Origin: Candidatus Moranbacteria bacterium UBA2282
GTDB taxonomy: Bacteria > Patescibacteriota > Minisyncoccia > Moranbacterales > UBA2206
Direction of reading: 5' to 3'
Assembly: GCA_002345745.1 (NCBI GenBank)
Contig: DDWQ01000011.1
Span: 21,995-85,994 of the forward strand
DNA length: 64,000 nucleotides
Part shown: positions 1 through 64,000 of the stretch, piece by piece
Position numbering within the stretch: position 1 is the stretch's first letter
How the letters are laid out: each line of letters opens with the position of its first letter
Notes under the pieces: model-generated
Told to the model about the DNA's origin: nothing
What the model saw: only the letters and a program-made list of their open reading frames with translations
Database searches by the model: none
Made by a program: the position numbers and the translations under genes

Positions 1-156
1 ATGAAATTAAGAGAATTTATACAAAAATTAAAAAAGATTGAATCAGAACAAGGAGAAGATATTGAAGTTGTCATGGCTGATAATATTCCTATTGTATCGC
101 CAGTTTTTCTTGATAATTTTTTCGGTAAAAAAGTTATTATAACCGACCAGGAATAA
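1..156 (+). CDS. small hypothetical ORF (51 aa), begins at window edge
   Basis: ATG at position 1 to TAA at 154-156. Not in the ORF track (<60 aa). No recognisable domain. Confidence 0.15.
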   Translation: MKLREFIQKLKKIESEQGEDIEVVMADNIPIVSPVFLDNFFGKKVIITDQE

Positions 157-210
157 ATTTTTTTAAAAATCGGCTCAATTAACGAACAAAAAAAATCTTT
201 GAAATTTGAA

Positions 211-366
211 ATGGAAAGATTTTTGAAACAGGGTTTTGTTTTGAAGGAAGATATAATTAAAAGACAGTATAATTGCAAGGCGACTGGCTTCTGGGTTAAT
301 CGCTCAAAAGAAAGTAATTTTCTGCTGATTATGCACGAGCATTTATTTATTTTTCAGAAAATTTAA
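211..366 (+). CDS. small hypothetical ORF (51 aa)
   Basis: ATG 211 to TAA 364-366. Not in the track. No recognisable motif. Confidence 0.15.
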   Translation: MERFLKQGFVLKEDIIKRQYNCKATGFWVNRSKESNFLLIMHEHLFIFQKI

Positions 367-399
367 TTTATTGATTAAAATTCACTAGTAACAAAGAAA

Positions 400-1548
400 A
401 TGAAAAATCTAACACAAAGATACAAAAAAATAACGGGAGTGATTTTTATAGTCTTGGGAATTTTGGCATTAATTACGCCACTGACGCCAGGATCTTGGTT
501 GATTTTTGTGGGATTGGAATTGATTGGAATTCGTTTAGTTTTTTATAAAAATCTGCAAAAGACTATAATGAAGTTAGTAACTAAATTAAATATTCAAAAG
601 AAAACAATGATTAATATCCAAAAAAATATAATCTTAGCACCGTACACAACTTTTAGAATTGGCGGACCAGCCAAAGAATTTGTGGAGGTGACTTCAGAGC
701 GGGAGTTGATTGAGGCAGTTGATTATGCGGAAAAAAATAATCTTAAGATTTTTATATTGGGTGGCGGTAGCAATCTTTTGATTAGTGATAACGGATTTGA
801 TGGGTTGGTTATAAAAATCAAATTAAATAATCTTGAAATTGATAATGAAAAAAACACCATTATTGCTGGTGCGGGAGTTTCAATTGCAAAATTGATTAAG
901 TATGCGACAGAACATAGTCTGACCGGCTTGGAATGGTCAGCTGGATTGCCTGGAGGCTTAGGCGGGGCTATTCGCGGAAATGCTGGAACTTTTGGACTAT
1001 CAATGTATGATGTGGTTGTGAGTGTTAGAATATATAATCTAGAGAATAAAAAAATAGAAGAATTTGAAAAAAACAAATGCGAACTTGTGTATAGAAATAG
1101 TATTTTTAAGAAAAACGAGAACTTGATAATACTTTCAGCAATTTTAAAATTAGAAAAAGGCGAGAAGGATGCAATACAGCAAAAAGTTTTGGAAAATATA
1201 AATTGGAGAAAAAATACTTTTCCTGAGAATTCTTCACCGGGAAGTTTTTTTAGGCATACAGAGCCGACAGAACATAATTTGAAAAAATTACAAGAACTCC
1301 CAAGATTCTATGAATTAAAAATGCATGAAAAGAATACAATTCCAACGGGTTTTGTTATTGAAGAAGCTGGTCTGAAGGGCAAGAAGATTGGTGGGGCGAT
1401 GGTTTCGCAAAAGCATGCTAATTTTATTCTAAATACGGGTGATGCCACGGCAGAGGATGTGGTTATGCTGGCCAGTTTCATCAAACAACAGGTGCGAGAT
1501 CAATTTGGCGTTGAATTGCAAGAGGAAATTCGGTATGTTGGATTTTAG
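400..1548 (+). CDS. murB: UDP-N-acetylenolpyruvoylglucosamine reductase MurB, with possible N-terminal TM extension (alternative start ATG 607)
   Basis: FAD-binding/MurB motifs ILAPYTTFRIGGPA, GGGSNLL and GLEWSAGLPGGLGGA. The first 69 codons encode a hydrophobic helix not typical of MurB. An internal Met (MINIQKN) at 607 gives a canonical MurB N-terminus. Confidence 0.85.
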   Translation: MKNLTQRYKKITGVIFIVLGILALITPLTPGSWLIFVGLELIGIRLVFYKNLQKTIMKLVTKLNIQKKTMINIQKNIILAPYTTFRIGGPAKEFVEVTSERELIEAVDYAEKNNLKIFILGGGSNLLISDNGFDGLVIKIKLNNLEIDNEKNTIIAGAGVSIAKLIKYATEHSLTGLEWSAGLPGGLGGAIRGNAGTFGLSMYDVVVSVRIYNLENKKIEEFEKNKCELVYRNSIFKKNENLIILSAILKLEKGEKDAIQQKVLENINWRKNTFPENSSPGSFFRHTEPTEHNLKKLQELPRFYELKMHEKNTIPTGFVIEEAGLKGKKIGGAMVSQKHANFILNTGDATAEDVVMLASFIKQQVRDQFGVELQEEIRYVGF

Positions 1549-1657
1549 GCTAAAAAAATGTATAATAGGGATAGGGCAATATACAAAATGATTTGTTAAT
1601 TATTAAAACACCACTGTTAAATATTCAGCAAAACTGAATTTAACCCAGTTGAATAGG

Positions 1658-1673
1658 TTCCACAGTTGTGGAA
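1658..1673 (+). promoter_or_regulatory. 16-bp perfect palindrome TTCCACAGTTGTGGAA upstream of hpf (candidate operator)
   Basis: Direct reading. Inverted repeat centred 37 bp upstream of the hpf ATG. A GGGGTAAA direct repeat follows at 1681-1697. Confidence 0.3.
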
Positions 1674-1702
1674 ATTCAACGGGGTAAACGGGGTAAAAAT
1701 AT

Positions 1703-2071
1703 ATGACAATAGAAAGCAAGGACAATGTGCGATTTTTGTACAAAGGTGTCAAAATTGATGATAGGACAAAAGAATATATTTTAAAGAGATTATCACAGCT
1801 GGATAAAGTAACAGAGAAAGTTCTTCTTCAAGAAGTTGAGATTGATATGGACAAGAAGGGAAAATTTCGTGTTGAAGTGATGATCAAAACTGCGTATGAG
1901 TTGTTCCGAGCTGAAGAAACAACGGAAAGCGTTGAAGGCTCAATCGACCTAGTAGTAGATGAATTAAAGGTTCAAGTCACTAAAGATAAGGAAAAAAGAA
2001 TGACCCTGATGAAGCGTGGTGCTAGATCAATCAAGAAAAAAATTGTTGTCGACAAAAGTGCAAGATTCTAG
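1703..2071 (+). CDS. hpf: ribosome hibernation promoting factor / ribosome-associated inhibitor (HPF/RaiA family)
   Basis: Size 122 aa with a YfiA/HPF-like beta-alpha-beta-beta-beta-alpha pattern. It lies immediately upstream of secA, the classic hpf-secA arrangement. Confidence 0.7.
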   Translation: MTIESKDNVRFLYKGVKIDDRTKEYILKRLSQLDKVTEKVLLQEVEIDMDKKGKFRVEVMIKTAYELFRAEETTESVEGSIDLVVDELKVQVTKDKEKRMTLMKRGARSIKKKIVVDKSARF

Positions 2072-2092
2072 TTATTAAAGACTGCTTATGTA

Positions 2093-2129
2093 AAAAAGCC
2101 TCTTGCTTTGACTTGAGAGGCTTTTTTTG
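2093..2129 (+). terminator. rho-independent terminator after hpf
   Basis: AGCCTCT...AGAGGCT 7-bp stem followed by TTTTTTT. Confidence 0.55.
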
Positions 2130-2183
2130 ATAGAATTATCAGGTTAAGTAGTATATCTAAATAAGAATTAAAAACTAATAAAT

Positions 2184-4838
2184 ATGGAACTTTTTAATAA
2201 ACTTTTTGGCTCAAACCAGCGTGAGATTGCAAAGTTGCAACCAATTGTCGAAAAAATAAATTCCTATGACGCGACAATGCGTCGTTTGTCTGACAGTGAA
2301 TTGCAAGCAAAAACACCAGAATTTCGGGAAAGAATTGCCAAAGGCGAAACTCTAGATGAGATTTTGCCAGAGGCATACGCGGTAGTGCGAGAGGCGGCTG
2401 ATCGAGTCAACGGGACTCGGCCTTTCGATGTGCAGTTGATTGGTGGCATTGTTTTGCATCAAGGTAAAATTGCGGAAATGAAAACAGGTGAAGGAAAAAC
2501 TTTGACTTCAACTTTGCCAATTTATTTGAATGCACTAACTGGCAAAGGTGTGCATGTTATTACAGTTAATGATTATTTGGCCAAACGTGATTGCAACTGG
2601 ATGGGATCAATTTTCTATTTTCTAGGAGTTTCAGCCGCTTGCATTATTCATGATGCGTCGTATATGTATAAAGCGAAAGTTGTTGATACTAATGAAGTGA
2701 ATGTTGGAAACCTGCCTGCTGGCAGGCAGGTGGAAAATTTGCAAGAAGTGATGCGTCGTGATGCCTACAATGCTGACATTGCTTATGGAACTAATAATGA
2801 ATTTGGTTTTGATTATCTGCGGGATAATATGGTGCAAGCAAGTTCTCAGATGGTGCAACGAAAACTCAATTTTGCCATTGTTGATGAAGTCGATTCAATT
2901 TTGATTGATGAGGCGCGAACTCCACTCATTATTTCGGCACCCGATACTGAATCAACTAAATTGTATCAGCAGTTTGCACAAATTGTGCCAAAACTAAAAA
3001 AAAAGGAGGATTATGAAGTCGATGAAAAAGCAAAGGCCGTGGTCATCACTGATTCTGGAATTTCTAAAGTGGAACAAATGTTGGGTGTTAGTAATCTATA
3101 TGAAACGGGCAAGATAAATTTTGTGCATCATCTAGAGCAAGCTTTGAAAGCACAGGTTATTTTTCAACGAGACAGCGATTATGTGGTAAAGGACGGTGAA
3201 GTTATTATCGTAGATGATTTTACTGGTCGTATGATGCAAGGTCGCAGATATAGTGACGGTTTGCATCAGGCTATTGAAGCCAAAGAAAATGTCAAAGTGC
3301 AAAAGGAATCACGCACATTAGCAACGATCACTTTTCAAAATTATTTTCGAGTTTATAAAAAACTAGCTGGGATGACTGGAACAGCTTTAACGAGTGCAGA
3401 GGAATTTTTTAAGGTGTATAATGTTGATGTTCTAGAAATTCCGACTAATCGCATTATGCAAAGAAAAGATTTGCCGGATGTAATTTATAAAACAGAAAAA
3501 GGCAAATTTAATGCTATCGCAGAAGAAATAAAAAGAGTTTATGAAATTGGACAACCAATTCTTGTGGGAACTATTGCAATTGAAAAATCAGAATATTTAA
3601 GCGCACTTTTGCAGAGGACTGGCGTGCCACACGCAGTTTTGAATGCTAAAAATCATGAAAGTGAAGCTTCTATCATTGCGGGGGCTGGGAAAAAAGGCGC
3701 CGTGACAATCGCAACTAATATGGCAGGTCGTGGAACGGATATAAAACTTGGAGAAGGTGTGAAAGAACTGGGCGGTCTTTTGATTATCGGAACGGAACGG
3801 CATGAAGCACGTCGCATTGATAATCAGTTGCGAGGGCGAGCCGGACGTCAGGGCGATCCTGGTGCTTCACAATTCTATGTCTCATTGGAAGATGAATTGA
3901 TGCGTCGCTTTGGTGGTGATAAATTGAAAGATATGATGGATCGTTTTGGCTTGCCAGAAGATCAGCCGATTCAAAATGGCATAATTTCCAAATCAATCGA
4001 AAGTGCACAATCAAAAATCGAAGGTTTCAACTTTGATATTCGAAAACACGTGCTGGATTATGATGATGTTATGAATAAGCAGCGTGAAGTTGTGTATAAA
4101 AAACGACGAGAAATTTTGGAGATGAAAGATGCCAAAAGTGAACTCTTGAATTATATTAACGAGGAAATTGAAAAAGTAGTTTCCTTCAATTGTGCTGGTG
4201 ATGAGTATGCTTGGGATATGAAAGAGTTGAACACTAATTTTAATGCAATTGTTTTTGCCCAAGGAGATTTGACTGGCAAATTGGAAGAAATTAAACAAGA
4301 TGGTCGTCATAGCGCGGCGGAAAAAATTAGCCAACTAGTGGAATTTTTGATGGGCATTGCCAAAGAAGTTTATAATAAAAAAGAGCAAAATGCAGGCACA
4401 GAGCAAATGAGATCCATAGAAAAAGCAGTTATTTTGCAAACGATGGATATGTCTTGGATGAATCATCTGGATGAAATTGATTATTTACGCGAGGGGATTG
4501 GTCTGCGTGGCTATGGTCAGCGTGATCCACTGATCGAATATAAGCGGGAAGCTTTTGGAATGTTTGCACAATTGATGGATAGTATTCGAGCTAATATTGT
4601 TAGTACAATTTTCAGAGTTAATGCAGTTTCGTCGCAGAAGGAAACTCCGCAAGAGAATTTGAATTTTAGCGGAGCGAATGATGAGGTGGAACAATTTGGA
4701 ACTACTAAAGCAGTTGAATCTGGCAACGATAAGGTGTCTGTTAAAAAATCACCAATTATCAATGAAGACAAGGTCGGTCGCAATGATCCTTGTCCGTGTG
4801 GATCAGGTAAAAAATATAAGAAGTGTTGTGGTAAATAA
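2184..4838 (+). CDS. secA: preprotein translocase ATPase SecA
   Basis: DEAD-like motor motifs ([26 protein letters not shown]), 884 aa, and a C-terminal zinc finger [14 protein letters not shown]. Confidence 0.97.
2711..2730. repeat. GC-rich palindromic mini-element (CCTGCCTGCTGGCAGGCAGG) in-frame inside secA
   Basis: Near-perfect 20-bp palindrome encoding LPAGRQ within the SecA nucleotide-binding region. The same element occurs at 9651-9670 and 13083-13104. Confidence 0.8.
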
Positions 4839-4861
4839 TGTAAGTTAGTGAGAAATTTAGA

Positions 4862-5341
4862 ATGAAAATATTTAATTTATCTTTTGAAAAATCAGTCGGT
4901 GCAGTTATCTTTCGTAGAAATGAAAGTGACGAAAAAGAATTCTTGCTTTTGCATTATCCTTCTGGTCACTGGGATTTTCCAAAAGGGCATATAGAAAAAG
5001 ATGAAACTGAGAAAGAAACTTTGCGACGGGAAATTATAGAGGAAACTGGAATAATTGAACTAAATATTATTGCTGGATTTAAAGATTACATCAGATATTT
5101 CTATCAAGCCAATGGTGATGAGCGAGAAGAAAGAATTAAAAATGGAAATGGCCTGAATGTTTTTAAAAAAGTTGTGTATTATATCGCTGAAACAAAGGAA
5201 ATATCTATCATAATTTCAGATGAACATATTAATTTTGAATGGTTAAATTATGAAAAGGCGGTTGCTAGAATAACTTTTGAAAATGGCAGAAATGTTCTTA
5301 GAAAAGCCGATGTCTTTTTAGAAAAGAATTTGCATAACTAG
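4862..5341 (+). CDS. NUDIX hydrolase
   Basis: Nudix box GHIEKDETEKETLRREIIEETGI (Gx5Ex7REUxEExGU). Confidence 0.8.
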   Translation: MKIFNLSFEKSVGAVIFRRNESDEKEFLLLHYPSGHWDFPKGHIEKDETEKETLRREIIEETGIIELNIIAGFKDYIRYFYQANGDEREERIKNGNGLNVFKKVVYYIAETKEISIIISDEHINFEWLNYEKAVARITFENGRNVLRKADVFLEKNLHN

Positions 5342-5396
5342 CCCTGAACATGTTTCATTTGCACAGTTTCTTAAGATATTGTAAAATAAATTTACT

Positions 5397-7139
5397 ATGA
5401 CATTAAAACGAAAACTCTCAATACAATTTATAGCAGTCATTATCTTGGCAATAATGGTTGGATTAATTTCCTATCCGAAAGTGGTTTCAAAAATACCGCC
5501 TGTTTATAATGCATTAAATAAACTGAAAATAAATCTTGGTCTTGATTTGCAAGGAGGAATTCATCTTGAATATGCGCCTGACTTGAGTAAAATCGAAGAT
5601 GCTAAAATTGATGAGTCAATGCAAGCCGTGCAAGATGTCATCGAGCGACGCGTGAATGCCTTTGGTGTAGCTGAACCGGTTATTTATACTACGAAATCAG
5701 GCACTGACCGTAGATTGATTGTTGAGCTGGCGGGCGTGAAAGATATTAATGAAGCTAAGAGTCTAATTAAAGAAACTCCATTTTTGGAATTTAAGGAAGA
5801 AGCCGAATCCGACACATCTAATGATATTCCACAGTCTGTGCTGGATGAATTAAATGTGCAGGTCAAACAAAAAGCTGAAGAAGTTCTAAAAAAAGCTCTA
5901 GCTGGCGAAGACTTTGCGCAACTAGCGAAAGATAATAGTGAGGATCCTGGTAGTAAAGAAAATGGCGGGGATTTGGATTTTGTTAAGAAAGGAACTTTTG
6001 TACCAGAATTTGATAAAATATTATTTGAAGGAAATTTAGCTGATGGCGAAATAAATAAAGAATTGGTTGAAACTCAATTCGGGTGGCACATTATTAAGAA
6101 AATTGAAAAACGACCTGCCTCGACTGGCGGAGAATTATTGTCGACGCAAGGCGGGGGCGAAGGCGATAGTTTAGAAATTCATAGTGCGCATATTCTGTTT
6201 GCTAAAAAAGTTAATCCAGCACCAGCACGAAACTTTGTCGAAACAGGACTAACGGGTAAAAATTTAAAGAATGCCTCAGTTGATTTTAGCAATCAAGGTA
6301 TGTCCGAGACGCAAGTCGCATTAAAGTTTGATGATGAGGGAACAAAATTATTTGCTGAATTGACTAAAAAAAATATTGGGAAAAGTTTAGCAATCTATCT
6401 TGACGGACAAATTATCAGTGCACCAACTGTGCAAGCTGAAATTACGAATGGCGAAGCTGTAATCACTGGAAATTTTTCAAATGATGAAGCTAGTAATTTA
6501 GTAAAGAAACTTAATGAAGGCGCACTACCGGTGCCAATTAATTTAGTTAGTCAAGATAGTGTTGATGCCTCACTTGGCACAGCTTCACTAACCACAAGTT
6601 TGAAAGCTGGCTATATCGGACTGGGTGTAGTGATGATTTTTATGTTATTCTATTATCGTTTTCTAGGACTGATTGCTTCGGTGGCTTTGTTTATTTATAC
6701 TGGCATGATGATCGCCCTATTTAAAATATCGGGTTTGACACCTTGGCAAATAACATTGACTCTACCGGGAATTGCTGGCTTTATTTTGTCGATTGGTATG
6801 GCGGTGGATGCGAATATTCTGATTTTTGAACGAACTAAAGAAGAAATTAAAAAAGGTCGCAATATTTTAGGGGCACTTGATGAAGGTTTCAAACGAGCTT
6901 GGACCTCTATCCGTGATGGAAATGTATCTTCAATTATAACCGCATTAATTTTAATTGAACTTGGTACCGGATTTGTAAAAGGTTTTGCCGTAACTTTGAT
7001 TATTGGAGTTTTACTTTCTATGTTTACAGCCGTTACAATTTCCAGAACGATGTTGCGATTTCTGCTAGGTGAATGGATTAACGACAAATTGTGGCTAGTA
7101 GGTGTGAAAAAGAAAGATATTGCCGAAATTAAAAAATAA
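5397..7139 (+). CDS. secD: protein translocase subunit SecD with parvulin-like insertion in the periplasmic head domain
   Basis: N-terminal TM, LDLQGGIHLEY SecD signature and a C-terminal 6-TM SecD/F core. Residues ~140-270 contain PpiC/parvulin-like motifs (GGDLDF...FGWHIIKK, HSAHILFAK). Confidence 0.9.
   Translation: MTLKRKLSIQFIAVIILAIMVGLISYPKVVSKIPPVYNALNKLKINLGLDLQGGIHLEYAPDLSKIEDAKIDESMQAVQDVIERRVNAFGVAEPVIYTTKSGTDRRLIVELAGVKDINEAKSLIKETPFLEFKEEAESDTSNDIPQSVLDELNVQVKQKAEEVLKKALAGEDFAQLAKDNSEDPGSKENGGDLDFVKKGTFVPEFDKILFEGNLADGEINKELVETQFGWHIIKKIEKRPASTGGELLSTQGGGEGDSLEIHSAHILFAKKVNPAPARNFVETGLTGKNLKNASVDFSNQGMSETQVALKFDDEGTKLFAELTKKNIGKSLAIYLDGQIISAPTVQAEITNGEAVITGNFSNDEASNLVKKLNEGALPVPINLVSQDSVDASLGTASLTTSLKAGYIGLGVVMIFMLFYYRFLGLIASVALFIYTGMMIALFKISGLTPWQITLTLPGIAGFILSIGMAVDANILIFERTKEEIKKGRNILGALDEGFKRAWTSIRDGNVSSIITALILIELGTGFVKGFAVTLIIGVLLSMFTAVTISRTMLRFLLGEWINDKLWLVGVKKKDIAEIKK
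6114..6163. repeat. longer palindromic element related to the CCTGCCT family, in-frame inside secD
   Basis: CCTGCCTCGACTGGCGGAGA...TTGTCGACGCAAGGCGGGGGCGAAGG, about 80% similar to the intergenic copy at 9782-9823. Termini CCTGCCTCG / CGAGGCAGG-like. Encodes RPASTGGELLSTQGGGEG. Confidence 0.6.
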
Positions 7140-7150
7140 AATGACAAAAA

Positions 7151-8050
7151 ATGTTTAATATTATTTCTAAAACTAAATATGCCTACATCTTTTCAATAAC
7201 TTTGACAGTTTTGAGTGTGATTAGTTTGTCTTTGTGGGGATTAAAAACCGGCATTGATTTTTCCGGTGGAACTGAAATGGAGATTGGATTTGTTGATAGT
7301 GTTCCAGCTAATCAAGAAATTGTTGCAGTACTTGAACCATTGAATTTAAGCAGTTTGACGGTGCAAAGAAAAGGAACAACTTCTTTATTGATGAGCTATG
7401 CTTCAGTAGAAGATAGCGTTAATCAAAATGTTTGGAAAAGTATTACGGAAAAATATCCCGAAGCAACACAACTTAAGGCTGATTATCGCGATTCATCCGT
7501 TTCTTCAGAGCTAAAAAATAAATCTTTGTGGGCACTTTTTTGGGCAGCAATTGGAATTATGTCCTTTATTGCTTGGGCTTTTCGTAAGGTTTCCCGACCG
7601 ATTGAATCTTGGAAATATGGAGTTGGAGCCGTTATAGCACTCATTCATGATGTGTTAGTCACTGTTGGTGTGTTTTCAATTCTAGGGCATTTTCAAGGAG
7701 TTGAAGTTGGTGTTCCATTTATCGCCGCGCTTCTGACAATTCTCGGATTTTCAGTGCATGATACAATTGTTGTTTATGACCGAACTCGTGAAAATCTTTT
7801 AAAAGGTTCGTCTAAAGAACCTTTTCCAGAGGTTGTTAATCGCAGTTTAAATGAAACTCTTGTGCGTTCAATCAACACATCCCTCACAGTTATTATAACC
7901 CTGTTATCATTGTATATTTTTGGAGGGGAATCAATTAAAAACTTTGCATTAGCACTTTTGATCGGTGTAGGTTTTGGGACATATTCTTCTATTTTCATTG
8001 CCTCAGCGCTGCTTGTGACGAGTTATGAAATGCAACTAAAAAAGAAATAA
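7151..8050 (+). CDS. secF: protein translocase subunit SecF
   Basis: 6-TM SecF topology and conserved DFxGG motif (GIDFSGGTEMEI). Adjacent to secD. Confidence 0.9.
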   Translation: MFNIISKTKYAYIFSITLTVLSVISLSLWGLKTGIDFSGGTEMEIGFVDSVPANQEIVAVLEPLNLSSLTVQRKGTTSLLMSYASVEDSVNQNVWKSITEKYPEATQLKADYRDSSVSSELKNKSLWALFWAAIGIMSFIAWAFRKVSRPIESWKYGVGAVIALIHDVLVTVGVFSILGHFQGVEVGVPFIAALLTILGFSVHDTIVVYDRTRENLLKGSSKEPFPEVVNRSLNETLVRSINTSLTVIITLLSLYIFGGESIKNFALALLIGVGFGTYSSIFIASALLVTSYEMQLKKK

Positions 8051-8085
8051 ATAATTCTACCAACTACTAACTATAAACTAAAATT

Positions 8086-8334
8086 ATGTGGAATCCATTT
8101 GCAAAAAATTCAACAACTAATGATGACGTAAAAGTTCCAAAGATGGGGATGATGCAAGCGATGGCAATGAAAAGAATTGCCAAAATGAGTCCTAAAGAAA
8201 GAAACAAAATTATGCAGGACGCAATGAAACCGGAAAATCGTAATAAAATTATAGGGGCTATGGATGCTATGAAAGCTTCTGGTCAAGTATCTGAAGAACA
8301 AATTGCTAAAGCGAAAAAAATGTTGGGGATGTAG
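8086..8334 (+). CDS. hypothetical Met/Lys-rich small protein
   Basis: Clean 82-aa ORF between secF and mscL. No recognisable domain. Confidence 0.4.
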
Positions 8335-8369
8335 CGCCTCAACTTTTTTATAAAACTAACAATAATCGT

Positions 8370-8768
8370 ATGTTTAAAGAATTTAAAAAATTTGCTGTCA
8401 AAGGAAATGCAGTTGATATGGCAGTTGGTATTATTATCGGTGCGGCTTTCGGTAAGATTGTAACGTCATTGGTAACTGACGTTATTATGCCACCAATCGG
8501 AGTTCTGCTAGGTGGGATTGATTTTTCTAACTTAGTTATAACATTGAAAAAAGCCACAGACACTACGGCGGCCGTAACACTAAATTATGGAATTTTCATA
8601 AATACAATTCTTGATTTTGTTTTAATCTCCTTCGCCATATTTATCATTATTAAACAAATCAATCGCTTGAAGAAAAAGGAAGAAAATAAGCCGGTAACTA
8701 AACCCACTGAAGATATTCTGCTACTGCGAGAAATCAGAGATGCACTCAAAAGTGGCACAAAAAAATAA
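8370..8768 (+). CDS. mscL: large-conductance mechanosensitive channel MscL
   Basis: [31 protein letters not shown] matches the canonical MscL N-terminus and TM1. Confidence 0.92.
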
Positions 8769-8859
8769 TTCATACTGTGAAAAAAGATATAAAACCCAAT
8801 CTTATTACAATTGGGTTTTGCTATTTAACGATATTTTTATTTTGTGGTATACTATAATT

Positions 8860-9441
8860 ATGAAATATCATAAAGACATATTTGAAATAATTTTCCATGC
8901 GCGGGGTGGACAGGGGGCTAAGACAGCCGCTGAAATCATTGCGCAGGCAGCGGTGAATGAGGGCAAATTTGTGCAGGCTTTTCCGCAATTCGGACCTGAA
9001 CGCAGTGGGGCGCCAACCAAGACGTTTGTGCGTATTTCTGATCATGAGATTAGAACTCATGAGCCGATTACTGACCCGGATGTCGTGGTTGTTTTGGACG
9101 AGACTATTCTTGATTCTGAGATTGTCACCACTAACCTCGACAAAAATGAAGCTTTGGTTGTGGCTACTAAAAAAACAGCATTGGAAATTAGTCAAAAGCT
9201 TTCTGTGCGTGCTAGATTTGAAGGCAAGATCTATCCGATTGATGCCAACGGAATCTCGATGGAAATCGTGGGACAGCCGAGACCAAACACGGTGATTCTG
9301 GGAAAATTTGTGCAAGTAACGGAAATTGTCAGTTTGGAAAGTGTAATTTCCGAATTTAAAAAAATATTTGGAACAAAAATTGGCAAAGAAGCCACAGATA
9401 AAAATATTTTAGCGATTGAAAAAGCATATGACACAATATAA
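8860..9441 (+). CDS. porC: pyruvate/2-oxoacid:ferredoxin oxidoreductase gamma subunit
   Basis: FHARGGQGAKTAAEIIAQAA...FPQFGPERSGAP. The start was moved to the internal Met at 8860. A TGgTATACTATAAT -10-like box lies just upstream. Confidence 0.85.
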   Translation: MKYHKDIFEIIFHARGGQGAKTAAEIIAQAAVNEGKFVQAFPQFGPERSGAPTKTFVRISDHEIRTHEPITDPDVVVVLDETILDSEIVTTNLDKNEALVVATKKTALEISQKLSVRARFEGKIYPIDANGISMEIVGQPRPNTVILGKFVQVTEIVSLESVISEFKKIFGTKIGKEATDKNILAIEKAYDTI

Positions 9442-9763
9442 TAAATCGGAAATTGAGAATAAAAAGTCTAAAATTGGCAGTGAAGAAGGTGCCGTTATTA
9501 AACACGATTTGAAAAATGCAGCTGCGACTGGTGATTGGCGATATATGACACCAATTGTAGATAAAGAAAAATGCACTGGTTGCACAACTTGCATGCCATT
9601 TTGCCCGGAAGCGTCAATCATAATGAAGGCATATAAAAGTGAGTCAACGGCCTGCCTGCCGGCAGGCAGGGACAAGTGTGATATTGACTATGATTTTTGC
9701 AAAGGTTGCGGAGTATGTGCAGCTGTTTGCCCAGCCAAAGCGATTACAATGAAGAAAAATTAA
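9416..9763 (+). CDS. porD: pyruvate:ferredoxin oxidoreductase delta subunit (2x[4Fe-4S] ferredoxin)
   Basis: Two CxxCxxCxxxCP motifs: CTGCTTCMPFCP and CKGCGVCAAVCP. Confidence 0.85.
   Translation: MKKHMTQYNKSEIENKKSKIGSEEGAVIKHDLKNAAATGDWRYMTPIVDKEKCTGCTTCMPFCPEASIIMKAYKSESTACLPAGRDKCDIDYDFCKGCGVCAAVCPAKAITMKKN
9651..9670. repeat. perfect 20-bp palindrome CCTGCCTGCCGGCAGGCAGG in-frame inside porD
   Basis: Encodes CLPAGRD between the two Fe-S motifs. Identical to the core of the element at 13083-13104. Confidence 0.85.
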
Positions 9764-9781
9764 TAATCCGATTCGAAACTA

Positions 9782-9823
9782 CCCGCCTCGACTCGCGGAG
9801 ACCTCTTGTCGAAGCGAGGCAGG
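9782..9823. repeat. palindromic element (CCCGCCTCGACTCGCGGAGA...GTCGAAGCGAGGCAGG) in the porD-porA spacer
   Basis: Terminal inverted repeat CCYGCCTCG / CGAGGCAGG. Related to the secD-internal copy at 6114-6163. Confidence 0.6.
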
Positions 9824-9852
9824 CGAATGTAATTCGAATCTACGAAAATATT

Positions 9853-11019
9853 TTGAATAATTCAAACAAAAAAAGAATAGCACTAAGTGGCGGCGCAGCG
9901 GCAGCGGAAGCTTTGAAACAGCTGGAACCGGATGTAATGGCGGTCTATCCGATTACCCCGCAAACCACGATTATCGAAACTTTTGCCAAATTCAAAGCAG
10001 ACGGCGAGGTTGCGACTGAGGTAATCGAGGTTGAGTCAGAACATTCAGCTATCTCAGCTTGCGTGGGGTCAAGTGCCGCTGGAGCACGCACAGTGACTGC
10101 TACGAGTTCACAAGGTTTGGCGTTGATGAATGAGATTTTATATATTGCTAGTGGAATGCGTCTGCCAATTTTGATGATTGTTTCTTCGCGTGCTTTGAGC
10201 GCACCACTGAACATTCACGGTGATCATTCTGATGTAATGGGCGCACGCGACACTGGTTGGATTCAAATTTTTTCTGAGAATGCGCAAGAGATTTATGATA
10301 ATACAATTATTGGTATGAAATTAGCGGAAAAAGTTAGATTTCCGGTGATGGCAATTATGGATGGTTTCAACACTTCGCATTGTGTTGAAAATCTGGAGAT
10401 TTTGCCGATTGAAAAAGTGCGAGAATTTGTCGGTGAATTTGTGCCAGAGCAATCATTATTGGATATTGAAAATCCTGTAACTTTTGGACCCGTAGCATTG
10501 CAAAATTCATATTTTGAATTTAAGGTCAATCAGGAAGAGGCGATGGATGATGTTGCGAATGAATATTTAAAAATCGCGAAAGAATTTGAGAAGTTGACTG
10601 GGCGAAAAAAGGATATTTTTGAAGCCTATCAAATTGAAGATGCCGAGCAAGTAATCATTTTGGCTGGTTCCACTGCGGGGACTGCTAAAGACGTAGTGGA
10701 TAATATGCGCGGTCAGGGCAAGAAGGTTGGACTGATTAAAATAAATCTATTCCGACCATTTCCGAGAAAAGAAATTATTGAAGCACTAAAAAATGTCCAA
10801 AGCATTGCAGTGATGGAGCGAGCAATTTCTTCAGGAACATATCCACCATTTTATCAAGATATTATGACAGGGTTGTTTCAATTTGGTGAGAAGAAAAATA
10901 TGCAATCAATCATATACAGTTTGGGTGGGTGCGATATTTTTGCGAAAGATATTGAACAAATTTTTAATGATTTGATTGCTAATAAAATTTCTAATGAAAT
11001 TAAATATATTGGAATATGA
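9853..11019 (+). CDS. porA: pyruvate:ferredoxin oxidoreductase alpha subunit
   Basis: IALSGGAAAAEAL...AVYPITPQT N-terminal consensus. The track ORF starts at 9697 and overlaps porD. TTG at 9853 (MNNSNKKRIALSGG...) gives a canonical PorA start. Confidence 0.8.
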   Translation: MNNSNKKRIALSGGAAAAEALKQLEPDVMAVYPITPQTTIIETFAKFKADGEVATEVIEVESEHSAISACVGSSAAGARTVTATSSQGLALMNEILYIASGMRLPILMIVSSRALSAPLNIHGDHSDVMGARDTGWIQIFSENAQEIYDNTIIGMKLAEKVRFPVMAIMDGFNTSHCVENLEILPIEKVREFVGEFVPEQSLLDIENPVTFGPVALQNSYFEFKVNQEEAMDDVANEYLKIAKEFEKLTGRKKDIFEAYQIEDAEQVIILAGSTAGTAKDVVDNMRGQGKKVGLIKINLFRPFPRKEIIEALKNVQSIAVMERAISSGTYPPFYQDIMTGLFQFGEKKNMQSIIYSLGGCDIFAKDIEQIFNDLIANKISNEIKYIGI

Positions 11020-11921
11020 ACAAAGAATTGACGAAAAATTTTGCATCTGGTCATAGTGCGTGTGCGGGCTGTGCTTTTCCGACAATTGTTCGGACGATTT
11101 TGGGTGAGTCGCCAGATCCAGTGGTCATTTCCAATGCCACAGGGTGCCTTGAAGTGACTTCGACGCTCTATCCATATTCGGCGTGGAAAACACCCTATAT
11201 TCACAGTGCCTTTGAAAATGCTTCCGCTACAATTTCGGGTGTGGAACGGGCGCATAAAATCTTGAGCAAAAAAGGCAAGGCGGCAAAGAAAATAAAATTT
11301 GTAGTCTTTGGTGGTGACGGCAGCACATACGACATCGGTCTGCAAAGCCTCTCGGGAGCATTGGAACGCGGACATGATTTTCTATATGTAGTCTATGATA
11401 ATGGCGGATATATGAACACTGGCAACCAGCGGTCCAGCGCGACGCCCTATGGTGCTGCCACAGAAACCACACCCACGGGCAAAGAATCTTTCGGCAAGGT
11501 GGAAATGCGAAAAAATATGATGGAGATTGTAAATGCGCATCACATCAAATATGCAGCGCAAGCTAATGTGGCATATTTGTCTGATTTGAAAAAGAAAGCT
11601 AAAAAAGCTTTTGAAACTGACGGACCAGTTTTTCTGAGTGTTTTTTCACCGTGCACGAACAATTGGAAGTTTCCAACATCGCAATATGTAAACATCGCTA
11701 AACTCGCCACTGAAACAAATTTTTGGCCACTCTATGAAATCGAGGATGGTAAATATAAAATTAATTGGGCGACAGAAAAACCGAAAGAATTGGAAGAATT
11801 TTTGAAAACTCAAGGGCGTTTCAAACATCTTTTTTCCGAGAAAAACGCGCCAGTTTTGGCAGAAATGAAAAAAATAGTCAAAGATGAATGGCAGTCATTG
11901 GTTAATAAAACGGAAGAATAG
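11016..11921 (+). CDS. porB: pyruvate:ferredoxin oxidoreductase beta subunit (TPP-binding)
   Basis: CAGCAFP Cys cluster and TPP motif GGDGSTYDIG...YDNGGYMNTGNQ. Overlaps the porA stop by 4 nt. Confidence 0.88.
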   Translation: MNKELTKNFASGHSACAGCAFPTIVRTILGESPDPVVISNATGCLEVTSTLYPYSAWKTPYIHSAFENASATISGVERAHKILSKKGKAAKKIKFVVFGGDGSTYDIGLQSLSGALERGHDFLYVVYDNGGYMNTGNQRSSATPYGAATETTPTGKESFGKVEMRKNMMEIVNAHHIKYAAQANVAYLSDLKKKAKKAFETDGPVFLSVFSPCTNNWKFPTSQYVNIAKLATETNFWPLYEIEDGKYKINWATEKPKELEEFLKTQGRFKHLFSEKNAPVLAEMKKIVKDEWQSLVNKTEE

Positions 11922-11947
11922 AATTTGGGGAAGTGATATATATGGGC

Positions 11948-12020
11948 GCCGATGTGGCTCAGTTGGTAGAGCAGCGCACTCGTAACGCGCAGGTCGTCGG
12001 TTCGATTCCGACCATCGGCT
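11948..12020 (+). tRNA. tRNA-Thr (anticodon CGT)
   Basis: Cloverleaf: acceptor GCCGATG/CATCGGC, D-arm GCTCAGTTGGTAGAGC, anticodon loop CTCGTAA, T-arm GTCGGTTCGATTCCGAC. Close to the E. coli thrW pattern. Confidence 0.85.
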
Positions 12021-12037
12021 CATAATTTTTTTAAGAA

Positions 12038-12784
12038 ATGGTAATTATGTTGGGTTTATTTCAAGATTTATTTTTCAATACGGAAACTCTGATTGCCACG
12101 CTAATCGGCTTTGTTGGAATTGCTGGAATGATATTATTTGTATCGTTGTATAAAATAAAAAATCCAATAACAAATCCTGTTGAGCTAAGTCAAAAAGATG
12201 CAACTGAATTGGAATGGAATTTGAATGCTGGTGAAAGGAAGATTATTAATAAAAAGATTATAATAAAATTATTTATTATAATAGTTCCAATTTTGTTTTT
12301 GTATCTTTTTTCTAAACGTTTAGAATTAGGAATTGACTCTAACAATCTTGCCATAGGATATCTGTTGTTTATTGCTGTGGTATTTGGACTAAGTTATTTA
12401 TTTATGGTTATCATTGCACCCAAAAATTTGCATTATAAATTGACAAATCAAGGGATAGTAGTGAATAGGGGCAATTCCGAAGGTTTTTTTACTTGGGATA
12501 ATTTTATTTATTTTTCTGGTAAATTTCAGGGCATATCACTGGATAATATAGATAGCGAGATACAAGATAGAAGCGTCATGAAACAGTTGAGGGATATTCG
12601 CGGGGAAATTTTTTATTTAAAATTTAACTCAAGAGGATTTTTTTCTAAGATAAATTTTATAGAGCGTATTTTAGTTATTTATACAAGGCCGGATAATTAT
12701 CAGAAGGTACATGCATTTTTAACGGATAAATTACCTCAAGAGCCAATTAAAAATTTAGGTTTTCAGAGTTATTATTTTAAATAA
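12038..12784 (+). CDS. hypothetical membrane protein
   Basis: Several predicted TM helices. No recognisable motif. tRNA-adjacent. Confidence 0.45.
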   Translation: MVIMLGLFQDLFFNTETLIATLIGFVGIAGMILFVSLYKIKNPITNPVELSQKDATELEWNLNAGERKIINKKIIIKLFIIIVPILFLYLFSKRLELGIDSNNLAIGYLLFIAVVFGLSYLFMVIIAPKNLHYKLTNQGIVVNRGNSEGFFTWDNFIYFSGKFQGISLDNIDSEIQDRSVMKQLRDIRGEIFYLKFNSRGFFSKINFIERILVIYTRPDNYQKVHAFLTDKLPQEPIKNLGFQSYYFK

Positions 12785-12960
12785 AAAAACATGAAAACGC
12801 GCATATGTATTTAATTTACATAATTTTTATAAAAAATAATATTTTTTATATCTAAAAAAAGAGTGCAGAGGAGAAGAAAAAAGATCTGGAGCATCTAAAA
12901 ATGGACGATTTGTTCTAATTTTTGGGAATAAGAATTTATTTTTAATGATTACAAAAGTAA

Positions 12961-13033
12961 GGTATAATAAAAAATAACATAACAAAACTATGAAAACATA
13001 CATTTGTGAAATCTGCGGGGATGCTTACATTGG
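12961..13033 (+). repeat. 73-bp perfect direct repeat, copy 1 (rubrerythrin promoter plus first 14 codons)
   Basis: Identical to 15136-15208. Contains a TATAAT -10 box and ATG-MKTYICEICGDAYIG. Confidence 0.9.
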
Positions 13034-13064
13034 AGATGGCACACTTCCGCCAGTGGGCGGATAA
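12990..13064 (+). pseudogene. truncated duplicate of the rubrerythrin 5' end (24 codons then stop)
   Basis: Translates MKTYICEICGDAYIGDGTLPPVGG*. The first 14 codons are identical to the intact gene at 15165. Confidence 0.7.
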
Positions 13065-13082
13065 ACTCCATGCGTAGGTCGT

Positions 13083-13104
13083 CCCTGCCTGCCGGCAGGC
13101 AGGG
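13083..13104. repeat. perfect 22-bp palindrome CCCTGCCTGCCGGCAGGCAGGG (intergenic copy)
   Basis: Direct reading. Lies 50 bp right of the 73-bp repeat copy 1. Confidence 0.85.
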
Positions 13105-13164
13105 GTTCGTTTCCGACAGGTGGCTCAGCATAAATCATAAAATAAGCAAGATTAAATTAAAAAA

Positions 13165-13506
13165 ATGAAAATTATTAAAGATGAAATTTCAATTGATGAG
13201 TTGCGAGAAATGTCAGGCAAGATGTTTGGTAATTTAGTCAAGGCAGTTGTTGATGTTGAGAAAAAGATTATGGCAGTAGATGCCGATTTGCATGCTGATG
13301 AAGAAGCTTTGCTTTTGGAAAATGGATCAGTACAAAAAAATTTGTGGGGTATTAATATGTACCCAGAACTAACAGGTGAGGATTTCGTAGAATTTGATTC
13401 TATGATAAACTTGCGTCCATCACAGGGCAATCGCAGTCGAGGAGTGGAGGATATTGAAATTCAAAAAGAAATTATAGTCATAGTTAACAAATTAGTGAAA
13501 AAATAG
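13165..13506 (+). CDS. conserved hypothetical protein (DUF-type, 113 aa)
   Basis: Clean ORF. The motif pattern WGINMYPEL...NLRPSQGNRSRGVED recalls an uncharacterised conserved family. Confidence 0.55.
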   Translation: MKIIKDEISIDELREMSGKMFGNLVKAVVDVEKKIMAVDADLHADEEALLLENGSVQKNLWGINMYPELTGEDFVEFDSMINLRPSQGNRSRGVEDIEIQKEIIVIVNKLVKK

Positions 13507-13839
13507 ATGGAAATACAACATAAAAATCTAGCCTCTGGTGGATGGCAAAAACTTTCTTTCTTTGAGCAAATGGCTAATATTGGGAGTGAGGTTGAGCGCA
13601 CAATTAAGTGGAAAAATAAAGGTAATGCTGAATATAGTCAAATGGCCTTTGATCGTGCATTAGAACTTTTGGATTTGACTGTCAGTATGGAAAAAAATAA
13701 AAGCCATCTCAAAGAATTGTTGCGCGCAAGAGAAGCACTGGCTGATTATTTTGTATTTGATAATGATTATCAATCAACGGATAAAAGCTGGCAAAATTAT
13801 TTTTATGCCTTTAACTTCGCGGCGAGAATAAATTTATAA
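13507..13839 (+). CDS. hypothetical protein (110 aa), translationally coupled to upstream ORF
   Basis: The ATG abuts the TAG of the previous ORF (TAGATG). No recognisable domain. Confidence 0.5.
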   Translation: MEIQHKNLASGGWQKLSFFEQMANIGSEVERTIKWKNKGNAEYSQMAFDRALELLDLTVSMEKNKSHLKELLRAREALADYFVFDNDYQSTDKSWQNYFYAFNFAARINL

Positions 13840-13856
13840 AAAATAATTTTTACAAA

Positions 13857-14018
13857 ATGAATGATGATAAAAAAATAATCGCTGAAATAGAAAAAATCTC
13901 CAAAGAATATTGGGAAAAGCTTGGTGAATTGAAAATGGAGCAAAATGAGGTAGTTCGTGAATATATTCTGAAATTGGAGGAAAAAAAGAAAGAGGAGTTA
14001 ATGAAAAAATTTGTTTAA
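13857..14018 (+). CDS. small charged/coiled hypothetical ORF (53 aa)
   Basis: ATG 13857 to TAA 14016-18. Not in the track. K/E-rich. Confidence 0.25.
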   Translation: MNDDKKIIAEIEKISKEYWEKLGELKMEQNEVVREYILKLEEKKKEELMKKFV

Positions 14019-14032
14019 TTATAGGAAATATT

Positions 14033-15142
14033 ATGTTTGAAGCAAAATCTGAAAATTCAAAAACAGAATCAGAAAAACCAAGGATTGAAAATGCAACTAA
14101 GGAAATTATCAGTCCAGAGTCTTTGGTAAAGCAAAAAATTTCTGAGATGCAGAATGGCACATTTGAACTGGAAAGAAATGGGCCGGAACGCATAGAAGGA
14201 GCTAAAAAATCGATTGGATTAAATGCTGAGGATGTAAAAAAGATACAGGATGAATTGCAAATAAATGAAAGGGTGTCTGGAATATCGGATAGAGCAAAAA
14301 AACTTTTTGAATTAGCACAATCGGCCATAAAAAAAGTTGTAGTGATTGGAATGGCGACGATGGCTTTTTCAGGCACAGCAGGAGGACATAATGAATTTAA
14401 TGATGAATTTACTATCAACTCTAATGCACTGGAAAGCATAAAAAATGATGCAGATAGAATAAAAAATGAAATTAAATCACATATAGGTAGCCAGGAATAC
14501 TTAGAGAAGTTGACAAAGGAAATGAATGGAGACAGGCAGGGGGCGGAAAATATACAAAAAGATCGCTTGAGCTATTTAGATAGTGTTGCGTCTTTTTTTG
14601 TAAATGATGTTAATCGTAGCTATGCGGCTGAAGTCTTAAGAATATCAGATAATCTTAATCCATCTATTCCTCAATGGCTGATTAAAATGATTGGCAATGA
14701 AGGTATGAAAGGTTTCTATAACTCCCTAGACCACAAAATTTTTTTAACTGATGGGAGTAATAATGAAACGGCTAGACATGAGTTTTTGCATGCTAGCACT
14801 AAAAGTAATTTTAGTATAACAAAAGAAGCAGGGAAAATTTTATCTGACTCATATAAGCCTCTTAAAAATGAAAATGATGAGTATTTTAGTAAATCTACAG
14901 AAAGATTAGTGCGCAAACAACAATTGGACCATGAAATGGAAGTGTTAGGAATTAAAAAATATGGTGAAAAATTTACACCAGAACATTATAGTAAGCTGAT
15001 GAAATTTTATAATGAGAAAAAGTTATCATCTGGTTCAAAGCAATTTATAAAGACTACAAAACCAGAATATTTTGAGAAGATTTTTAATGAAATAGCTGAT
15101 AATGAAGATAAAAGAGATGCAAGTAGCCACAATGTGGTATAA
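14033..15142 (+). CDS. hypothetical single-TM protein with HExxH motif (putative zinc-metallopeptidase-like)
   Basis: Central hydrophobic helix VVVIGMATMAFSGTAGG. ARHEFLHAS contains an HEFLH (HExxH) motif. No further family assignment is possible by eye. Confidence 0.5.
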   Translation: MFEAKSENSKTESEKPRIENATKEIISPESLVKQKISEMQNGTFELERNGPERIEGAKKSIGLNAEDVKKIQDELQINERVSGISDRAKKLFELAQSAIKKVVVIGMATMAFSGTAGGHNEFNDEFTINSNALESIKNDADRIKNEIKSHIGSQEYLEKLTKEMNGDRQGAENIQKDRLSYLDSVASFFVNDVNRSYAAEVLRISDNLNPSIPQWLIKMIGNEGMKGFYNSLDHKIFLTDGSNNETARHEFLHASTKSNFSITKEAGKILSDSYKPLKNENDEYFSKSTERLVRKQQLDHEMEVLGIKKYGEKFTPEHYSKLMKFYNEKKLSSGSKQFIKTTKPEYFEKIFNEIADNEDKRDASSHNVV

Positions 15143-15208
15143 TAAAAAATAACATAACAAAACTATGAAAACATACATTTGTGAAATCTGCGGGGATGCT
15201 TACATTGG
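15136..15208 (+). repeat. 73-bp perfect direct repeat, copy 2
   Basis: Identical to 12961-13033. Confidence 0.9.
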
Positions 15209-15683
15209 CGAAGAACGGCCAAGTGACTGTCCGTTTTGCGGGGCGGCGAAAAATTTTATTAAAGATGGTGTGGAAGCGCGACCATTTGTAAATCAGGTAA
15301 TTGAACTGTCAGAACTTTCCAGAAAAAATCTAGAAGAAACAGTGCAATTAGAATTGCACGCCAATGCCGTTTATCTGTGTATGGCGGGCAAAGCCAAGAC
15401 CTATGAAATCAAGGCAATGTATAAACGCATTGCTAAAGTTGAATTGGAGCACGCTAACATTGCTTGCAAGCTAATGAAGATTGCACTGCCGGCAGTTAAC
15501 CCAGAATTGTGTAGTGATGAGGACGCGGAAAATTTTGCAGAAACTATTAAGTTGGAAGAAAATGCCACAGCATTATATGCGAAATTTGCCAAAGAGGCGA
15601 CTGAGCAGGAAATTAAAATTATCTTCACCGCCCTGATGCAAATTGAAGCCAGTCACATAACGCTTATAAAAAATTATCTTTAA
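15165..15683 (+). CDS. reverse rubrerythrin (N-terminal rubredoxin-like CxxC...CxxC plus ferritin-like diiron domain)
   Basis: CEICGDAY...CPFCGA rubredoxin-type centre, followed by E...EHANIA / E..H helices typical of rubrerythrin. Confidence 0.8.
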   Translation: MKTYICEICGDAYIGEERPSDCPFCGAAKNFIKDGVEARPFVNQVIELSELSRKNLEETVQLELHANAVYLCMAGKAKTYEIKAMYKRIAKVELEHANIACKLMKIALPAVNPELCSDEDAENFAETIKLEENATALYAKFAKEATEQEIKIIFTALMQIEASHITLIKNYL

Positions 15684-15695
15684 GTCCATAAAAAA

Positions 15696-16448
15696 ATGTT
15701 AATAATCTGGAGTTATACCCTAATATCTGTAATTATCGTCAGTCTCATTTCCCTCGTGGGTGTTTTCACCTTTTCTATTAATCAAAAAAAATTAGAGCAG
15801 GCTCTGATTTATTTAGTCAGTTTGTCGGCTGGAACTCTCTTAGGTGATGCTTTTATTCATTTAATCCCAGAGGCGTATGAAAATGGAAATGATGGCTTAT
15901 TAATTGGGCTATATATTTTAGCTGGTATTATGTTTTTCTTTATCGTAGAAAAGTTTTTTCATTGGCGTCATTGCCATCAAGTTCCGTCGGCTCATCATCC
16001 GCATCCATTCTCCTATATTGTTCTGGCCGGAGACACGGTACATAATTTCATTGATGGGTTGATCATTGCATCTAGTTACTTAGTTAGCATCCCAGTGGGA
16101 ATTGCTACGACAATTGCAGTAATATTGCATGAAATACCGCAGGAAATTGGTGATTTTGGATCGCTAATCTATGGCGGGTTTTCTCGAGCAAAAGCCTTAC
16201 TTTTTAATTTTATAACTGGTCTGACTGCTGTTGCAGGTGCAATTGTTGTTCTGTCTATTAGCAATCTAAATATTACGGATATAAATAATTTCCTGATTCC
16301 ATTCGCCGCCGGAGGATTTATCTATATTGCTAGCTCTGATCTTATTCCGGAACTGCATAAAAATACTGAGCCAAAGAAATCACTTGGGCAGATAATTCTA
16401 TTTATGGTTGGAATTGGACTAATGATGTCATTGTTACTATTGGAATAA
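15696..16448 (+). CDS. ZIP family divalent metal transporter
   Basis: 8-TM pattern, a His-rich loop (HWRHCHQVPSAHHPHP) and the HEIPQEIGDFG ZIP signature. Confidence 0.85.
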   Translation: MLIIWSYTLISVIIVSLISLVGVFTFSINQKKLEQALIYLVSLSAGTLLGDAFIHLIPEAYENGNDGLLIGLYILAGIMFFFIVEKFFHWRHCHQVPSAHHPHPFSYIVLAGDTVHNFIDGLIIASSYLVSIPVGIATTIAVILHEIPQEIGDFGSLIYGGFSRAKALLFNFITGLTAVAGAIVVLSISNLNITDINNFLIPFAAGGFIYIASSDLIPELHKNTEPKKSLGQIILFMVGIGLMMSLLLLE

Positions 16449-16451
16449 ATT

Positions 16452-17544
16452 ATGCTTAAAGATATACAAGAAAAACTAAAAAACTTACAAGCTAAAATCG
16501 CTCTTCTGAGCGACTATCTTTGACTTGCCGACAAAAGTACAGACTATTACAGACTTAGAGCGGACTAGCGCAGAACCTGGATTTTGGGATGATAGTCAAA
16601 AGGCAGCTAAGACTATGCAAGAGCTGGAGGAATTGCGCAAAGAAATCGCGGATCTCAGTCGCATTGAAACGGAAATTGACGAACTTCTGGAATTAGCTGA
16701 AATTATTACCGAGGAAAGTCTTGAAACTGCAGAAGTCGAAGATCGAATTTCAGGACTAGAAAAAGAGATTGAAAAATTGGAATTTAAAATCCTGTTGGGC
16801 GGAGAATATGATCGCAATGATGTGATTATGGCAATCCACAGTGGGGCGGGTGGAGTGGATGCACAGGATTGGGCAGAGATGCTTTTGCGAATGTATTTGC
16901 GTTGGGCGGAAAAAAATAATTTTAAAACCAGAGTGCTGGATGAATCACGCGGAGCCGAAGCAGGCATCAAAAGCGTGACAGTGGAAATTTCCGGACCATA
17001 CGCTTTTGGCTATTTGAAAAGCGAAGCCGGTGTGCATCGCTTGGTGCGACTTTCCCCGTTCAATTCGGATAATCTGCGTCAAACTTCTTTTGCACTAGTA
17101 GAAATTTTGCCCGTCATTTCTGAAATAAAAGACGTAAAAATTGATCCGAAAGATTTGCGTGTGGATGTCTATCGGTCTTCTGGGGCGGGCGGACAAAGTG
17201 TGAACACCACTGACAGCGCGGTACGCATTACCCACATTCCAACTAATATTGTAGTGACTTGTCAGAATGAACGCAGTCAATTGCAAAACAAGGAACAAGC
17301 GATGAAAATTTTGCGAGCCAAACTGCATCAAGAATATCTAGCAGAAAAAGAGTCAGAAAAACAAAAACTGCGTGGAGAATTTACTTCAGTGGAATGGGGC
17401 AGTCAAATTCGTTCCTATGTAGTTCATCCCTATAAAATGGTCAAAGATCATCGCACAAAATATGAAACAACCAATGCGGAAGGCGTGCTAGATGGAGACC
17501 TCACAGAATTTATGGAAGCCTACTTGAAAAATATTGAAAAATAA
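16452..17544 (+). CDS. prfB: peptide chain release factor 2 with programmed +1 ribosomal frameshift (shift at 16518-16524)
   Basis: ORF0 MLKDIQEKLKNLQAKIALLSDYL ends at TGA inside the canonical CTT TGA C shift site. The +1 frame continues DLPTKVQ... through the GGQ motif (SGAGGQSVNTT) and SPF region. Confidence 0.9.
16518..16524 (+). other. RF2 autoregulatory +1 frameshift site CTT TGA C
   Basis: Exact match to the conserved prfB recoding heptamer. Confidence 0.85.
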
Positions 17545-17584
17545 TATAAAATATAAATGTGAGTAAGAGTTTTTATTTATAACT

Positions 17585-18316
17585 ATGACAATTAAAAAAA
17601 ATATAAATATTGAAGAAGAATCAAAAAAAACAATTCTATGTTTCGATGGCATTTGTAAGGTTTACAAAGGTGATTATCCTGCCTTGGATGACATTAATCT
17701 AGTTATTCGTGAAGGAGAGTTTGTTTCCATTGTCGGTCAGAGCGGATCTGGCAAATCAACGCTTTTGAAGTTGATTTATGCTGAAGAATCAGCCACTGGT
17801 GGAGAACTATATTTCAATGATGAGTTATTGAATAATCTAAGTAAAAGAAAACTACCATATCACAGACGAAGTATCGGGACTGTTTTTCAAGATTTTAAAT
17901 TATTACCAAAAAAGAATGTCTACGAAAATGTTGCTTATGCGCTAGAAGTTTCTGGTGTTTTGCAAGAGGAAATAGTTTCGGATGTTCCGCAAATCTTAGA
18001 TATTGTTGGCTTGAGTGAAAAAATGCGAAAATATCCGCATCAATTAAGTGGTGGTGAGCAACAAAAAGTAGCTATCGCCAGAGCTTTGGTGCATGCACCG
18101 ATGGTTATTATTGCTGATGAACCAACCGGAAATCTAGATCCAAAATCTTCTCTTGAAATAATTGAACTGCTGATGAAAATAAATTCCCTCGGAACAACAG
18201 TCATTCTCGCTAGTCATGACAAAGATATTGTTGATAAGGTAAACAGACGAGTGATTCGCTTGGACAACGGAAAGATTATAGTAGATTGTGCCAAAGGAAA
18301 ATATAAAAATTCATAA
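17585..18316 (+). CDS. ftsE: cell division ATP-binding protein FtsE
   Basis: Walker A GQSGSGKST, ABC signature LSGGEQQKVAIARAL and Walker B IIADEPTGNLD. Confidence 0.9.
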   Translation: MTIKKNINIEEESKKTILCFDGICKVYKGDYPALDDINLVIREGEFVSIVGQSGSGKSTLLKLIYAEESATGGELYFNDELLNNLSKRKLPYHRRSIGTVFQDFKLLPKKNVYENVAYALEVSGVLQEEIVSDVPQILDIVGLSEKMRKYPHQLSGGEQQKVAIARALVHAPMVIIADEPTGNLDPKSSLEIIELLMKINSLGTTVILASHDKDIVDKVNRRVIRLDNGKIIVDCAKGKYKNS

Positions 18317-18324
18317 AATAAAAT

Positions 18325-19233
18325 ATGTTTTTAACAATTCACCGTACATTTAAAGAAGCTTTCAAAAATTTTACCAGAAATGGCTGGCTGTCTATTGCGA
18401 CAGTTAGTATTTTAACTATGTCACTTTTCGTGATCAGTGTTTTTTTTGTAGTTACACTGGCTGTGGATAATGTTCTGAATGGCGTGCAAGAAAAAGTTAA
18501 TGTTAGTATCTATTTTAAACCAGATGTGTCAGAAGAAAAAATTGATGAGGTTAAGAGTGCTTTAGAAAAATTTGAAGAAATTAAATCAGTTGACTACATT
18601 TCAAAGGAAAAAGCACTAGAAGATTTTAAAAGAAATAATGCTACGGAACCAGTCATTCTCGCATCCTTGGATGAGATAGGCGAGAACCCATTGCTGGCAT
18701 CATTAATCGTGAAAGCCTATGATGTCAATAAATATCAATTGATTTCTGAATATGTTGAGAAGGCTGAATTTAGTTCGGATATAAGTCGGGTGAATTATGG
18801 AAAGAATAAAGATATTATAGATAAATTAAATGGCTTTATTGCTGTCACTAGAAAGGTTGGCATTGGATTGGGATCACTCTTCACATTAATTTCACTACTA
18901 GTAACATTTAATGCAATTCGCATCACAATCTATACGCACAAAAGCGAGATTGAAATTATGCGTCTAGTTGGTGCTTCTAATATGTTCATTCGCTTGCCGT
19001 TTATTTTCGAAGGAGTTCTCTATGGAATTTTGAGTGGTATGATTTCAATGTTGATATTATTCACCTCAATTAAACTCATAGCCATATATGCACCTTCTAT
19101 TAGTCTCGTGAGTAGCTTAATGAGTATATATCTCGGAAATTTCTGGATACTATTTGCTGGTCAAGTTGCTCTCGGATCACTCCTTGGCATCATCGGCAGT
19201 TTCATCGCAATGCGTAAATATTTGAAAGTGTAA
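18325..19233 (+). CDS. ftsX: cell division permease FtsX
   Basis: 4-TM FtsX topology with a large periplasmic loop. Immediately downstream of ftsE. Confidence 0.85.
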   Translation: MFLTIHRTFKEAFKNFTRNGWLSIATVSILTMSLFVISVFFVVTLAVDNVLNGVQEKVNVSIYFKPDVSEEKIDEVKSALEKFEEIKSVDYISKEKALEDFKRNNATEPVILASLDEIGENPLLASLIVKAYDVNKYQLISEYVEKAEFSSDISRVNYGKNKDIIDKLNGFIAVTRKVGIGLGSLFTLISLLVTFNAIRITIYTHKSEIEIMRLVGASNMFIRLPFIFEGVLYGILSGMISMLILFTSIKLIAIYAPSISLVSSLMSIYLGNFWILFAGQVALGSLLGIIGSFIAMRKYLKV

Positions 19234-19426
19234 GCTGGTTTCATTCTTACAAAAACCAAAAAGGCTATCTTTCACGGATAGTTTTTTTTGCTTTTCAAAT
19301 GTTTAGCCGTACACACACAGTTTGACTTCTATGCCAAACTATGCTATAATTAAGAACAAGTTAAGGAAAGTCCTTTCATAATTTTCGATGTATGAACAGA
19401 TAACATAGCCAAGGAGGAGGAGAAAG

Positions 19427-19720
19427 ATGATGTGTATAATAAAATGGTTTTTTTGGCTACCCTTGGTAGTTGCAAGGATATTACCGAAGGAATCTGAACC
19501 AGAGTATATAACTGACTGCTGTCTTTTTGCGTCATTAGGCATAGTAGTTATTGCTATGAGTGCTTTTCTTGGAAGATGGCTCAATGTAGAACTTGTAATT
19601 AGTTCTTTTGCATTGAGCGAGAGACCATTGTCGCTCATAGTGGGAACTTCAACCTATCTAACTCTTGGTATGATAGCACATCGTTCTCTCAAGCTACGAT
19701 GGGAAAGAGGTATTATCTAA
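19427..19720 (+). CDS. hypothetical small hydrophobic protein (uncertain; region may instead be non-coding RNA)
   Basis: Unusually strong SD AAGGAGGAGGAGAAAGATGATG and an upstream TATGCTATAAT -10 box. No recognisable domain. An overlapping antisense ORF also exists. Confidence 0.25.
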   Translation: MMCIIKWFFWLPLVVARILPKESEPEYITDCCLFASLGIVVIAMSAFLGRWLNVELVISSFALSERPLSLIVGTSTYLTLGMIAHRSLKLRWERGII

Positions 19721-19744
19721 TGCTAAGCAGTTTTCTGTCGTGAC

Positions 19745-19790
19745 AGCTCGGAGCTTATAAAGCTTTGAGCTGTTTTTTTAACGCTCAGAG
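19745..19790 (+). terminator. hairpin plus T-tract downstream of 19427-19720
   Basis: CAGCTCGGAGCTTATAAAGCTTTGAGCTG followed by TTTTTTT. Confidence 0.5.
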
Positions 19791-19829
19791 CGTGATTTGA
19801 TCGTTTATTATAGAGATGACTCTTTGATT

Positions 19830-19847
19830 TGTTGGAGGGGAGGGATT
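19830..19847. repeat. 18-bp direct repeat of tRNA-Gln 3' end (TGTTGGAGGGGAGGGATT), copy 1
   Basis: Identical to 20037-20054, which is the 3' end of the tRNA-Gln gene on the minus strand. Confidence 0.8.
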
Positions 19848-20038
19848 TTCGTCCTCTTCGCCTAAGGCGAATCGTTGTCCTGGGCAGCACTGAATACTCG
19901 CTCGCTCGTATCCATCGACTCTCGACTGCTCCGCCTTAAAGCGGCTTGTCTCGCTCCTGCACGTTCGAATCCCTAGTAGTTTTTAATTTGGCTTAATTAA
20001 AAATAATGTCTTGGGGATACTTTTTTAAATTTTATCTG

Positions 20039-20109
20039 TTGGAGGGGAGGGATTCGAACCCCCGATGCAAGGACCAGAACCTTGTGCCTTACCACTTGGC
20101 GACTCTCCA
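20039..20109 (-). tRNA. tRNA-Gln (anticodon CTG)
   Basis: The reverse complement reads TGGAGAGTCGCCAAGTGGTAAGGCACAAGGTTCTGGTCCTTGCATCGGGGGTTCGAATCCCTCCCCTCCA. It has a U1-A72 pair and D-arm like E. coli tRNA-Gln. Confidence 0.85.
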
Positions 20110-20256
20110 ATATATGATAGTATTTATATATCGTATATCAAATTGTTTGAAAAATCAACCAAACTATACGTAAGTCTTTACATACATGAGTCTGTACTTG
20201 CATAAATAAAAATAGTATGTTATAATTAGTATTCAAAAAACTTTAATATTTTTGTT

Positions 20257-20973
20257 ATGGAAATGCCAGAATATCCAATGAGAATTAATCGATACCTTGC
20301 TAAGAGGAATTTTTGCAGTCGGCGCGAAGCTGATGGTTTAATTGAGAAAGGATTGGTCACCATTAATGGGAAAAAGGCAGTGCTTGGAGCTAAGGTGAAC
20401 GAGGAAGACAAGGTTGAAATTAATACTAAAAACAAGGCGACCATAAAACATCGTCAATATTTTGCTTATTATAAACCAATTGGTGTTATTACACATTCTC
20501 CCGAAGAAGGACAACAGGGAATTGAAGATGTCGCTAATTTTTCCCCAGAATTTTTTCCTTTGGGCAGATTAGATAAAGATTCACATGGCTTGATTATTAT
20601 GACCAATGACGGACGCATTACTGATAAATTGTTGAATCCAAAATATGAACATGAAAAAGAATATGTTGTGCGAGTTAACAAAAAAATTAACAATTTCTTC
20701 ATACGGCATATGAGCGAGGGGATTGATTTAGAAGACTTTCGCACAAAAATGGCGACAGTGGAAAAAATAGGTGAGCAAGTTTTTAGAATAGTTTTGGTAG
20801 AAGGAAAGAAACATCAAATTCGCAGAATGTGTACAGCTTTGGGTTATGAAGTTGTAGATTTGAAACGTGTGCGAGTAATGAATCTTAAATTAGGAAGCTT
20901 GAAACCAAATCAAAAAAAGGAAATTAAAGAAGAAGAGCTAGAAATATTTTTAAAGAGTTTAGAGATAATATAA
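20257..20973 (+). CDS. rRNA pseudouridine synthase (RsuA/RluB family) with S4 domain
   Basis: S4-like N-terminus (RINRYLAKRNFCSRREAD), catalytic motif GRLDKDSHGLIIMTNDG and KHQIRRM. Confidence 0.85.
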   Translation: MEMPEYPMRINRYLAKRNFCSRREADGLIEKGLVTINGKKAVLGAKVNEEDKVEINTKNKATIKHRQYFAYYKPIGVITHSPEEGQQGIEDVANFSPEFFPLGRLDKDSHGLIIMTNDGRITDKLLNPKYEHEKEYVVRVNKKINNFFIRHMSEGIDLEDFRTKMATVEKIGEQVFRIVLVEGKKHQIRRMCTALGYEVVDLKRVRVMNLKLGSLKPNQKKEIKEEELEIFLKSLEII

Positions 20974-20993
20974 TTTTGTAATTTTGTAGGTTT

Positions 20994-21953
20994 ATGTTAA
21001 CTGATGAAGTAAAAATTGAAGTCTTCGCGGGACGTGGAGGAGATGGCGTAGTTGCTTTTAATAAGACTAAGATGAGTCTTGGTCCAACTGGTGGCACTGG
21101 TGGTCGTGGTGGAAATGTATATTTCCAAGGCGTTTCGAACTTGTCTGCATTGAATAAATATAAAAACAAACCAAAGCATTATGCTGGCAATGGGAAGAAT
21201 GGTCAAGGTGATAATTCTGATGGTCGCTCGGGTGAGAACATAACTCTGACTGTGCCAATTGGTTCTGTTTTGCACAATCTGACTACTGGTGAAGATATTG
21301 ATATAGTAACAATCGATAAGCCAATTTTAGTTGCCAGTGGTGGCTTTGGCGGGAGAGGAAATTTTTGTTTTCGTTCACCTGTGAACACTTCACCAGAAGA
21401 ATCTGAAGAAGGCTCTGTAGGAGAAGAATTTGAATTTCGTATTGAACTGAGATTAATCGCAGATATTGGCTTGGTTGGATTGCCTAATATCGGAAAATCG
21501 AGCCTACTTAACGAATTAACTAAAGCAGATGTCAAAGTAGCTAACTATGAATTTACAACTCTAGAACCAAATCTAGGAGCTATGGATGGCATTATAATTG
21601 CTGATATTCCTGGACTTATTGAAGGTGCATCAACGGGCAGAGGTTTGGGCATAAAATTTTTAAAACACATCAAAAGAACAAAAGCATTAGTTCATTGTAT
21701 TTCACTTGAATCAGAAAATCCCGAGAAGGACTATGCTATAATTAAAAAAGAGCTAGGAGATTTTGATCCAGAGCTTTTGGATAAAAAAGAAATAATTTTG
21801 TTAACTAAATCAGACTTAATAGACGCGGTGGAAATTGCTAAAAAAGTTGCAGAAATTGAGAAAATTAATCCAAGAGTTGAAGTTGTTTCTATTCACGACT
21901 GGGACAGCTTGCAACATATTCGCAAAGTTTTTTTGGAACTAGCCAGCAGGTAG
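20994..21953 (+). CDS. obg: GTPase Obg/CgtA
   Basis: Glycine-rich Obg fold N-terminus (AGRGGDGVVAF...GGTGGRGGNVYF) and G1 GLPNIGKSSL. Confidence 0.9.
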   Translation: MLTDEVKIEVFAGRGGDGVVAFNKTKMSLGPTGGTGGRGGNVYFQGVSNLSALNKYKNKPKHYAGNGKNGQGDNSDGRSGENITLTVPIGSVLHNLTTGEDIDIVTIDKPILVASGGFGGRGNFCFRSPVNTSPEESEEGSVGEEFEFRIELRLIADIGLVGLPNIGKSSLLNELTKADVKVANYEFTTLEPNLGAMDGIIIADIPGLIEGASTGRGLGIKFLKHIKRTKALVHCISLESENPEKDYAIIKKELGDFDPELLDKKEIILLTKSDLIDAVEIAKKVAEIEKINPRVEVVSIHDWDSLQHIRKVFLELASR

Positions 21954-21990
21954 GTATGGGAAGTAATAACTAATCTAATTTAAAATAAAA

Positions 21991-22206
21991 ATGGAAGGAA
22001 TAAATTTAAATATATTATTTGCAATTGTCGCATGGTCGCTACCATGGAAGGGTTTTGCTCTTTGGAAATCGGCACGACGAGGTGATAATATTTGGTTCAT
22101 CGTTTTACTACTTATTAATACCGCTGGCATCTTGGAAATAGCGTATCTGTTTTTATTCTCTAACAAACGCAAAGTTATAATTGATCCAAATGAAAGAGCT
22201 ATTTAA
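21991..22206 (+). CDS. small hypothetical membrane protein
   Basis: Two hydrophobic helices. No known motif. Confidence 0.35.
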   Translation: MEGINLNILFAIVAWSLPWKGFALWKSARRGDNIWFIVLLLINTAGILEIAYLFLFSNKRKVIIDPNERAI

Positions 22207-22226
22207 TTAAATTTATTGGAAGGAAT

Positions 22227-22937
22227 ATGTATTGGCTATATTTGATAATTTTCACAATTGCTGTGATGATTCCTGACATTTTTAAAAGTGATGTTTTTGG
22301 ATTACATCATGAACAGATACAAGAGTTAGCAATTTTTCTATTAGGAATGGCTGGCTTTTTATTTTTTATAGCTAAAGATCATCAACTAGCAATTCATCAT
22401 AAAGAAAAGGAACGTGAGCAACGAAGATTGCAACAGACAGCGAAGGATTTGGTTGAATCATATAGCTATATCGGCGAGATAAATCGTAAAATGGATATGT
22501 TAATGCATATTGGTTTAGGTTTATCAGAAAGATCTACTTTAAATGAAAAACAAGAGCACGAAATTTATCAAGCAATTATTGATTCAACAACTTCTCTTTT
22601 GAAAGCACGATGCTCAACAATTAGGTTCGTACAGGTGGATACCGGCAGAATTGTAAAAGACGTGGTTTTTGACGAAAAGTGCCGTTCGTTTAAAGATGGC
22701 ATTAATTTTTTTGAGATGGAAGATGATATTTATATGAAAAACGTTGAAGATTTTATGATTTTTCGTTCAGAAAAAACTATGAATGGAATAAAGAGTTATT
22801 TGATTGTTAAATCGCCAGATAAATTTTTAAGTGAAAATAATAACAATCAAGAAATTATAAAATATTTAACTGCACAGGCATTATTTCTATATTCATATTT
22901 AGCGAAATCATCAATCTACCAAAAAAAGAAACAATAA
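22227..22937 (+). CDS. hypothetical membrane-anchored protein
   Basis: Two N-terminal TM helices. No recognisable domain. Confidence 0.4.
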   Translation: MYWLYLIIFTIAVMIPDIFKSDVFGLHHEQIQELAIFLLGMAGFLFFIAKDHQLAIHHKEKEREQRRLQQTAKDLVESYSYIGEINRKMDMLMHIGLGLSERSTLNEKQEHEIYQAIIDSTTSLLKARCSTIRFVQVDTGRIVKDVVFDEKCRSFKDGINFFEMEDDIYMKNVEDFMIFRSEKTMNGIKSYLIVKSPDKFLSENNNNQEIIKYLTAQALFLYSYLAKSSIYQKKKQ

Positions 22938-22942
22938 AAAAT

Positions 22943-23770
22943 CTATTTTACAATTTCGTAGTTTTTGTTTTTCCAGTCGTTCAATCCATTTGAGAGTGTG
23001 AGAGTGTTAAAAAATCCCATATCAAATAATCTGACTGCTGCTTGAAAAGCCTCTAGCTCAGTATCGCCATAAAGAATAATTTTTTTATTGGAAGGAATCT
23101 CTTGGTTCCTTTTTTCAAGGTCAGCTAGAAAGATATTGATAGCACCAGCTAGGTGACCTGCATTAAATTGCTCTTTTTTTCTAACATCAATTAATGCAAT
23201 ATTAGTATCAGCTTTTAATAGTTCTTGCAATTTTTCAGCTTGAATATATGTAACTTTTGACTGGTCAACAAAAGAACTTGGGTCACCCGCAAAAATTGTT
23301 GGATTATAACCTGCCTTCCAAGCAGAAAATCCACCCTCCAGATAGGATATATTATTAAATCCCATGTTGGTCATATTTTTTACAACTGTCGCAATTAATT
23401 CTACTGATGAATCATAATCAATCAGAACATAGGATTTATTTTTATCAAGGGCAGTCATTGCAGTCGAAACTGTTATAAAAGGCACGCTATTGGAATTGAG
23501 TATATGTTCTTCAGTAAAATTATCAGAGCTACGCATATCAATCAAAGTTAGATCATTCTGATGATCCATCATTTTTGTAGCCAAATCATCGCTGGAAATT
23601 TTTGTAGCTTTGCGTATATTTTCAGTGATGCTATTCGTAGAAGAAGCCGTAGTATTATTTAAAGTATTCTTAACATTTTTTGCTTTGAAAAAAGCCATCC
23701 CAGATATAATAGCGATTAGAAAAAAACCTAGACCTAGGGCAATAACATTACTGTGAATATTTTTTTTCAT
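22943..23770 (-). CDS. tandem rhodanese-like domain protein lacking catalytic cysteine (signal/TM anchored)
   Basis: Two rhodanese-like segments (EEHILNSNSVPF, NAGHLAGAINIF). The protein contains no Cys at all, and Asp occupies the active-site positions (YVLIDYDSS, IILYGDTEL). Confidence 0.7.
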   Translation of the reverse strand: MKKNIHSNVIALGLGFFLIAIISGMAFFKAKNVKNTLNNTTASSTNSITENIRKATKISSDDLATKMMDHQNDLTLIDMRSSDNFTEEHILNSNSVPFITVSTAMTALDKNKSYVLIDYDSSVELIATVVKNMTNMGFNNISYLEGGFSAWKAGYNPTIFAGDPSSFVDQSKVTYIQAEKLQELLKADTNIALIDVRKKEQFNAGHLAGAINIFLADLEKRNQEIPSNKKIILYGDTELEAFQAAVRLFDMGFFNTLTLSNGLNDWKNKNYEIVK

Positions 23771-23826
23771 ATTTAATTAATATTATATTTGTATTCAGAA
23801 AGCCGTAAATGATGTATTTATTATAA

Positions 23827-24777
23827 CTAATTTTTCAAAATACTACCAATAAGATCCCTATGACCATTTAGAAAATCAACTATTTTTGTATTTGGCTTGC
23901 CCTCTAATTGCACCTCTAGGAGTTCAATCATGCCATAATTTGTTTGAACGTAAATCATATTATCAATTTCAAAAACCTCACCATTCTGATGAGAGGTAAT
24001 ATTTGTCGCAGTAATTTTAATATTATTTAATTTTAATCGTTTATTATTCCAAATGGTAAAAATTCCTGGCCAAGTGCTGAAAGCTCGGTACTTATTGTAA
24101 ATTGTTTGTGCTGAATCATTCCAACTAATTTGTCCATCCTCTTTTTTAATCATTTTGCAATAAGTTGCACTAGTATCATCTTGTTTTTGCGGAACTATTT
24201 CACCAGCTAGCCATTTTGGTAATGTATCCAAAAGAGTTTGTATGGATAGTCTTGTTAATTTTTTTTCAAGTTCAATATATTTTTCTGTAGCAGTAACTAC
24301 AACTTCCACTTGTTTGAGAATCGCGCCGGTGTCCATATTTGCATCCATTAACATTATCGTTGTGCCGGTTATTTTTTCTCCATTTAACAACACATTTTGG
24401 ATGGGGGATGGACCACGAAATTTCGGCAAAAGTGAAGGATGAATATTAACCGCACCAAATCTGGGTGCATCCAAAACAGCTGGCGGTAATATTTTTCCGT
24501 AAGCAATGAGAATTATTAACTCGGGTTTTTGCTCGCATAACTGTTTAATGGCAGTCTCATTTAATTTGTGTGGATCATAGACGGGAATATTGTTTTTTTC
24601 AGCTAGCATTTTTACGGGTGATTTTTGAACGACTTGCTTTCTTCCAACTTTTTTGTCTGGTTGAGTATAGGCGCTAATAATATTATAACCATCCTGTAAA
24701 AGCGCTGCGAATATATCCGCAGAAATATCTGGCGTGCCCATAAAAATAATGCGTAAATCTTTTTTATTTTCTAACAT
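23827..24777 (-). CDS. fmt: methionyl-tRNA formyltransferase
   Basis: RIIFMGTPDISADIFAALL N-terminus and the formyltransferase SLLP motif (NIHPSLLPKFRGPSPIQ). Confidence 0.9.
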   Translation of the reverse strand: MLENKKDLRIIFMGTPDISADIFAALLQDGYNIISAYTQPDKKVGRKQVVQKSPVKMLAEKNNIPVYDPHKLNETAIKQLCEQKPELIILIAYGKILPPAVLDAPRFGAVNIHPSLLPKFRGPSPIQNVLLNGEKITGTTIMLMDANMDTGAILKQVEVVVTATEKYIELEKKLTRLSIQTLLDTLPKWLAGEIVPQKQDDTSATYCKMIKKEDGQISWNDSAQTIYNKYRAFSTWPGIFTIWNNKRLKLNNIKITATNITSHQNGEVFEIDNMIYVQTNYGMIELLEVQLEGKPNTKIVDFLNGHRDLIGSILKN

Positions 24778-24783
24778 AATAAT

Positions 24784-25248
24784 TTATTTTTTCTTTTTTC
24801 GAACTTTAACTTCTTTCTCGATAAAAACTTTGCCATCCAGATGATCTATTTCATGTTGCAAGGCACGCGACAAAAGACCTTCTGCTTTGATAGTGACTTC
24901 TTCTCCTAATTCATTTTGCGCTTTGACGCGAACCTTTTTGTGTCTCTTGACTGGAATAAATTTTCCGGGAAAAGAAAGGCAACCTTCTTCCCAAGTTTCT
25001 TTCAAATAGGATTTATAAGTAACCCGCGGATTGATTAGAATATATGTTTCATTCTCTACGCGAATAACGCAGAGTCGGAGAGATTTTCCAACTTGCGGAG
25101 CGGCCAAACCGACACCATTATTTTTTTCCATTGTCTCAAGCATATCAGAAATAAGTTTTTTGATGGAAGCTTTTTTGATATCCAAAATCAGCTCAGTTTT
25201 TTGTAAGAGAATTGGATTGGGATATTCAACTATTTTTAGTTCAGTCAT
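24784..25248 (-). CDS. def: peptide deformylase
   Basis: Three PDF motifs: GVGLAAPQVG, EGCLSFPG and HEIDHLDG. Confidence 0.92.
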   Translation of the reverse strand: MTELKIVEYPNPILLQKTELILDIKKASIKKLISDMLETMEKNNGVGLAAPQVGKSLRLCVIRVENETYILINPRVTYKSYLKETWEEGCLSFPGKFIPVKRHKKVRVKAQNELGEEVTIKAEGLLSRALQHEIDHLDGKVFIEKEVKVRKKKK

Positions 25249-25290
25249 ATATTTGAGTGGTTATTAAAGCCCAGTTTTAGGCACCCTTGC

Positions 25291-27306
25291 TTAAATTATG
25301 CTAATTGGATCAACATCAATTATCCAGCCAGCGGGCAATGCCACTAATATTTTTTGCAGTTCTGGTGAAATTAATTTATTTTTTAACTTTATGATTATTT
25401 GTTTTCGACGGCGTCCCCGAACAGTAGCGACAAAAGAATCTTGCGGTTCGGAAATTTTGATGTTTTCGTCGACTAGGTTTTCCAAAGATTGATACAAGGC
25501 ATCTACTGCCTTAGAAACTTTTTGCATATCGTAGTCTTGAAAAACTAATTTAATCAATTTGCCAAAAGGTGGCAATGATAAGTCTTCACGCTCTTTGATT
25601 TCTTTCTCAAAAAATTGTTTGAAGTTTCGTTCAGCTGCAAAACGGAAAAGCTCTAGATTTGGATTGAATGTTTGAATAATTACTAATCCTCGAAATTTTG
25701 CATTCGGTCGATTGGATCTTCCTGCAACCTGCACAATATTTTGAAAGGCGCGGGTGTTTACAGAAAAATCAGGAATGGACACCATATTATCCGCGTCAAT
25801 TATACCAATTAAGGCGACATTTGGCAAATCCCAGCCCTTGGTCAGCATCTGTGTGCCAATTAAAATATCAATCTTGCCCGAAGCAAAATCGTGATAAATT
25901 TTTTCTTGCACGCCAGACTCTTTCATTGTTTGGGAATCCATGCGTGCAATTCTGGCGGAGGCAAACATCGAAGCGATCTCGCGTTCAATTTTTTGCGTGC
26001 CCAGCCCAATGTTTTGAAAGATCAAACCTTTGCATTTGGAACACTCGGGTGTGATGGAAGTTTTATAAGTGCAACTTACACATTTATAGACACCGCTATT
26101 GTCATAAATCAGCGCGCGTTCACAGTTGGGACAACGCAAAACTGTTTTGCAACCAGTGCAAATGGAAAAACTGCTCATGCCTTGGCGATTAATAAATAAA
26201 ATAGTCTGCAATTTATTTTTAAGGGCATAGGCGATTTCTGTGCGTAATTTTCGTGAGATAGGGGAATGATTCTTCTCCCACTTTTCTTTTTTCAAATCAA
26301 TAATTACAACTTCTGGACCAGTATAATCTTTTTTGGGTGCACCGGGGATTTCTAAATGTGGAATTTCAACGAGAGTTAATTCTTGAGTAAGTGTTTTTTG
26401 ATAAGATTCAATTCTGGGTGTCGCGGAGCCAAAAATAATTTTACATTTGTGCAGTTCGGCTAACTTTTCCGCCACTGTGCGAGCGTCATAGCGGGGATTC
26501 ATCTCCCATTGTTTATAGGACATATCCTGTTCTTCATCCACCACAATCAAACCCAGCTTTTTAAACGGCGCAAAAATAGCCATACGCGTACCAATAATAA
26601 TTTTGGTTTCGCCAGCTTGAATCTTTTGCCATTGTGTATAATATTCACCTTTGGAAACCTTGCTGGTCAAAACTGCAATATTTTCTCGACCGAATTGTGC
26701 ACTATATCTTTCAATGGCTTGCGGGGTGAGCGTCAGTTCCGGCACCAAAATTAACGCTTGTTCATTTTTTTTGAGATTTTTAATTGCTTCGATGTAAATC
26801 TCAGTCTTTCCAGATCCAGCGGGACCGTAAAGAAGAAAGTTTGTAGTTGGTAGTTTGTAGTTGGTAGATATTTTATTTATCGCGTTTTTTTGTTCGGGCG
26901 TGAGAACCACTCGAGGCTTAGCCTCTGATAGGTTTTTTGACACTTCGAGGCTAAGCTTCTTAATCGTTCGCGCTTTAACTCTTTTTGGGATAAAAGATCT
27001 TAGTACAATTCCCAACGGTGAAAAATAATAATCACTCAAAAATTGCGCCAATGCAATTTGTTTCTTATCTAGAAAATTTTCTTTGCTCACAGCTGAAACT
27101 TTTTTTAGTTCGATGTTGCCGAGTCGCTCGAAGTCTGGGCGATTGCCAGTCACAATTCCTTCCACTGTCCGATGAAAAAGCGGCACGGAAACCAGTGACC
27201 CGGCTGGGATTTCAACATCGGATAAATAGGAAAAAGACTGGTTCCGTGACAACGGAATCCTTGCAATCGGCACAACGTCAACAATGATTTTCACAGGTTT
27301 TTGCAT
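25291..27306 (-). CDS. priA: primosomal protein N' (PriA helicase)
   Basis: Walker A GPAGSGKTE, DEAH-like VVDEEQD, and a Cys-rich zinc-binding insert (CTGCKTVLRCPNC...CVSC...CSKC). Confidence 0.9.
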   Translation of the reverse strand: MQKPVKIIVDVVPIARIPLSRNQSFSYLSDVEIPAGSLVSVPLFHRTVEGIVTGNRPDFERLGNIELKKVSAVSKENFLDKKQIALAQFLSDYYFSPLGIVLRSFIPKRVKARTIKKLSLEVSKNLSEAKPRVVLTPEQKNAINKISTNYKLPTTNFLLYGPAGSGKTEIYIEAIKNLKKNEQALILVPELTLTPQAIERYSAQFGRENIAVLTSKVSKGEYYTQWQKIQAGETKIIIGTRMAIFAPFKKLGLIVVDEEQDMSYKQWEMNPRYDARTVAEKLAELHKCKIIFGSATPRIESYQKTLTQELTLVEIPHLEIPGAPKKDYTGPEVVIIDLKKEKWEKNHSPISRKLRTEIAYALKNKLQTILFINRQGMSSFSICTGCKTVLRCPNCERALIYDNSGVYKCVSCTYKTSITPECSKCKGLIFQNIGLGTQKIEREIASMFASARIARMDSQTMKESGVQEKIYHDFASGKIDILIGTQMLTKGWDLPNVALIGIIDADNMVSIPDFSVNTRAFQNIVQVAGRSNRPNAKFRGLVIIQTFNPNLELFRFAAERNFKQFFEKEIKEREDLSLPPFGKLIKLVFQDYDMQKVSKAVDALYQSLENLVDENIKISEPQDSFVATVRGRRRKQIIIKLKNKLISPELQKILVALPAGWIIDVDPISII
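26838..26865. repeat. 14-bp unit AGTTTGTAGTTGGT in perfect tandem (x2) inside priA; a third inverted copy at 48931-48946
   Basis: Direct reading. On the coding strand this encodes ...STNYKLPTTN... Confidence 0.7.
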
Positions 27307-27518
27307 ATCTCTATTCTATCAAGTTTGCAGACACTCCGCCATATTTGACAATTTCGTTATAATGTGCAATAGTTATTTATTCGAGGAAAGTTCTTTTTTA
27401 TTATATATACTGGCGTTATTAACCTCGCACAACTAACTCAACGCATAGGAAAAATGAAATGAGTGAGACAACTTGTTGTTTGAGAACTTGAATCCAAAAA
27501 TACTGGGAGGGTGGCACG

Positions 27519-27809
27519 ATGAAAAAATTTTATCAATGTGAAATATGTGATACTTTGTATGCTAGCGAAGAAAAAGCTTTGGCATGCGAGGCACTTGGAT
27601 TTAATCCACTGTATGAAATTGATGACAAAGTGATGTATGAGGGTGCGGTCGTCATTATTACCCATCGTAGTATTTGCGAATTAACACATGCTTTTATCTA
27701 TAGATTTTCTATGAACGCAGAGGATAATCCTGGTAAAATTCTTTCTTCGTGCGGATGGCAAAATGAAGAAAAATTATCTCCACAACACAATCTGCAAGGC
27801 TGTGCCTAA
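27519..27809 (+). CDS. hypothetical Cys-containing small protein
   Basis: Good SD (GGGAGGGTGGCACGATG). CEIC...C motifs. No assignable family. Confidence 0.4.
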   Translation: MKKFYQCEICDTLYASEEKALACEALGFNPLYEIDDKVMYEGAVVIITHRSICELTHAFIYRFSMNAEDNPGKILSSCGWQNEEKLSPQHNLQGCA

Positions 27810-27889
27810 AAAGCAAAAATTCGGCAATGTTCGAAAAATCGTCAAAAAAGGGGCGGAAAAATTCCAATCCTTTTTTATTTTACCAAATA

Positions 27890-27923
27890 TTAACATAATC
27901 TTACGGTCGTAAGTTAATGTTGG
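27890..27923. repeat. palindrome-containing element copy A (core CTTACGGTCGTAAG)
   Basis: TTAACATAATCTTACGGTCGTAAGTTAATGTTGG. The first 16 nt are identical to copy C. Confidence 0.75.
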
Positions 27924-28015
27924 GAATGTGCAGGTAGATAAAAAATTAAATAGATAGATGTATTTGTGATTTGAGATAAATTAATTGTTATTTTAAATGT
28001 CAACGTTATTTAAAA

Positions 28016-28050
28016 TTAACATCTTCTCACGGTCGTAAGATTATGTTATG
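28016..28050. repeat. palindrome-containing element copy B (core CTCACGGTCGTAAG), inverted relative to copy C
   Basis: 30 nt identical to the reverse complement of 28621-28654. Ends 8 bp before the ATG of the 28059 ORF. Confidence 0.8.
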
Positions 28051-28058
28051 ATTGGGAT

Positions 28059-28619
28059 ATGTATAAATTCGGACCGGTGCAAAAGAAAATAATGATCACA
28101 CTTTTGGGTGGGGTTGCTTTGGGGATGTCCTCAAATCCGCGACAATATTTCAAGACTTTGCGGAAAGTGCGTAAAGATTGGAATAATGTCGATCAATATA
28201 GCTTCAAGCGTTCCGTTTTACGACTTTCAAAAGAAAAACTGATTGAGGAGAAAATTCTTCCGGACGGATCATTTAAATTGGTACTTACGAAAAAAGGCGG
28301 TGAGCAGGCAAAGAAATTAAACTTGCTAGGTAATTCCATTAAATTTAAATTTCCGAAAAAGTGGGACGGAAAATGGCGAATAGTTATTTTTGATATTCCG
28401 GAAAAAGATCGGGTGTTTCGAGATATTTTGCGTGGACATCTTCATAAGCTCAAATTTATTAAATTGCAAAACAGTGTCTTTGTTTCACCGCATCCTTTTG
28501 AAAGTCTTATTTTAGAATTAGTTGGATTGTATTCAGCTGAAAAATATGTACGGGTAATTACGGCATTAAAAATTGATAACGAAGATGACCTTAAAAAGAA
28601 ATTTTTTGATAAAATTTAA
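28059..28619 (+). CDS. putative transcriptional regulator: wHTH-like N-terminus plus Cas2-like / PaaX C-terminal-like domain
   Basis: C-terminal WRIVIFDIPEKDRVFRDILRGHLHKLKFIKLQNSVFVS matches the Cas2/PaaX_C beta-alpha-beta pattern (hhhhYDI...R..h...L...G.RhQ.SVF). The N-terminal ~90 aa is basic and helix-rich. Confidence 0.5.
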   Translation: MYKFGPVQKKIMITLLGGVALGMSSNPRQYFKTLRKVRKDWNNVDQYSFKRSVLRLSKEKLIEEKILPDGSFKLVLTKKGGEQAKKLNLLGNSIKFKFPKKWDGKWRIVIFDIPEKDRVFRDILRGHLHKLKFIKLQNSVFVSPHPFESLILELVGLYSAEKYVRVITALKIDNEDDLKKKFFDKI

Positions 28620-28620
28620 A

Positions 28621-28654
28621 TTAACATAATCTTACGACCGTGAGAAGATGTGGG
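28621..28654. repeat. palindrome-containing element copy C (core CTTACGACCGTGAG)
   Basis: Begins 2 bp after the stop of the 28059-28619 ORF. Confidence 0.8.
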
Positions 28655-28712
28655 TTTTGCATCACAAATCCCGTCACAAATCCTTGCTTCTAAGAGCCAA
28701 ATAGGCTAGAAT

Positions 28713-29261
28713 TTGCATATGAAAAGAAAAATATATATTAGTATTAATTTGCCAGCGCGGACGAAAAAAAGCCTTAGTAGAGCCACACAGAAGTGGGAGG
28801 ATTTGCCTGTGAAATGGTTTAAAGAGGATAATTTGCATATCCAGCTTTTTTTTCTTGGTTTTGTGGATGATGATTCTACCTATGAAATTTGTGAAAAAGT
28901 CACAGAGGCAGTGCATGATGTAGAAATTTTTGATGTTGAATTTGACGCAATCAAACTTAGTCCGACGCCGGAAGATCCTAGAGTGGTTGTTGTATCTGGC
29001 AAGCCTAGTACGGCGTTGCGAAATTTAGTGGAAAAAATTGAAAAAGAATTGGGTATTTTTTCCAGTTCTAAGAAAGAATTCCGTCCAAACATCACACTTG
29101 GAAAAATTCGCAAAAATATGTGGCAAGAACTGCCAGAAAAACCTGAGATATATAAACACTTCCCGTTACTAGCCACTGTGGAAACCGTCGATGTTATGGC
29201 AAGTGATTTTGAGGGAGATGATTTGGAATACGCAATTATTGAAAGTTGTGAATTGCAATAA
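28713..29261 (+). CDS. 2H phosphoesterase (LigT/ThpR-like) with degenerate HxT/S motifs
   Basis: Architecture and spacing match LigT (ENLHIQLFFLGFV...PNITLGKI). The two HxT catalytic tetrapeptides read HIQL and NITL. Confidence 0.55.
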   Translation: MHMKRKIYISINLPARTKKSLSRATQKWEDLPVKWFKEDNLHIQLFFLGFVDDDSTYEICEKVTEAVHDVEIFDVEFDAIKLSPTPEDPRVVVVSGKPSTALRNLVEKIEKELGIFSSSKKEFRPNITLGKIRKNMWQELPEKPEIYKHFPLLATVETVDVMASDFEGDDLEYAIIESCELQ

Positions 29262-29310
29262 ACAATTTTGTCGACACTTCAGTAAACTAGCTTACTGAAG
29301 CAAAAAAAAT

Positions 29311-30042
29311 ATGGATATTCTTGGAGTAAAATTAGATAATTTTACTAGAAAAGAAGTACTTGCAAAAGTGACAACTTTTTTGGCGGAAGATAGATTTCAT
29401 CAGATCGCTACTATCAATCCAGAATTTATCTTGCGTGCACAAAAAGATGTGGCATTTCGAGATATTCTAAATGACTGCGATTTGAAAGTTGTGGATGGAG
29501 TTGGTATTTGGTTCGCATTCCTACGTTTTGGGAAATATTTGAAAAGCCGAATGACTGGTATTGATTTGATGATGGAAATTTTGAAATTAGCTTCGGAAAA
29601 TAAATTAAAGGTTTTTTTAATAAGTTATGATGGTGCCTTGAGTTCTTGGGAAGAAACGAAAGTGGCAATCTTGAAAATTCATCCTAATTTAGAAATAGAC
29701 GGCGAGCTCTTGGACACTGGGTGTCCAATGGACATTAAGAATGAGAGACACTCAGTGTCCAAAGCGATTGCTGATTATGAGATTGTTTTTTGTTCCCTGG
29801 GCACTCCATCGCAAGAAAAATTACTGCACTCGCTAAAAACCGTAGAAAATGCTAAGATACGGTTAGTAATGGGCGTTGGAGGCAGTTTTGATTTTTTGAC
29901 TGGCAAGTGTAAAAGAGCTCCAAAATTTTTACAAAAAATTGGTCTGGAATGGTTGTGGCGTTTTTTACAAGAGCCAAAATATCGTGCCAAGAGAATTTTC
30001 CGTGCAGTTATAGTTTTTCCCATTAAAATAATTTTCAATTAA
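29311..30042 (+). CDS. WecB/TagA/CpsF family glycosyltransferase
   Basis: ATINPEFIL...DGVGI...GVGGSFDF...EWLWR are conserved blocks of the WecG/TagA family. Confidence 0.8.
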   Translation: MDILGVKLDNFTRKEVLAKVTTFLAEDRFHQIATINPEFILRAQKDVAFRDILNDCDLKVVDGVGIWFAFLRFGKYLKSRMTGIDLMMEILKLASENKLKVFLISYDGALSSWEETKVAILKIHPNLEIDGELLDTGCPMDIKNERHSVSKAIADYEIVFCSLGTPSQEKLLHSLKTVENAKIRLVMGVGGSFDFLTGKCKRAPKFLQKIGLEWLWRFLQEPKYRAKRIFRAVIVFPIKIIFN

Positions 30043-30063
30043 AAATACACTATAGGAGAATCT

Positions 30064-30417
30064 ATGGATAAATTTACTGCGAGAATAGTTGGGATTGTTG
30101 CAAAAGGCAAGCAAAAGGGTCGTGAGTTGGGATTTCCAACTGCCAATTTGGTATTATTGGATTCTGCTCTGAAAAGCGGGGTTTATGCCGGCAAAGCTAT
30201 CTTTGATGGTGGGGAATATGTGGCGGCGATTTTTGTGCCAGATTTAGGTAACTTGCTGGAAGCGCACATTTTGGATTTTCAAGGTGATTTGTATGGCAAA
30301 GAAATTGAAGTTGCGGTGGGCCGGAAAATTCGGGAAGCACTAAGGTTTAAAAGTGAAAAAGAATTAGTTAGTCAAATATCCAAAGATTTACTGCAGATTA
30401 GAAGTGCTAAAATATAA
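30064..30417 (+). CDS. riboflavin kinase (stand-alone kinase domain)
   Basis: GRELGFPTANL and GVYAGKA...GEYVAAI match the RibF C-terminal kinase domain. 117 aa with no FAD synthetase domain. Confidence 0.7.
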   Translation: MDKFTARIVGIVAKGKQKGRELGFPTANLVLLDSALKSGVYAGKAIFDGGEYVAAIFVPDLGNLLEAHILDFQGDLYGKEIEVAVGRKIREALRFKSEKELVSQISKDLLQIRSAKI

Positions 30418-30430
30418 TTTTAAGAAACTT

Positions 30431-31051
30431 ATGTATACAGGCATAGTACAAGGTATTTCCAAAGTTATCAAATTAAACAAAATAGGCGGGGTTTTGAATA
30501 TAACCATAGATTTTAGCGATGCACTTGCAAGTCATTTAGTTATGAGTGCTAGTGTAGCAATTGACGGCGTCTGTATGACTGTGTCAGGCATAGATGGCAA
30601 CCGCATCTCGTTTGATGCTATGAAAGAAACATTGGAAAACACGACACTTGGAAAGCTTGAGGTTGGCAGTGCTGTTAATATTGAGCGGTCAGCCAAGCAA
30701 GGGGATGAAATCGGAGGACATATATTATCCGGACACATTGAGGGAATGGCAGAGATCATTGATATTGATTCTAGTGATAATAATTTCGTTGTAACTTTTC
30801 GTTTTCCTGAAGCATGGAATGAATATATTTTTCATAAAGGATTTGTCGGCGTCAACGGCGCGAGCCTGACTGTGGTTAAACACGACAATAAAAAAAATGA
30901 ATTCTGTGTATATTTCATTCCGGAAACTTTGAAATTAACAACATTTGCAGAAAAAAAAGTTGGTGACTTTGTTAATATTGAAATTGACGGTCAAACAAAA
31001 ATAATTGTCGATACAGTGAAGAGTTATATGGAGCATCAAAATATAATCTAA
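30431..31051 (+). CDS. ribE: riboflavin synthase alpha subunit
   Basis: MYTGIVQGI N-terminus and duplicated lumazine-binding halves (IDGVCMTV / VNGASLTV). The start was moved to the ATG at 30431. Confidence 0.85.
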   Translation: MYTGIVQGISKVIKLNKIGGVLNITIDFSDALASHLVMSASVAIDGVCMTVSGIDGNRISFDAMKETLENTTLGKLEVGSAVNIERSAKQGDEIGGHILSGHIEGMAEIIDIDSSDNNFVVTFRFPEAWNEYIFHKGFVGVNGASLTVVKHDNKKNEFCVYFIPETLKLTTFAEKKVGDFVNIEIDGQTKIIVDTVKSYMEHQNII

Positions 31052-31067
31052 TTAACATGGAAAAAAT

Positions 31068-31484
31068 ATGCAAAAAAACATAGCAATTATCCTCGGCTCT
31101 TTTCATAAGAATCAGGTAGAAGAAATGCTGGATGAGGCGAAAAAAACTGCTGCCACAATTGGTTTGAATATAATTGAGGAAGTTTGGGTTCCGGGGTCAT
31201 ATGAAAAGCCATTAATACTGAAGGGTCTTTTATCGCGTGAAGATGTGGCTGGCGCAGTAGTTTTGAGCATCATCGAAAAAGGTGAAACAAAACATGGTCT
31301 AGTTATGGCACAGGTGGTTATGGGCAAAATTTTAGATTTGGAATTGGAATATATGAAACCAGTAGGTATTGGAATTTTGGGGCCAGAAATTTTGCCAGAG
31401 CAAATCTCTAATCGTCTGCGACCATACGCTCGCGACGCAATCAAAGCTACTAAAATAATGTTAGATATAATGGAATCTAAATAA
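31068..31484 (+). CDS. ribH: 6,7-dimethyl-8-ribityllumazine synthase
   Basis: Size and flavodoxin-like pattern (IAIILGSFHKNQ..., GAVVLSII). Sits in the riboflavin cluster. Confidence 0.65.
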   Translation: MQKNIAIILGSFHKNQVEEMLDEAKKTAATIGLNIIEEVWVPGSYEKPLILKGLLSREDVAGAVVLSIIEKGETKHGLVMAQVVMGKILDLELEYMKPVGIGILGPEILPEQISNRLRPYARDAIKATKIMLDIMESK

Positions 31485-31492
31485 AAAACACT

Positions 31493-33577
31493 ATGTTCAC
31501 AAAAAACTTCACGCAACTAAATAGAAATGATGCTGATATCGCCGGCGGTAAAGGCGCTTCCCTTGGTGAGATGATTCAATCTGGCATTCCAGTGCCAGAG
31601 GGCTTTGTCGTGCTGGCGGGAACTTTTGAAAAATTTTTGGAAGAAACTGATTTGAATGTTGAAGTTGATGCAATTCTGCATACTGTGGATCACAATGCGA
31701 TGCACACAGTTGAAGATGCTTCCGAAAAAATTCAAGCCTTGATCAAGGCCGCACAAATGCCAAGTGACATTGCGCAGGAGATTGAAAAAGAATTTGTGAA
31801 ATTGGACGCTGAATTTGTGGCGGTCAGGTCCAGTGCCACTGCCGAAGACGGCACCGAAAATGCTTGGGCTGGACAACTGGATTCATACTTGAACACTACG
31901 GAGGATAATCTATTGGAAAAAGTGCAACACTGTTGGGCATCTCTCTTCACCCCGCGAGCAATTTTCTATCGCTTTGAAAAAAATTTGCACAAGCAAAAAA
32001 TTTCCGTGGCGGTGGTGGTGCAAAAAATGGTCGCCAGCGAAATTTCTGGCATTGCTTTTTCTGTGCATCCTGTCACGGAGGATTATAATCAGCTTATTAT
32101 CGAAGCCGGTTTTGGCTTGGGCGAAGCGATTGTCTCCGGCTCGATCACACCAGATTCCTATGTGGTGGAAAAAGAATCACGCAACATTTTGGACATTAAC
32201 GTCTCCACACAAACTCGCGGACTCTATCGCGCGCAAAATGGCGGCAATGAGTGGCGAGACGTTCCCGAACCGCAAGCCTCATCGCAAGTGCTGACGCAAG
32301 AACAAATATTGGAACTGTCGGAAATAATCCTTGGCATCGAAAAACATTATGGTTTCCCGTGCGACATTGAATGGGCATATGAGAACAGTAAATTCTACAT
32401 CGTGCAAAGCCGACCAATTACAACACTGCAAAAGAAGCAGGAAACATCTGAAGAAAATATTGTTGAATTTGTTAATAAGAACAAATTTCACAAGCAATTT
32501 GTTTATTCCTTTTTGCCTACGGTTTCCAAAACGTTTTTGCCAATTTTTACATTTGAGGCAACTACAAACTGCTACTTAAATAATCCACTTGTGGGCAGAC
32601 TAAGATTGAAGAAATTGCCAAAGTTTGTCATCACACTGAAGGATGGTTATGAAGATTGGGAAGGCGGTGACATGCAAAAAATAACCAGGGATACAGATAT
32701 TAAATTTATTATCCAAGAGTGCCGAACGATCATGGAGAAGCATTCACAATTCACAGAAGAATTGTTGCAAAAAGATTATTCAAAAATTGATAACATTGAG
32801 CTTGCAGAAATATTAAGAAAATCAAATGAGGTTATGAAAGAAATTTGCCAGCGTCAAATATTTTTGATTCGCGATTTCATTGAAACAGAAAACTCAGCAT
32901 ACATCAAAATTTTGCCAGAACTTCGAGTTGAAATAACTAATTTTGTAGATAAATTTTACATTTCTTGCAATGATATTCTGACATCGCTAGCTGATAGGTT
33001 TGAGCAAATACCATGGCGAACTTTTATGTATGCGACTACGGGAGAAATAATAGAACTATTACAAGGCTCAAAAGCTACTGATGAATTTGCAAAAATATAC
33101 CAGCGTCACATTGCGTTTGTATTTGATGGAGAAAAAATTTCATTCATCACGGATTCATCGATAGTTTCAAAGGTTGATGAAATTTTGCACAAGAAAGAAT
33201 CAGGCAAGCAAGTGGAAATTACTTCAAATCAATTTTATGGCAACTCAGCTTTTGGCGGCCACGCCAAGGGGAATGTGGTCAAAATCACAGATGCTCAATA
33301 CAGAGATATTGCAAAATATTTGGAAGATAAAAAGGATTATATTCTAGTGATTTCTATGACTCGTCCAGAATTTATACCATACTTAAAAAACTGCAAAGCC
33401 ATCATCACCGACGAAGGTGGTATCACTTGTCACGCCGCCATCGTTTCCCGCGAACTCAAAATTCCTTGCATCATCAGCACCAAAATCGCCACGCAAGTTT
33501 TGCATGATGGAGATTTAGTGGAAGTGGATGCAGATAAGGGGATTGTGAGAATATTGAACAGAAAAAAGTTGACATGA
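31493..33577 (+). CDS. PEP-utilising enzyme family phosphotransferase (PPDK-N ATP-grasp nucleotide-binding domain + middle domain + phospho-His swivel domain)
   Basis: N-terminus DIAGGKGASLGEMIQSGIPVPEGFVV (PPDK_N / PEP synthase ATP domain). C-terminus GGITCHAAIVSRELKIPCII with the catalytic His. No TIM-barrel PEP/pyruvate domain, so the architecture resembles rifampin-phosphotransferase/YvkC-like enzymes. Confidence 0.8.
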   Translation: MFTKNFTQLNRNDADIAGGKGASLGEMIQSGIPVPEGFVVLAGTFEKFLEETDLNVEVDAILHTVDHNAMHTVEDASEKIQALIKAAQMPSDIAQEIEKEFVKLDAEFVAVRSSATAEDGTENAWAGQLDSYLNTTEDNLLEKVQHCWASLFTPRAIFYRFEKNLHKQKISVAVVVQKMVASEISGIAFSVHPVTEDYNQLIIEAGFGLGEAIVSGSITPDSYVVEKESRNILDINVSTQTRGLYRAQNGGNEWRDVPEPQASSQVLTQEQILELSEIILGIEKHYGFPCDIEWAYENSKFYIVQSRPITTLQKKQETSEENIVEFVNKNKFHKQFVYSFLPTVSKTFLPIFTFEATTNCYLNNPLVGRLRLKKLPKFVITLKDGYEDWEGGDMQKITRDTDIKFIIQECRTIMEKHSQFTEELLQKDYSKIDNIELAEILRKSNEVMKEICQRQIFLIRDFIETENSAYIKILPELRVEITNFVDKFYISCNDILTSLADRFEQIPWRTFMYATTGEIIELLQGSKATDEFAKIYQRHIAFVFDGEKISFITDSSIVSKVDEILHKKESGKQVEITSNQFYGNSAFGGHAKGNVVKITDAQYRDIAKYLEDKKDYILVISMTRPEFIPYLKNCKAIITDEGGITCHAAIVSRELKIPCIISTKIATQVLHDGDLVEVDADKGIVRILNRKKLT

Positions 33578-33645
33578 TGAATTAATCATCGTATTATGAA
33601 ATCAGATACTTATAAAATATTATAAACTTTTGTTTTAATAAAAAT

Positions 33646-34254
33646 ATGAAATATTTAGATTTTGCAGAGATATTTAAGGATTTTAACTCTTTTTCATTTC
33701 AGGATATTAAAAATGCCTTTGGTGATGTCAACCACTCACAATTGAGTGACTGGAAAAGGAAAGACCTTCTGCAATATGCAAAAAGAGGAGTTTTTGTTTT
33801 GCCAAATGCTAAAATTGACTTACATATTTTAGCTAACGAACTAAATTATTCGTATATATCCCTTGAATATGCATTGTCATATTATCAGATGATTCCAGAT
33901 GTAGCGCAAACCATTACTTCAATTTCAAAGGATAGAAATGAGAAGATTCACAATGAATTTGGCAGTTTCGTGTATCAAAAAATAGCTAAAGATCTTTTTT
34001 TGGACTACATTTTAGTTAAAAGTGAAAATGAGAAGAGATATTTTAGAATCGCGACTCCGGAAAAAGCCCTATTTGATTTGGTTTATTTACGGCAGGATTT
34101 GCAAACCAAAAACGACTTTGAATCTTTGCGTTTAACATTACCAAAGGATTTTAAAATATCTAAAATTAAAAAACTTTCCAGCTTAGTTAAGGCGAATAGA
34201 ATGAAAAGCAGGCTAAATAATTTAATTGATTATTTGTATGATTGCGTTAAATGA
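33646..34254 (+). CDS. AbiEi-like antitoxin (type IV TA, wHTH)
   Basis: Size, N-terminal wHTH-like segment and the position directly upstream of, and overlapping, the AbiEii-like gene. Confidence 0.55.
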   Translation: MKYLDFAEIFKDFNSFSFQDIKNAFGDVNHSQLSDWKRKDLLQYAKRGVFVLPNAKIDLHILANELNYSYISLEYALSYYQMIPDVAQTITSISKDRNEKIHNEFGSFVYQKIAKDLFLDYILVKSENEKRYFRIATPEKALFDLVYLRQDLQTKNDFESLRLTLPKDFKISKIKKLSSLVKANRMKSRLNNLIDYLYDCVK

Positions 34255-35011
34255 AATACTAAAATATTATTCAGCGACTGAAGTGAGGCATGTCAGGCAT
34301 ATTTTAAAGGAATATCTGCAATATCGAATTTTGAATATTGTTTTTTCTTCAAAATATGGAGATCGACTTATTTTTATGGGCGGTACTTGCATTAGAATTG
34401 TTCATGGCAATGATCGTTTTTCTGAGGATATTGATTTGGATAATTTTGATTTAACTGAAGAAAATTTTAGCGACCTTATGAATATTGTAAAGTTGGAGCT
34501 TGAGAAAGAGGGGATAAGCGTTGAGATCAGGAATACTTTCAAGGCAGTCTATCATTGCTATATTAAATTTCCTCAAATACTATTTGATAATAAGTTATCA
34601 CCATTAAAAGATGAGAAAATTTTAATTCAAATAGACAGTTTTAAACTAAAAAAGAAGCCGGGAACTGTATTGAAAATAATTAGTAAATTCGATGTTTTTG
34701 CAGAGATAAAAGTTTATCCGATGGAAATCGCTTTGGCACAGAAAATTCATGCCCTAGTAGAACGAAAGAGATTTAAGGGGCGGGATATTTATGATATCGT
34801 ATATTTGTATTCTTTAACGCAGCCGGATTGGAATTATCTGAAAAAATATTTAAATATTGGAAATCAAAAAGAGCTAAAAGAAAAATTGTTGAATTTATTT
34901 ACCAAAAAAGAATTACAAAGTTTGGCTAAGGATGTCGAACCTTTCTTGATTAACGCTAGAAAAGTAATTCAAATAGAAAAATTTAATGAGTGGGTTGAGT
35001 CTAGGTTATAA
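34226..35011 (+). CDS. AbiEii/AbiGii-family nucleotidyltransferase toxin
   Basis: MGGTCIRIVHGNDRFSEDIDLD matches the (K/M)GGTAL...R.SEDLD nucleotidyltransferase signature of DUF1814/AbiEii. Confidence 0.75.
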   Translation: MIICMIALNEILKYYSATEVRHVRHILKEYLQYRILNIVFSSKYGDRLIFMGGTCIRIVHGNDRFSEDIDLDNFDLTEENFSDLMNIVKLELEKEGISVEIRNTFKAVYHCYIKFPQILFDNKLSPLKDEKILIQIDSFKLKKKPGTVLKIISKFDVFAEIKVYPMEIALAQKIHALVERKRFKGRDIYDIVYLYSLTQPDWNYLKKYLNIGNQKELKEKLLNLFTKKELQSLAKDVEPFLINARKVIQIEKFNEWVESRL

Positions 35012-35127
35012 CTTAAAGCAAATATAAAACGATGCATCTATGACTACCAAAACCGTCATAAGTGTAATATAGGCAAAAAATACCTTATTTTAGTCGAAAT
35101 TTATCGACAGCATAAGTCCTTCAAATA

Positions 35128-35207
35128 AAATCGCCACCCAAGTTTTGCATGACGGGGATTTGGTGGAGGTGGATGCGGATAATGGGATTGTGAAAATTAT
35201 TAAATAA
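35128..35207 (+). pseudogene. 3' remnant of a PEP-utilising swivel-domain gene (last 26 codons only)
   Basis: Translates KIATQVLHDGDLVEVDADNGIVKIIK*. It is ~90% nt identical to the 3' ends of the neighbouring paralogs. No upstream ORF is connected. Confidence 0.7.
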
Positions 35208-35213
35208 ATTATT

Positions 35214-36689
35214 ATGGAAAATATTTTATTGGAAAAAATAAATCGTGAATGGCTACAAATTGCAGTTAGGCGTATGTCGTATCAAAAAATGCGTCTCTAT
35301 CATGACGGATTGATTCGAGGATTTAGAGATATTTTTGGTTATAATCAACATTTTTCTTTGGGCAGAATAAAAAATGGAGAGAATATTTATCATACAAATC
35401 GCCAAGAAGCAGAGGGTCAAGAAAAATTTATTCTAAATAAATTTATTGACACCAACTATATCAATTCAACCGTCAAAACACTTGGCAAAGAAATAGCATT
35501 GAATCTTGACAGCTATCTTGCATTTATCAAGTCCCTACCACAAGATTGGAGTGCCTATTCAAATAGTGAGCTAGTTGAAAATATACATCATCTGTATGAC
35601 AATGATCGCAAAGTTGAGGCATATTATTGGATTTTGTTTGATAATATAGAGAATGTTGCCGTGTTGGCAACTAGACAAGTAATGACTAGGAATGGCCATA
35701 ATGCAAAAGCGATAGAAAAAGCTTTTGCAGTCATTTCTCAACCGACTTTGATCATTCCGTTGGACATGGAAAGATTGTCTATATTGAAAGTGGCACTTTG
35801 TGAGAATGGCGCCAAACAAGAAACGCTGAAAAAGCACTGGGAAAAATTTGCTTATATGCCAATGTATGACATTAATTATGATTCACATGATTTGGAATAT
35901 TTCGAAAGAGAACTTGCCTTGATTGAAAAAGAAATTACCGTTGAGAATATTCAAGCTGAAATTGAAAATATAAACTTGAAATATTCTGATAGAAAAAAGC
36001 AGTGTTCTGATACTATCAAGCTTTTCAATAAAGATGCGGAAGTTGCCATCATGTTGGAATTTTTGAACGCTTTTGCCTCGCTCAAGGATCGCAAGCCCTA
36101 TGTTCGTGATCAAAGTAGCTATTTCACCAAAAATTTATTTGCTGAAGCTGCAAAGCGTCTGGACATTTCTTTATCCGAAGTTTTGTTTCTAACTAAAACA
36201 GAATTGGATGACGCATTGATTGGCAAACTTGAAATATCCAAATCAATGCTTGCGGAGAGAATCACAAGCAGCGCTTATTTATTTGAAGATGAGGATGTGT
36301 ATGTTTTCACAAAACCCGATGAATTAGCAATAATTGATAGTTATCTAGCGACGAAAAAAGATGCCTCAACTGAACTCAAAGGAGTGGTTGTGTCTAGCGG
36401 AAAAGCCGTGGGTACAGTGGCCATCATCATTAGTAATACTGATTTTGACAAATTCAAAGAAGGTCAAATACTCGTGACTAGCTCAACTCGACCTGATTTT
36501 GTACCGCTCATGAAAAAAGCAGTTGCTATCTTGACTGACGAAGGTGGAATTTTGAGTCACGCTGCTATCGTATCACGGGAATTGAAAGTGCCATGTATTG
36601 TTGGATTGAAAAATGCCACCCAAATTCTGGAAGATGGAGATTTGATTGAGATAGATGCAGCCAAGGGAATTGTAAAAATTATTAAATAA
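35214..36689 (+). CDS. PEP-utilising swivel-domain protein lacking the ATP-grasp domain (paralog 2)
   Basis: C-terminus GGILSHAAIVSRELKVPCIVGLKNATQILEDGDLIEIDAAKGIVKIIK. The N-terminal 400 aa are homologous to the middle domain of paralog 4. Confidence 0.7.
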   Translation: MENILLEKINREWLQIAVRRMSYQKMRLYHDGLIRGFRDIFGYNQHFSLGRIKNGENIYHTNRQEAEGQEKFILNKFIDTNYINSTVKTLGKEIALNLDSYLAFIKSLPQDWSAYSNSELVENIHHLYDNDRKVEAYYWILFDNIENVAVLATRQVMTRNGHNAKAIEKAFAVISQPTLIIPLDMERLSILKVALCENGAKQETLKKHWEKFAYMPMYDINYDSHDLEYFERELALIEKEITVENIQAEIENINLKYSDRKKQCSDTIKLFNKDAEVAIMLEFLNAFASLKDRKPYVRDQSSYFTKNLFAEAAKRLDISLSEVLFLTKTELDDALIGKLEISKSMLAERITSSAYLFEDEDVYVFTKPDELAIIDSYLATKKDASTELKGVVVSSGKAVGTVAIIISNTDFDKFKEGQILVTSSTRPDFVPLMKKAVAILTDEGGILSHAAIVSRELKVPCIVGLKNATQILEDGDLIEIDAAKGIVKIIK

Positions 36690-36693
36690 TCAT

Positions 36694-37719
36694 ATGGAAG
36701 TTAAATACGAAAAACATCAGCGTGATTATACAGTTTTGGCCTGTTCGGAAATTGCTGATGAATTTTTTGACCCAAGGATGAGTGGATTTTTTTCCTATGA
36801 TTCACATCCGGTTTTTATGTTGGTGGAAGATGGAATTTTTTATCATTTTGTAACTGAAAATGATTATTTAGGTTTGGCACTAGCCTATGCTAAAAAATAT
36901 CCCGAGGAACATTTGCAGAAATATGCACAAGAGTTTCAAGAAACATTAACGATTTATAGAAAATTTCTAATTCAAGCACATGTAAATGTGGCTGATGATA
37001 TTTTGAAGTTACATGAATACATGCGCATATTTTTACCGATAGTTATTATTTCAGCTTATCTTCCAATGTGTGGTGCAACCATCAATGAAAACACTATGGC
37101 ACTTTGCATGAAACTCAGACGAGAATATGAAGATGTACATAGAAATGGCATGACTTTAGAAAGGGAGTTATTAAATATCTTAGAGAAGGAATTATTCATC
37201 AAGCATGATTTTTTACGTTATTTGACCTCGAAAGAATTTAAGCATTTTCTAATTACCCATGAGTTGCCAAATGACATAGAAACAAGACAAAAATTTTTGT
37301 TGATGGAAGTTTATCGTGGAAAAGATACGGCATTTATTGGAAATGAAGCAATAGCTAAATTGAGAGAAATTGATGAACATAGAAATGTGTCTAATGTTCG
37401 GGAAATCAAAGGTAATGTGGCTTTTCGAGGCATAATAAAAGGCAGAGTGAAATTAATTAGATTAATAGAAGACGCCAATGATATTACGGAAGGTGATATA
37501 CTCGTGGCATCCATGACTGATCCGCGATACCTTCCTCTCATGAAAAAAGCTGGCGCTATTGTTACCGACGAAGGTGGCATCACCTGCCACGCAGCCATCG
37601 TCGCCCGTGAACTCAAAAAACCGTGTATAATAGGAACAAAGATCGCCACCCAAGTTTTGCACGATGGGGATTTAGTGGAGGTGGATGCGGATAAGGGGAT
37701 AGTAAAAATTATAAAATAA
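36694..37719 (+). CDS. PEP-utilising swivel-domain protein with short divergent N-terminal domain (paralog 3)
   Basis: C-terminus GGITCHAAIVARELKKPCIIGTKIATQVLHDGDLVEVDADKGIVKIIK. Confidence 0.7.
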   Translation: MEVKYEKHQRDYTVLACSEIADEFFDPRMSGFFSYDSHPVFMLVEDGIFYHFVTENDYLGLALAYAKKYPEEHLQKYAQEFQETLTIYRKFLIQAHVNVADDILKLHEYMRIFLPIVIISAYLPMCGATINENTMALCMKLRREYEDVHRNGMTLERELLNILEKELFIKHDFLRYLTSKEFKHFLITHELPNDIETRQKFLLMEVYRGKDTAFIGNEAIAKLREIDEHRNVSNVREIKGNVAFRGIIKGRVKLIRLIEDANDITEGDILVASMTDPRYLPLMKKAGAIVTDEGGITCHAAIVARELKKPCIIGTKIATQVLHDGDLVEVDADKGIVKIIK

Positions 37720-37724
37720 TTTGT

Positions 37725-39224
37725 ATGGGGGAAAAAACAGTTCTAGGTAATAATGCAATGATTTTGGATTATATTAATTCAAAAAATATATTTAAGCTTT
37801 ATAGTCGTAATATTTGTTTACAGATTAATGAAGTTTTTTTTAAATATTCGATGGCAGAGCTTAAAAAAAATAGAGGGATAACGTTTAGTTCATTATCTAT
37901 TAATAAAAACGGGTTTGTTGATTGTTATGGACAAACAGATGAAGCAGACGCTGTCAGTGAGAAAATCAAAAAAATTTATGAAAAATCAAAATCAATAAAA
38001 GATTTTTATGAAGATCATGCACTTCAATCATTCAATGAATATATTGAGTTTACCAAAAGAATGAATATGAAATATAGCGATAAATATAAAAAGATATCGG
38101 TCGATGAAATTAGAGGGGATTATGATAAATTTTCTAAAGTTAACGCAAAATTCATTAGCAATCTATGGTTTATTTATCTTTCAGATTCGCCGATTGATAA
38201 AATGCTAAAGGATGTGCTGTCAAAATATCTTGAAGGAATAAATAAAAAGCAGGATATGCAAGCATATCTTACTTTAATTTCAACTACTTTGAAAAAACCC
38301 GCAATAATTAGACAGCACAAAGAACTTTTGGAAATTGCATTAATAGAGGATGATGAAAAGCGCCAAATTGAGATCGAAAAACATTGTAAAAAATGGAATT
38401 GGTTTCCTTGCTACAATCCTTGTGATGATACATATGAATTAGCTCATTACACACATCAATTAAAGCAATACACTCCAGTAGTTGCCGAAAAAGAATTAGC
38501 TAAAATCAAGAAAGAAGAAAAAGAGCATGTAGATCAATATGACAATTTTTTAAAGTCAATAAAAGATGAAAAGTTGCATAAGCTTGTTAAAATGACAAAT
38601 GATATTTGTTTTTATCGCGAACATCGTAATGATTTACGTCGGGAGGGTCTTTGTTTGATTCGTCCTCTATATGAAAAGATAGGTATGATACTTGGATTAA
38701 ATGTAAAGGAGGTTTGTTATCTCACTAAAGATGAGATAGAAATATCACTTAAAAATGAAGAAATAAACATTTCTAAAGAAGATATTAATAATCGGATTTC
38801 AGAATACATTCTATTTACAAAAAATGAGAATTTCATATTAATTAGCAGTAGAGATACTATTAGTAGAATAAAAAAAATAATACAAAATAAGGATAGTGAG
38901 GATGATTTTCTCAAGGGCAGTTCAGCTGCTGGAGGTTTTGTAATAGGAAAAGTTTTTGTTATAAATAGCATAGACAAGTTAAAAAATTTCAAAGAAGGCG
39001 AAATATTAGTGACTTCTATGACGGCACCTGATTATGTAATGGCTATGAAAAAAGCGTCCGCAATCATCACCGATGAAGGTGGCATTACTTGTCATGCGGC
39101 CATCATTGCGCGTGAACTTAAGAAACCATGTATAATAGGAACAAAGATCGCCACGCAAGTTTTGCACGATGGGGATCTGGTTGAGGTGGATGCGGATCAG
39201 GGAATTGTTAGAATTTTGAAATAA
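37725..39224 (+). CDS. PEP-utilising swivel-domain protein lacking the ATP-grasp domain (paralog 4)
   Basis: C-terminus GGITCHAAIIARELKKPCIIGTKIATQVLHDGDLVEVDADQGIVRILK. The middle domain is similar to paralog 2 (HCKKWNWFPCYNPCDD vs HWEKFAYMPMYDINYD). Confidence 0.7.
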   Translation: MGEKTVLGNNAMILDYINSKNIFKLYSRNICLQINEVFFKYSMAELKKNRGITFSSLSINKNGFVDCYGQTDEADAVSEKIKKIYEKSKSIKDFYEDHALQSFNEYIEFTKRMNMKYSDKYKKISVDEIRGDYDKFSKVNAKFISNLWFIYLSDSPIDKMLKDVLSKYLEGINKKQDMQAYLTLISTTLKKPAIIRQHKELLEIALIEDDEKRQIEIEKHCKKWNWFPCYNPCDDTYELAHYTHQLKQYTPVVAEKELAKIKKEEKEHVDQYDNFLKSIKDEKLHKLVKMTNDICFYREHRNDLRREGLCLIRPLYEKIGMILGLNVKEVCYLTKDEIEISLKNEEINISKEDINNRISEYILFTKNENFILISSRDTISRIKKIIQNKDSEDDFLKGSSAAGGFVIGKVFVINSIDKLKNFKEGEILVTSMTAPDYVMAMKKASAIITDEGGITCHAAIIARELKKPCIIGTKIATQVLHDGDLVEVDADQGIVRILK

Positions 39225-39243
39225 AAAATACATTTTTACAAAT

Positions 39244-39286
39244 AAAAAAACCGGATTTTTTGCAACTGCAAGAATCCGGTTTTTTG
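39244..39286. terminator. bidirectional rho-independent terminator
   Basis: AAAAAAA-CCGGATT...AATCCGG-TTTTTT between convergent genes. Confidence 0.8.
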
Positions 39287-39306
39287 TTGAAGAGATTACT
39301 CAAATC

Positions 39307-39930
39307 TCATTCAACGATTGGTGCCAAGATAAACTCGGCATCGATAATGTTTCCATCCTGGATCGTGTAAACAACGCACGAGGCTTCTGGTGCCTCATAT
39401 GGCACAGACGCTGCCCATTTTTCTGGGACAGCTAGTGTATGAAAAGGCGAGTGGGAGAAGCAGATTGCTTGTTTTCTCCCGAGATCCTTTTCTCCAAGAT
39501 TCACGATCTCTTCAGCAAAGCTGAAGAGATAATTACTGAGATGTTGGCGAGCCAAGTGTGAGTAGTTGTTGATTTCGCGTGCCGCAGCCACTGTGTTTCC
39601 AGTCTCGACGACTTTTTGGAGATCTTTTTTGTAAGCTTCCATATCTCCATCAAAGGCCTCGGCGAAAGGAGCTTCAAAGCTAAGTCCGTTAATCTCTCTG
39701 TAAACAAAAAAATGATGACCTTTTATTGCGGTTTGTGCAATGTCGGCGCATTGCCGAGTTCTCACCGTGGGTGAGTGTGCGATATGCCCAAAATCAAATC
39801 CTCTTTTGAACAGAGCTTTGACTGCTGCTTTGATTTGGCGCTCACCCAAAGGAGTGAGACTGTCATCATTTTTGTTACCGTGCCGCATTACGGCGATTTC
39901 AACGTTTTTGGTAGTGATGTTATTTGGCAT
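39307..39930 (-). CDS. histidine phosphatase superfamily protein (phosphoglycerate mutase-like), GC-rich
   Basis: RHG motif (VMRHGNKND) and LTPLGERQ. The start was set to the internal Met (MPNNITT...) because the in-frame 5' extension lacks homology. Local GC ~47% versus ~35% background. Confidence 0.65.
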   Translation of the reverse strand: MPNNITTKNVEIAVMRHGNKNDDSLTPLGERQIKAAVKALFKRGFDFGHIAHSPTVRTRQCADIAQTAIKGHHFFVYREINGLSFEAPFAEAFDGDMEAYKKDLQKVVETGNTVAAAREINNYSHLARQHLSNYLFSFAEEIVNLGEKDLGRKQAICFSHSPFHTLAVPEKWAASVPYEAPEASCVVYTIQDGNIIDAEFILAPIVE

Positions 39931-40115
39931 GATGTGCTCCTTTTGAGATGGTTGATGGTTTTCCGTAAAAAATACGGATAAATTGACAAAGAAATCAGGC
40001 ACCATACCTGATTATCAATTATAGCAGATGAAATGATTTCTGTCAAATTATAGAGCTTTGATCTTTTCGGAAAAAATGCTATAATACACGTACTTTAAGA
40101 TTAAGATATAATATT

Positions 40116-41666
40116 TTGGATAAAAAAATCAGGGTTAGATTTGCGCCGTCACCGACAGGTTATTTGCATGTTGGAGGTTTGCGAAGCGCTTTATATAACT
40201 ATTTATTCGCCAAAAAGAATGGCGGTAATTTTATCTTAAAAATAGAGGACACTGATCGCAAAAGATTTGTTGAAGGTGCAGTGGAAAGTCTAATTAGCTC
40301 TTTGGATTGGGTGGGACTGAATCGAGATGAAGGCGTATTTCTGAAAGATACGACTTCGAATTTGGGAGACAAAAAAAATATTGAATCTGAAAATTACCCA
40401 GGGATTATGGAGGTGGGTGATTTTGGACCATATATTCAATCGGAGAATTTAGCTATGTACAAAAAATATGCGGAGGATTTGGTGGCTGCCGGCAAGGCTT
40501 ATTATTGTTTTTGTGAACAAACAAGATTGGATGCAATCAAAGAGGAACGTATAGCTAACAAGCAAGCACCGATGTATGATCGCTACTGCTTGAAAAATGT
40601 CAGCGCGGAAGAAGTTAATGAGAAATTGAAATCAAATTGCGCCTACACAATCAGATTAAAAGTTCCAGCAGATGAAATCATTGAGTTTGAAGATTTGATT
40701 CGTGGCAAAGTTTCCATCAATTCCAATACGATTGATGACCAAGTTTTGATGAAGTCTGATGGTTTTCCAACCTATCATTTGGCCAATGTAATTGATGATC
40801 ATATGATGGGCACCACCCAAGTGATTCGTGGTGAAGAATGGTTGCCAAGTACGCCGAAACATATTTTGTTGTACCGAGCTTTTGGTTGGGACATTCCAGA
40901 ATTTGCCCATCTGCCACTACTACTTAGTACTGATAAAAAGAAACTTTCCAAACGTATGAATGACGTCGCCGTGGAGGATTATATTAAAAAAGGCTATTTG
41001 AAAGAAGCGATTATTAATTTCGTGGCACTACTCGGCTGGAATCTGGGTGAAGGCAGTACGCAAGAGGTTTTTTCTCTTCAAGAATTGGAACGAGTTTTTG
41101 ACATCAAGCGCGTGCACAAGGCGGGTGCAGTTTTTGATTTGAAGAAACTAGACTGGTTGAATGCACAGTATATTAAAAAACTTTCCATCGATGAGTTGTA
41201 TCAAAAATCATTGGAATTTTTTGCGCAAAAAGATTTTTACAAATCGTGGAACGTGGAACGTGAATCGTGGAGCGTGGAAAAGAAAGAAAAATATTTGAAA
41301 AAAGTTTTGCAAATTGAACAAGAACGCCTGAATAATTTATCTGAGGTGGGGGAGAACAATCAATTTTTCTTTGCAGACATTTCCTATGACAAAAATTTAT
41401 TACGCTGGAAAGATATGTCAGACACTGCTTTGCAAGAATCGCTAGAAAAGTCCATTGCGGTTTTAAGTGCGATTGATGAGTCGGATTGGGAAATAAAAAA
41501 TATTGAAGAAAAACTTTTTGTAGCGGCGGGGGATAAGAAGGGTGATTTGCTCTGGCCACTGCGCGTAGCTCTTTCTGGAGCACAAAAATCACCGTCACCA
41601 ATGGAGTTGGCGTGGGTTTTGGGCAAAGTTGAATCACTGCAAAGATTGCAAAAAGCCCTTGCATAA
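40116..41666 (+). CDS. gltX: glutamyl-tRNA synthetase
   Basis: HIGH-region RFAPSPTGYLHVGG and KMSKS-region KLSKR. 516 aa. Confidence 0.92.
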   Translation: MDKKIRVRFAPSPTGYLHVGGLRSALYNYLFAKKNGGNFILKIEDTDRKRFVEGAVESLISSLDWVGLNRDEGVFLKDTTSNLGDKKNIESENYPGIMEVGDFGPYIQSENLAMYKKYAEDLVAAGKAYYCFCEQTRLDAIKEERIANKQAPMYDRYCLKNVSAEEVNEKLKSNCAYTIRLKVPADEIIEFEDLIRGKVSINSNTIDDQVLMKSDGFPTYHLANVIDDHMMGTTQVIRGEEWLPSTPKHILLYRAFGWDIPEFAHLPLLLSTDKKKLSKRMNDVAVEDYIKKGYLKEAIINFVALLGWNLGEGSTQEVFSLQELERVFDIKRVHKAGAVFDLKKLDWLNAQYIKKLSIDELYQKSLEFFAQKDFYKSWNVERESWSVEKKEKYLKKVLQIEQERLNNLSEVGENNQFFFADISYDKNLLRWKDMSDTALQESLEKSIAVLSAIDESDWEIKNIEEKLFVAAGDKKGDLLWPLRVALSGAQKSPSPMELAWVLGKVESLQRLQKALA

Positions 41667-41693
41667 CTTAGCGTTATAATATTCTATCAAAGC

Positions 41694-42959
41694 ATGAATA
41701 AAATAAAAAATAATAAAATAATAAAATTTAACGTACTATTTTTATTGCTAGCAATTATTGCCTTGGCACTTTTTAATTTTGCATCATACGCCAATGTCCG
41801 TGCCGAAAGTTGCGACACACTAATAGGTGATGACAAAGATAAATGCATCATCGCACTGGAAAAAAAGGCCGAAGCCTACCAAGATATTATTGATATAAAA
41901 GTTAAACAGCAAACCGCCTTACAAAAACAAATGACTTTGATTGATGCCGAACAATCTAAAAATCAATCCGCCTTGCAAGAAGTACATGAAAAATTTCAAA
42001 CTACGCTAGATCAAATTAATAATTTAAAAAGAAGAATTGAGCACGAAGAAACACAAATTGAGCAACAAAAAATAATCCTATCAGGATTGATGCAGTCATA
42101 TTATGAAGATGATCAGCAAGGTGTTTTGGATATTGTTTTGGCTAATAGAGATTTTTCAGAAATTCTGAATCAGTCTGACTACATTCAACAATCAAGTTTT
42201 AAAGTTTCTGACGTGTTAAAATCAATTCAAGATATAAAAAATGATTTAGACCGTCAAAAAATTGCTCTGGAAGAAACAAAAACAGAACATGAAAATTTAC
42301 AAAATCAATTAGAGGATAAAAATTTGAACTTGCAAAACACTGAGGCTCAGAAGCAAAAATTATTTGGACAAACAAAAGCTGATGCAGAAAAATATCAAAA
42401 TCTTCTAGATAATATTGAAAATGAAATTTATAGCTTGGAATCAAGTAAGTCTGTTGATTACAGTAATGTGCCAGCAGCAAAGGGTGGTTATTTTGATTAT
42501 CCAGTTTCAAGTGAAGTTATTACTCAATCATATGGCTGTTTGAAAGATTCTTTTGCGAAAAGATCATATCCTACTTGCGATAATGGCAGTGGAGGATTTC
42601 ATAATGGATTGGATTTTGGTAAAAATAGTGGGAACAGTATTTTCTCCGTTAAAAGCGGTAGGGTAATCGCATCTGGAGATAATGGTAAATATGCTTATGG
42701 TAGGTGGCTTGCAATTGATCATGCAGATGGATTGGTAACTCTCTATGGGCATCTAAGTAGTAAGCTTGTTGCAAAAGGTGCTAAAGTTGAAGCAGGGCAA
42801 AAAATTGGAATAATAGGAACAACTGGATATTCTACAGGAATTCATCTTCATTTTTCAGTTTTTGATAAAAATAGCTTCGAGATTGTTGAATCCTTAAAAG
42901 TAAATGGGTTGATGCTACCCGCTGGAGCATCAATTAGTCCAAAAAGATATTTAAAGTAA
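41694..42959 (+). CDS. M23 family peptidase with N-terminal signal/TM and long coiled-coil (EnvC-like)
   Basis: C-terminal LytM/M23 motifs HNGLDFG...HLHFSVF. Q/E/K-rich coiled-coil in the first 250 aa. Confidence 0.8.
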   Translation: MNKIKNNKIIKFNVLFLLLAIIALALFNFASYANVRAESCDTLIGDDKDKCIIALEKKAEAYQDIIDIKVKQQTALQKQMTLIDAEQSKNQSALQEVHEKFQTTLDQINNLKRRIEHEETQIEQQKIILSGLMQSYYEDDQQGVLDIVLANRDFSEILNQSDYIQQSSFKVSDVLKSIQDIKNDLDRQKIALEETKTEHENLQNQLEDKNLNLQNTEAQKQKLFGQTKADAEKYQNLLDNIENEIYSLESSKSVDYSNVPAAKGGYFDYPVSSEVITQSYGCLKDSFAKRSYPTCDNGSGGFHNGLDFGKNSGNSIFSVKSGRVIASGDNGKYAYGRWLAIDHADGLVTLYGHLSSKLVAKGAKVEAGQKIGIIGTTGYSTGIHLHFSVFDKNSFEIVESLKVNGLMLPAGASISPKRYLK

Positions 42960-42990
42960 ATCTTCTCTTTTTGTCGGTTAAATTTATATT

Positions 42991-43016
42991 TTCAGCATAC
43001 ATTGATGTATGCTGAA
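42991..43016. terminator. bidirectional hairpin between convergent M23 genes
   Basis: TTCAGCATACAT-TGA-TGTATGCTGAA perfect 12-bp stem, flanked by A/T runs. Confidence 0.5.
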
Positions 43017-43116
43017 ATTATTTAATTTTGTGGTAAGCTAATTGCTTTTCTGTATTAGGTGTCGCAAAAGATACCTTGTGCGACACTGTCCATATTTCAA
43101 GATACGATCTTCCCTG

Positions 43117-43689
43117 CTAAATTTGCGTATTTTTAGGATTATAATTTTTTATAAAACTAACTGGCTCTTTCCAATATTCTAACTCCGTCGTATTCTCTTT
43201 GTCAGATTGCTCTTTAAAATAACCTGGCAAAACTCGCGCGTGGAACGGTCCATCATAAATTCCAAAATGCAAATGTTCTTCCTCCCACGCTCCATTGGAT
43301 TCACTTAGTGATTTTCCAATGATTCCAATCAAGCCACCCATTTCAATGGTATCGCCTTTTTTAACATAGCGCTTACCTAGATGACCATAGACGGAGTAGA
43401 AAACTTTTTTTGTCTTTGGATCTTTGTGTGCAATGATGGTGATGCCACCCCAATTTCTTTTAATAATAGTTTCTCCATCTTCGGAAAATTCCCCCGGATG
43501 TAGTTTTGAATAAACAACAGTTCCGCGTCCAATGGAAAAAACTTTCGTCTCCGCAGGTGCTGAGATATCAATGCCCAGATGCTTGCCCCACAGTTGTTTA
43601 TCATAGACATTCATCTCACCAAAACCAGAAGAAATATTTTTAAAATTCCCCACAGGAAACATTAGATTAGGTGTGATTCGATAAGCCAT
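43117..43689 (-). CDS. M23 family peptidase
   Basis: HLGIDISAP...EEHLHFGIYDG matches the M23 HxxxD / HxH zinc ligand pattern. Confidence 0.75.
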   Translation of the reverse strand: MAYRITPNLMFPVGNFKNISSGFGEMNVYDKQLWGKHLGIDISAPAETKVFSIGRGTVVYSKLHPGEFSEDGETIIKRNWGGITIIAHKDPKTKKVFYSVYGHLGKRYVKKGDTIEMGGLIGIIGKSLSESNGAWEEEHLHFGIYDGPFHARVLPGYFKEQSDKENTTELEYWKEPVSFIKNYNPKNTQI

Positions 43690-43763
43690 TGGTAGTTTGC
43701 GAATTTAGAACAATTTTTAGCTAATGATTGTTAATAAATTATTCGCAATAAATTCGCCTTAAA

Positions 43764-44156
43764 TTAGTTTTTAATTAGAGAATTTCTATAATCTTTTATA
43801 GCTTCATGCAACGCCTCGTCTGCCAGATTTGAACAATGCATTTTAATTGGCGGCAAACCATCTAGTGCATCTGCTACATCGTTGCGCGTAATTTTCATCG
43901 CATCTTCGACTGTTTTGCCTTTGGCAAGATCAGTTACCATTGAAGATGTTGCAATAGCCGAGGCACAACCAAGTGTTTCAAATTTAATATCACTAATGAT
44001 ATCCCCTTTTTTCTTGTCTTTTTTTACTTTAATGTAAATTTTCATTAAATCACCACAAACTGGATTTCCGACCATACCAACGCCAGAGGCATTTTTAAGC
44101 GCTCCTTGATTATGCGGTCGAGTGAAATGTTCTAAAACTTTTTTTGAATATTGCAT
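43764..44156 (-). CDS. iscU: Fe-S cluster assembly scaffold IscU/NifU
   Basis: GNPVCGDLMKIY, LGCASAIA and HCSNLADEAL hold the three conserved Cys. Confidence 0.85.
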   Translation of the reverse strand: MQYSKKVLEHFTRPHNQGALKNASGVGMVGNPVCGDLMKIYIKVKKDKKKGDIISDIKFETLGCASAIATSSMVTDLAKGKTVEDAMKITRNDVADALDGLPPIKMHCSNLADEALHEAIKDYRNSLIKN

Positions 44157-44159
44157 TTT

Positions 44160-45389
44160 TTATTTGTTAGAATAATAATCTTCCAGCACTGAACCAGAAA
44201 TTTTTCGCAGACGCACAACGACTGTTTTTAATTTTTGCACAGCAGTGTTTATTTCCTGCTTTGTTGTGTATTTGCCTAATGTTAATCGCAATGAGCCATG
44301 AGCTTGTTCAGCTTTAAGTCCAATAGCCATTAGCACATGTGACGGTGAAAGTGCGCCAGATGAGCACGCCGAACCTGTAGAACCAGCTACGCCTTCCATA
44401 TCCAAGGAAAGCAAGAGTCCCTCGCCTTCAACATCACGAAATGTAAAATTAGCGTTATTGGGTGAGCGTTTTATTTTCGAACCATTGAGCATTGTATGAG
44501 GAATTTCACGCAAAACTTTTTCAATTAAATAATCTCGTAAAAATTGAATTTTTTTAGCATCTTTTTGTCCATTTTTTTGCACTAACTCAATTGCCTTGCC
44601 AGCTCCGACAATACCCGGTACATTATGTGTGCCAGCACGCATCTTATATTCTTGATCTCCGCCGTCCTGAATTTTTTTAATAGCAGTCCCCTTTTTAACA
44701 TATAATATTCCCACGCCCTTTGGTCCATAAATTTTATGTGCCGACATAGAAAGCAAATCTACGCCTATTTTTTTTGTATCACAATCACAATAATTAATTG
44801 CTTGTGTGGCGTCAGTGTGAAATAAAATTTTGAAATCAGTTTCTTTTTTCTGGGCGTTTATTTTTTTGACTAATTTGCCAATTTTTTCAATTGGTTGCAC
44901 AGTGCCAATTTCATTATTTACATACATTACTGAAATTAAAATCGTGTTAGTTTTGATAGCATTATTGATATCACTAATTTTAACTACCCCATCTTTTCCA
45001 GGTTTGATATAGGAAATTTCAGCTAATTTTTCTTGCTCGACTGCCTTGCACGAGTCTAAAATACAATGATGCTCAATAGCAGAAGTGATAATGTGCGGTT
45101 TTATTTTAGCATTCTTTGGCTTGGAATAATATGATTTAAGCACGCCTTTAATAGTGATATTATTTGATTCCGTAGCACCGCTAGTAAAAATTATTTCGGA
45201 TGGAGTCGCATTAAAAAAAGTCGCAATCTTGCCACGAGCCTCATCCACTGCTTGCAAAGCCTCTTGACCAAAAGAATGAATTGACATAGCGTTACCGAAT
45301 TTTTCACCAAAATATGGCAACATTTCTCTCAATACTTCTTTGTCAACTGGGGTGGTGGCAGCATAATCTAGATATATATTTTTTTGCAT
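44160..45389 (-). CDS. iscS: cysteine desulfurase IscS/NifS
   Basis: PLP-lysine motif SMSAHKIYGPKGVG and the active-site loop with Cys (GSACSSG). Confidence 0.9.
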   Translation of the reverse strand: MQKNIYLDYAATTPVDKEVLREMLPYFGEKFGNAMSIHSFGQEALQAVDEARGKIATFFNATPSEIIFTSGATESNNITIKGVLKSYYSKPKNAKIKPHIITSAIEHHCILDSCKAVEQEKLAEISYIKPGKDGVVKISDINNAIKTNTILISVMYVNNEIGTVQPIEKIGKLVKKINAQKKETDFKILFHTDATQAINYCDCDTKKIGVDLLSMSAHKIYGPKGVGILYVKKGTAIKKIQDGGDQEYKMRAGTHNVPGIVGAGKAIELVQKNGQKDAKKIQFLRDYLIEKVLREIPHTMLNGSKIKRSPNNANFTFRDVEGEGLLLSLDMEGVAGSTGSACSSGALSPSHVLMAIGLKAEQAHGSLRLTLGKYTTKQEINTAVQKLKTVVVRLRKISGSVLEDYYSNK

Positions 45390-45440
45390 ATTATTTTATT
45401 TACCCCGTTAAATTCGGTTTTGCCGAGTCGCTTTTGGCGA

Positions 45441-45839
45441 CTATTTAACTGGGTGAATTAAATCACTTAATTTTATATTGTGTAATGTTTTTTCAATTTG
45501 AGCTCCAAGAATTTCCCAAACAATCTTAGAAGAACAAATATCTTCCATACAACATATTTTGCCAACACATTTCATCGGTGCAATTGGACCTTCCAGAGCA
45601 ATAACAATTTCAGCCACATTAGTTTTTTTAGCTTGTTTTTTGAGAGTATATCCCCCATTGGTGCCTTTAAAACTTTCCACTAAATCGTGCTTACGCAGTA
45701 TATTTAAAAGTCTCTCTAAATATTTAATCGAAATTGATTCTTCCTTGGCGATTAACTTAATGTTTTTAGTTTGTCCTTCATTTTTAGCCAGATTAACCAT
45801 TGCTTTTAGACCATATTCAGCTTTTGTCGAAAATTTCAT
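45441..45839 (-). CDS. iscR: Rrf2 family transcriptional regulator (IscR-like)
   Basis: Rrf2 wHTH (MKFSTKAEYGLKAM...ISIKYLERLL) with C-terminal Cys ligands (CVGKICCMEDIC). Confidence 0.8.
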   Translation of the reverse strand: MKFSTKAEYGLKAMVNLAKNEGQTKNIKLIAKEESISIKYLERLLNILRKHDLVESFKGTNGGYTLKKQAKKTNVAEIVIALEGPIAPMKCVGKICCMEDICSSKIVWEILGAQIEKTLHNIKLSDLIHPVK

Positions 45840-46116
45840 ATTTTGTGGAATTTAATAGTCTACCAAATTAGTATACATTTATAATACAAAAAAAGCTGAA
45901 CGAAGTCAAGTCTTCTCTATGAGGCTAATTGTGCAATTTCATATGAAGCAGCGATAACAACTATTAGAAATACTGATGCAACAACAATAGCTGCGAAACG
46001 AAATGTTTCGTCTATTTTTGGTGCGGAAACATTCTTGAACATTTATTTTGATATTAACTTTTAATCCTGCTATAATTATAATACAAGCTTAATTTTATGC
46101 AAGTCCTCTAAACCTT

Positions 46117-47241
46117 ATGAGAATATCATATTCAGCACTAGATAGTTATCAAAACTGCTCACTGAAATACAAATTTCAAAATATTGATCACATCAAAACT
46201 CCCAAATCCAAAGAGGCGGTTTTTGGAACCATTATTCATGACGCAATGAAGTTTATCCACACACCAAGCATTCTTCCCCCCACTGTAGATGATGCTTTGG
46301 AGCATTTTTCCAATGCCTGGAATCCGACGGTTTTCGATAGTGAAGATCAGGAGCGTGCCGCTTTTTCACAAGGAGTTAAGATTATCCAAGACTATTATCA
46401 AAAAAATAACCCCGCTAATTTTAATATTGTCGATCTGGAGTCACGTTTTCAAATCGAGATAGGCACCAAGGGAAATCCACATATCGTTTCCGGTATCATT
46501 GACCGCATTGATAAGACTGCAGATGGTTACGAAATTATTGATTATAAAACAACCAAGAAAATGCCCTCACAAGATAAAGTGGATAATGATTTGCAACTCT
46601 CGGTTTATTTGCAAGCTTTTCTCGCGCGCTATCCCAAAGAAATTGCTAATATTGATAAATTAACTGTCAGTCTCTATTTCCTCAAGCATGGCGTGAAATT
46701 GTCCGCTACACGCACGCTGGAACAACTCAAAAAAAGCGAACAATTATTTTTAGATGTCATTGCACAAATTGAGTCTGGAAAATTTGAACCCAACATTACG
46801 CCACTGTGCGATTGGTGCGGTTATCAAAATATTTGCCCAATGTGGAAACATAAATTCAAGGAACTGCGGAAGATTGATACTGCGGAGGTTGATTCTGTCA
46901 TCAATGAATACATTGAATTGAAATCAGCTATTACTCTTACCAAAGATCGTATGGCAAAAATCCAAGAAACTATTACACAATATATGGATCAAGAAGGTGT
47001 GGAGCGTGTTTTCGGTGAGCAAGGTCTGATCGCCCGCTCTCTACGCAAAACCTATAAATATGACGCGCAAAAAATTCGTGAAATTCTGGAACCGCTCGAC
47101 AAATGGGAGTCAGTCCTGAAAGTTGATGGCGTGGCTCTCAAACAAATCACTAGTGTCTTGCCTTTTGAAACTCGCACCGAAATTGAAAAAGCTAAAGTTA
47201 TCGACAAAGAAACCAAGACCTTGGCGGTGAAAAAGAAATAG
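46117..47241 (+). CDS. PD-(D/E)XK nuclease with Cas4/AddB-type Fe-S cysteines (RecB-family nuclease domain protein)
   Basis: GIIDRIDKTADGYEIIDYKTTKK (nuclease motifs II-III), an N-terminal Cys (YQNCSLKYKF) and a C-terminal CDWCGYQNICPMWKH triad. Confidence 0.7.
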   Translation: MRISYSALDSYQNCSLKYKFQNIDHIKTPKSKEAVFGTIIHDAMKFIHTPSILPPTVDDALEHFSNAWNPTVFDSEDQERAAFSQGVKIIQDYYQKNNPANFNIVDLESRFQIEIGTKGNPHIVSGIIDRIDKTADGYEIIDYKTTKKMPSQDKVDNDLQLSVYLQAFLARYPKEIANIDKLTVSLYFLKHGVKLSATRTLEQLKKSEQLFLDVIAQIESGKFEPNITPLCDWCGYQNICPMWKHKFKELRKIDTAEVDSVINEYIELKSAITLTKDRMAKIQETITQYMDQEGVERVFGEQGLIARSLRKTYKYDAQKIREILEPLDKWESVLKVDGVALKQITSVLPFETRTEIEKAKVIDKETKTLAVKKK

Positions 47242-47270
47242 CTTTTTAACTGCTAAATACGAAAAAGCTA
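47239..47270. terminator. bidirectional hairpin overlapping the stops of convergent genes
   Basis: AGCTTTTT...AAAAAGCT 8-bp stem. Confidence 0.5.
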
Positions 47271-47729
47271 TTTATAAATTTCGAATTTGTGTTCAATTAA
47301 TTTGCCATTTTTATAGATAAATTTTCCAGAGAAAAATCCTTCTTGATCTAATTGCTGTATAAATATTTTATCACCTTCCCACAAATTTAGATCAAATAAT
47401 TTGTCATTATCAGTCCACTCAAGATCTCCTTCATTAGATTCTATCAGTTCGCCATCAAACTCATTCATTAAAAAAACAAACACATGCCAAGTTTCATTTG
47501 CACTGAAAGCTGGAAAAGTGAGGATTCCTTTCAGCTTGGGATTTTTAACATTCAATCCGCATTCTTCCTTGACCTCCCGAACAGCGCACTCTTCCGGAGT
47601 CTCGCCTTCTTCAAATTTTCCTCCAAGGCCATTCCATTTGCCTTCATGTATATCCTTCTTCTTTTTTACACGATGAAGCATGAGGGTTTTGCCATTTTTT
47701 CTGATATAACATAATGTTGCTAATTTCAT
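47268..47729 (-). CDS. NUDIX hydrolase (MutT-like)
   Basis: Nudix box GKFEEGETPEECAVREVKEECGL. Confidence 0.8.
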   Translation of the reverse strand: MKLATLCYIRKNGKTLMLHRVKKKKDIHEGKWNGLGGKFEEGETPEECAVREVKEECGLNVKNPKLKGILTFPAFSANETWHVFVFLMNEFDGELIESNEGDLEWTDNDKLFDLNLWEGDKIFIQQLDQEGFFSGKFIYKNGKLIEHKFEIYK

Positions 47730-47748
47730 TTTGAAGTAGGCTTAAAAT

Positions 47749-48441
47749 TTATTTTATAATCGTCCCATTGGCTTTTCCCCCTTCCAAATATTTTTTGAGA
47801 TTGGCAATGTTGTTGCCGTTTAGGATGGCAACTTCAAGTCCAATTTCCTGTGCTTCTTTGGAAGCGATAGGATCAAACGGTGCACTCATACCGGGATCCC
47901 ACTTGTCCCCCACCATTTTGCGAAATTCAACCCAAGAAATATTTTCAATTTTTTTGGCATCTGGAAATTTACGCGGATCTTTATCACAAACATAATCAAT
48001 ATTAGATAAATTAATTAGGGTTTTGATATTTAGATATTTTGCTAATAATACTGCATCAAAATCAGTTGAGAAGCCGGGACGCCAACCAGCCGCCACCAGA
48101 ATATCTTCTTTGAAGTTATAAAAATCTTCCAAATCATGTGGATTTTTATTAATTCTTGGATGAGCATGACTACGAAAAATCGTGCGAATGAAATGTGCAT
48201 TCATTCGAGTGGCGTGAATACCAATCCAATCCTTATCATCATCAGTAATATCATCCACTTTAGCAGCGGCATCAATATATTTTCTCGCCGTCTTGCCACC
48301 ACCTGTAATTAAAATAAATTTATAGCCATTTTTAATTTGCTCTTCAATCAACGCTTTGAATTTTTTCACAAATTTCCAGTCAATTTCTTCTGGCACAATC
48401 AGTGATCCACCCAATGAGATAATAATAGTTTTTTTGTCCAT
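47749..48441 (-). CDS. pyrH: UMP kinase, archaeal-type (amino-acid kinase family)
   Basis: IIISLGGSLI...ILITGGGKTARKY...DPRKFPDAK. Pattern of the short archaeal-like PyrH. Confidence 0.65.
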   Translation of the reverse strand: MDKKTIIISLGGSLIVPEEIDWKFVKKFKALIEEQIKNGYKFILITGGGKTARKYIDAAAKVDDITDDDKDWIGIHATRMNAHFIRTIFRSHAHPRINKNPHDLEDFYNFKEDILVAAGWRPGFSTDFDAVLLAKYLNIKTLINLSNIDYVCDKDPRKFPDAKKIENISWVEFRKMVGDKWDPGMSAPFDPIASKEAQEIGLEVAILNGNNIANLKKYLEGGKANGTIIK

Positions 48442-48479
48442 AACTTTTTTAGATTATAAAAAATATTTAAATTAAATTT

Positions 48480-48899
48480 TTAGTATTTACATCCACTGCT
48501 GATTATCCGACCTTGCGCCAAAGCTTCCTGCGCAGTTTTGAAACAAACCAAATTTTCCGGCTTGATTCTTTTGGCATAGGAGCAAGTTGGCGGATAATAT
48601 TTATTAGAGTTTTTACTGCCTACAAAAGCACAGTTTGCTTGTCCGGCAGTTGCCGGCAAATCAGCCACCACAGGCGCTTTTTGAGTGACAGCGCTCTCTG
48701 ATTCCATTATACTACTAACCCGCCCTTCTGGGCTAATTTCTGAGCCTACAGCTGGTTTCTCAATAATAATTGGGCTGGAATTAATGGTTCCAGCCTGCAT
48801 ATACCCAAATTCAAAGGAAATCGCAGCCACAAGCAAAAAACCTATGCTCAGGATAATCTTGTATTCATATTCAATCCAAAACTCTTTTATCATCTTCAT
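48480..48899 (-). CDS. hypothetical membrane-anchored protein
   Basis: N-terminal TM helix. The C-terminus has 4 Cys. No assignable family. Confidence 0.4.
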   Translation of the reverse strand: MKMIKEFWIEYEYKIILSIGFLLVAAISFEFGYMQAGTINSSPIIIEKPAVGSEISPEGRVSSIMESESAVTQKAPVVADLPATAGQANCAFVGSKNSNKYYPPTCSYAKRIKPENLVCFKTAQEALAQGRIISSGCKY

Positions 48900-48955
48900 T
48901 TGTTTGTTTTTATTAACTACAAACCACGAACTACCAACTACAAACTAATTCGTTG

Positions 48956-48983
48956 TTGACATTATACCATATTTTGCTATAAT
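48956..48983 (+). promoter_or_regulatory. consensus sigma-70-type promoter for rpmA (TTGACA-16 nt-TATAAT, extended TGc)
   Basis: Exact -35 and -10 hexamers. Lies ~180 nt upstream of the rpmA ATG, so it predicts a long 5' leader. Confidence 0.6.
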
Positions 48984-49162
48984 AAATCTCGTACTCTGTA
49001 TGAATGGCTATCCCAGTATCGATTCCGACAAAACCTTAGAGTGATGGCTTTATGGTTTCGCGGATTCGCCTCCGGCTTTAGTCTGTAGTTTTATTAAATA
49101 TTAATTATGAATCGATACGGGACGCTCATTTTTATGGCTTCTCGCTATCGCTCAAGATAAAA

Positions 49163-49516
49163 ATGGCGCATCGTAAAGCTGGTGGTTCCACCCAACTGGG
49201 TCGTGATTCAGTATCAAAAAGACTTGGTGTTAAAATTTTTGGAGACCAACGAGTCCAAGCTGGAAACATTATCATCCGACAAAGAGGATCAAAATGGAGA
49301 CCGGGAGAAAATGTTAGACAAGGTGAAGATGATACTCTCTATTCTGTAATTGATGGCGTCGTAAAATTTGCTACCAAAAAGATTAGAACTTTTACTGGTA
49401 AATTAGAAGCTAAAAGATTTGTTTCTGTTGTCGCAGCTGAAATCATACCGAGAAAAGTTCGCGCTCCTCGAGCAAAAACAAAGGCTGGAAAAATTAATAA
49501 TGCTAAGATAAAATAA
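49163..49516 (+). CDS. rpmA: 50S ribosomal protein L27 with Lys-rich C-terminal extension
   Basis: [16 protein letters not shown]...[12 protein letters not shown]...[14 protein letters not shown]. 117 aa versus ~85 typical. Confidence 0.88.
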
Positions 49517-49534
49517 TAATCTATCTTGAATAAC

Positions 49535-49565
49535 AAAAGCCTCTCGTAATTGAGAGGCTTTTTTG
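49535..49565. terminator. bidirectional rho-independent terminator (rpmA / pyrG)
   Basis: AAAAGCCTCTC-GTAATT-GAGAGGCTTTTTT. Confidence 0.8.
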
Positions 49566-49584
49566 TTATAAGTTTTTGCAAATA

Positions 49585-51228
49585 CTATTTTTTATTTTTC
49601 AATTTCTGTCCAGCTGCAATAAGTTCATTAAAAAGTGGTTGACCTTTCATCGGACTGCTTTTCAATTCTGGATGAAATTGCGTTGCAACGAAGAACGGAT
49701 GAACTGAAACTGGCAATTCAACAATCTCCATTAGGTTTCCTTTGGGAGATTTTCCAGAAAATATAATGCCAGCTTTTTCTAGACGTTCAATGTATGCGGG
49801 ATTAACTTCCCATCTGTGTCGATGTCGCTCAGAAATTTTAGTTGCACCATATGCCCTATTAGCGAGACTACCCTTTTTCAAATTAGCTGGGTATGCTCCA
49901 AGTCGCATCGTTGCTCCATAATTGTGATCCTCTAAGTTCTTTTTTTGCTCAGGCATAATGTCAATAACCGGATTTTTTGTTTTACGATTTACTTCAGTTG
50001 TGTTTGCATCTTTAAATCCCAAAACATTGCGGGTATATTCAATAACTGCTAATTGCATACCGTAGCAAATACCTAGAAATGGAATTTTATTTTTACGTAA
50101 AAATTCAATCGCTAAAATTTTACCTTCAATTCCACGTGAACCAAAGCCTCCAGGAATAACTACACCATCATATTGTTTCAATTCTTCTAATTTCTCAGGA
50201 TTTTTTTCATATGATTCGCTGCTAATCCAATCAATTTGCGGTTTTACATTGTTTTTATATCCTGCATGTTTCACTGCTTCAATAACACTAATATAGGCAT
50301 CTGACAAAACAAAGTCGCCTGTACCAAAATATTTTCCAACAATTCCAATCCTAGCAGTTCCTTTGGGATGTTTAATTCTTTCCACTAGGTCATACCATTG
50401 TTGTAGGTCAGTTTTTTTATATTTTAGTCCAAGTTTTTTCAAAATCAATCGACTCAAATCATCACGTTCAAAGTTAATTGGCACTTCATAGATATTATCG
50501 CTATCTGGTGCAGAGATAACATCACGTTCGGGAATGTTGCAAAACATAGCAATTTTCTCTTTTCTCTTTTTGTCAAGAAATGTTTCCGAGCGTGCGATGA
50601 TAAAATCAGGCTGAATACCAGCACCATTCAGAGTGCGTACAGCATATTGCGTTGGCTTGGTTTTCATTTCTCCAACCTTTGATGGAATTGGCAAATAGCT
50701 TACCATAATAGAAACAACATCATCTGGATATTTTATTTTCATCATTCGTGCCGCTTCCAGAAAAAGAATATTTTGATATTCACCAACTGTACCACCGATT
50801 TCAATAATCGCAATATCTGCTTCAGCTTTCTTAGTTGCTTTCTCAATTCGATCAATAACTTCCAGTGGAATATGTGGGACAACTTCAACACATTTACCTT
50901 TATATTCTAAATTTCTCTCCTTATGAATAACAGTTTCATAGACGCGACCCGTAGTCATATAGTTGTCGCGAGACAATTCAACATCCAAAAATCTTTCGTA
51001 GTTCCCCATATCCTGATCGGTCTCATCACCATCATTTAAAACAAAAACCTCGCCATGTTCAGTGGGGTTCATTGTGCCAGCATCAACATTGATGTAGGGA
51101 TCAATTTTTAAAGCTGTTACAACAAATCCACGTGCCTTGAGAATTGCTCCCACAGAGGAAGTAGTAATTCCCTTGCCGACTCCACTCATCACTCCCCCAA
51201 CTACGAAAATGTACTTCCTGTTTTTCAT
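49585..51228 (-). CDS. pyrG: CTP synthase
   Basis: KYIFVVGGVMSGVGKG N-terminus and a C-terminal glutamine amidotransferase domain (GICYGMQ). Confidence 0.95.
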   Translation of the reverse strand: MKNRKYIFVVGGVMSGVGKGITTSSVGAILKARGFVVTALKIDPYINVDAGTMNPTEHGEVFVLNDGDETDQDMGNYERFLDVELSRDNYMTTGRVYETVIHKERNLEYKGKCVEVVPHIPLEVIDRIEKATKKAEADIAIIEIGGTVGEYQNILFLEAARMMKIKYPDDVVSIMVSYLPIPSKVGEMKTKPTQYAVRTLNGAGIQPDFIIARSETFLDKKRKEKIAMFCNIPERDVISAPDSDNIYEVPINFERDDLSRLILKKLGLKYKKTDLQQWYDLVERIKHPKGTARIGIVGKYFGTGDFVLSDAYISVIEAVKHAGYKNNVKPQIDWISSESYEKNPEKLEELKQYDGVVIPGGFGSRGIEGKILAIEFLRKNKIPFLGICYGMQLAVIEYTRNVLGFKDANTTEVNRKTKNPVIDIMPEQKKNLEDHNYGATMRLGAYPANLKKGSLANRAYGATKISERHRHRWEVNPAYIERLEKAGIIFSGKSPKGNLMEIVELPVSVHPFFVATQFHPELKSSPMKGQPLFNELIAAGQKLKNKK

Positions 51229-51306
51229 ATTTTTTAAAATATAATTTAATTAACACAAACGAAAAAGTCGCCTCCCCCGCGACTTTATATAATTTTCAAA
51301 AGCACG

Positions 51307-51750
51307 CTAATTTGCGCTTTCCACTGAAACTGAAATAATCGCCTCTATATTATGCTCTAATTCTATCTTCACTTCATAATCGCCAACTTCTTTGATTGGA
51401 TTTTTCAAAATAATTGCTTTTGTTGGAATGATGATATTTTCTTTTTTTAATTCTTTGACAATATCTTTTGCGTGAATTGATCCAAATAATTTTCCATTTT
51501 TTTCTTTAACTAGGATCATAATAGCTGACCCTTCTAGTCGTGCAGCTAGTTCTTGGGTTTTTTCCAAATCTAATTGTTCTTTCTCAACTTGTTTCTTTTT
51601 TATAACATCAACCTTTTTCAATCCAGAGTTAGTTGCAATCTCAGCTAATTTTTTTACAAACAAAAAATTCCGCGCATACCCTTCGGACACTTCCTTTATG
51701 TCACCGTTCTTACCAAGGTTTTTTACATCTTGTAATAAAATTATTTTCAT
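51307..51750 (-). CDS. rplI: 50S ribosomal protein L9
   Basis: MKIILLQDVKNLGKNGDIKEVSEGYARNFL matches the canonical L9 N-domain. Confidence 0.88.
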   Translation of the reverse strand: MKIILLQDVKNLGKNGDIKEVSEGYARNFLFVKKLAEIATNSGLKKVDVIKKKQVEKEQLDLEKTQELAARLEGSAIMILVKEKNGKLFGSIHAKDIVKELKKENIIIPTKAIILKNPIKEVGDYEVKIELEHNIEAIISVSVESAN

Positions 51751-51787
51751 ATGTATAGTATATCAAAAAGAGTAAATTGAGGCAAAT

Positions 51788-51823
51788 AAAAAAATGCCGA
51801 GATCCTCGAGGGGGTCCCGGCAT
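51788..51823 (-). terminator. GC-rich hairpin plus T-tract (on minus strand) 43 nt upstream of the rplI start: terminator/attenuator or 3' end of a small RNA
   Basis: The minus strand reads ATGCCGGGACCCCCTCGAGGATCTCGGCAT followed by TTTTTTT. Confidence 0.5.
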
Positions 51824-52017
51824 AGCACGGAAAAACTAGGGTATTAATAATGTCTATCAAAGAAAATGGTTCTTCATTTGAAGATTTGTGCTGAACGACT
51901 GTACTCAGCGTCAAGGCACTGCAAATCTTCTTTGAAAACATTATAGTAATCTATGAATCGCCCAGCGATGCGTAAATTACACGTTAACCCTAGCATATTG
52001 CAATACTAGGAAATATA

Positions 52018-53304
52018 TTAGGATTTGTCAATAGTTGAGACGATAACCTCCATTGCCTTATCTAATTGTGGGTCTTTTCCTGCCTCAAAGTCAGCTCGAG
52101 TGAACTCAACTTCAATATCTGGAGAAATGCCCTTTTCCATAATATAATCACCATTTGGAGTCAGCCATTTGGCAACTGTAATTTTAACACTGGCTTTATT
52201 GGGCAAGCTAACTAACTCCTGCACTGAACCTTTGCCAAATGATTTTTTACCAATTAATTGAACAGTATGATTATCTCGCAATGCACCAGCTAGGATTTCT
52301 GAAGCACTAGCACTACCTTCATTAATTAAAACAACTGTTGGAATAGCACTAAGCTTATCTCCTCCTGTCGTGTATAGGTTATTTTTTTTGCCAGCACCAT
52401 CTTCTTCAGCTACAACAACTTTTCCTCTAGGAATCATACGACTGGCGATTTCAACTGATGACGTTAGGAAACCACCAGGATTATTACGCAAATCTAGCAC
52501 AATTCCCTTAGAGCTTTGCAAAATAATCTGATTCATTGCTAAATCAAATTCTTTGGAGGTTTTTTCACCAAACTGATTTATCTTAAGATACGCAATATTA
52601 TTATCTTTGAATTCTAATTTAACACTCTTGATTTCAATCGTATCGCGAATAATAGTAATATCTTTTGTTTCTTGATCTCCTACACGAAGAATTGTTAATA
52701 TAACTTCAGTGCCTTTTTTCCCGCGAATTAAATCTACCGCAGAATCAATTGTTGTCTCAGTAGTTGATTTATCCCCAATTTTAACAATCTTATCACCGGG
52801 AAGTAACCCAGCCTTTTGAGCAGGTGAACCATCTAACGGTGCAATTACAGTTAATATGTCATCCTTGATTCCAAGCTCAGCACCAATGCCTTCAAAACTT
52901 CCTCCTATATCCTCTGCAAATTCCTGAGTTTCTTTTGGGTCAAAAAAGGTTGTGTAAGGGTCATTTGTGGCCTTGAGCATACCTCTAATCGCCCCATAGA
53001 CTAATTCTTGCGCATCCAACGACCCTTGATCAACATATTTTTCTTTGAGTGTATCCCAAACCTTCCAAAAAAGTGCAAAATCAACTGTGTCTTTGCCAGC
53101 TGAAAATTTATTTAACATTATAGTTGTCCCAACTGGATTGATTTGACCTAGTGTGTCTTCACTCACTGATCTTCTTCCGTTATTATACCCAAGCCAAAAA
53201 CTCCCTACTAGAAGAACTAGAATGAAAAAAAAAGAAAAATATTTTATAAAAAAATTTTGATTATTTTTTTCTATACTAGAATTTTGTATTTGATCTTCAT
53301 TCAT
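52018..53304 (-). CDS. ctpA: carboxyl-terminal processing protease (S41, PDZ-containing)
   Basis: N-terminal TM, a PDZ segment (GLLPGDKIVKIGDK) and the S41 catalytic region (GSASASEILAG...FGKGSVQ). Confidence 0.85.
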   Translation of the reverse strand: MNEDQIQNSSIEKNNQNFFIKYFSFFFILVLLVGSFWLGYNNGRRSVSEDTLGQINPVGTTIMLNKFSAGKDTVDFALFWKVWDTLKEKYVDQGSLDAQELVYGAIRGMLKATNDPYTTFFDPKETQEFAEDIGGSFEGIGAELGIKDDILTVIAPLDGSPAQKAGLLPGDKIVKIGDKSTTETTIDSAVDLIRGKKGTEVILTILRVGDQETKDITIIRDTIEIKSVKLEFKDNNIAYLKINQFGEKTSKEFDLAMNQIILQSSKGIVLDLRNNPGGFLTSSVEIASRMIPRGKVVVAEEDGAGKKNNLYTTGGDKLSAIPTVVLINEGSASASEILAGALRDNHTVQLIGKKSFGKGSVQELVSLPNKASVKITVAKWLTPNGDYIMEKGISPDIEVEFTRADFEAGKDPQLDKAMEVIVSTIDKS

Positions 53305-53332
53305 AATCTTTCAATATTTTTTTATAATAAAC

Positions 53333-54142
53333 TTATTTATGCTTAGGCATTTCTTTGCCTGAATATTTTATGAAATATTTAATTGCACTGGCAATGTGTA
53401 TCCAAGTCAGTCGATTTGAGAGTAATGACTGGATAACGTTTTTGCCGACCGATCCACGTCCATGATAGTGATACATTTGAGCTTGTGGTAGATATATAAC
53501 TTTAAATCCTTGCTCCCAAAATCTGCGACACCAGTCGGTATCTTCAAAATATAATTTGAATTGATGATCCATTAAGCCTACTTTTTCTATTGCAATTTTG
53601 CTTGTCATCAAGGAAGATCCCATTATCCAGTCTACTTCACGAATACTTTGATGATCAAAATCTTTCATTAAAAAATTTTCCAAATGTTTTTTAGCAAAGC
53701 TAAATTTACCCAATAGAGTCCTCCTGTATACAATCGTCAAGGGAGTATAAAATCTAAATGTTGAGGGTTGAAAGGTTTCATTAAAATTCAAAAGCTGAGG
53801 ACTGACAATTCCAACATCAGGATTATTTTTTATATATTCCAAGAGTTTTTCAATTGCATCTTTTTTAACAATAATGTCACCATTCAAAATCAAAATATAT
53901 CTACCTTTGGAAATCTCCAATCCACGATTAACGGTGCCGCTAAACCCGATATTATCTATTGAAGCCAGAAATTTAATTTCTGGATAATCATCATTCATCA
54001 TTAGTTCCGTTTTTTCTTCTGTGGCACTATCTGACACAATAATCTCGTAATCAGAAAAACTAATATTTTTTTTAACTGAATCAATACAAACCTTGAGTAA
54101 TTCCGGATTTTTATAGCTAGTGATTATTATAGAAAGATCCAT
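53333..54142 (-). CDS. glycosyltransferase family 2
   Basis: LSIIITSYKNPELL...VSDSATE and DxD-like LNGDII. Confidence 0.8.
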   Translation of the reverse strand: MDLSIIITSYKNPELLKVCIDSVKKNISFSDYEIIVSDSATEEKTELMMNDDYPEIKFLASIDNIGFSGTVNRGLEISKGRYILILNGDIIVKKDAIEKLLEYIKNNPDVGIVSPQLLNFNETFQPSTFRFYTPLTIVYRRTLLGKFSFAKKHLENFLMKDFDHQSIREVDWIMGSSLMTSKIAIEKVGLMDHQFKLYFEDTDWCRRFWEQGFKVIYLPQAQMYHYHGRGSVGKNVIQSLLSNRLTWIHIASAIKYFIKYSGKEMPKHK

Positions 54143-54163
54143 TTATTGTAACAGTGTTAACAA

Positions 54164-55360
54164 TTACATTTTTGGTTTAATGTCTGATTGCGGTGGTAAA
54201 GTAAAAATATTTTTGACTACGTCATGGATTTTGTCATAGTTATCACCGATTGGAAGCAAGATGTAACCAGCTCCATCTGCTGGTGGATTATATAACATTC
54301 CCTCCTCTGAGTTTTCCATAACTCTTTGATAAAGTTGCGGATTAACCATCTTAGAATATAGTTCATAGAATCGTTTCATTTCCCATGCTTGCATATCGGT
54401 TCTGACATTATCACCAAGATTATCTAGAATTGCGTTTAATTTAGAAAAGTCAGTTAAAGTTCCAGCAGTTAATAATTTATCCTTGATTGCTTGAATAATT
54501 AGTTGTTGTCTTTTAGCTCTTTCAAAATCACTGGTTGTAACACGAGATCTTGAAAGACACAAAGCTTGGTCGCCATTTAGCGTGATATCACCAGCTGGCA
54601 AAGAAAAATTACCACCACATTCCAATGTTCCTGCTGGAGCGTTGCACAAAGGATGAGTTTCAATAACTCTAGTTTTGTAGATATTCGCTGATTTGCTGAA
54701 GTATTTTATTGTTTTATTTTCAAATTCTCCAGTCGGAATAGTGAAAAATGAATCGCAAACATGCGCTTCATTAAATTGCATAGCTTCTGAAAATGGAGCA
54801 TCTAAATGAAAATTAACGCCTCCAATACTATCCACTAAAGCTTTGAAACCCTCGAAATTTATACTAGTAGCATATGCGACGTTGAGACCTGTAACATCAC
54901 TCAAGATTGTTTTCATATCTTCCAATCCTTGACCACGACCTCTTTGTTCGCCATAAGCATGCACGGCATTAATTTTTTGTTTATCTTGCGTTCCTGGAAC
55001 AGTTACATATAAATCTCTCGGTACAGAAACCATAGAAATTTTATTTTCAGCCGGTCTTATGCTGACAATTATAATAGTATCAGCTAGCGTGCCTCCTCCT
55101 GTGACTCCCTCGCCACGCATTCCCAGAAGAGCGATGTTAACTTGCCCTTCCTCCTCACCCTGCAATTCATCTTTCACTCCGGGCAAAGAATGCATCAGAC
55201 TCGAAAGCAATCCACCATCACCATTGGAAATTTTGTTTAATAAATTGCCAGTTTTCCAAGCGAAAAGACCGCCACCAACAATTAATAACGCCAGCACAAC
55301 AAGTGCTATTTTAACCCATTTTCTTTTCATAAATCCTGGTTGAGAAGTTTTATTTAACAT
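54164..55360 (-). CDS. LytR-CpsA-Psr (LCP) family glycopolymer transferase
   Basis: N-terminal TM and the LCP core NIALLGMRGEG...DTIIIVSI...SVPRDLYV. Confidence 0.8.
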   Translation of the reverse strand: MLNKTSQPGFMKRKWVKIALVVLALLIVGGGLFAWKTGNLLNKISNGDGGLLSSLMHSLPGVKDELQGEEEGQVNIALLGMRGEGVTGGGTLADTIIIVSIRPAENKISMVSVPRDLYVTVPGTQDKQKINAVHAYGEQRGRGQGLEDMKTILSDVTGLNVAYATSINFEGFKALVDSIGGVNFHLDAPFSEAMQFNEAHVCDSFFTIPTGEFENKTIKYFSKSANIYKTRVIETHPLCNAPAGTLECGGNFSLPAGDITLNGDQALCLSRSRVTTSDFERAKRQQLIIQAIKDKLLTAGTLTDFSKLNAILDNLGDNVRTDMQAWEMKRFYELYSKMVNPQLYQRVMENSEEGMLYNPPADGAGYILLPIGDNYDKIHDVVKNIFTLPPQSDIKPKM

Positions 55361-55445
55361 AGTTTTTTATATTTTTAAATAAATAAATTACCTTGATAGG
55401 CATTACTATCTATTTTACTTTTAATTCATAAATTGTCAATCGATT

Positions 55446-56597
55446 TTATTTACCCATAATTTCATCATATATTCCCAGCATTTTCGTAGCAGTTTGTTGC
55501 CAGGAAAATTTAGCAGCTTGTTGTAATTCCTTTTGCATCAGATTAGTGCGTAAATATTCATCAGAAACAATTCGCGTTAGTTTTTCTGCAAAGTCTGTGG
55601 GATTTTTCACATCAAACAAAAGAGTTGAGTTATCAATTATTTCAAGGTGTGGTGCAATATTCGATGCCAAGGTCGGCACGCCCAGCGTCATTGCTTCCAA
55701 AATGGGAATGCCAAAGCCCTCATATAAAGAAGGGAAGCAAAAAACGTGTGCTAGTTTGAAAAGTGCCGGCTTATCAGTTTCATCAATAAAGCCTGGTAGC
55801 AGGACTTCTGTCTGCAAAGAATAGTTTTTAATAAATTTATCAATCTGCGTGTCATAGTTTCTTCCCTTACCGCCTGCCAAAACCAGTTTAATCCCAGCTC
55901 TTTTTTCACTAGGAATTTTTACATACGCTTCAATCAGAGCTGGTAGATTTTTTCTCGGTTGCAAAGTGCCGATAGAGAGAATGAATTTTGGTGGCAAATT
56001 ATACTTTTTTCTAATCACTTCTAGTTGCTCCGGAGAAATATCAACTGCAAAATTATCTGCCACAGCATTATGAATCCATTCTAATTTTTCTTCTTTGATT
56101 AGATAATATTTTTTTATTTCTGAAACTGTAAATTTGGAAACTCCAATTATCTTATCAGCTCGTCGTAAACTCAATGGCATCAAAATCTTGAGAAAAAATA
56201 AATCCAGCTTTCCAATTAATTCTGGAAAAACTTTGAAAGACACGTCGTGCACAATCGTGACAATTTTAATTTTTTTCGACACAAAAAACGGCGTTATATA
56301 TTGCACCTGCAAAATATCTACCGGATGAGTTCGCAAATATTTCGGCAAAATCCAAGCGTTCCACAAAAACTTATTTACACCTTTTTCACCCAAACTTACC
56401 ACGGAAAAATTAACTGGCAAATGCAAGATGTCTAGAGATTCTTGCAATAAACTGTCTCCATTCACTTTTCTATCAGTCAGGAGCAAATAATTGTTGACCG
56501 TATCAAGCAATGCAAATTGCTTCACCAAATTAAAAAACACCACTTCATCCCCTGTCCTGCCCTTGCCAATATTTCGAATATCAATTGCTATTTTCAT
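55446..56597 (-). CDS. glycosyltransferase family 1 (GT4)
   Basis: C-terminal EGFGIPILEAM motif. Confidence 0.8.
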   Translation of the reverse strand: MKIAIDIRNIGKGRTGDEVVFFNLVKQFALLDTVNNYLLLTDRKVNGDSLLQESLDILHLPVNFSVVSLGEKGVNKFLWNAWILPKYLRTHPVDILQVQYITPFFVSKKIKIVTIVHDVSFKVFPELIGKLDLFFLKILMPLSLRRADKIIGVSKFTVSEIKKYYLIKEEKLEWIHNAVADNFAVDISPEQLEVIRKKYNLPPKFILSIGTLQPRKNLPALIEAYVKIPSEKRAGIKLVLAGGKGRNYDTQIDKFIKNYSLQTEVLLPGFIDETDKPALFKLAHVFCFPSLYEGFGIPILEAMTLGVPTLASNIAPHLEIIDNSTLLFDVKNPTDFAEKLTRIVSDEYLRTNLMQKELQQAAKFSWQQTATKMLGIYDEIMGK

Positions 56598-56690
56598 AAA
56601 ATTATAATACGAATGATGCGAATTATTTGCATGCTAATCTACAAATATGCAAATAAAAATTCGCAACATTCGCATATTCGTAGATTAGCA

Positions 56691-58316
56691 TTAATTTGTA
56701 GATTCGTATTGATTAGTAATAAAAGCTAAGCCCAAAAATAACCACAGAAATCCTAGCAATATGCCAGAGTTGAACAGATTTGGAATAGTTAGCGCAAACC
56801 AACCTAATAATATGAACAAAGGTAGCGCCTTTTCCTCTTGTGTAGCAAAAAATAAAGTCGCACTTGCTTTTAAGAAAATAAATATCCAGGTTATTGTAAA
56901 GGCCAACAGGCCAATGATTCCAGCACCCAGCCAAATTTCTAGGAAAATGTTGCTGGCGTTTAGTCCTGTTCCCCGCTCGTCGGTGCCTAGGTGGGAGCTG
57001 ATATTTCCCCAACCAATTCCCCAGATTGGATTTTGCTTAATGAGGTCCCATGATTTTTTATAAATCTCACTACGCACGCCAACATTTGGATCTATGCGAT
57101 AAACTTCAGTCACAAAATTACCTGCCAATTTTTCTTGTTCAATTTCTTCTAAATTAATGTGACGACAACCAGATTTCGTCAACAGCTCAGTGTTCCAAGT
57201 CTGCGTACCAAGTTTTTGTTTTTCCAAACAAGAAATTGTAATTTTTTGCAAACCAGAACCAGTACTTTGCGCGCGATTTCCAAGTTGGAAGGTAGTCAAA
57301 TGAAAAAGAAAAACAAGCGCCAAACTAGCTATGAAAGCTAACAAAATTTTAATTTTTAAATTGAAAGTTTTTTTCCATTGCCACTTTTTGTAATCCATTT
57401 TCAATTGTGTAAAAAAACTCAGCAAGAAAATGACTGTCACACCCAACGCCCCCAGCCATGCACTGCGCGAAACAGTCAAAATCAATAAAACATATACAAC
57501 TACTAAAAATACATACATCAAAATTTGCAAAATTTGAAATTTAGTAATTAAAAATTGATTTGAAGTTTGAAATTTTAAATTTGAAATTTGAGCATCTTTA
57601 TAAAAATCATCCCTCTTCTTATATAAATAAAATATTAAACTATACGCCAAGGCTAATAATAATGACAGGAATATTCCCAACCAATCAGCCTCGGTAAAAG
57701 TTCCATTAGGTCGTCCGGGCATCACTTCAAAATTAGAGGCTCCCCGCATAAACTGCACATTCTGCCAGATGCCATAACCAATCACCACAATTGATGAACT
57801 TAAGAAAAACGGAATGACTTTTTTTAAATCATCCAGTGTTTGAATATAATTTCGCACTAAAAAATATAAAGCTATAAATGAAGCCAAGACTATTGATTGC
57901 TTGAGGCTCACAGCGACATTGGTTGCAAAAATAGCACTGGCAAAACTGGCAAGACCAAAAAGAATCAGCATCCAATCATACCAAGTTAATCGAGTCAATT
58001 TGAAATTTAAGCGTTTGGTCGCCAAGCGAATGATGATAGCTAAAATTGTCAGACCACCAAAAAATTGAAAGGGGCGGATTGCAATGCCAAGTTCCGCTGG
58101 TGCTAAATTTATATTTTCCAACATTATCGTGCCGACAAAAAAAAGAAATCCCCAGCCAGGACGATAGAGAGTTAATGCTAATGTCAATATTGAGAAAAAA
58201 ATGAAATCCCCAAACTGCAATGGTAGAATATGCAAATTGGAAAGCACAATGCTAAAAAAAACCAATAACACATTGATGCCAAGCAAAGCTATTTGATTTT
58301 TATTTTTTATAAACAT
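56691..58316 (-). CDS. O-antigen ligase / Wzy-like polytopic membrane protein
   Basis: More than 10 TM helices with a large loop. Context inside the glycosyltransferase cluster. Confidence 0.55.
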   Translation of the reverse strand: MFIKNKNQIALLGINVLLVFFSIVLSNLHILPLQFGDFIFFSILTLALTLYRPGWGFLFFVGTIMLENINLAPAELGIAIRPFQFFGGLTILAIIIRLATKRLNFKLTRLTWYDWMLILFGLASFASAIFATNVAVSLKQSIVLASFIALYFLVRNYIQTLDDLKKVIPFFLSSSIVVIGYGIWQNVQFMRGASNFEVMPGRPNGTFTEADWLGIFLSLLLALAYSLIFYLYKKRDDFYKDAQISNLKFQTSNQFLITKFQILQILMYVFLVVVYVLLILTVSRSAWLGALGVTVIFLLSFFTQLKMDYKKWQWKKTFNLKIKILLAFIASLALVFLFHLTTFQLGNRAQSTGSGLQKITISCLEKQKLGTQTWNTELLTKSGCRHINLEEIEQEKLAGNFVTEVYRIDPNVGVRSEIYKKSWDLIKQNPIWGIGWGNISSHLGTDERGTGLNASNIFLEIWLGAGIIGLLAFTITWIFIFLKASATLFFATQEEKALPLFILLGWFALTIPNLFNSGILLGFLWLFLGLAFITNQYESTN

Positions 58317-58357
58317 TTTTTGTATTGAGATTTAGACACTAGGCGTCGAGGTGATAA

Positions 58358-59533
58358 TTACAAACTCTTAATTATATTAAAAATCTTGCTACTAAATTTT
58401 TCCCAGGAAAAATTTAGTGCGCGTTCTTTTCCGCGTCTAACAAGAGTTGCACGAAGTTCTGAGTTTAGCAAAACATTTTTCATTACCATCGCAATATCAG
58501 AAACATCATCCGAATTACAATACAAAACACTATCTAATCCAACTTCCGGTAAAGAAGAATTTTTAGCAGTAATAACTGCTGTGCCAGTGTTCATTGCTTC
58601 CAGCACTGGCAGACCAAAACCTTCATAGTGCGATGGATAGACAAACATTAGTGCACTAGAAAATATGACTGGCATATCTGTTTGAAGAGTCATACCTAAA
58701 AGACACACTTGTTTGGTAAGATTGAGTTCCCGAACTAATTTTTCTGCGTCTACAGCAAGTGGAGCTAATTGAGGCAATAACTTTCCATATATAACCAACT
58801 TTGGAATCTCCCGACTAAAATGTGTTTTTTTATTCGACTCCAATAAGCTTGCATAGGCACGAATGACACCTTCCACATTTTTTCTAACCTCCATTCCCCC
58901 ACCAGCCAAAATATACCCCGACTTCAATCGATATTTTTTCAAAACTATGCTAATTGTTTTCTCAGAAATATTCTTTTTATAAATTTCATCAACATCAATA
59001 TAATTAACCGTAATTTTTTGTGCAGCAATGCCAAGTTGAGTTATTAGGTCTTTTTCTGTACGCGAAGAAACCGCCAAAATTTTATTAGCTCGCCCAATTG
59101 CGCGCTCAGTCATCGCCCAATATATTTTTTTGCGTATGTTATTTAGATATTCTGGAAATAGTCTTGGGACGATATCATGAACCACCATTATGTGTTTTAT
59201 GTCCGCACTTGTGACGGTCGGACATTGATAGAGCGACAGCAAAACATCACACCCGTCTTTTTTAACCATTTTGGGTAAACCATATTTTTCCCACAAAATT
59301 TTACGCACTAAATCATCGCGTCTCCAAAGGGGCAAAAAAATATGCTTGGTAAAATTCTCTGGCAATTTAATGTCAGCTGGCAGATCTTCCTCCAAATACA
59401 AAACAAACTCCGCGTCAGTTTTTTGCTGAGCAATCTTCTTTAAAAAGTTAGTTGTCACCTGCCCAATCCCGCTTCCGGGCTTTCTAGCAAATGAGGCGTT
59501 GATTCCAATTTTCATGAATTTATTATACCTCAA
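58358..59533 (-). CDS. glycosyltransferase family 1 (GT4)
   Basis: EGFGLPVLEAM motif. Confidence 0.8.
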   Translation of the reverse strand: MRYNKFMKIGINASFARKPGSGIGQVTTNFLKKIAQQKTDAEFVLYLEEDLPADIKLPENFTKHIFLPLWRRDDLVRKILWEKYGLPKMVKKDGCDVLLSLYQCPTVTSADIKHIMVVHDIVPRLFPEYLNNIRKKIYWAMTERAIGRANKILAVSSRTEKDLITQLGIAAQKITVNYIDVDEIYKKNISEKTISIVLKKYRLKSGYILAGGGMEVRKNVEGVIRAYASLLESNKKTHFSREIPKLVIYGKLLPQLAPLAVDAEKLVRELNLTKQVCLLGMTLQTDMPVIFSSALMFVYPSHYEGFGLPVLEAMNTGTAVITAKNSSLPEVGLDSVLYCNSDDVSDIAMVMKNVLLNSELRATLVRRGKERALNFSWEKFSSKIFNIIKSL

Positions 59534-59612
59534 AAGGCATTTATAACAAAATTATACAGAAGTTACATCCAAACTCATTGACATCGAAACACCTCCGAGA
59601 TATAATTTAACT

Positions 59613-59885
59613 ATGAATGAAAATAATGCGACTAAAAAAGAAACGACTATGGATGATTTGGCTAGAATTGTTCAAGGTGGTTTTTTAAGTGTGGAAGAAA
59701 GATTAGATAGAATTGAAACTGACGTTAGCACCCTCAAGACTGATGTTCATATACTCAAGACTGATGTTGCAGAAATAAAAACAACTCTAGGGAATGTTGA
59801 AGCTGACCTCAATAAAAAAGTTGATAAATTCACTCACAATGACCTTGAATATCGCGTAGAAAAGTTGGAAAAGAAATTTGCCTAA
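59613..59885 (+). CDS. hypothetical coiled-coil small protein with TDV-type heptad repeats
   Basis: Repeats TDVSTLKTDVHILKTDVAEIKT. No family assignable. Confidence 0.4.
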   Translation: MNENNATKKETTMDDLARIVQGGFLSVEERLDRIETDVSTLKTDVHILKTDVAEIKTTLGNVEADLNKKVDKFTHNDLEYRVEKLEKKFA

Positions 59886-60049
59886 GTAACTGCCTAACAT
59901 CTCACCGCCATAAAATGGCTTGCCAGCTGAAATCCTGAAATTCAACTCGGCATGAGATATTAGACAGTTACTAAAAAATAAAACTTCAACCCACGAAAAA
60001 ATCCAGCTGGTTGCTGGATTTTTTAATATCTTTTTTTACGCAAAGAAAA

Positions 60050-60982
60050 TTATTTAAAAATCGTAATCAAAATAGTTCCGATGACCATAAGAACAGTGGC
60101 GAAAATTTTCTTTTTGGCATCGCGTGTTTCATGCAAGAAAATATAACCGATGAAAAACGAGAACATCGGAGCAATTCTTTTGATCGACATTACAAGCGAG
60201 GCTTGTTGGGACTCCAAAGCTACATTAATGCTTCCATTCGCCAACGCATATCCAGCTCCAGCCACCAATGCTAGTATAAAAAATATTTTTTTTTCTTTGC
60301 CAGTCAAATGATTCAGAATTCTTTTAGATTTTTTCCATTCGAAAGCAAGTATAATCAACAGAAAAGTCAAGGCAATGGATAGATGTGCAACAATCGCTAC
60401 AAAAATGGCTGAGCTTTCTAGAATCGACATTTTCATGCCAACTGGCGTCAATGTATAGCAAATTCCCACCACAACCATATATAATTTAGCCTTATTTCTT
60501 CTAGCACGCAATTCTTTCTCCTCCACACTCGGATTTTTTATTTTCTTGCGATAATCCATAATCACCGCGCCTGATATGACAATAAGAATACCAATGAAGC
60601 TAAGTATGGTCGGAACTTCTTTCAATAAAAAAAAGGCTGGGATAATAATAAACAAGGAAGTGAAGGCTAGCCACGGTGCAACATAATTATATTCTGCTAC
60701 TTGCAAGGCTTTGTAGCCGAAATAAGCACCCAGCACATTAAACGGCACAGTAATCAACATTCCATACCAAAAATTCAAATGATTTTTTATTTCTGGAAAA
60801 ATCTGGCCAGTTTGAAAATAGAAAAAAATTGCCAAGAGCAAGCCGGCAAAAAAATAATTTATAAAAGCAATAATATTGATAGCACTTCTGGAGACATCAA
60901 TATTTCTTTTATTAATCGCACCTGTCACTGATTGAAACAAGGCACCTGTAATTGATAATATAATCCACATAAAAAATATCAA
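60050..60982 (-). CDS. EamA/DMT superfamily transporter
   Basis: 10 TM helices in a 5+5 duplicated EamA arrangement. Confidence 0.7.
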   Translation of the reverse strand: MIFFMWIILSITGALFQSVTGAINKRNIDVSRSAINIIAFINYFFAGLLLAIFFYFQTGQIFPEIKNHLNFWYGMLITVPFNVLGAYFGYKALQVAEYNYVAPWLAFTSLFIIIPAFFLLKEVPTILSFIGILIVISGAVIMDYRKKIKNPSVEEKELRARRNKAKLYMVVVGICYTLTPVGMKMSILESSAIFVAIVAHLSIALTFLLIILAFEWKKSKRILNHLTGKEKKIFFILALVAGAGYALANGSINVALESQQASLVMSIKRIAPMFSFFIGYIFLHETRDAKKKIFATVLMVIGTILITIFK

Positions 60983-61077
60983 AAAAAATAAAATCGTAAA
61001 TTTATTATATCATAAAAAAACTAAACCCCCTCAGCGATACTATACGCTTCGGGGGCCAGGCAGGTCAATGTAGATAT

Positions 61078-61890
61078 TTACGCGAGTTGTTTTGTAAACT
61101 CGCGCAAACCCTTTTGATGGTAGAAGGCAGCTTCGGCTTGAAGTTCTGTCTTCTGTGGGGTGCGATTTGGTGGCACGCCCAGGCATTCCAGGTAAGCCAC
61201 ATCCATCTTGGCTCCGGCAAGATGAGCCAGAAATTGAATGACGAAATGCATGCCCCATTTGGGTATGGATTTTTCGCCATACTGTTCTTTCGCGAACCTC
61301 TCGTATGCGGGGTACATTTCAAGTGCTTTTGCCAAAAATTCTGGTCTGCCGAGATTAAGGCCAGAGCTTTGGATATAGGTGGGGTTTTTCATATCCAGCA
61401 TGGCTGACTGGAATGAGGCAAGGGAGCGCATCATGTGTCGGTCGTGATAGCCGGTGGCGTGGTCTGGGTACACAATGGTTCCGATCATATGATCACACTT
61501 CCCGGAAACTATTGTTCGAATCAATCGTGGAAAAACGGCAGGGTTATGTTCGCCATCTGCATCCAGGCAGCCAATGATGGCACCTTTTCCAGCTTGCTCA
61601 AGAGCCCAGGCATAGCCGATTAAAATATTGGCAGCATTGCCTATGTTCTCTTGATTACAAATAACTTCGAGAAAATTATATTCTTCAGTCAGTTGCCGAT
61701 AAATTTCCTGCGAACCGTCGGTGCTGTTGTCATCGATGATCAACAGTGTCAGGTCGCACCCCCTTGATACGAGGTTGACTGCGAGATCTTCGAAGGCGTA
61801 GAAATTTTCTTGCACCTTGGTTCCTGCGTTATGTGCAGGAGAAAAAAGAAGCAAGCGTTGAATTCCAATTGGAGATATTCCTTTGTTCAT
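61078..61890 (-). CDS. glycosyltransferase family 2 (polyprenyl-phosphate sugar synthase-like), GC-rich
   Basis: IIDDNSTDGS...LDADGEH DxD region. Local GC ~50% versus ~33% flanks. Confidence 0.8.
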   Translation of the reverse strand: MNKGISPIGIQRLLLFSPAHNAGTKVQENFYAFEDLAVNLVSRGCDLTLLIIDDNSTDGSQEIYRQLTEEYNFLEVICNQENIGNAANILIGYAWALEQAGKGAIIGCLDADGEHNPAVFPRLIRTIVSGKCDHMIGTIVYPDHATGYHDRHMMRSLASFQSAMLDMKNPTYIQSSGLNLGRPEFLAKALEMYPAYERFAKEQYGEKSIPKWGMHFVIQFLAHLAGAKMDVAYLECLGVPPNRTPQKTELQAEAAFYHQKGLREFTKQLA

Positions 61891-62288
61891 GATGTCATTC
61901 TCCTTTGGGCTGTGCCCATGTTGTGTGTTTTAGAATATAATATTTTATATTCCATTGTAAAAATTCTATCCATAACTGACTATATACATTGTAGCACATC
62001 TAAGCCAAAAAGTCAAAACAAAAACTACCATATTTAATAGATATACTAAAATTTGGCTCAAAAAAAGCATTATTTTACTAATTTAAACCCGAAAATAAAA
62101 CTTACTTAATTTGCATTTGAAATTACTGCGTGCAAAAGATGAGATACATAGGCAACACTAAGGATTTATCAAAATTAAAATATTCCACATTTTCTTCACT
62201 TGACTCCCCTCTCAATCGTCCTATAATAGTATCTAGTTGTCCAAATTGACGGGACACATCTAAATTAAAAAAATAATTACAAAAAAAT

Positions 62289-63569
62289 ATGTCAGAAAAA
62301 AAGGATCAAAAGGTGTGCATCATTGGTATGGGCTATGTCGGGTTGCCATTAGCGGCGGTGTGTGCGAAGAATGGTTACGAAGTGACAGGTTTTGACACTG
62401 ACCAATCGAAACTAGATATCATCGCGCAAGGCAAAAGTCCGTTTTATGAAAAATTTCTGGATGACCTACTACCGAATGTAAAAATAAATGTCACTTCTGA
62501 TCCAAAAGGAATTCAAGGCAACGATATTTATATCATTTGCGTACCAACCCCAGTTGATGGCAAACACAATCCTGATTTGAAATATGTCATCAGTGCCTCA
62601 CAAGCAGTTGCTAATAATATGTCCCGGGGTGCTTTAGTCATTCTTGAATCAACCGTTAACCCCGGAGTAAGTGAAGAAGTTGTGGCACCGATCTTTGAAA
62701 AAGCCGGATTTGTTGTTGGTAAAGATGTCTTTATTTCTCACTGTCCAGAACGAGTTGATCCAGGCAATGAAAAATGGAATGTTACAAATCTTCCGCGCGT
62801 CGTTGGTTCTTTTGACGAAATAGGTCTAAAAAGAACTGTGGAGTTCTACAAAAATATTACTTCGGGAGAAATCGCTGAAATGGACAATATCCGCGAAGCT
62901 GAAGCAACAAAAATTTTGGAAAATTCTTTCCGCGATATTAACATCGCCTTTGTGAATGAAATGGCGATGTCATTTGCTCGCATTGATATCGACATTACCA
63001 ATGTTATTAGAGGAGCATCTTCCAAATTTTCCTTTATGCCTCACTGGCCCGGTTGTGGCGTCGGTGGACATTGCATCCCAGTTGATCCCTATTATATGAT
63101 TGAAAAGGGCAAGGAAAATAATTTCGAACACAAGTTTCTGAGTGCGGCTCGAAAAATAAATGACGGTATGGCTGATTACACGGTTGAAATGTTGCAAGAT
63201 AAATTAAACGAAGTATCAATGCCAGTCAAGGGAACTAATGTTGGAGTTTTAGGAATTTCTTACAAGGCTAACATTGGTGATTTACGTGAAAGTCCCGCTC
63301 TTCGAATTATTGATAAAATCAAAAAAATGGATGCTAACTTGATAACTTTTGATCCATATGTCCCAAGTCTTTCTTCTGAAAAAAGTTTAGATGAAATTAT
63401 GTCAAAATCAGAAGCACTAGTTGTTGTCACTAATCACGATGAATTTAAAAATATTCCGGTTTCAGATTTTGTTAAACACGGAATCAAAGTGATTATCGAT
63501 GGTCGCAACTGTCTAGATAAAAAAGCTATCCGTGCCGCTGGCATTGTCTATGCAGGAATAGGCAGATAA
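62289..63569 (+). CDS. nucleotide-sugar dehydrogenase (UDP-glucose/GDP-mannose dehydrogenase family)
   Basis: N-terminal Rossmann motif VCIIGMGYVGLPLA and the catalytic Cys in GCGVGGHCIPVDP. Confidence 0.88.
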   Translation: MSEKKDQKVCIIGMGYVGLPLAAVCAKNGYEVTGFDTDQSKLDIIAQGKSPFYEKFLDDLLPNVKINVTSDPKGIQGNDIYIICVPTPVDGKHNPDLKYVISASQAVANNMSRGALVILESTVNPGVSEEVVAPIFEKAGFVVGKDVFISHCPERVDPGNEKWNVTNLPRVVGSFDEIGLKRTVEFYKNITSGEIAEMDNIREAEATKILENSFRDINIAFVNEMAMSFARIDIDITNVIRGASSKFSFMPHWPGCGVGGHCIPVDPYYMIEKGKENNFEHKFLSAARKINDGMADYTVEMLQDKLNEVSMPVKGTNVGVLGISYKANIGDLRESPALRIIDKIKKMDANLITFDPYVPSLSSEKSLDEIMSKSEALVVVTNHDEFKNIPVSDFVKHGIKVIIDGRNCLDKKAIRAAGIVYAGIGR

Positions 63570-63614
63570 ATACTAACCTTCGCACTCATTGCAAAGCTCC
63601 GGTCAACCGGAGCT

Positions 63615-63917
63615 TTGCTTGCTAAACAAGTAAAAATATGCGACAATAAAAATGTTATTATAAATGGTTTAATCAATAAAATTGTGTTTGATATTATAAA
63701 ATCTTTCATTTGGATTGTAGTTATTCTAGTTATAGGTTATTTTGTACTGGGTTATTTTGGTTATGAAGTCAATATGGGTTATTTTTCTGATAGCAAAAAA
63801 AATTGCCAGGAAAAAATAAAAGACTGCACGGATACAGTTATTCATAAAGGACTTGATGGTACAAATGAATGTAGTTTAAATTGTGTTGATCCACAACTAA
63901 TAATTAAGAAAAAATAA
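63615..63917 (+). CDS. hypothetical small membrane protein
   Basis: One TM helix and a Cys-containing tail. Confidence 0.35.
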   Translation: MLAKQVKICDNKNVIINGLINKIVFDIIKSFIWIVVILVIGYFVLGYFGYEVNMGYFSDSKKNCQEKIKDCTDTVIHKGLDGTNECSLNCVDPQLIIKKK

Positions 63918-64000
63918 TGAAACTAATCGTAAACCTCCCTGCTTTCAATGAAGCAGAAAAAATTGCTGAAACTATAAAAAGAATTCCAAGGCAAATTGAA
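63917..64000 (+). CDS. glycosyltransferase family 2, 5' partial (runs off window)
   Basis: MKLIVNLPAFNEAEKIAETIKRIP matches the typical GT2 N-terminus. Confidence 0.5.
   Translation, partial: MKLIVNLPAFNEAEKIAETIKRIPRQIE

Follow-up and report, generated by a model that had tools for sequence, protein, structure and literature searches.

Five GC-rich hairpins in a 64-kb stretch of Moranbacteria (CPR) DNA, here called the window, are probably copies of two families of selfish, non-autonomous palindromic mini-insertions. Three of them are copies of a 20-bp palindrome, PAL20, with the sequence CCTGCCTGC(C/T)GGCAGGCAGG and starts at 2711, 9651 and 13084; the other two are 42-nt copies of a longer element. 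All five were found where the initial annotation had reported them. The GC contrast which it described was also seen: in a window of 36% GC, both 42-mers are visibly GC-rich, and PAL20 has 80% GC by direct count.

GC-rich hairpins of the window

PAL20 copy 1, CCTGCCTGCTGGCAGGCAGG, has a single mismatch at its centre, while copies 2 and 3 are perfect palindromes. The motifs are far above chance level according to both shuffled and control sequences; for the 20-mer there was no match in 100 dinucleotide-preserving shuffles. When folded as single-stranded DNA, the three copies reach −10 to −10.6 kcal/mol (z = −3.8, −2.1 and −4.2). The corresponding z-scores for the 42-mers are −2.1 for the copy in the porD–porA spacer and −0.85 for the degenerate copy in secD.

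The secD copy (6114..6155, plus strand) is located in frame within the ORF at 5397-7139 and encodes PASTGGELLSTQGG, directly after the IIKKIE motif of the parvulin/rotamase domain. Its proposed start was retained, and its end was moved from 6163 to 6155, since comparison with orthologs limits the insert to exactly 42 nt between CGA|GGC; L121, L122 and L123 all lack it. The second copy (9782..9823, plus strand, with a boundary that is ambiguous by 1 nt) is found in the porD–porA spacer, where a short direct repeat, ATTCGAA(A/T)CTAC, stands on either side of it. It is absent in two relatives (L122 and L159).

The long family has the consensus CCCGCCTCGACTCGCGGAGAC..GCTCGTCGACGCGAGGCGGG. Among 53 distinct copies, 51 are 39, 42 or 45 nt long, and 32 (about 60%) are located in stop-free frames of at least 200 amino acids. 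The long element would colonize open reading frames directly because these length classes preserve the frame. The hairpin is kept in the alignment, with a few compensatory pairs; since copies entered the sample by matching one fixed 16-nt core, some of the conservation in the 5′ half follows from the selection. The element is common in low-GC metagenome contigs and was found here only in such CPR-like contigs, with no match in phage contigs.

PAL20 and the 42-mers have in common only the style of their termini (CCYGCC...GGCRGG). The 42-nt core was not found in 1.29 Mb of PAL-bearing loci, and 394 kb of long-element loci contain a single PAL. They are two distinct families, not one family with longer relatives as first described. 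A superfamily with common machinery may still unite them, but the two do not co-occur.

At gathering thresholds, Rfam identified only two tRNAs in the whole window and nothing at the hairpins. Text searches of the literature for the PAL 20-mer, a 12-mer and CCTGCCTGCCGG together with 'palindrom', or for the core and 3′ arm of the long element and the peptides PASTRGD and LPAGRQ, retrieved no paper, and keyword searches on palindromic insertions in CPR or Patescibacteria gave nothing relevant. The concatenated insert peptides had 1831 word-sharing candidates in a protein database, none with E ≤ 10.

Filled and empty alleles of secA and porD

PAL20 copy 1 (2711..2730, no strand assigned) is located within secA (ORF 2184-4838) and copy 2 (9651..9670, no strand assigned) inside porD (about 9428-9763). 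Both are read in frame as annotated, as N-LPAGRQ-V in SecA and as A-CLPAGR-D in PorD. The LPAGRQ site is a loop of the SecA nucleotide-binding domain 1 which is missing from Bacillus subtilis SecA; query residues 155–179 stay unaligned in a HMMER comparison with the Bacillus protein. The PorD site is in the linker separating the two 4Fe–4S motifs, and the inserts are positioned in loops or linkers. PAL20 is not intrinsically in frame, contrary to the initial view: its length is 20 nt, and the coding copies need an extra upstream base. The net insert in secA is 21 nt because one base is added in the octamer GTTGGAAA (2703..2710, plus strand), which precedes PAL20 and corresponds to GTGGAGA in empty alleles. 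The same arithmetic applies to porD.

That the inserted peptides are lineage-specific was borne out by the SecA, PorD and SecD alignments, in which close orthologs lack them. PAL20 is absent from 115 of 120 SecA orthologs, which have V-EM-ENL at the site, and the closest orthologs among the matches listed (91% and 86% identity) are both empty. In PorD, KSESTACLPAGRDK replaces the KEGQRDK of the closest orthologs, a gain of seven residues. The PorD orthologs listed at 83% and 73% identity are both empty; the insert is also present in P0126 and P0127, and a decayed version in P0125.

Five SecA lineages are filled at one shared site, the nearest neighbours of each being empty, and parsimony requires five changes between the two states. 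The extra base has the same position in all five lineages, G[A/T]TGGA(G/A)A|PAL|TGGAAAA. In four of them the LPAGRQ codons are identical (6/6), whereas flanking codons for the same amino acids match at only 47–65%. Ordinary recombination involving long conversion tracts was rejected as the way in which filled secA alleles spread, as the flanks track each lineage's own relatives. A point against the mini-insertion reading is that the shared position of the extra base is not well explained by independent insertion followed by compensation; a single origin with very short-patch transfer, or some coupled mechanism, fits better.

A broader form of this idea is that the filled alleles of secA and porD have a single origin each. 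Very short-patch homologous exchange following DNA uptake, perhaps favouring transmission of the looped strand, would then have distributed them in Moranbacteria, and PAL20 would not now be transposing there. The common architecture of the five filled SecA alleles and the scattering of filled lineages amid empty ones speak for it, and gene conversion of the yeast var1 GC cluster offers a parallel. Yet each lineage has its own sequence right beside the insert, so that exchange tracts would need to be about 30 nt, and clean de novo insertions of 20 bp at many unrelated non-coding sites and in many phyla are left unexplained. We consider this quite unlikely, and it would complement the mini-insertion model, not replace it.

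The perfect conservation of PAL in SecA could also reflect a function of the hairpin. If the hairpins were selected cis-elements (for RNA stability, for pausing or termination, or as the site of a conserved dimeric protein), their spread would be recruitment and not mobility. This is consistent with the stable folds, with PAL nucleotides that are conserved in SecA while synonymous sites diverged between lineages, and with the intergenic position of Bacteroidota copies between gene ends; REPs, a comparable class, are thought to be RNA elements (PMC3733652). Most SecA and PorD orthologs, however, manage without the hairpin, and copies occur in essential reading frames, in orphan tRNA and 5S fragments and nested in one another. 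The position relative to genes is inconsistent, a U-tract is absent, the flanks differ at each locus and Rfam detected nothing at the hairpin sites. We consider a cis-acting function of this kind unlikely.

Insertion and probable spread of PAL20

Comparison with empty paralogs in 12 other loci revealed clean insertions of 20 bp without target duplication. We propose that PAL20 enters DNA as an exact 20-bp unit, without target-site duplication, and that it would remain a clean +20 in non-coding DNA or in redundant gene fragments. In essential ORFs the survivors would be only those with one extra nearby base (21 nt, seven codons), and these versions would be tolerated because they are positioned in variable surface loops.

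The exact 20-mer was found in at least 120 genome stretches from CPR, cultured Bacteroidota, Omnitrophota, Planctomycetota, Proteobacteria-labelled MAGs and others, with taxon labels that are approximate for many of the MAGs. Cultured carriers include Winogradskyella, Flagellimonas, Longitalea and Flavivirga. The proposal that such elements were new to CPR-like genomes holds insofar as no paper on these sequences was found; PAL20 itself is not limited to CPR. It also occurs in 35 phage-contig stretches, compared with none for each of two composition-matched controls. One terminase-bearing phage contig has at least six copies and is a possible vehicle; among its genes, the terminase alone was recognizable. 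Being present letter for letter in many phyla and in phages, PAL20 behaves as a mobile element would, one that is exceptionally small and widespread. It would move between lineages with phage genomes as carriers. The letter-perfect identity across phyla is at the same time a point against the mini-insertion reading.

Loci with one PAL copy also hold additional copies and near-variants. PAL was found nested in PAL (L019 and L043) and in other palindromes or hairpin loops (L080, L146, L020, L085 and L026), and further copies lie within orphan tRNA and 5S fragments. The position preceding PAL is A in 41% of cases and A|T pairs flank 26%, with no conserved flanking word; short tandem repeats frequently adjoin it. 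PAL20 probably prefers the loops or centres of other hairpins, including the arms of tRNA genes, junctions of short tandem direct repeats and A|T steps.

The tandem repeats, and the composition of PAL from CCTG units and their complement, might suggest that local replication errors (snap-back synthesis or CCTG/CAGG slippage) create the palindromes anew, without transfer of an element. This is very unlikely and already largely refuted: the arms have a sharply set length of 10 nt, CCTG-extending flanks (G...C) occur in 7 of 123 cases, which is chance level, no CCTG repeat is present at empty sites, and an arm-swapped palindrome built from the same 10-mers had no match compared with 35 for PAL. 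Microhomology-guided template switching was likewise rejected because flanks match the PAL ends no more often than background. If the unit were a 22-mer (A-PAL-T) that takes the place of two bases, L031 would fit, but L038 and L107 would not. In the PAL loci, we saw no longer element bounded by CCTGCCTGCC...GGCAGGCAGG.

A perfect palindrome in unrelated assemblies also resembles an adaptor dimer. That PAL20 is an artefact of sequencing, assembly or adaptors is nevertheless extremely improbable, as its flanks are contiguous genome with exact empty paralogs and orthologs, coding copies with the compensating base leave essential genes open, decayed variants exist, and PAL occurs in isolates as well as in assemblies from differing pipelines and read types.

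Orphan tRNA copies and known mobile elements

PAL20 copy 3 (13084..13103, no strand assigned) had been reported as a palindrome at 13083-13104 in intergenic DNA. The palindrome is there, but it splits the T-stem of an orphan tRNA-Thr-like 3′ fragment (13062..13130, plus strand) which extends from the anticodon loop to the 3′ end. With PAL removed, 24 of 26 positions of its flanks GCGTAGGTCGTC|GGTTCGTTTCCGAC agree with the real tRNA-Thr (11987-12012); neither ARAGORN nor Rfam called a tRNA at the fragment. The fragment is located 26 nt to the right of a 76-nt duplicate (12961-13036) of the rubrerythrin promoter and 5′ end. A hairpin scan revealed a small GC hairpin, TCCGCCAGTGGGCGGA (13046..13061, no strand assigned), which adjoins the fragment and could be another mini-element.

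Members of both families are repeatedly seen in orphan tRNA pieces, in the D-loop region, next to small GIY-YIG genes, an identity assigned by Pfam. Such ORFs were found no more than 400 nt from the index hairpin in 11 of 16 cases, compared with 3.1 expected, and the cassette anatomy was seen in L038, L107, L119, L155, L221, L195, L040, L272 and L078. Only 11 of about 230 hairpin copies have an adjoining GIY-YIG gene, yet this is above chance; the 64-kb window contains none. Clustering of the ORFs around 120 PAL loci yielded no recurring family besides GIY-YIG and no recurring transposase-like ORF.

Free-standing GIY-YIG homing endonuclease cassettes are known to adjoin tRNA genes, for example SegB of phage T4 (PMC2330249). 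Our loci resemble these in the small predicted GIY-YIG ORFs beside tRNA genes and in the hairpins within a duplicated tRNA copy. They differ in that the hairpins are non-coding and that most copies, including all five of the window, lack an adjoining GIY-YIG gene.

Being gene-less, PAL20 must be moved in trans; that no mobilizing enzyme was identified, with GIY-YIG in a small minority as the sole ORF family recurring near the 120 PAL loci, counts against the reading. Insertion may occur at DNA breaks or at single-stranded hairpin tips. Small GIY-YIG nucleases could be one source of breaks, as their tRNA-linked cassettes repeatedly hold a hairpin in the orphan tRNA copy, where it would destroy a nuclease target. 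Such destruction would also explain why the same positions in secA and porD were filled repeatedly. In its full form, this scheme makes PAL20 the smallest mobile DNA yet seen: pasted without duplication into breaks or hairpin tips, mobilized in trans with small GIY-YIG nucleases as candidates, carried between phyla by phages, and serving as a patch that destroys nuclease targets in essential CPR genes and duplicated tRNA copies. The patch would account for the letter-perfect retention as well. We regard this full scheme as doubtful.

Rickettsia palindromic elements (RPEs) are selfish repeats of about 100–150 bp, known only from Rickettsia, which occur in frame in genes, including essential ones, and are absent from orthologs. 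Proteins tolerate them in surface loops, and RNA genes and non-coding DNA contain them too. The resemblance to RPEs suggested initially is supported: the hairpins of the window are in frame in ORFs, absent in orthologs and tolerated in loops. They are set apart from the RPE description by their lengths (20 nt and 39–45 nt) and their Moranbacteria host, and PAL20 further by its identity across phyla and phages and by a length that is not a multiple of three.

The GC clusters of yeast mitochondria are short GC-rich palindromes in an AT-rich genome, optional among strains, which insert into other clusters. In the optional cluster of var1, extra duplicated bases keep the frame, and it spreads by gene conversion with associated breaks. 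The hairpins share the GC-rich palindrome in an AT-rich genome, the optional presence and the compatibility with ORFs, a functional resemblance only; the extra bases of the var1 cluster parallel the additional base in secA and porD. Unlike PAL20, which has no target duplication, the clusters are organellar, belong to other sequence families and in many cases have a short one.

Families of REPs are specific for a species or clade, and REPINs are mobilized by RAYT transposases. REPs are palindromes tagged by GTAG or CGTC, some of which are located inside genes, notably those for replication and repair (PMC3733652), so that palindromic repeats within genes are not new as a general phenomenon. The hairpins are likewise repeated, GC-rich and 20–40 bp long, with some copies within genes. 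Unpaired tags at PAL were found on 5 (GTAG) and 5 (CGTC) of 356 flank sides, with about 3 expected; judged by this, the elements of the window are different from the REPs documented in genes. PAL20 differs also in its identity across phyla. No recurring transposase-like ORF was found near the 120 loci.

As in MITEs, we see non-autonomous elements with inverted termini, presence/absence polymorphism and nesting. Unlike in MITEs, there is no target-site duplication at the clean +20 or +42 filled/empty pairs, and PAL20 has no internal sequence at all. An IS parent sharing its ends did not turn up in the PAL loci. Elements of the IS200/IS605 type insert without duplication, 3′ of a conserved word of four or five nucleotides. 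PAL20 shares the absence of duplication with this hairpin transposition but has no conserved flanking word.

Proteins and RNAs of CPR bacteria are noted for unexplained extra segments. PAL20 and the long element offer a concrete, testable source of some of their loops of 7–15 residues (LPAGRQ, PASTRGD..SSTRGG), with loop-type inserts in SecA, SecD, PorD, FtsK-like, GatB-like and S6-like proteins. Twenty base pairs that are identical in CPR, Bacteroidota, Planctomycetota, Omnitrophota and phages, without a linked gene, call for either a very widely distributed machinery acting in trans or horizontal transfer of unusual efficiency, and we know of neither. The cultured carriers may permit tests of the movement of gene-less palindromes, including RPEs and mitochondrial GC clusters. 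For annotation, the elements are a source of false small ORFs and broken tRNA calls and could be masked.

Palindromic insertions in the window

Three copies of the 20-bp GC-rich palindrome CCTGCCTGC(C/T)GGCAGGCAGG (PAL20, or PAL) are located in secA (copy 1, 2711–2730), in porD (copy 2, 9651–9670) and in an orphan tRNA-Thr-like 3′ fragment (copy 3, 13084–13103). Longer GC-rich hairpins of 42 nt are found in secD (6114–6155) and in the porD–porA spacer (9782–9823). The palindromes are present where the initial annotation had placed them and exceed chance, as 100 dinucleotide-preserving shuffles of the window (36% GC) contained no PAL20 match. Folding as single-stranded DNA gave −10 to −10.6 kcal/mol for the three PAL20 copies (z = −3.8, −2.1 and −4.2) and z = −2.1 for the spacer 42-mer, against −0.85 for the degenerate copy in secD. 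A scan of the 64-kb window for compact GC-rich hairpins found six, all confined to its first 13.1 kb. Besides the five known copies there is a small hairpin, TCCGCCAGTGGGCGGA, at 13046–13061, with the rubrerythrin duplicate on one side and the orphan tRNA fragment on the other. It possibly represents an additional mini-element, with ends of the form CCGCC...GGCGG.

The host belongs to Candidatus Moranbacteria (Parcubacteria, CPR), as indicated by source names on SecA orthologs. In 115 of 120 such orthologs the sequence EV(S/T/N)-V-EM-ENL is found where the window SecA has a 13-residue stretch, seven residues longer than in these empty (hairpin-free) orthologs. The site is part of a loop of about 25 residues in nucleotide-binding domain 1, to which nothing in Bacillus subtilis SecA corresponds. 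Between the two Fe–S motifs of PorD, the closest orthologs have KEGQRDK and the window KSESTACLPAGRDK, again seven residues more. In secD, an exact 42-nt block between CGA|GGC, encoding PASTGGELLSTQGG, is missing in three relatives, and that of the porD–porA spacer is missing in loci L122 and L159. The nearest sampled relative, ENA sample ERZ2855122 (L121, L159), is empty at all four sites (secA, porD, secD, spacer); its SecA is 91% identical to that of the window by BLASTP and 93% over the trimmed alignment. By these alignments, every testable window copy is an insertion relative to close relatives. The palindromic insertions are real, and the core idea, that selfish palindromes have inserted in frame into essential genes, proved right; close SecA, PorD and SecD orthologs are empty. 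An artefact was rejected because the flanks are contiguous, coding copies have compensating bases, isolate genomes carry the palindrome and some copies are decayed.

Other odd inserts of low complexity also concentrate in the PorD linker, at the same site as PAL (L122:12080–12180 and orthologs P0141–P0144, P0162 and P0183), for example RESQNANRNANETRSTIRNKRYA, derived from short repeats of the CGCAAAT or ACGATAC type.

Copy 3 had been taken as plain intergenic. Without PAL, 24 of 26 positions in its flanks agree with the T-arm of the real tRNA-Thr (11987–12012), and it therefore splits the T-stem of the orphan fragment. This fragment belongs to an island of about 3.2 kb (11922–15211) that separates porB from the rubrerythrin gene; in L160 the two genes are neighbours. 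The island also contains the tRNA-Thr gene (11948–12021), a 248-residue membrane ORF, a DUF5674 gene (13165–13506) and three further ORFs, as well as 76 nt (12961–13036) that repeat the promoter and first 16 codons of the rubrerythrin gene (15136–15211) at 99% identity. This layout matches what Campbell-type integration would leave if a small circle had brought in the 5′ end of the rubrerythrin gene.

Two families and their distribution

A metagenome scan with the 16-nt core of the 42-mers gave at least 120 stretches. About half were chance matches, as expected for a 16-mer searched in a very large collection, and came from GC-rich contigs or a single human-gut gene. The whole long hairpin is present in 53 distinct copies including the two in the window, all in contigs or loci of 34–49% GC, with the consensus CCCGCCTCGACTCGCGGAGAC-(0, 3 or 6 nt)-(C/G)(G/C)(C/T)T(C/T)GTCGACGCGAGGCGGG. 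Its outer stem is kept by a few compensatory pairs. Lengths are 39 (n = 6), 42 (n = 23), 45 (n = 22) and 41 nt (n = 2), so that 51 of the 53 copies preserve the reading frame. An uninterrupted frame of 200 codons or more, a rough coding proxy only, encloses 32 of the 53, most commonly read as PASTRGD..SSTRGG; this count includes the spacer copy, which falls in a TTG-start ORF (9697–11019) reaching upstream of the likely porA start.

The long core was absent from 1.29 Mb of PAL-bearing loci and from the phage contigs searched, and PAL occurred once in 394 kb of long-element loci. Only the end style, CCYGCC...GGCRGG, is common to both. Instead of the one family initially proposed, PAL20 and the long element represent two.

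Nor is PAL20 limited to CPR: the exact 20-mer spans many phyla and phages. Among species-representative genomes, at least 120 stretches contain it. Sorted by record title, with many MAG labels approximate, the 80 matches listed comprise CPR/Patescibacteria (24), Bacteroidota (22), Gammaproteobacteria- or Pseudomonadota-labelled MAGs (8), Planctomycetota/PVC (7), Omnitrophota (6), Deltaproteobacteria, Bdellovibrionales and Thermodesulfobacteriota (6), Thermodesulfovibrio-type (2), Chloroflexi (1) and unclassified (4). Cultured Bacteroidota with PAL include Winogradskyella echinorum KCTC 22026, Flagellimonas yonaguniensis, Longitalea luteola and Flavivirga sp.; in this phylum it is intergenic, typically among short heptamer-like repeats. 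In CPR it also occurs as LPAGRQ in FtsK-like, GatB-like, bS6-like and glycosyltransferase-like ORFs, assigned by eye from conserved motifs. Viral contigs contributed 35 stretches. At least six copies are carried by IMGVR_UViG_3300037242_000417 (L144, L151, L152), a 29.5-kb phage contig of 60–66% GC with a terminase large subunit gene; some of them are within larger repeats present in both orientations.

Flanking sequences differ at each locus, and loci selected for one PAL often have another, or near-variants such as CCTGCCTACCGGCAGGCAGG. Two control palindromes, one with the arms swapped (GGCAGGCAGGCCTGCCTGCC) and one permuted, had no matches; these controls and the sharp 10-nt arms rule out de novo origin from CCTG repeats. 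Conservation of PAL at the nucleotide level makes a functional hairpin possible, but this is hard to square with copies inside essential ORFs and pseudogene fragments and with the lack of the insert in most orthologs. A letter-perfect 20-mer shared across phyla with no linked gene is puzzling.

The 20-bp unit and the additional base in secA and porD

Twelve other loci (among them L038, L107, L084, L110, L094, L079 and L119) contain a filled site and an empty paralog which differ by exactly the 20-mer. Window copy 3 belongs to the same type. As these pairs show, PAL20 is a clean 20-bp unit without target duplication. Since its length is not divisible by three, a second change is needed in ORFs: the assumption of in-frame insertion holds in that the frame is kept, but not for the 20-nt unit itself, which requires an extra base. 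Empty secA alleles read GTGGA(G/A)A|TGGAAAA, and all five filled lineages (window, P0006, P0019, P0038, P0047) read G[A/T]TGGA(G/A)A|PAL|TGGAAAA, a gain of 21 nt made up of PAL and a single base lying 7 nt upstream of it. Filled porD alleles minus PAL likewise retain one base more than empty ones over the preceding 8–13 nt.

The nearest neighbours of each filled SecA lineage are empty alleles (identity up to 93%), and parsimony on a neighbour-joining tree requires five changes of state. Four lineages have the same six LPAGRQ codons and the window shares five of them, whereas codons of identical flanking residues agree in only 47–65%, and the DNA directly flanking the insert is each lineage's own. 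PorD shows a similar picture (filled P0126 and P0127, decayed P0125, variant P0164). Scattered filled lineages with their own flanks imply either repeated arrival at the same sites or transfer of patches of about 30 nt between lineages, with the sequence of the element kept constant at the DNA level. The shared position of the extra base favours a single origin with short-patch transfer, while clean de novo insertions elsewhere show that true insertion also happens. Recurrence of the +21 solution at identical sites is puzzling.

Landing sites, tRNA cassettes and possible mechanism

PAL is preceded by A in 41% of cases, and A|T pairs flank 26% (about 8% expected). Flanking repeats of at least 8 nt are enriched, both inverted (6.5% versus 1.5% in controls) and direct (8.9% versus 2.0%). 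Copies are located within another hairpin, at its centre or in its loop, and this hairpin can be PAL itself (L019, L043, L080, L146, L020, L085, L026), and at junctions of short tandem direct repeats, as at the secA site TGGAGA|TGGAAA. The spacer 42-mer lies between two ATTCGAA(A/T)CTAC units, and many long-element copies between TTCGAA- or TACGAA-like repeats. The PAL flanks examined contained neither a conserved word nor a GTAG or CGTC tag.

A cassette of constant order recurs: an orphan 5′ tRNA fragment, a small GIY-YIG ORF and the intact tRNA. The orphan fragment bears a hairpin within or close to its D-loop, or, in L107, where the anticodon stem meets the loop. The hairpin is PAL in L038:2090–2480, L107:3680–4061, L119:5790–6200 and L155:490–900, the long element in L221:960–1380 and L195:10220–10700, and another or variant GC hairpin in L040:860–1100, L272:1380–1860 and L078:2690–3060. 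Three different hairpin families at one spot suggest that it is breakage-prone or that its disruption is selected. Pfam PF01541 was confirmed for the L107 and L119 ORFs, and HMMs built from these identified the others. Eleven of 16 GIY-YIG ORFs are within 400 nt of an index hairpin (3.1 expected, p ~5e-6); only a small minority of copies adjoin such a gene, and HMM searches found none in the 64-kb window. The arrangement has the appearance of a tRNA-linked GIY-YIG mobile cassette not described before, present in CPR-like genomes and one phage contig.

Related arrangements were noticed. L016:4010–4225 and L208 (minus strand, ~12916–13581) contain nested tRNAs, a complete second tRNA separating the halves of the first, with PAL or the long element in the D-arm of the 5′ half; in L208 the middle part is flanked by a 17-nt inverted repeat. 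In L094 (4498–5302), a GIY-YIG ORF is located in a 23S rRNA gene insertion flanked by an inverted repeat (GAGCCCTACTT...AAGTAGGGCTTC), and a partial 5S rRNA gene duplicate is split by PAL (927 versus 1023). A second GIY-YIG subtype with C-terminal NP.W.DLY (L177:1094–1393, L261:11220–11546; also L020, L092, L032, L068) is flanked by GTCATTCC..GGAATC-type hairpins, the loops of which hold PAL insertions at other loci.

The elements insert precisely, contain no gene and form hairpins. They are nested, occur in phages and vary in presence among close relatives; copies in ORFs are retained only at loop sites and with the reading frame intact. A trans-acting activity might paste them at breaks or single-stranded hairpin tips. 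GIY-YIG nucleases could be one source of breaks or of selection, and a hairpin at a nuclease target might give protection, which would account for recurrent acquisition at the conserved secA and porD sites and in the orphan tRNA copies. In the long family, lengths divisible by three have evolved or been filtered, which suits a mostly coding genome.

The elements work like Rickettsia palindromic elements and yeast mitochondrial GC clusters, though they are not members of these families. The GC cluster of yeast mitochondrial var1 needs extra bases for frame, a parallel to PAL plus one base in ORFs, and spreads by gene conversion. Lacking target duplication, the elements are not MITEs, and lacking a conserved target word, they are not IS200/IS605-type insertions. 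Some tagged REPs are located inside genes (PMC3733652); PAL is not one of them, as it has no GTAG or CGTC tag. No description of the PAL20 or long-element sequences was found in the open-access literature; one may exist elsewhere.

Two further repeats were observed in the window. Four to five diverged tandem paralogs at 33383–39227, unrelated to the palindromes, share a conserved C-terminal block of 84–180 nt (families D1, D2). A 43-nt AT-rich imperfect palindrome (AATATTAACATAATCTTACGGTCGTAAG...) occurs in three copies within 800 nt (27872–28665), in direct and inverted orientation (repeats D4, I1, I2).

Follow-up and report, generated by a model that had tools for sequence, protein, structure and literature searches.

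Parvulin chaperones at the Sec translocon

How exported proteins pass from the Sec channel to the factors that help them fold is still debated. In Escherichia coli, the parvulin-containing chaperones SurA and PpiD/YfgM encounter exported chains where these emerge from the translocon; their association with it is non-covalent and transient, and their parvulins have the canonical strand order. The SecYEG-SecDF-YidC holo-translocon is bound by SurA, whose two parvulin domains AlphaFold puts on the P1 head of SecD; the link between SecDF and parvulin chaperones rests there on low-resolution EM and AlphaFold models (PMC9987972); PpiD/YfgM has been located at SecY (PMC8669966). In the wall-less, genome-reduced Mycoplasma pneumoniae the link consists of cross-links to SecD, described for the parvulin lipoprotein Mpn444 (bioRxiv 10.1101/2024.09.05.611430). 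Mpn444 and Mpn436 are surface parvulin PPIases that cross-link to SecD, but each is a large lipoprotein in its own right, with a propeller and a chaperone-like domain; neither is fused to SecD or reported to be permuted. The PrsA proteins of Firmicutes (PDB 6VJ6, 4WO7, 1ZK6) likewise present a parvulin on the outside of the membrane in monoderm cells, where it acts on Sec-exported proteins. PrsA is a separate dimeric lipoprotein, in which an N/C chaperone domain encloses a parvulin of canonical strand order.

The Moranbacteria locus described here differs from all of these in that the parvulin is part of the SecD chain itself. Such a fusion would be the covalent ('Rosetta stone') form of the chaperone-translocon contact seen in E. 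coli. The literature searched yielded no account of a parvulin fused to SecD, nor of a permuted one. The design is apparently undescribed, and the insert seems to be a natural circular permutation of the parvulin fold that has not been described before.

The secD gene and its parvulin insert

The insert-bearing secD gene (5397..7139, + strand; 580 aa) lies within a 64-kb window, the whole stretch of DNA analysed. Its product scored 378.2 bits against the TIGR01129 equivalog model (cut-off 244.4; residues 47-553, model positions 1-397) and is homologous to the Thermus thermophilus SecDF of known structure (3AQP, E 1.8e-71). The N-terminal module of the P1 base occupies residues 75-136 (5619..5804, + strand; Pfam SecD_1st, E 2e-16), the P1 head subdomain residues 283-379 (6243..6533, + strand; Pfam SecDF_P1_head, E 7.8e-32, profile positions 19-114), and the transmembrane domain residues 381-556 (6537..7064, + strand; Pfam SecD_SecF_C). 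AlphaFold2 (AF2) predicted long helices across residues 395-579, in agreement with a six-helix membrane domain. In the alignment with T. thermophilus SecDF, D471 (motif GMAVDANIL) pairs with the Asp of GAAVDGNVL; this residue is invariant in our alignment A1 and is probably the equivalent of D519, the membrane Asp of the proton pathway in E. coli SecD (PMC8669966). The partner subunit SecF, of normal length (299 aa), is encoded next door (7151..8050, + strand; TIGR00966, 270 bits against a cut-off of 160). P1 base and head, membrane domain and adjoining SecF together identify the protein as a SecD. The SecDF proteins of T. thermophilus and Deinococcus radiodurans (3AQP, 5YHF, 5XAN; Foldseek E 1e-23) share with it homologous P1 base, head and membrane domains and the conserved membrane Asp, but they are D-F fusions, whereas SecD and SecF are separate genes at the locus studied here.

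An initial annotation of this DNA, made by reading the sequence, had proposed a parvulin-like segment at 5814-6210, which maps to residues 140-271 of the SecD ORF. The hallmark parvulin strings GGDLDFVKKGTFVPEFD, TQFGWHIIKK and LEIHSAHILFAKK on which that proposal was based are all present, in that order, and Pfam models for the rotamase family matched strongly: Rotamase_3 (PF13616) at residues 155-238 (E 1.8e-23, 83.7 bits, gathering cut-off 22.5) and Rotamase (PF00639) at residues 153-236 (E 4.7e-21, 76 bits, cut-off 21.7). With scores so far in excess of the gathering thresholds, chance resemblance is ruled out. The closest relative of the core by sequence is PrsA (54.6 bits, E 1.1e-13), whose NCBIfam models also match and which has the same GGDL, FGYHII and HIL motifs; the nearest solved structures are the PrsA, SurA and PpiC parvulins. 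The N/C chaperone domain of PrsA is absent from the SecD insert. No parvulin other than this insert was found in the 64-kb window.

The rotamase match falls between SecD_1st and SecDF_P1_head. The segment had been described as inserted in the P1 head; it does belong to P1, but both the Pfam matches and the alignment with T. thermophilus SecDF place it at the junction of base and head, not within the head fold. The last strand of the P1 base, FLEFKEEA (residues 129-136, also predicted as a strand by AF2), runs directly into the insert, and the alignment of the P1 head with T. thermophilus SecDF begins at residue 160 of the latter. The insert thus replaces about 34 residues of the N-terminus of the T. 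thermophilus head: where the Thermus and Deinococcus proteins have these mostly helical residues, the SecD studied here has a 143-residue parvulin plus beta1. As had been suggested, the insert accounts for the length of 580 aa, insert-free SecD cluster representatives having about 430-470 aa.

Two parts of the insert can be distinguished. The parvulin core (residues 146-240; 5832..6116, + strand), supported by the two rotamase models, AF2 and Foldseek, has the order alpha1-alpha2-alpha3-beta2-alpha4-beta3/beta4 and carries the motifs GGDL (with D192), FVPEF and FGWHII (with H231). It is followed, after a loop, by the relocated strand beta1, LEIHSAHILFA (residues 259-269; 6171..6203, + strand), which carries H265, the first His of the dual-His motif. 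The expected active-site residues, which comprise the dual His, an Asp or Cys after GG and the hydrophobic proline pocket, are all present (H265, H231, D192, F201, V202, P203 and F205). In Pin1 numbering we take the dual His to be H59/H157, and the Asp/Cys position after GG to be C113. We consider it probable that SecD carries one complete, circularly permuted parvulin PPIase domain at the base/head junction, with a function like that of PrsA, PpiD and SurA.

Active-site conservation and possible function

Core and beta1 are conserved to the same degree as the P1 head (majority-residue frequencies of 0.80, 0.78 and 0.82, respectively). Among 121 aligned sequences, the two glycines G190 and G191 never vary, position 192 holds D or E in 119 and Val in two, and H231 and H265 are each His in 119; the same two sequences (P0046 and P0058) lack both histidines. 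More distant single-domain representatives have either both histidines (13) or neither (5). The beta4 His is missing from the outer unit in all 31 representatives of SecDs with two parvulin units.

The insert would most likely act as a foldase or holdase of the PrsA/PpiD type on chains that SecDF is pulling out. The parvulin module would bind unfolded chains leaving SecYEG and would catalyse or assist proline-limited folding, as the separate PrsA, PpiD and SurA do; its place would always be next to the substrate-binding P1 head, and that head swings with the proton-motive force. The parvulin domains of some Sec-associated chaperones, such as PpiD and the SurA P1 domain, are catalytically inactive, and the SecD insert could by the same token be a non-catalytic substrate-binding, holdase or spacer module that enlarges or tunes the grip of the P1 head on the emerging chain and does not isomerise prolines. 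This alternative seems to us unlikely. The absence of both histidines from P0046, P0058 and some single-domain representatives, the two sequences with Val at position 192 and the uniform lack of the beta4 His in the outer units are what it would explain; since the His pair has been lost in some lineages, catalysis cannot be the universal role of the domain. However, the GGD/E, FVPEF, FGWHII and SAHIL motifs are all intact in the SecD studied here and in 119 of 121 close relatives, and conservation of these motifs at the level of the P1 head is as expected for an active site under selection.

Beyond an active foldase in this SecD, a more far-reaching reading can be put forward tentatively, although we would sooner expect it to fail than to hold: Patescibacteria, with their reduced genomes, may have hard-wired their extracytoplasmic foldase into the SecDF motor in place of free PrsA, PpiD or SurA, the fusion being a 'Rosetta stone' and the beta4-beta1 loop a landing pad for further sequence. 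The parvulin would then be carried by the P1-head hinge, and each proton-driven swing would deliver an emerging segment to the isomerase. The loop created by the permutation would serve to host a second, nested parvulin in other lineages, as well as in-frame palindromic mini-elements of at least two families. If this is true, the P1 head of SecD and parvulin chaperones would be direct functional partners in all bacteria.

Evidence for a circular permutation

In stand-alone parvulins the hallmark motifs occur in the opposite order, as had been stated initially: the consensus of 91 canonical domains reads ASHILI, then GGDLGWF, then FGYHII. The insert departs from the canonical linear order, which runs from beta1 to beta4, in that beta1 comes after beta4. 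The collinear PF00639 match lacks the first strand because it covers only profile positions 15-96 of 97. When residues 254-272 were moved ahead of the core, the Rotamase match became full-length (positions 1-96 of 97) and its score rose. An HMM built from the 91 canonical parvulins gave 100.1 bits for the natural order and 107.0 bits for the un-permuted one, a gain of 6.9 bits. None of 300 controls with a shuffled tail reached the un-permuted score (mean 100.2, sd 1.0, maximum 106.5 bits), nor did any of 133 other 23-mers from SecD used as the tail (at most 104.3 bits).

Structure prediction returned an autonomous parvulin-like domain and not a part of the normal P1 head fold. In the AF2 model of full-length SecD (pLDDT 83.8), helices were assigned to residues 146-168, 173-180, 184-189 and 203-211 and strands to residues 192-197, 229-240 and 259-269, which is the order of a parvulin with beta1 last. 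The parvulin core was predicted with pLDDT values of 87-98; the pTM of 0.52 for the full-length protein means that the model does not fix the placement of the parvulin relative to the head or to SecYEG. A Foldseek search with the whole model returned mostly SecDF proteins and RND pumps and was uninformative on the insert, which was therefore predicted again alone. Residues 139-276 gave a compact model (pLDDT 89.3, pTM 0.81) in which beta1 was still assigned as a paired strand with a pLDDT of about 97; its pairing partners must therefore lie inside the insert. In Foldseek comparisons the core of this predicted domain superimposed over 82 columns on the SurA parvulin 2PV1 with an rmsd of 1.6 A (TMt 0.69) and matched Par10 (1JNS) with a TMt of 0.63. 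The E-values against single parvulin domains were weak (0.07-1.4); the TM-scores of the model indicate a parvulin fold.

The secondary structure (DSSP) and pLDDT of the isolated-domain model, the HMM scores and the coupling between residues suggest that beta1 docks beside beta4. The chain would enter the parvulin at helix alpha1, proceed to the last strand, FGWHII, and reverse through a short loop; the normally first strand, SAHILF, would then join beside the last one before the chain exits into the P1 head. The new termini would correspond to the site of the beta1-alpha1 loop of an ordinary parvulin, so that two neighbouring connections would attach the domain to the hinge of SecD. One could suppose instead that SecD has a truncated parvulin without beta1 and that the strand LEIHSAHILF is an unrelated piece belonging to the sheet of the P1 head or base. 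The shortfall of the collinear Pfam match at the first strand would suit this supposition, as would the start of the P1-head match at profile position 19, which leaves room for an extra head strand. We regard it as very improbable: the strand outscores every control as a parvulin beta1, it is still confidently predicted and paired in the model of the insert alone, H265 tracks the core His across homologs, and no corresponding strand exists here in T. thermophilus SecDF. The initial annotation had left the choice between a circular permutation and two half-domains. Un-permutation, HMM scores, the AF2 models and the coupling of the histidines all favour permutation; the half-domain reading was rejected, one core and one strand jointly making up exactly one full profile.

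Distribution of the SecD-parvulin fusion

The insert was present in all 120 of the best homologs and in 83 of the best 150 cluster representatives at 50% identity. Komeili-, Uhr-, Magasanik-, Falkow- and Parcubacteria have it too, at times with two parvulin units. A GTDB census with a generic parvulin pattern, which is a sample and whose counts refer to the matches listed, gave at least 11 species loci with the insert in a SecD context. Nine of these have Patescibacteria-type titles (Moranbacteria, Komeilibacteria, Uhrbacteria, Magasanikbacteria, Parcubacteria and 'Patescibacteria group'), one is titled 'bacterium' and one (L025) Gammaproteobacteria. The architecture had been called non-standard; this holds for bacteria generally, but the homolog, cluster and GTDB surveys show that in Moranbacteria it is the norm and that it is also widespread among the remaining Patescibacteria. 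A profile search of a large protein database with alignment A2 returned mainly short fragments and free SurA and PrsA proteins, with few additional lineage names.

It is scarcely credible that the fusion is an artefact of assembly or gene calling, or a recent non-functional accident of one genome: the source genome is of metagenome type and a mobile-looking element lies within the linker, but the same uninterrupted ORF is found in more than 120 independent clusters (NCBI, JGI, ENA and Logan assemblies), lineages that have diverged to as little as 26-40% identity share the architecture and the insert is strongly conserved, and this wide recurrence across independent assemblies rules an artefact out. 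That a parvulin is covalently joined to the SecD hinge, and that this fusion is conserved in a large radiation of bacteria, constitutes independent evolutionary evidence for the partnership between the two, and the fusion offers a simple single-polypeptide system for structural and biochemical tests of it. These proteins are labelled only 'SecD', and the foldase capacity of genomes of the candidate phyla radiation (CPR), to which Moranbacteria belong, is therefore under-counted.

The linker loop and a palindromic mini-element

By alignment A1, the loop that bridges the former C- and N-termini of the parvulin comprises residues 241-258 (6117..6170, + strand). In most homologs the linker has about five residues (e.g. 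GEGDG), the short form being found in 94 of 121 sequences. In the SecD studied here, residues 245-254 of the loop have AF2 pLDDT values below 50. A palindromic mini-element had been noted in the insert at 6114-6163. Such an element is present, but it spans 6114..6155 (+ strand): it is a GC-rich, in-frame sequence of 42 nt, or 14 codons, PASTGGELLSTQGG. Its terminal inverted repeats are imperfect in the SecD copy (CCTGCCTCG / CAAGGCGGG), and because these arms are degenerate a search of 6050-6250 for inverted repeats found none; it was comparison with other genomes that exposed the element. It is missing from the closest distinct homolog, P0002 (locus L083), which is 92% identical, and loci L081 and L082 have copies of 39 and 45 nt at the same site in SecD.

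Rickettsia palindromic elements are short palindromic repeats found both between genes and in frame within coding genes, where they add a surface loop. The SecD element is likewise an in-frame palindrome in a loop, but with its 39-45 nt it is much shorter; its GC-rich sequence lies in a genome of 36% GC, and it occurs in Patescibacteria. At another palindrome in the window, at 13084, neither ARAGORN nor Rfam detected an RNA gene. A second 42-nt copy of the mini-element lies at 9782..9823 (+ strand), a short way downstream of the listed ORF 9416..9763.

Architecture of the SecD product

The 580-residue product of the ORF at 5397..7139 (+ strand) was identified as SecD by TIGR01129 (378 bits; cut-off 244) and by its alignment with T. 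thermophilus SecDF (3AQP; E 1.8e-71). The gene lies downstream of secA (2184..4838) and a NUDIX gene, and upstream of secF (7151..8050; TIGR00966, 270 bits). The order secA, NUDIX, secD, secF and a small ORF of 79-85 residues is kept across Moranbacteria contigs (2184-8768 in the window; loci L081, L082 and L083); secA is beyond the end of the shorter L081 stretch, and mscL comes next in the window and in L083.

Pfam divides the protein into four collinear modules: SecD_1st (residues 75-136, the N-terminal portion of the P1 base); Rotamase_3 with Rotamase (153-238); SecDF_P1_head (283-379); and SecD_SecF_C (381-556). The initial annotation had proposed, from the sequence, a parvulin-like segment at 5814-6210 inside the SecD head. 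This interval encodes residues 140-271, all the quoted strings were found there, and the scan for rotamase profiles that it had suggested gave matches by a wide margin (Rotamase_3, E 1.8e-23; Rotamase, E 4.7e-21). In the alignment, SecD residues ~140-284 replace residues ~126-159 of T. thermophilus SecDF. Thus the insert is located at the junction of the P1 base and head, not within the head fold.

Evidence for circular permutation of the parvulin domain

The collinear match to PF00639 covered only profile positions 15-96 of 97, so that the first parvulin strand is absent from it. The consensus of 91 canonical parvulins has the order ASHILI, helices, GGDLGWF, FGYHII; in SecD this order is reversed, with the SAHILF strand found after FGWHII. 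Both two half-domains and a circular permutation had been considered as explanations. Five independent tests support a single permuted domain rather than two halves. When residues 254-272 were moved in front of the core (residues 146-240), the matches became full-length (PF00639 positions 1-96 of 97; PF13616 positions 16-115 of 116), and the re-ordered sequence scored 83.0 bits versus 79.2 for the core alone with PF00639, and 91.6 versus 88.2 with PF13616. With an HMM built from the 91 canonical parvulins, the core scored 100.1 bits and the re-ordered construct 107.0; in control searches 300 shuffled tails gave a mean of 100.2 (sd 1.0, maximum 106.5) and 133 other 23-residue pieces of SecD gave at most 104.3. 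The native order scored 99.7, with no gain over the core.

The AlphaFold2 model of full-length SecD (47-sequence alignment, mean pLDDT 83.8) has helices at 146-168, 173-180 and 184-189, a strand at 192-197, a helix at 203-211, a strand at 229-240, a disordered loop at 245-254 (pLDDT below 50) followed by a strand of high confidence at 259-269. These predicted elements are in parvulin order, with beta1 shifted to the end. Residues 139-276 were also predicted alone (pLDDT 89.3, pTM 0.81); beta1 was still assigned as paired in this model (pLDDT about 97), which places its predicted partners inside the insert and not in the rest of P1, head or base. The isolated insert, for which the initial annotation had advised a structure prediction, has a predicted parvulin-like fold and superposes on the SurA parvulin domain 2PV1 (rmsd 1.6 Å over 82 columns, TM 0.69 on target) and on E. 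coli Par10, 1JNS (TM 0.63). The new termini of the insert are at the site of the canonical beta1-alpha1 loop. A linker of about five residues (e.g. GEGDG), which is sufficient for a beta4-beta1 hairpin, joins the old termini in 94/121 homologs. On a 427-residue Bacteroides fragilis PPIase (PDB 8HM3 and 8HM4; E 1e-7, TMq 0.61), the Foldseek alignment took in 130-132 of the insert's 138 residues, a far longer stretch than on single parvulin domains.

The active-site histidine pair

In parvulins, two histidines lie next to each other on neighbouring central strands. Of 121 close homologs, 119 have His at the position of H231 (beta4) and 119 at that of H265 (in the relocated beta1), and the two sequences that lose H231 are the two that lose H265 (P0046 and P0058, which have GWAII and SALI[FL]F). 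Among 21 more distant representatives with a single insert, both His residues are present in 13 and absent in 5; the other 3 are discordant or unaligned. A shared active site would be expected to show such joint retention and loss. A study of Pin1 reportedly found that double His substitutions were tolerated and single ones were not; the paired replacement in P0046 and P0058 is reminiscent of this.

The insert is under purifying selection, with majority-residue frequencies of 0.80 in the core and 0.78 in beta1; the P1 head has 0.82. Since some lineages have lost the His pair, a role as a non-catalytic chaperone or spacer is a serious alternative to isomerase activity. However, the GGD, FVPEF, FGWHII and SAHIL motifs are all intact in the SecD of the window, which favours predicted catalytic competence for this protein.

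Relation to parvulin chaperones of the Sec exit site

Driven by the proton-motive force, the P1 head of SecDF alternates between the F and I forms through a swing of about 100 degrees, and its hydrophobic pocket is proposed to grip the chain as it emerges (PMC8669966). Parvulin chaperones are known to associate with the Sec exit site. PpiD/YfgM is located at SecY (PMC8669966). SurA binds the SecYEG-SecDF-YidC holo-translocon, and in all AlphaFold models of this complex both of its parvulin domains touch the SecD P1 head (PMC9987972); the Mycoplasma parvulin lipoprotein Mpn444 cross-links to SecD (bioRxiv 10.1101/2024.09.05.611430). Whereas SurA and Mpn444 are separate proteins, the parvulin described here is part of SecD itself. 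The parvulins closest to it are of the PrsA type, from monoderm bacteria, and no other parvulin was found in the 64-kb window. The most economical reading is that in these reduced genomes a PrsA-like foldase has become part of the SecD hinge; chains drawn out by the P1 head would then at once meet the fused isomerase or holdase.

The parvulin-SecD fusion is real and conserved; its function we infer. No account of such a fusion, or of a permuted parvulin, was found in full-text literature searches, and co-occurrence of SecD and parvulin domains was already visible in precomputed Pfam domain lists. The finding is relevant to the field of protein export, and both components are of known kinds.

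Distribution of parvulin-bearing SecD

A search of a 5.8-billion-protein collection gave 120 best matches (69-100% identity), every one with PF00639 and PF13616 alongside the SecD families; where named, these were called only 'SecD' and came from Moranbacteria, Parcubacteria or Patescibacteria MAGs. In a library of 50%-identity representatives, 287 clusters matched the P1 region at E <= 1e-30, and among the best 150 of these, base and head were separated by one or more parvulin units in 83 and by none in 67. A sample of GTDB species genomes yielded at least 11 loci with a parvulin in SecD context, including Moranbacteria, Komeilibacteria, Uhrbacteria, Magasanikbacteria and several Parcubacteria/Patescibacteria; Falkowbacteria were represented among named fragments. 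From these counts, the architecture is therefore the norm in Moranbacteria and widespread, not universal, in Patescibacteria.

Two parvulin-bearing SecDs have unverified labels from outside the CPR: locus L025 (CAYNYL010000007.1), an 'uncultured Gammaproteobacteria' MAG, and P0277, from a 1-kb contig labelled 'Nitrospirota'. In L025 the base module shares 63% identity with that of Moranbacteria, and this points to a wrong label more than to a true source beyond the CPR. The P1 base/head junction is a general insertion hotspot. P0156, P0179, P0185, P0196 and P0243 have no detectable parvulin and carry 100-270 extra residues between base and head.

Many representatives of 650-1100 residues have two parvulin units (P0128, P0134, P0138-P0140, P0144-P0147 and others; loci L004, L009, L012 and L075; other Patescibacteria), and some are SecD-SecF fusions of about 1000-1100 residues. 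Their order is base, degenerate core, VKASHILI, canonical core (GGDLGWF...FGYHII), final strand and head. In 31 such representatives, the beta4 His is found in the first core of none and the final-strand His in only 2, while in 28 the second core and the middle strand both carry His. Assuming that the His pair shows which core each strand goes with, this pattern suggests an outer permuted unit that is degenerate and, nested in its beta4-beta1 loop, a second unit with the canonical parvulin order.

Insertions in the beta4-beta1 loop

The initial annotation had noted a palindromic mini-element in the insert. It is present, although the end given for it (6163) was slightly long: exactly 42 extra nucleotides are found at 6114-6155 (CCTGCCTCGACTGGCGGAGAATTATTGTCGACGCAAGGCGGG), with the in-frame product PASTGGELLSTQGG, in a loop predicted by AlphaFold2 to be disordered. 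It is missing from P0002 (locus L083), the closest distinct homolog (92% identical). At the identical SecD site, two other Moranbacteria (L081 and L082) have copies of 39 and 45 nt, one with perfect 9-bp terminal inverted repeats, CCCGCCTCG/CGAGGCGGG. The element is GC-rich, 39-45 nt long and has terminal repeats CCYGCCTCG / CGAGGCRGG. Its 16 carriers are scattered on the SecD tree (13 parsimony steps, where random placement would give 15.3). A second copy in the window, at 9782-9823, is a short way downstream of the 9416..9763 ORF.

In other genomes the loop has, a few codons beyond this site, a second in-frame insert of 14 residues, DPVKSPDGDNGAS (locus L084, encoding P0100; P0018, P0035, P0040, P0048, P0049, P0070, P0083, P0085, P0095 and P0119). 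The palindrome that encodes it, CCCCGTAAAATCGCCCGATGGCGATAACGGGG (CCCCGT..ATCGCC..GGCGAT..ACGGGG), differs from that of the first insert; P0021 and P0077 have both inserts in one loop. P0122, P0133 and P0136 have low-complexity inserts of 40-70 residues here (Glu/Asn-rich, or repeated GVEGV-type), and the loop thus tolerates a wide range of insertions.

A 20-nt palindrome, CCTGCCTGCCGGCAGGCAGG, for which zero copies are expected by chance, is found three times in the window (2711-2730, 9651-9670 and 13084-13103; two exact, one with a single mismatch). Neither ARAGORN nor Rfam identified an RNA gene at the third copy. One copy lies within secA, where it encodes 11 residues, and one within the Cys-rich ORF at 9416..9763.

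Follow-up and report, generated by a model that had tools for sequence, protein, structure and literature searches.

tRNA-adjacent genomic islands and their non-autonomous derivatives (CIMEs) are bounded by att repeats. The target-site duplications made by transposons and IS elements are usually 2-15 bp long. Linear DNA can also be integrated by way of one homologous and one illegitimate end, or it can circularise and enter through a single crossover (PMC3240628). In pneumococcal merodiploids, transformation gives rise to tandem duplications of 100-900 kb between IS copies, not to a 2-kb insertion (PMC3784515). The locus described here lies in a window of 64,000 nucleotides, which is the whole stretch of Moranbacteria DNA that we analysed. 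It consists of a block of four genes held between two identical 73-bp repeats, with a tRNA-Thr gene on one side and a rubrerythrin gene on the other (Table 1).

The block resembles homology-facilitated illegitimate recombination (HFIR) and Campbell-type integration in being a recombinase-free insert with what appear to be one homologous-patch and one illegitimate junction. It also has a target segment directly duplicated on both sides and, as its apparent donor, the homologous locus of a relative. It differs from those cases in that it was reconstructed from sequence comparison alone, in an uncultivated CPR bacterium, and in that its patch is short (73 bp) and spans a promoter and start codon; because the duplicated patch includes both of these, the target gene survives. 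The position next to a tRNA gene, the tRNA 3' fragment at the border, the patchy content and the bracketing direct repeats are shared with tRNA islands and CIMEs. Unlike those elements, the block carries no integrase, its repeats represent the rubrerythrin promoter and 5' end rather than a tRNA 3' end, and the tRNA relic differs in sequence type from the intact tRNA. Pfam and NCBIfam yielded no integrase or recombinase among the block ORFs, nor did any of the Pfam-annotated called genes in the roughly 6 kb to each side encode one. As with a transposon or IS insertion, a direct target duplication flanks the block, but 73 bp far exceeds the usual length. No transposase family was represented among the block ORFs, and there were no terminal inverted repeats (an inverted comparison of the two 100-nt ends gave a best match equal to the shuffle mean). 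The arrangement is not that of an integron gene cassette, since palindromes occur only at the 5' end, inside the tRNA relic, and there is no nearby integrase. It is not that of a diversity-generating retroelement either, since the repeats are identical and the ORFs include no RT family.

Direct comparison of the two repeat copies gave 73 identical positions out of 73, in agreement with the preliminary description of this DNA, and a start-to-start distance of 2175. The first base past the repeat differs between the copies (A vs C), and the following two bases are again equal. This pair is the longest exact direct repeat in the window; shuffled sequence gives 16. The content of the repeat was likewise borne out: it comprises GGTATAAT, a 21-nt leader after this hexamer, an ATG (at 12990 in copy 1 and 15165 in copy 2) and then 14 codons plus 2 nt of rubrerythrin. 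Copy 1 reads into a 24-codon ORF (12990-13064), as had also been stated. An extended -10 (TGGTATAAT) is present in copy 2 only, its T falling outside the repeat. Owing to the poor -35, a sigma-70 scan called a promoter at neither copy. The promoter-like box of copy 1 may drive transcription of the block; two GC-rich hairpins, one of them flagged as terminator-like, do however lie between that box and the first block gene.

Table 1. Features of the tRNA-Thr/rubrerythrin interval, in window positions.
Feature	Position	Strand	Remarks
Intact tRNA-Thr(CGT), native type	11948..12021	+	ARAGORN; Rfam tRNA 68.7 bits; left border of variable region
ORFan membrane-protein gene, first lineage-specific module	12038..12784	+	248 aa; 245 aa from ATG at 12047
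AT-rich spacer, 22% GC	12785..12960		Between ORFan gene and repeat copy 1
Repeat copy 1	12961..13033	+	-10-like box, leader, first 44 nt of rubrerythrin; dead-end copy
Junction, 5 nt (AGATG)	13034..13038		Between repeat copy 1 and tRNA relic; read from sequence
Foreign-type tRNA-Thr relic, anticodon-stem region to 3' end	13039..13127	+	Similarity to relatives' tRNA-Thr
DUF5674 gene, 113 aa	13165..13506	+	Pfam PF18924, E = 1.2e-36
ORF2, 110 aa, one TPR-like repeat	13507..13839	+	Residues 34-72 match consensus TPR proteins
ORF3, 53 aa, small charged helical protein, ORF4 partner	13857..14018	+	Relatives' ORF3-ORF4 pairs
ORF4, 369 aa, central hydrophobic segment, C-terminal domain with invariant HExxH	14033..15142	+	Homologue comparison
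Repeat copy 2	15136..15208	+	Functional promoter-like box, leader, start of intact rubrerythrin gene
Intact rubrerythrin gene, reverse domain order, 172 aa, native to clade	15165..15683	+	Pfam PF21349 + PF02915

Comparison with related loci shows an ancestral clade order of PORb, tRNA-Thr(CGT), a leader of about 23 nt, rubrerythrin and ZIP. The closest relatives, L093 and L094, have an empty site, with tRNA-Thr, 23 nt, rubrerythrin and ZIP in succession, and the tRNA-Thr of L094 is 100% identical to that of the window. In L037 and L023, the closest relatives by PORa, PORb and RF2, rubrerythrin likewise follows the tRNA. These four loci, none of which has the intervening DNA, bear out the view that an insertion left this footprint together with a long duplication of its target. 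Since L093 and L094 are empty from tRNA-Thr on, all of 12022-15135 is a lineage-specific gain. The empty site had been expected in the form of rubrerythrin directly after the membrane-protein gene; relatives do lack the content of the tRNA-Thr/rubrerythrin interval, but that particular order was not found anywhere.

The membrane-protein gene (29% GC) is an ORFan. A search of 5.8 billion proteins recovered no homologue of its product other than the protein itself, Pfam gave it no family above cut-off, and the gene was found in 0 of 78 related loci (L017-L094). The spacer behind it showed no meaningful similarity to those loci, only short AT-rich matches (E ~1e-4 to 4e-3). We infer that the ORFan gene and spacer were a separate gain at the same hotspot.

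Other relatives carry genes of the block at the same place, in each case with no flanking repeats. The order is tRNA, DUF5674, ORF2, an ORF3-like gene, a gene for a 653-aa protein and rubrerythrin in L018; tRNA, DUF5674, ORF2 and rubrerythrin in L032; and tRNA, ORF3, ORF4 and rubrerythrin in L057. The preliminary description had held that repeat-free relatives with the same four genes would speak against an insertion. These three loci come close to that between them, but no single relative has all four. The tRNA-Thr/rubrerythrin junction is a hypervariable hotspot at which Moranbacteria hold differing small gene sets. The rubrerythrin tree conflicts with those of PORa, PORb and RF2, and truncated copies of the rubrerythrin 5' end occur in L021 (two) and L065. 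Judging by this tree conflict and the similar scars in L021 and L065, the locus is recombinogenic. The rubrerythrin break points are at nt 44 in the window, about nt 35 in L021 and nt 30 in L065, and the adjoining sequences are unrelated.

The DNA behind repeat copy 1 had been described as a 22-bp palindrome (13083-13104). The palindrome is present and perfect, but this DNA is not just a palindrome; it is a tRNA-Thr 3' relic with hairpin insertions. A 20-bp palindrome (13084-13103) is inserted in the T stem of the relic, and a GC hairpin (TCCGCC-AGTG-GGCGGA, 13046-13061) occupies the anticodon-loop position. The same palindrome was found within coding genes elsewhere. With the palindrome removed, relic positions 13072-13126 are identical at 35 of 35 positions to the tRNA-Thr 3' end of L017/L022 and at 28 of 35 to the window's own. 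The relic is separated from the DUF5674 gene by 36 nt, which is colinear with the tRNA, 33 nt and DUF5674 of L018 (73% over 63 nt), and both L018 and L032 have an intact tRNA-Thr where the window has the relic. Neither ARAGORN nor Rfam recognised the relic as a tRNA. Rfam, run at gathering scores on the whole window and at E up to 10 on 12780-13200, gave nothing beyond the two tRNAs and a chance MicA hit; in neither search was the GC-rich piece assigned to a known RNA family. Folding of 13020-13140 gave z ~ -1.9 on both strands; the two hairpins are real, but the overall fold is unexceptional.

The same kind of relic unit follows an intact tRNA-Thr in L025, L030, L033, L034 and L035, and the relatives' similarity to it begins at 13039; L031 is an empty site for such units. 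The architecture of the relic, with its start in the anticodon stem and its hairpin at the loop position, is shared with the units of a distant lineage (L030, L033 and L035), which hints at a site-specific integrase acting on tRNA-Thr and not at random breakage. The acceptor strand of the relic (AGGTGGC) does not match that of the intact tRNA (CATCGGC), so the two are not simple attL and attR of one integration. We rejected both a single classical attL/attR event and a Campbell crossover within tRNA homology, since the acceptor strands differ and a hybrid tRNA would be mispaired.

The four ORFs that had been placed between the repeats were all confirmed (Table 1). DUF5674 orthologues lie directly 3' of tRNA-Thr in L018 (88% aa) and L032 (81% aa), and ORF2 orthologues follow DUF5674 in the same two loci (81% and 74%, respectively). 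At third codon positions, DUF5674 and ORF2 have diverged from L018 to the same saturated level as housekeeping genes, which argues that they are not a recently spreading element. A literature search returned no paper mentioning DUF5674. ORF3 is 60% identical to a 56-aa ORF preceding the ORF4 homologue of L057; it also occurs upstream of ORF4 homologues in L069 and L077 and weakly matches a 68-aa ORF of L018. ORF4 has 71 homologues, all of those with a named source from Moranbacteria, Parcubacteria or Patescibacteria, and in relatives these sit in different slots of the same gene cluster. It has no Pfam family. Residues H249, E250 and H253 are invariant among the homologues. The top fold matches of its AF2 model (pLDDT 72) are weak and are zinc metallopeptidases; Foldseek gave no match to the PDB with E < 0.9. 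In PDB sequence searches, ORF4 and DUF5674 were without a match and ORF2 matched a single TPR-like repeat only.

PHROGs and PADLOC gave no family at a convincing E-value for the block (ORF2 had two chance-level hits, E ~0.004), nor did ORF4 or DUF5674 turn up a viral relative when viral contigs were scanned twice. The block is not an autonomous cassette: it has no recombinase, terminal inverted repeats, PHROG, PADLOC or viral relatives. Its genes are resident at the same locus in other Moranbacteria.

The rubrerythrin gene downstream of the block encodes a rubredoxin-like domain at the N-terminus (PF21349, residues 4-30) and a rubrerythrin domain at the C-terminus (PF02915, residues 54-168). 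The gene is 85% identical in nucleotides and 91% in amino acids to that of L094, and 82% and 88% to that of L093. The right junction falls at the natural end of the ORF4 protein; the last 7 nt of the gene, stop codon included, are within repeat copy 2, and GGTA/TAAT overlaps the stop. In the window, L057 and L090, 22-25 nt separate the ORF4 stop from the ATG; in empty sites the tRNA is 23 nt from the ATG. The position of the junction at the end of ORF4 and this shared spacing fit a homology-guided junction.

The arrangement with both repeat copies is identical in two JGI assemblies, 3300040971 and 3300002702, on a path of 116-118 kb. Logan contigs built at k=31 break exactly where a two-copy repeat predicts. 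Those of SRR1313261 and SRR1313264 have an end or a start 30 nt into the repeat at either side, and one of SRR1313259 has its start 30 nt into the repeat at the downstream side. In such a graph two paths enter the repeat node and two leave it, and the alternatives, including a circle or an empty site, are indistinguishable. The duplication would be an artefact if two strain alleles, or a chromosome and a 2175-bp circle, had been chained through the shared 73 bp. A Logan contig from SRR1313257 (L005, 2205 bp) looks like such a circle, since it consists of the block and a single copy of the repeat, and its two ends overlap by 30 nt. However, L005 starts exactly 30 nt before the repeat 3' end, which is the k-1 branch point, and the tRNA-side contig of that run (L016) breaks at 12812 in the 22%-GC spacer, which explains why block and repeat merged there. 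We rejected L005 as a circle on these grounds. Ordinary Illumina reads and the larger k of the usual metagenome assemblers exceed 73 bp, the same two-copy path was obtained in both JGI assemblies, and both modules are present in all runs holding the organism. An artefact is thus very improbable.

On balance, the block probably originated as a fragment of about 2.1 kb from the homologous locus of another Moranbacterium, joined at one end by homology or microhomology and at the other illegitimately. The donor locus would have had the order tRNA-Thr, DUF5674, ORF2, ORF3, large protein, rubrerythrin. Free DNA is the probable form in which the fragment entered, if uptake is assumed for this organism. 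Its right end would have been joined to the promoter/leader edge, exactly at the ORF4 stop, via homology or microhomology. At the left end, where the break fell within the donor tRNA-Thr, it would have been joined illegitimately 44 nt into the recipient rubrerythrin. This may have occurred by HFIR, or the fragment may have circularised before a single crossover. By either route the re-entry point would lie 73 bp upstream of the exit, which would place 73 bp of recipient sequence on both sides. The duplication restores the promoter, start codon and N-terminus, and presumably only products of this kind keep rubrerythrin and survive. Copy 1 may now serve as a promoter for the acquired genes, whose tRNA-side upstream context is lost. 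The perfect identity of the repeats points to a recent event, and over 73 bp it should also permit RecA-mediated loss of the block if RecA activity is assumed.

An origin of this kind is supported by the foreign-type tRNA 3' end and by colinearity to L018/L032 (tRNA-DUF5674-ORF2) and L057 (ORF3-ORF4-rubrerythrin). A donor with all four genes, in this order and with this leader, was not found among the related loci. Since no donor or parental sequence was found, we infer the junction chemistry. Copy 2 shows no donor-type differences, which counts against this origin because they are expected after a true homologous crossover with a diverged donor. Their lack would mean that the crossover was at the extreme left edge, that the donor was conspecific, or that the copies have been homogenised by gene conversion.

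It is also conceivable, though unlikely, that the block did not arrive with the repeat at all. The tRNA, ORFan island, relic, four genes and rubrerythrin would then have been in place beforehand, and copy 1 would either have been made as a templated patch of 73 bp, as filler DNA or through template switching, or be what a deletion left of a tandem duplication. Identity of 100% is what an intragenomic copy should show, islands integrated at tRNA genes classically show an intact tRNA, the island and then a tRNA 3' relic, and the five nucleotides AGATG at the junction have no assigned origin. For such a rearrangement, the copied segment would need to have its left edge, by chance, no more than 7 nt from the ORF4 stop/promoter edge, and the tandem-duplication route requires two events with precisely placed ends. 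The acceptor-strand mismatch also means that relic and intact tRNA are no simple attL/attR pair.

A shade more doubtful still is site-specific integration of a non-autonomous, CIME-like element by a tyrosine or serine integrase acting in trans. The repeats would then be attL and attR, and mimicry of the target promoter and 5' end would keep rubrerythrin intact. Perfect direct repeats that restore the target gene are indeed seen with elements that integrate into gene ends, relic units of conserved architecture recur beside tRNA-Thr in L025, L030, L033, L034 and L035, with L031 as an empty site for them, which suggests integrase activity at this locus in Moranbacteria, and the rubrerythrin 5' end is found again as truncated copies in L021 and L065. 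Against this stand the lack of an integrase, both in the block itself and in the called genes up to about 6 kb away, the variable break points in rubrerythrin, which leave no common core, the presence of the same genes at this locus without att-like repeats in L018, L032 and L057, and the saturated divergence of DUF5674 and ORF2. A more far-reaching and decidedly speculative idea is that the tRNA-Thr/rubrerythrin junction is a site dedicated to cassette exchange and worked by a recombination system so far unrecognised, which would shuttle DUF5674-ORF2, ORF3-ORF4 and an NYN-protein unit between lineages into conserved gene ends. ORF3-ORF4 does occupy at least 5 different intergenic slots of one conserved cluster, and in one of these (L065) a 58-nt duplication of the rubrerythrin 3' end brackets the ORF4 homologue. 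If this idea were true, each insertion would carry or create a copy of a gene end, and the relic units and truncated rubrerythrin starts would be attachment sites, not accidents.

Read as a fragment acquired from a relative, the case is a recombination scar of an ordinary kind and leaves the current understanding of recombination unchanged. It offers a clean, datable example in which CPR/Patescibacteria gain small gene sets without mobile-element machinery. It also marks the tRNA-Thr/rubrerythrin junction as a gene-exchange hotspot of Moranbacteria, which helps in interpreting the patchy content of reduced genomes. With perfect repeats of 73 bp, the polymorphism is predicted to be unstable and reversible, and the time series that yielded the genome could be used to track it.

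The 73-bp direct repeats claimed in the preliminary description are perfect. The two copies match at 73 of 73 positions with an offset of 2175 bp and differ at base 74. No longer exact direct repeat occurs in the window (the maximum in the shuffled window was 16), and the 64 kb contain only four direct-repeat families of at least 30 nt; the repeat is real and non-random. Each copy carries GGTATAAT, the leader and the start of the rubrerythrin gene (ATG, 14 codons and 2 nt), which here encodes 172 aa with an N-terminal rubredoxin-like and a C-terminal ferritin-like domain. The 24-codon dead-end ORF after copy 1, the 22-bp palindrome and the four ORFs were also found as described. A sigma-70 scan called no promoter at either copy. 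The extended -10 at copy 2 is TGGTATAAT, whose T lies outside the repeat, and its copy 1 counterpart is AGGTATAAT.

It is highly improbable that an assembly artefact created this arrangement. Different JGI assemblies yielded two contigs (116-118 kb) that contain the window, are identical here and have two repeat copies each, and ordinary sequencing reads exceed a 73-bp repeat in length. Logan k=31 contigs on the tRNA side (SRR1313261, SRR1313264) stop at window position 12990, after the first 30 nt of the repeat, while those downstream (SRR1313259, SRR1313261, SRR1313264) begin at 15179, 30 nt short of its end; such contig ends are predicted by a two-copy repeat longer than k. Logan contig L005 (SRR1313257) corresponds to window 13004-15208 and is self-closing by 30 nt. 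We rejected its interpretation as a circle because its start falls exactly on the branch point. The tRNA-side contig of that accession, L016, breaks at 12812 within the 22%-GC spacer; the leftover stub would be clipped as a tip, thus merging block and repeat in L005.

The GTDB relatives of the window rubrerythrin are Moranbacteria/Parcubacteria (CPR), and about 25 of them share the gene order PORg, Fer4, PORa, PORb, tRNA-Thr(CGT), an interval that varies from 20 nt to 4 kb, rubrerythrin, ZIP (in some), RF2, FtsE and FtsX. We fetched both other members of the 90% cluster of the window rubrerythrin, L094 (rubrerythrin 85% nt and 91% aa, ZIP 83.5% nt, tRNA-Thr 100%) and L093 (rubrerythrin 82% nt and 88% aa, RF2 84% nt). 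None of the relatives' loci showed the empty site expected in the preliminary description, in which rubrerythrin would directly follow the membrane gene; L093 and L094 both read tRNA-Thr, 23 nt, rubrerythrin, ZIP. Rubrerythrin also directly follows the tRNA in L037 and L023, the closest loci by PORa, PORb and RF2. Since all four are empty, the ancestral state of the clade is empty, and the 3.1 kb after the window's tRNA-Thr is a lineage-specific gain. It consists of two modules, each abutting one repeat copy. A search of 5.8 billion proteins gave no homologue of the ORFan membrane gene.

Coordinates of features in the window and in related loci
Feature	Sequence	Coordinates	Remarks
Intact tRNA-Thr	window	11948-12021	
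Lineage-specific gain	window	12022-15135	
Gain module 1	window		ORFan membrane gene (12038-12784) and AT-rich spacer (12785-12960)
Repeat copy 1	window	12961-13033	
Gain module 2	window		junction, tRNA relic and four genes
tRNA-Thr relic	window	13039-13127	
DUF5674 gene	window	13165-13506	Pfam family, function unknown
ORF2	window	13507-13839	one TPR-like repeat
ORF3	window	13857-14018	small charged helical protein
ORF4	window	14033-15142	HExxH invariant
Repeat copy 2	window	15136-15208	
Rubrerythrin gene	window	15165-15683	
RF2 gene	window	16452-17544	
35-nt element, three copies	window	27889-28654	
Repeated gene 3' end, five copies	window	33383-39227	
GC-rich perfect palindrome, 20-21 bp, CCTGCCTGCCGGCAGGCAGG(G)	window	2710-2731, 9650-9671, 13083-13104	
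Short units after intact tRNA-Thr	L025	4194-	
Short units after intact tRNA-Thr	L030	1545-1682	
Short units after intact tRNA-Thr	L033	7700-7860	
Short units after intact tRNA-Thr	L034	7699-7800 (-)	
Short units after intact tRNA-Thr	L035	1137-1290	
ORF4 homologue, PORa-PORb slot	L058, L067, L068, L075, L077, L087		
ORF4 homologue, rubrerythrin-ZIP slot	L065		
ORF4 homologue, slot before RF2	L089		
Truncated rubrerythrin starts, each followed by 240-nt unit	L021	4301-8035	before NYN-domain gene
Scar region with interrupted 240-nt unit	L065	3272-7805	includes the duplicated rubrerythrin 3' end around the ORF4 homologue

The left end of the block preserves part of a foreign tRNA. Without its 20-bp palindrome (13084-13103), the stretch 13072-13126 reads GCGTAGGTCGTCGGTTCGTTTCCGACAGGTGGCTC and matches the 3' end of tRNA-Thr(CGT) of the related loci L017 and L022 at 35 of 35 positions, versus 28 of 35 for the window's own tRNA; the acceptor strand is AGGTGGC in the relic versus CATCGGC in the latter. 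The preceding 13039-13071 is an anticodon-stem vestige broken by a GC hairpin (TCCGCC-AGTG-GGCGGA). The relic lies 36 nt upstream of DUF5674, and intact tRNA-Thr lies 33 nt (L018) or 29 nt (L032) upstream of the orthologue; the spacer aligns with that of L018 at 73% over 63 nt. The tRNA match, together with the colinearity with donor-type loci, indicates that the block starts within a former tRNA-Thr of another lineage's type that adjoined DUF5674.

Relic-type units also lie just 3' of the intact tRNA-Thr in five related loci (see table) and are absent from L031. Each of the five loci has one short unit or two in tandem, and every unit combines a GC hairpin and a tRNA-Thr 3' fragment. The tRNA end of the first unit in L030, L033 and L035 is of foreign type (CCGGCCATCGGCTC, a sequence shared by the window and L037), and that of the second is of host type. 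The T-loop palindrome is present in the L033 and L035 units and missing from that of L030. To judge by sequence, successive integrations at this tRNA gene may have left the tandem units as att-site relics; no integrase was seen with them in the five loci.

The four genes have homologues at the same locus elsewhere. L018 has tRNA, DUF5674 (88% aa), ORF2 (81%), an ORF3-like 68-aa ORF, an unrelated 653-aa protein and rubrerythrin, whose start is not repeated; L032 has tRNA, DUF5674, ORF2 and rubrerythrin; and L057 has tRNA, ORF3 (60% identical), ORF4 and rubrerythrin, without repeats. At third codon positions, the window and L018 share 0.54-0.60 identity in DUF5674 and ORF2, against 0.48-0.52 in PORb, rubrerythrin and RF2; these values indicate that the block genes are old and not a recently spreading element. 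ORF4 homologues, some with ORF3 beside them, also fill other slots of the cluster. Across different genomes, the family occupies at least five intergenic slots of the conserved POR-rubrerythrin-RF2 cluster, often with the small ORF3 (L057, L090 and the loci tabulated by slot). This HExxH family is restricted to Moranbacteria/Parcubacteria, and a fold search with ORF4 gave no significant match, the weak best matches being zinc metallopeptidases. Searches with the block ORFs found no recombinase, phage or defence family and no viral relatives, and the block ends have no terminal inverted repeats. The block is not a self-mobile cassette.

ORF4 ends in ...AAT GTG GTA TAA, and the repeat begins with its final 7 nt. 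Its homologues stop at the equivalent point (...EQV* in L057, ...EQA* in L065), and the rubrerythrin ATG lies 22-25 nt after the ORF4 stop in the window, L057 and L090, much as it lies 23 nt after the tRNA in empty sites. The insert thus ends on its right side at a natural boundary, consistent with a junction that homology or microhomology guided within the promoter/leader region. At the left junction, 44 nt of rubrerythrin are followed by 5 unassigned nt (AGATG) and then the relic; it looks illegitimate.

The repeat is best explained as a scar that recombination left when a block was inserted. Homology-facilitated illegitimate recombination joins DNA through one homologous or microhomologous and one illegitimate junction. 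After DNA uptake, a block that came from another Moranbacterium's homologous locus would have been inserted with a 73-bp target duplication that preserved rubrerythrin. An exit point 73 bp downstream of the re-entry point would leave 73 bp of recipient DNA on both sides. Linear DNA that circularises and then undergoes a single crossover would give the same product (PMC3240628). That the duplicated piece holds promoter and start would reflect survivor selection, because insertion in the first codons without it would destroy rubrerythrin. For both copies to be recipient-type and identical, the right junction would have to lie at the repeat's extreme left edge, the donor would have to be conspecific, or gene conversion would have to have homogenised the copies later. 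Two hairpins, the second flagged as terminator-like, lie between copy 1 and DUF5674, so expression of the block from copy 1 is uncertain.

Movement of the block by an integrase acting in trans is improbable: break points in rubrerythrin vary across the scars at this locus (nt 44 in the window, about 35 and 30), which argues against one site-specific core. We also consider it unlikely that a purely internal templated duplication produced the repeat, and we favor insertion of a donor block.

Other features were noticed in the window. The GC-rich palindrome also occurs in L024, L031, L033, L034, L035, L040 and L042. Its copy in the POR delta (Fer4) gene adds 7 aa in frame (STACLPA) that seven orthologues lack, and further copies lie within a SecA-like ORF and the tRNA relic; by this distribution, the palindrome acts like a very small mobile insertion. 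The RF2 gene is split into 23-codon and 339-codon ORFs around TAT CTT TGA C, the classical site of programmed +1 frameshifting in prfB. A gene 3' end of 84-180 nt that encodes ...KIATQVLHDGDLVEVDADxGIVKIIK* occurs in five copies (72-89% nt), which indicates a cluster of paralogous genes with a common C-terminal domain. The 35-nt element (ATTAACATAATCTTACGGTCGTAAGTTAATGTT) has dyad symmetry within it, and its three copies may represent a repeated operator or terminator.

Comparable scars mark this locus in relatives. Among 52 rubrerythrin starts scanned, truncated copies were found in the window, L021 (two) and L065, and the L075 gene is frameshifted. In L021, a 515-nt, 88% duplication of an upstream gene and the rubrerythrin 5' end brackets genes for an NYN protein and a 525-aa protein. 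Its 240-nt unit combines TTGACG-17-TACAAT, which resembles a promoter, with a GC hairpin that has a T run. In L065, a truncated rubrerythrin start adjoins the tRNA, with a DDE-type transposase and an NYN unit as in L021, and the ORF4 homologue lies between duplicated copies of the rubrerythrin 3' end (58 nt, 86%). The transposase gene interrupts the L021-type 240-nt unit. L017 and L022 share 98% identity in PORb and 92% in PORa but 70% in rubrerythrin; the window and L037 share 83% in PORa and 82% in RF2 but 62% in rubrerythrin. This discordance between the rubrerythrin phylogeny and the flanking genes suggests that rubrerythrin alleles have been replaced among Moranbacteria. The tRNA-Thr/rubrerythrin locus is recombinogenic.
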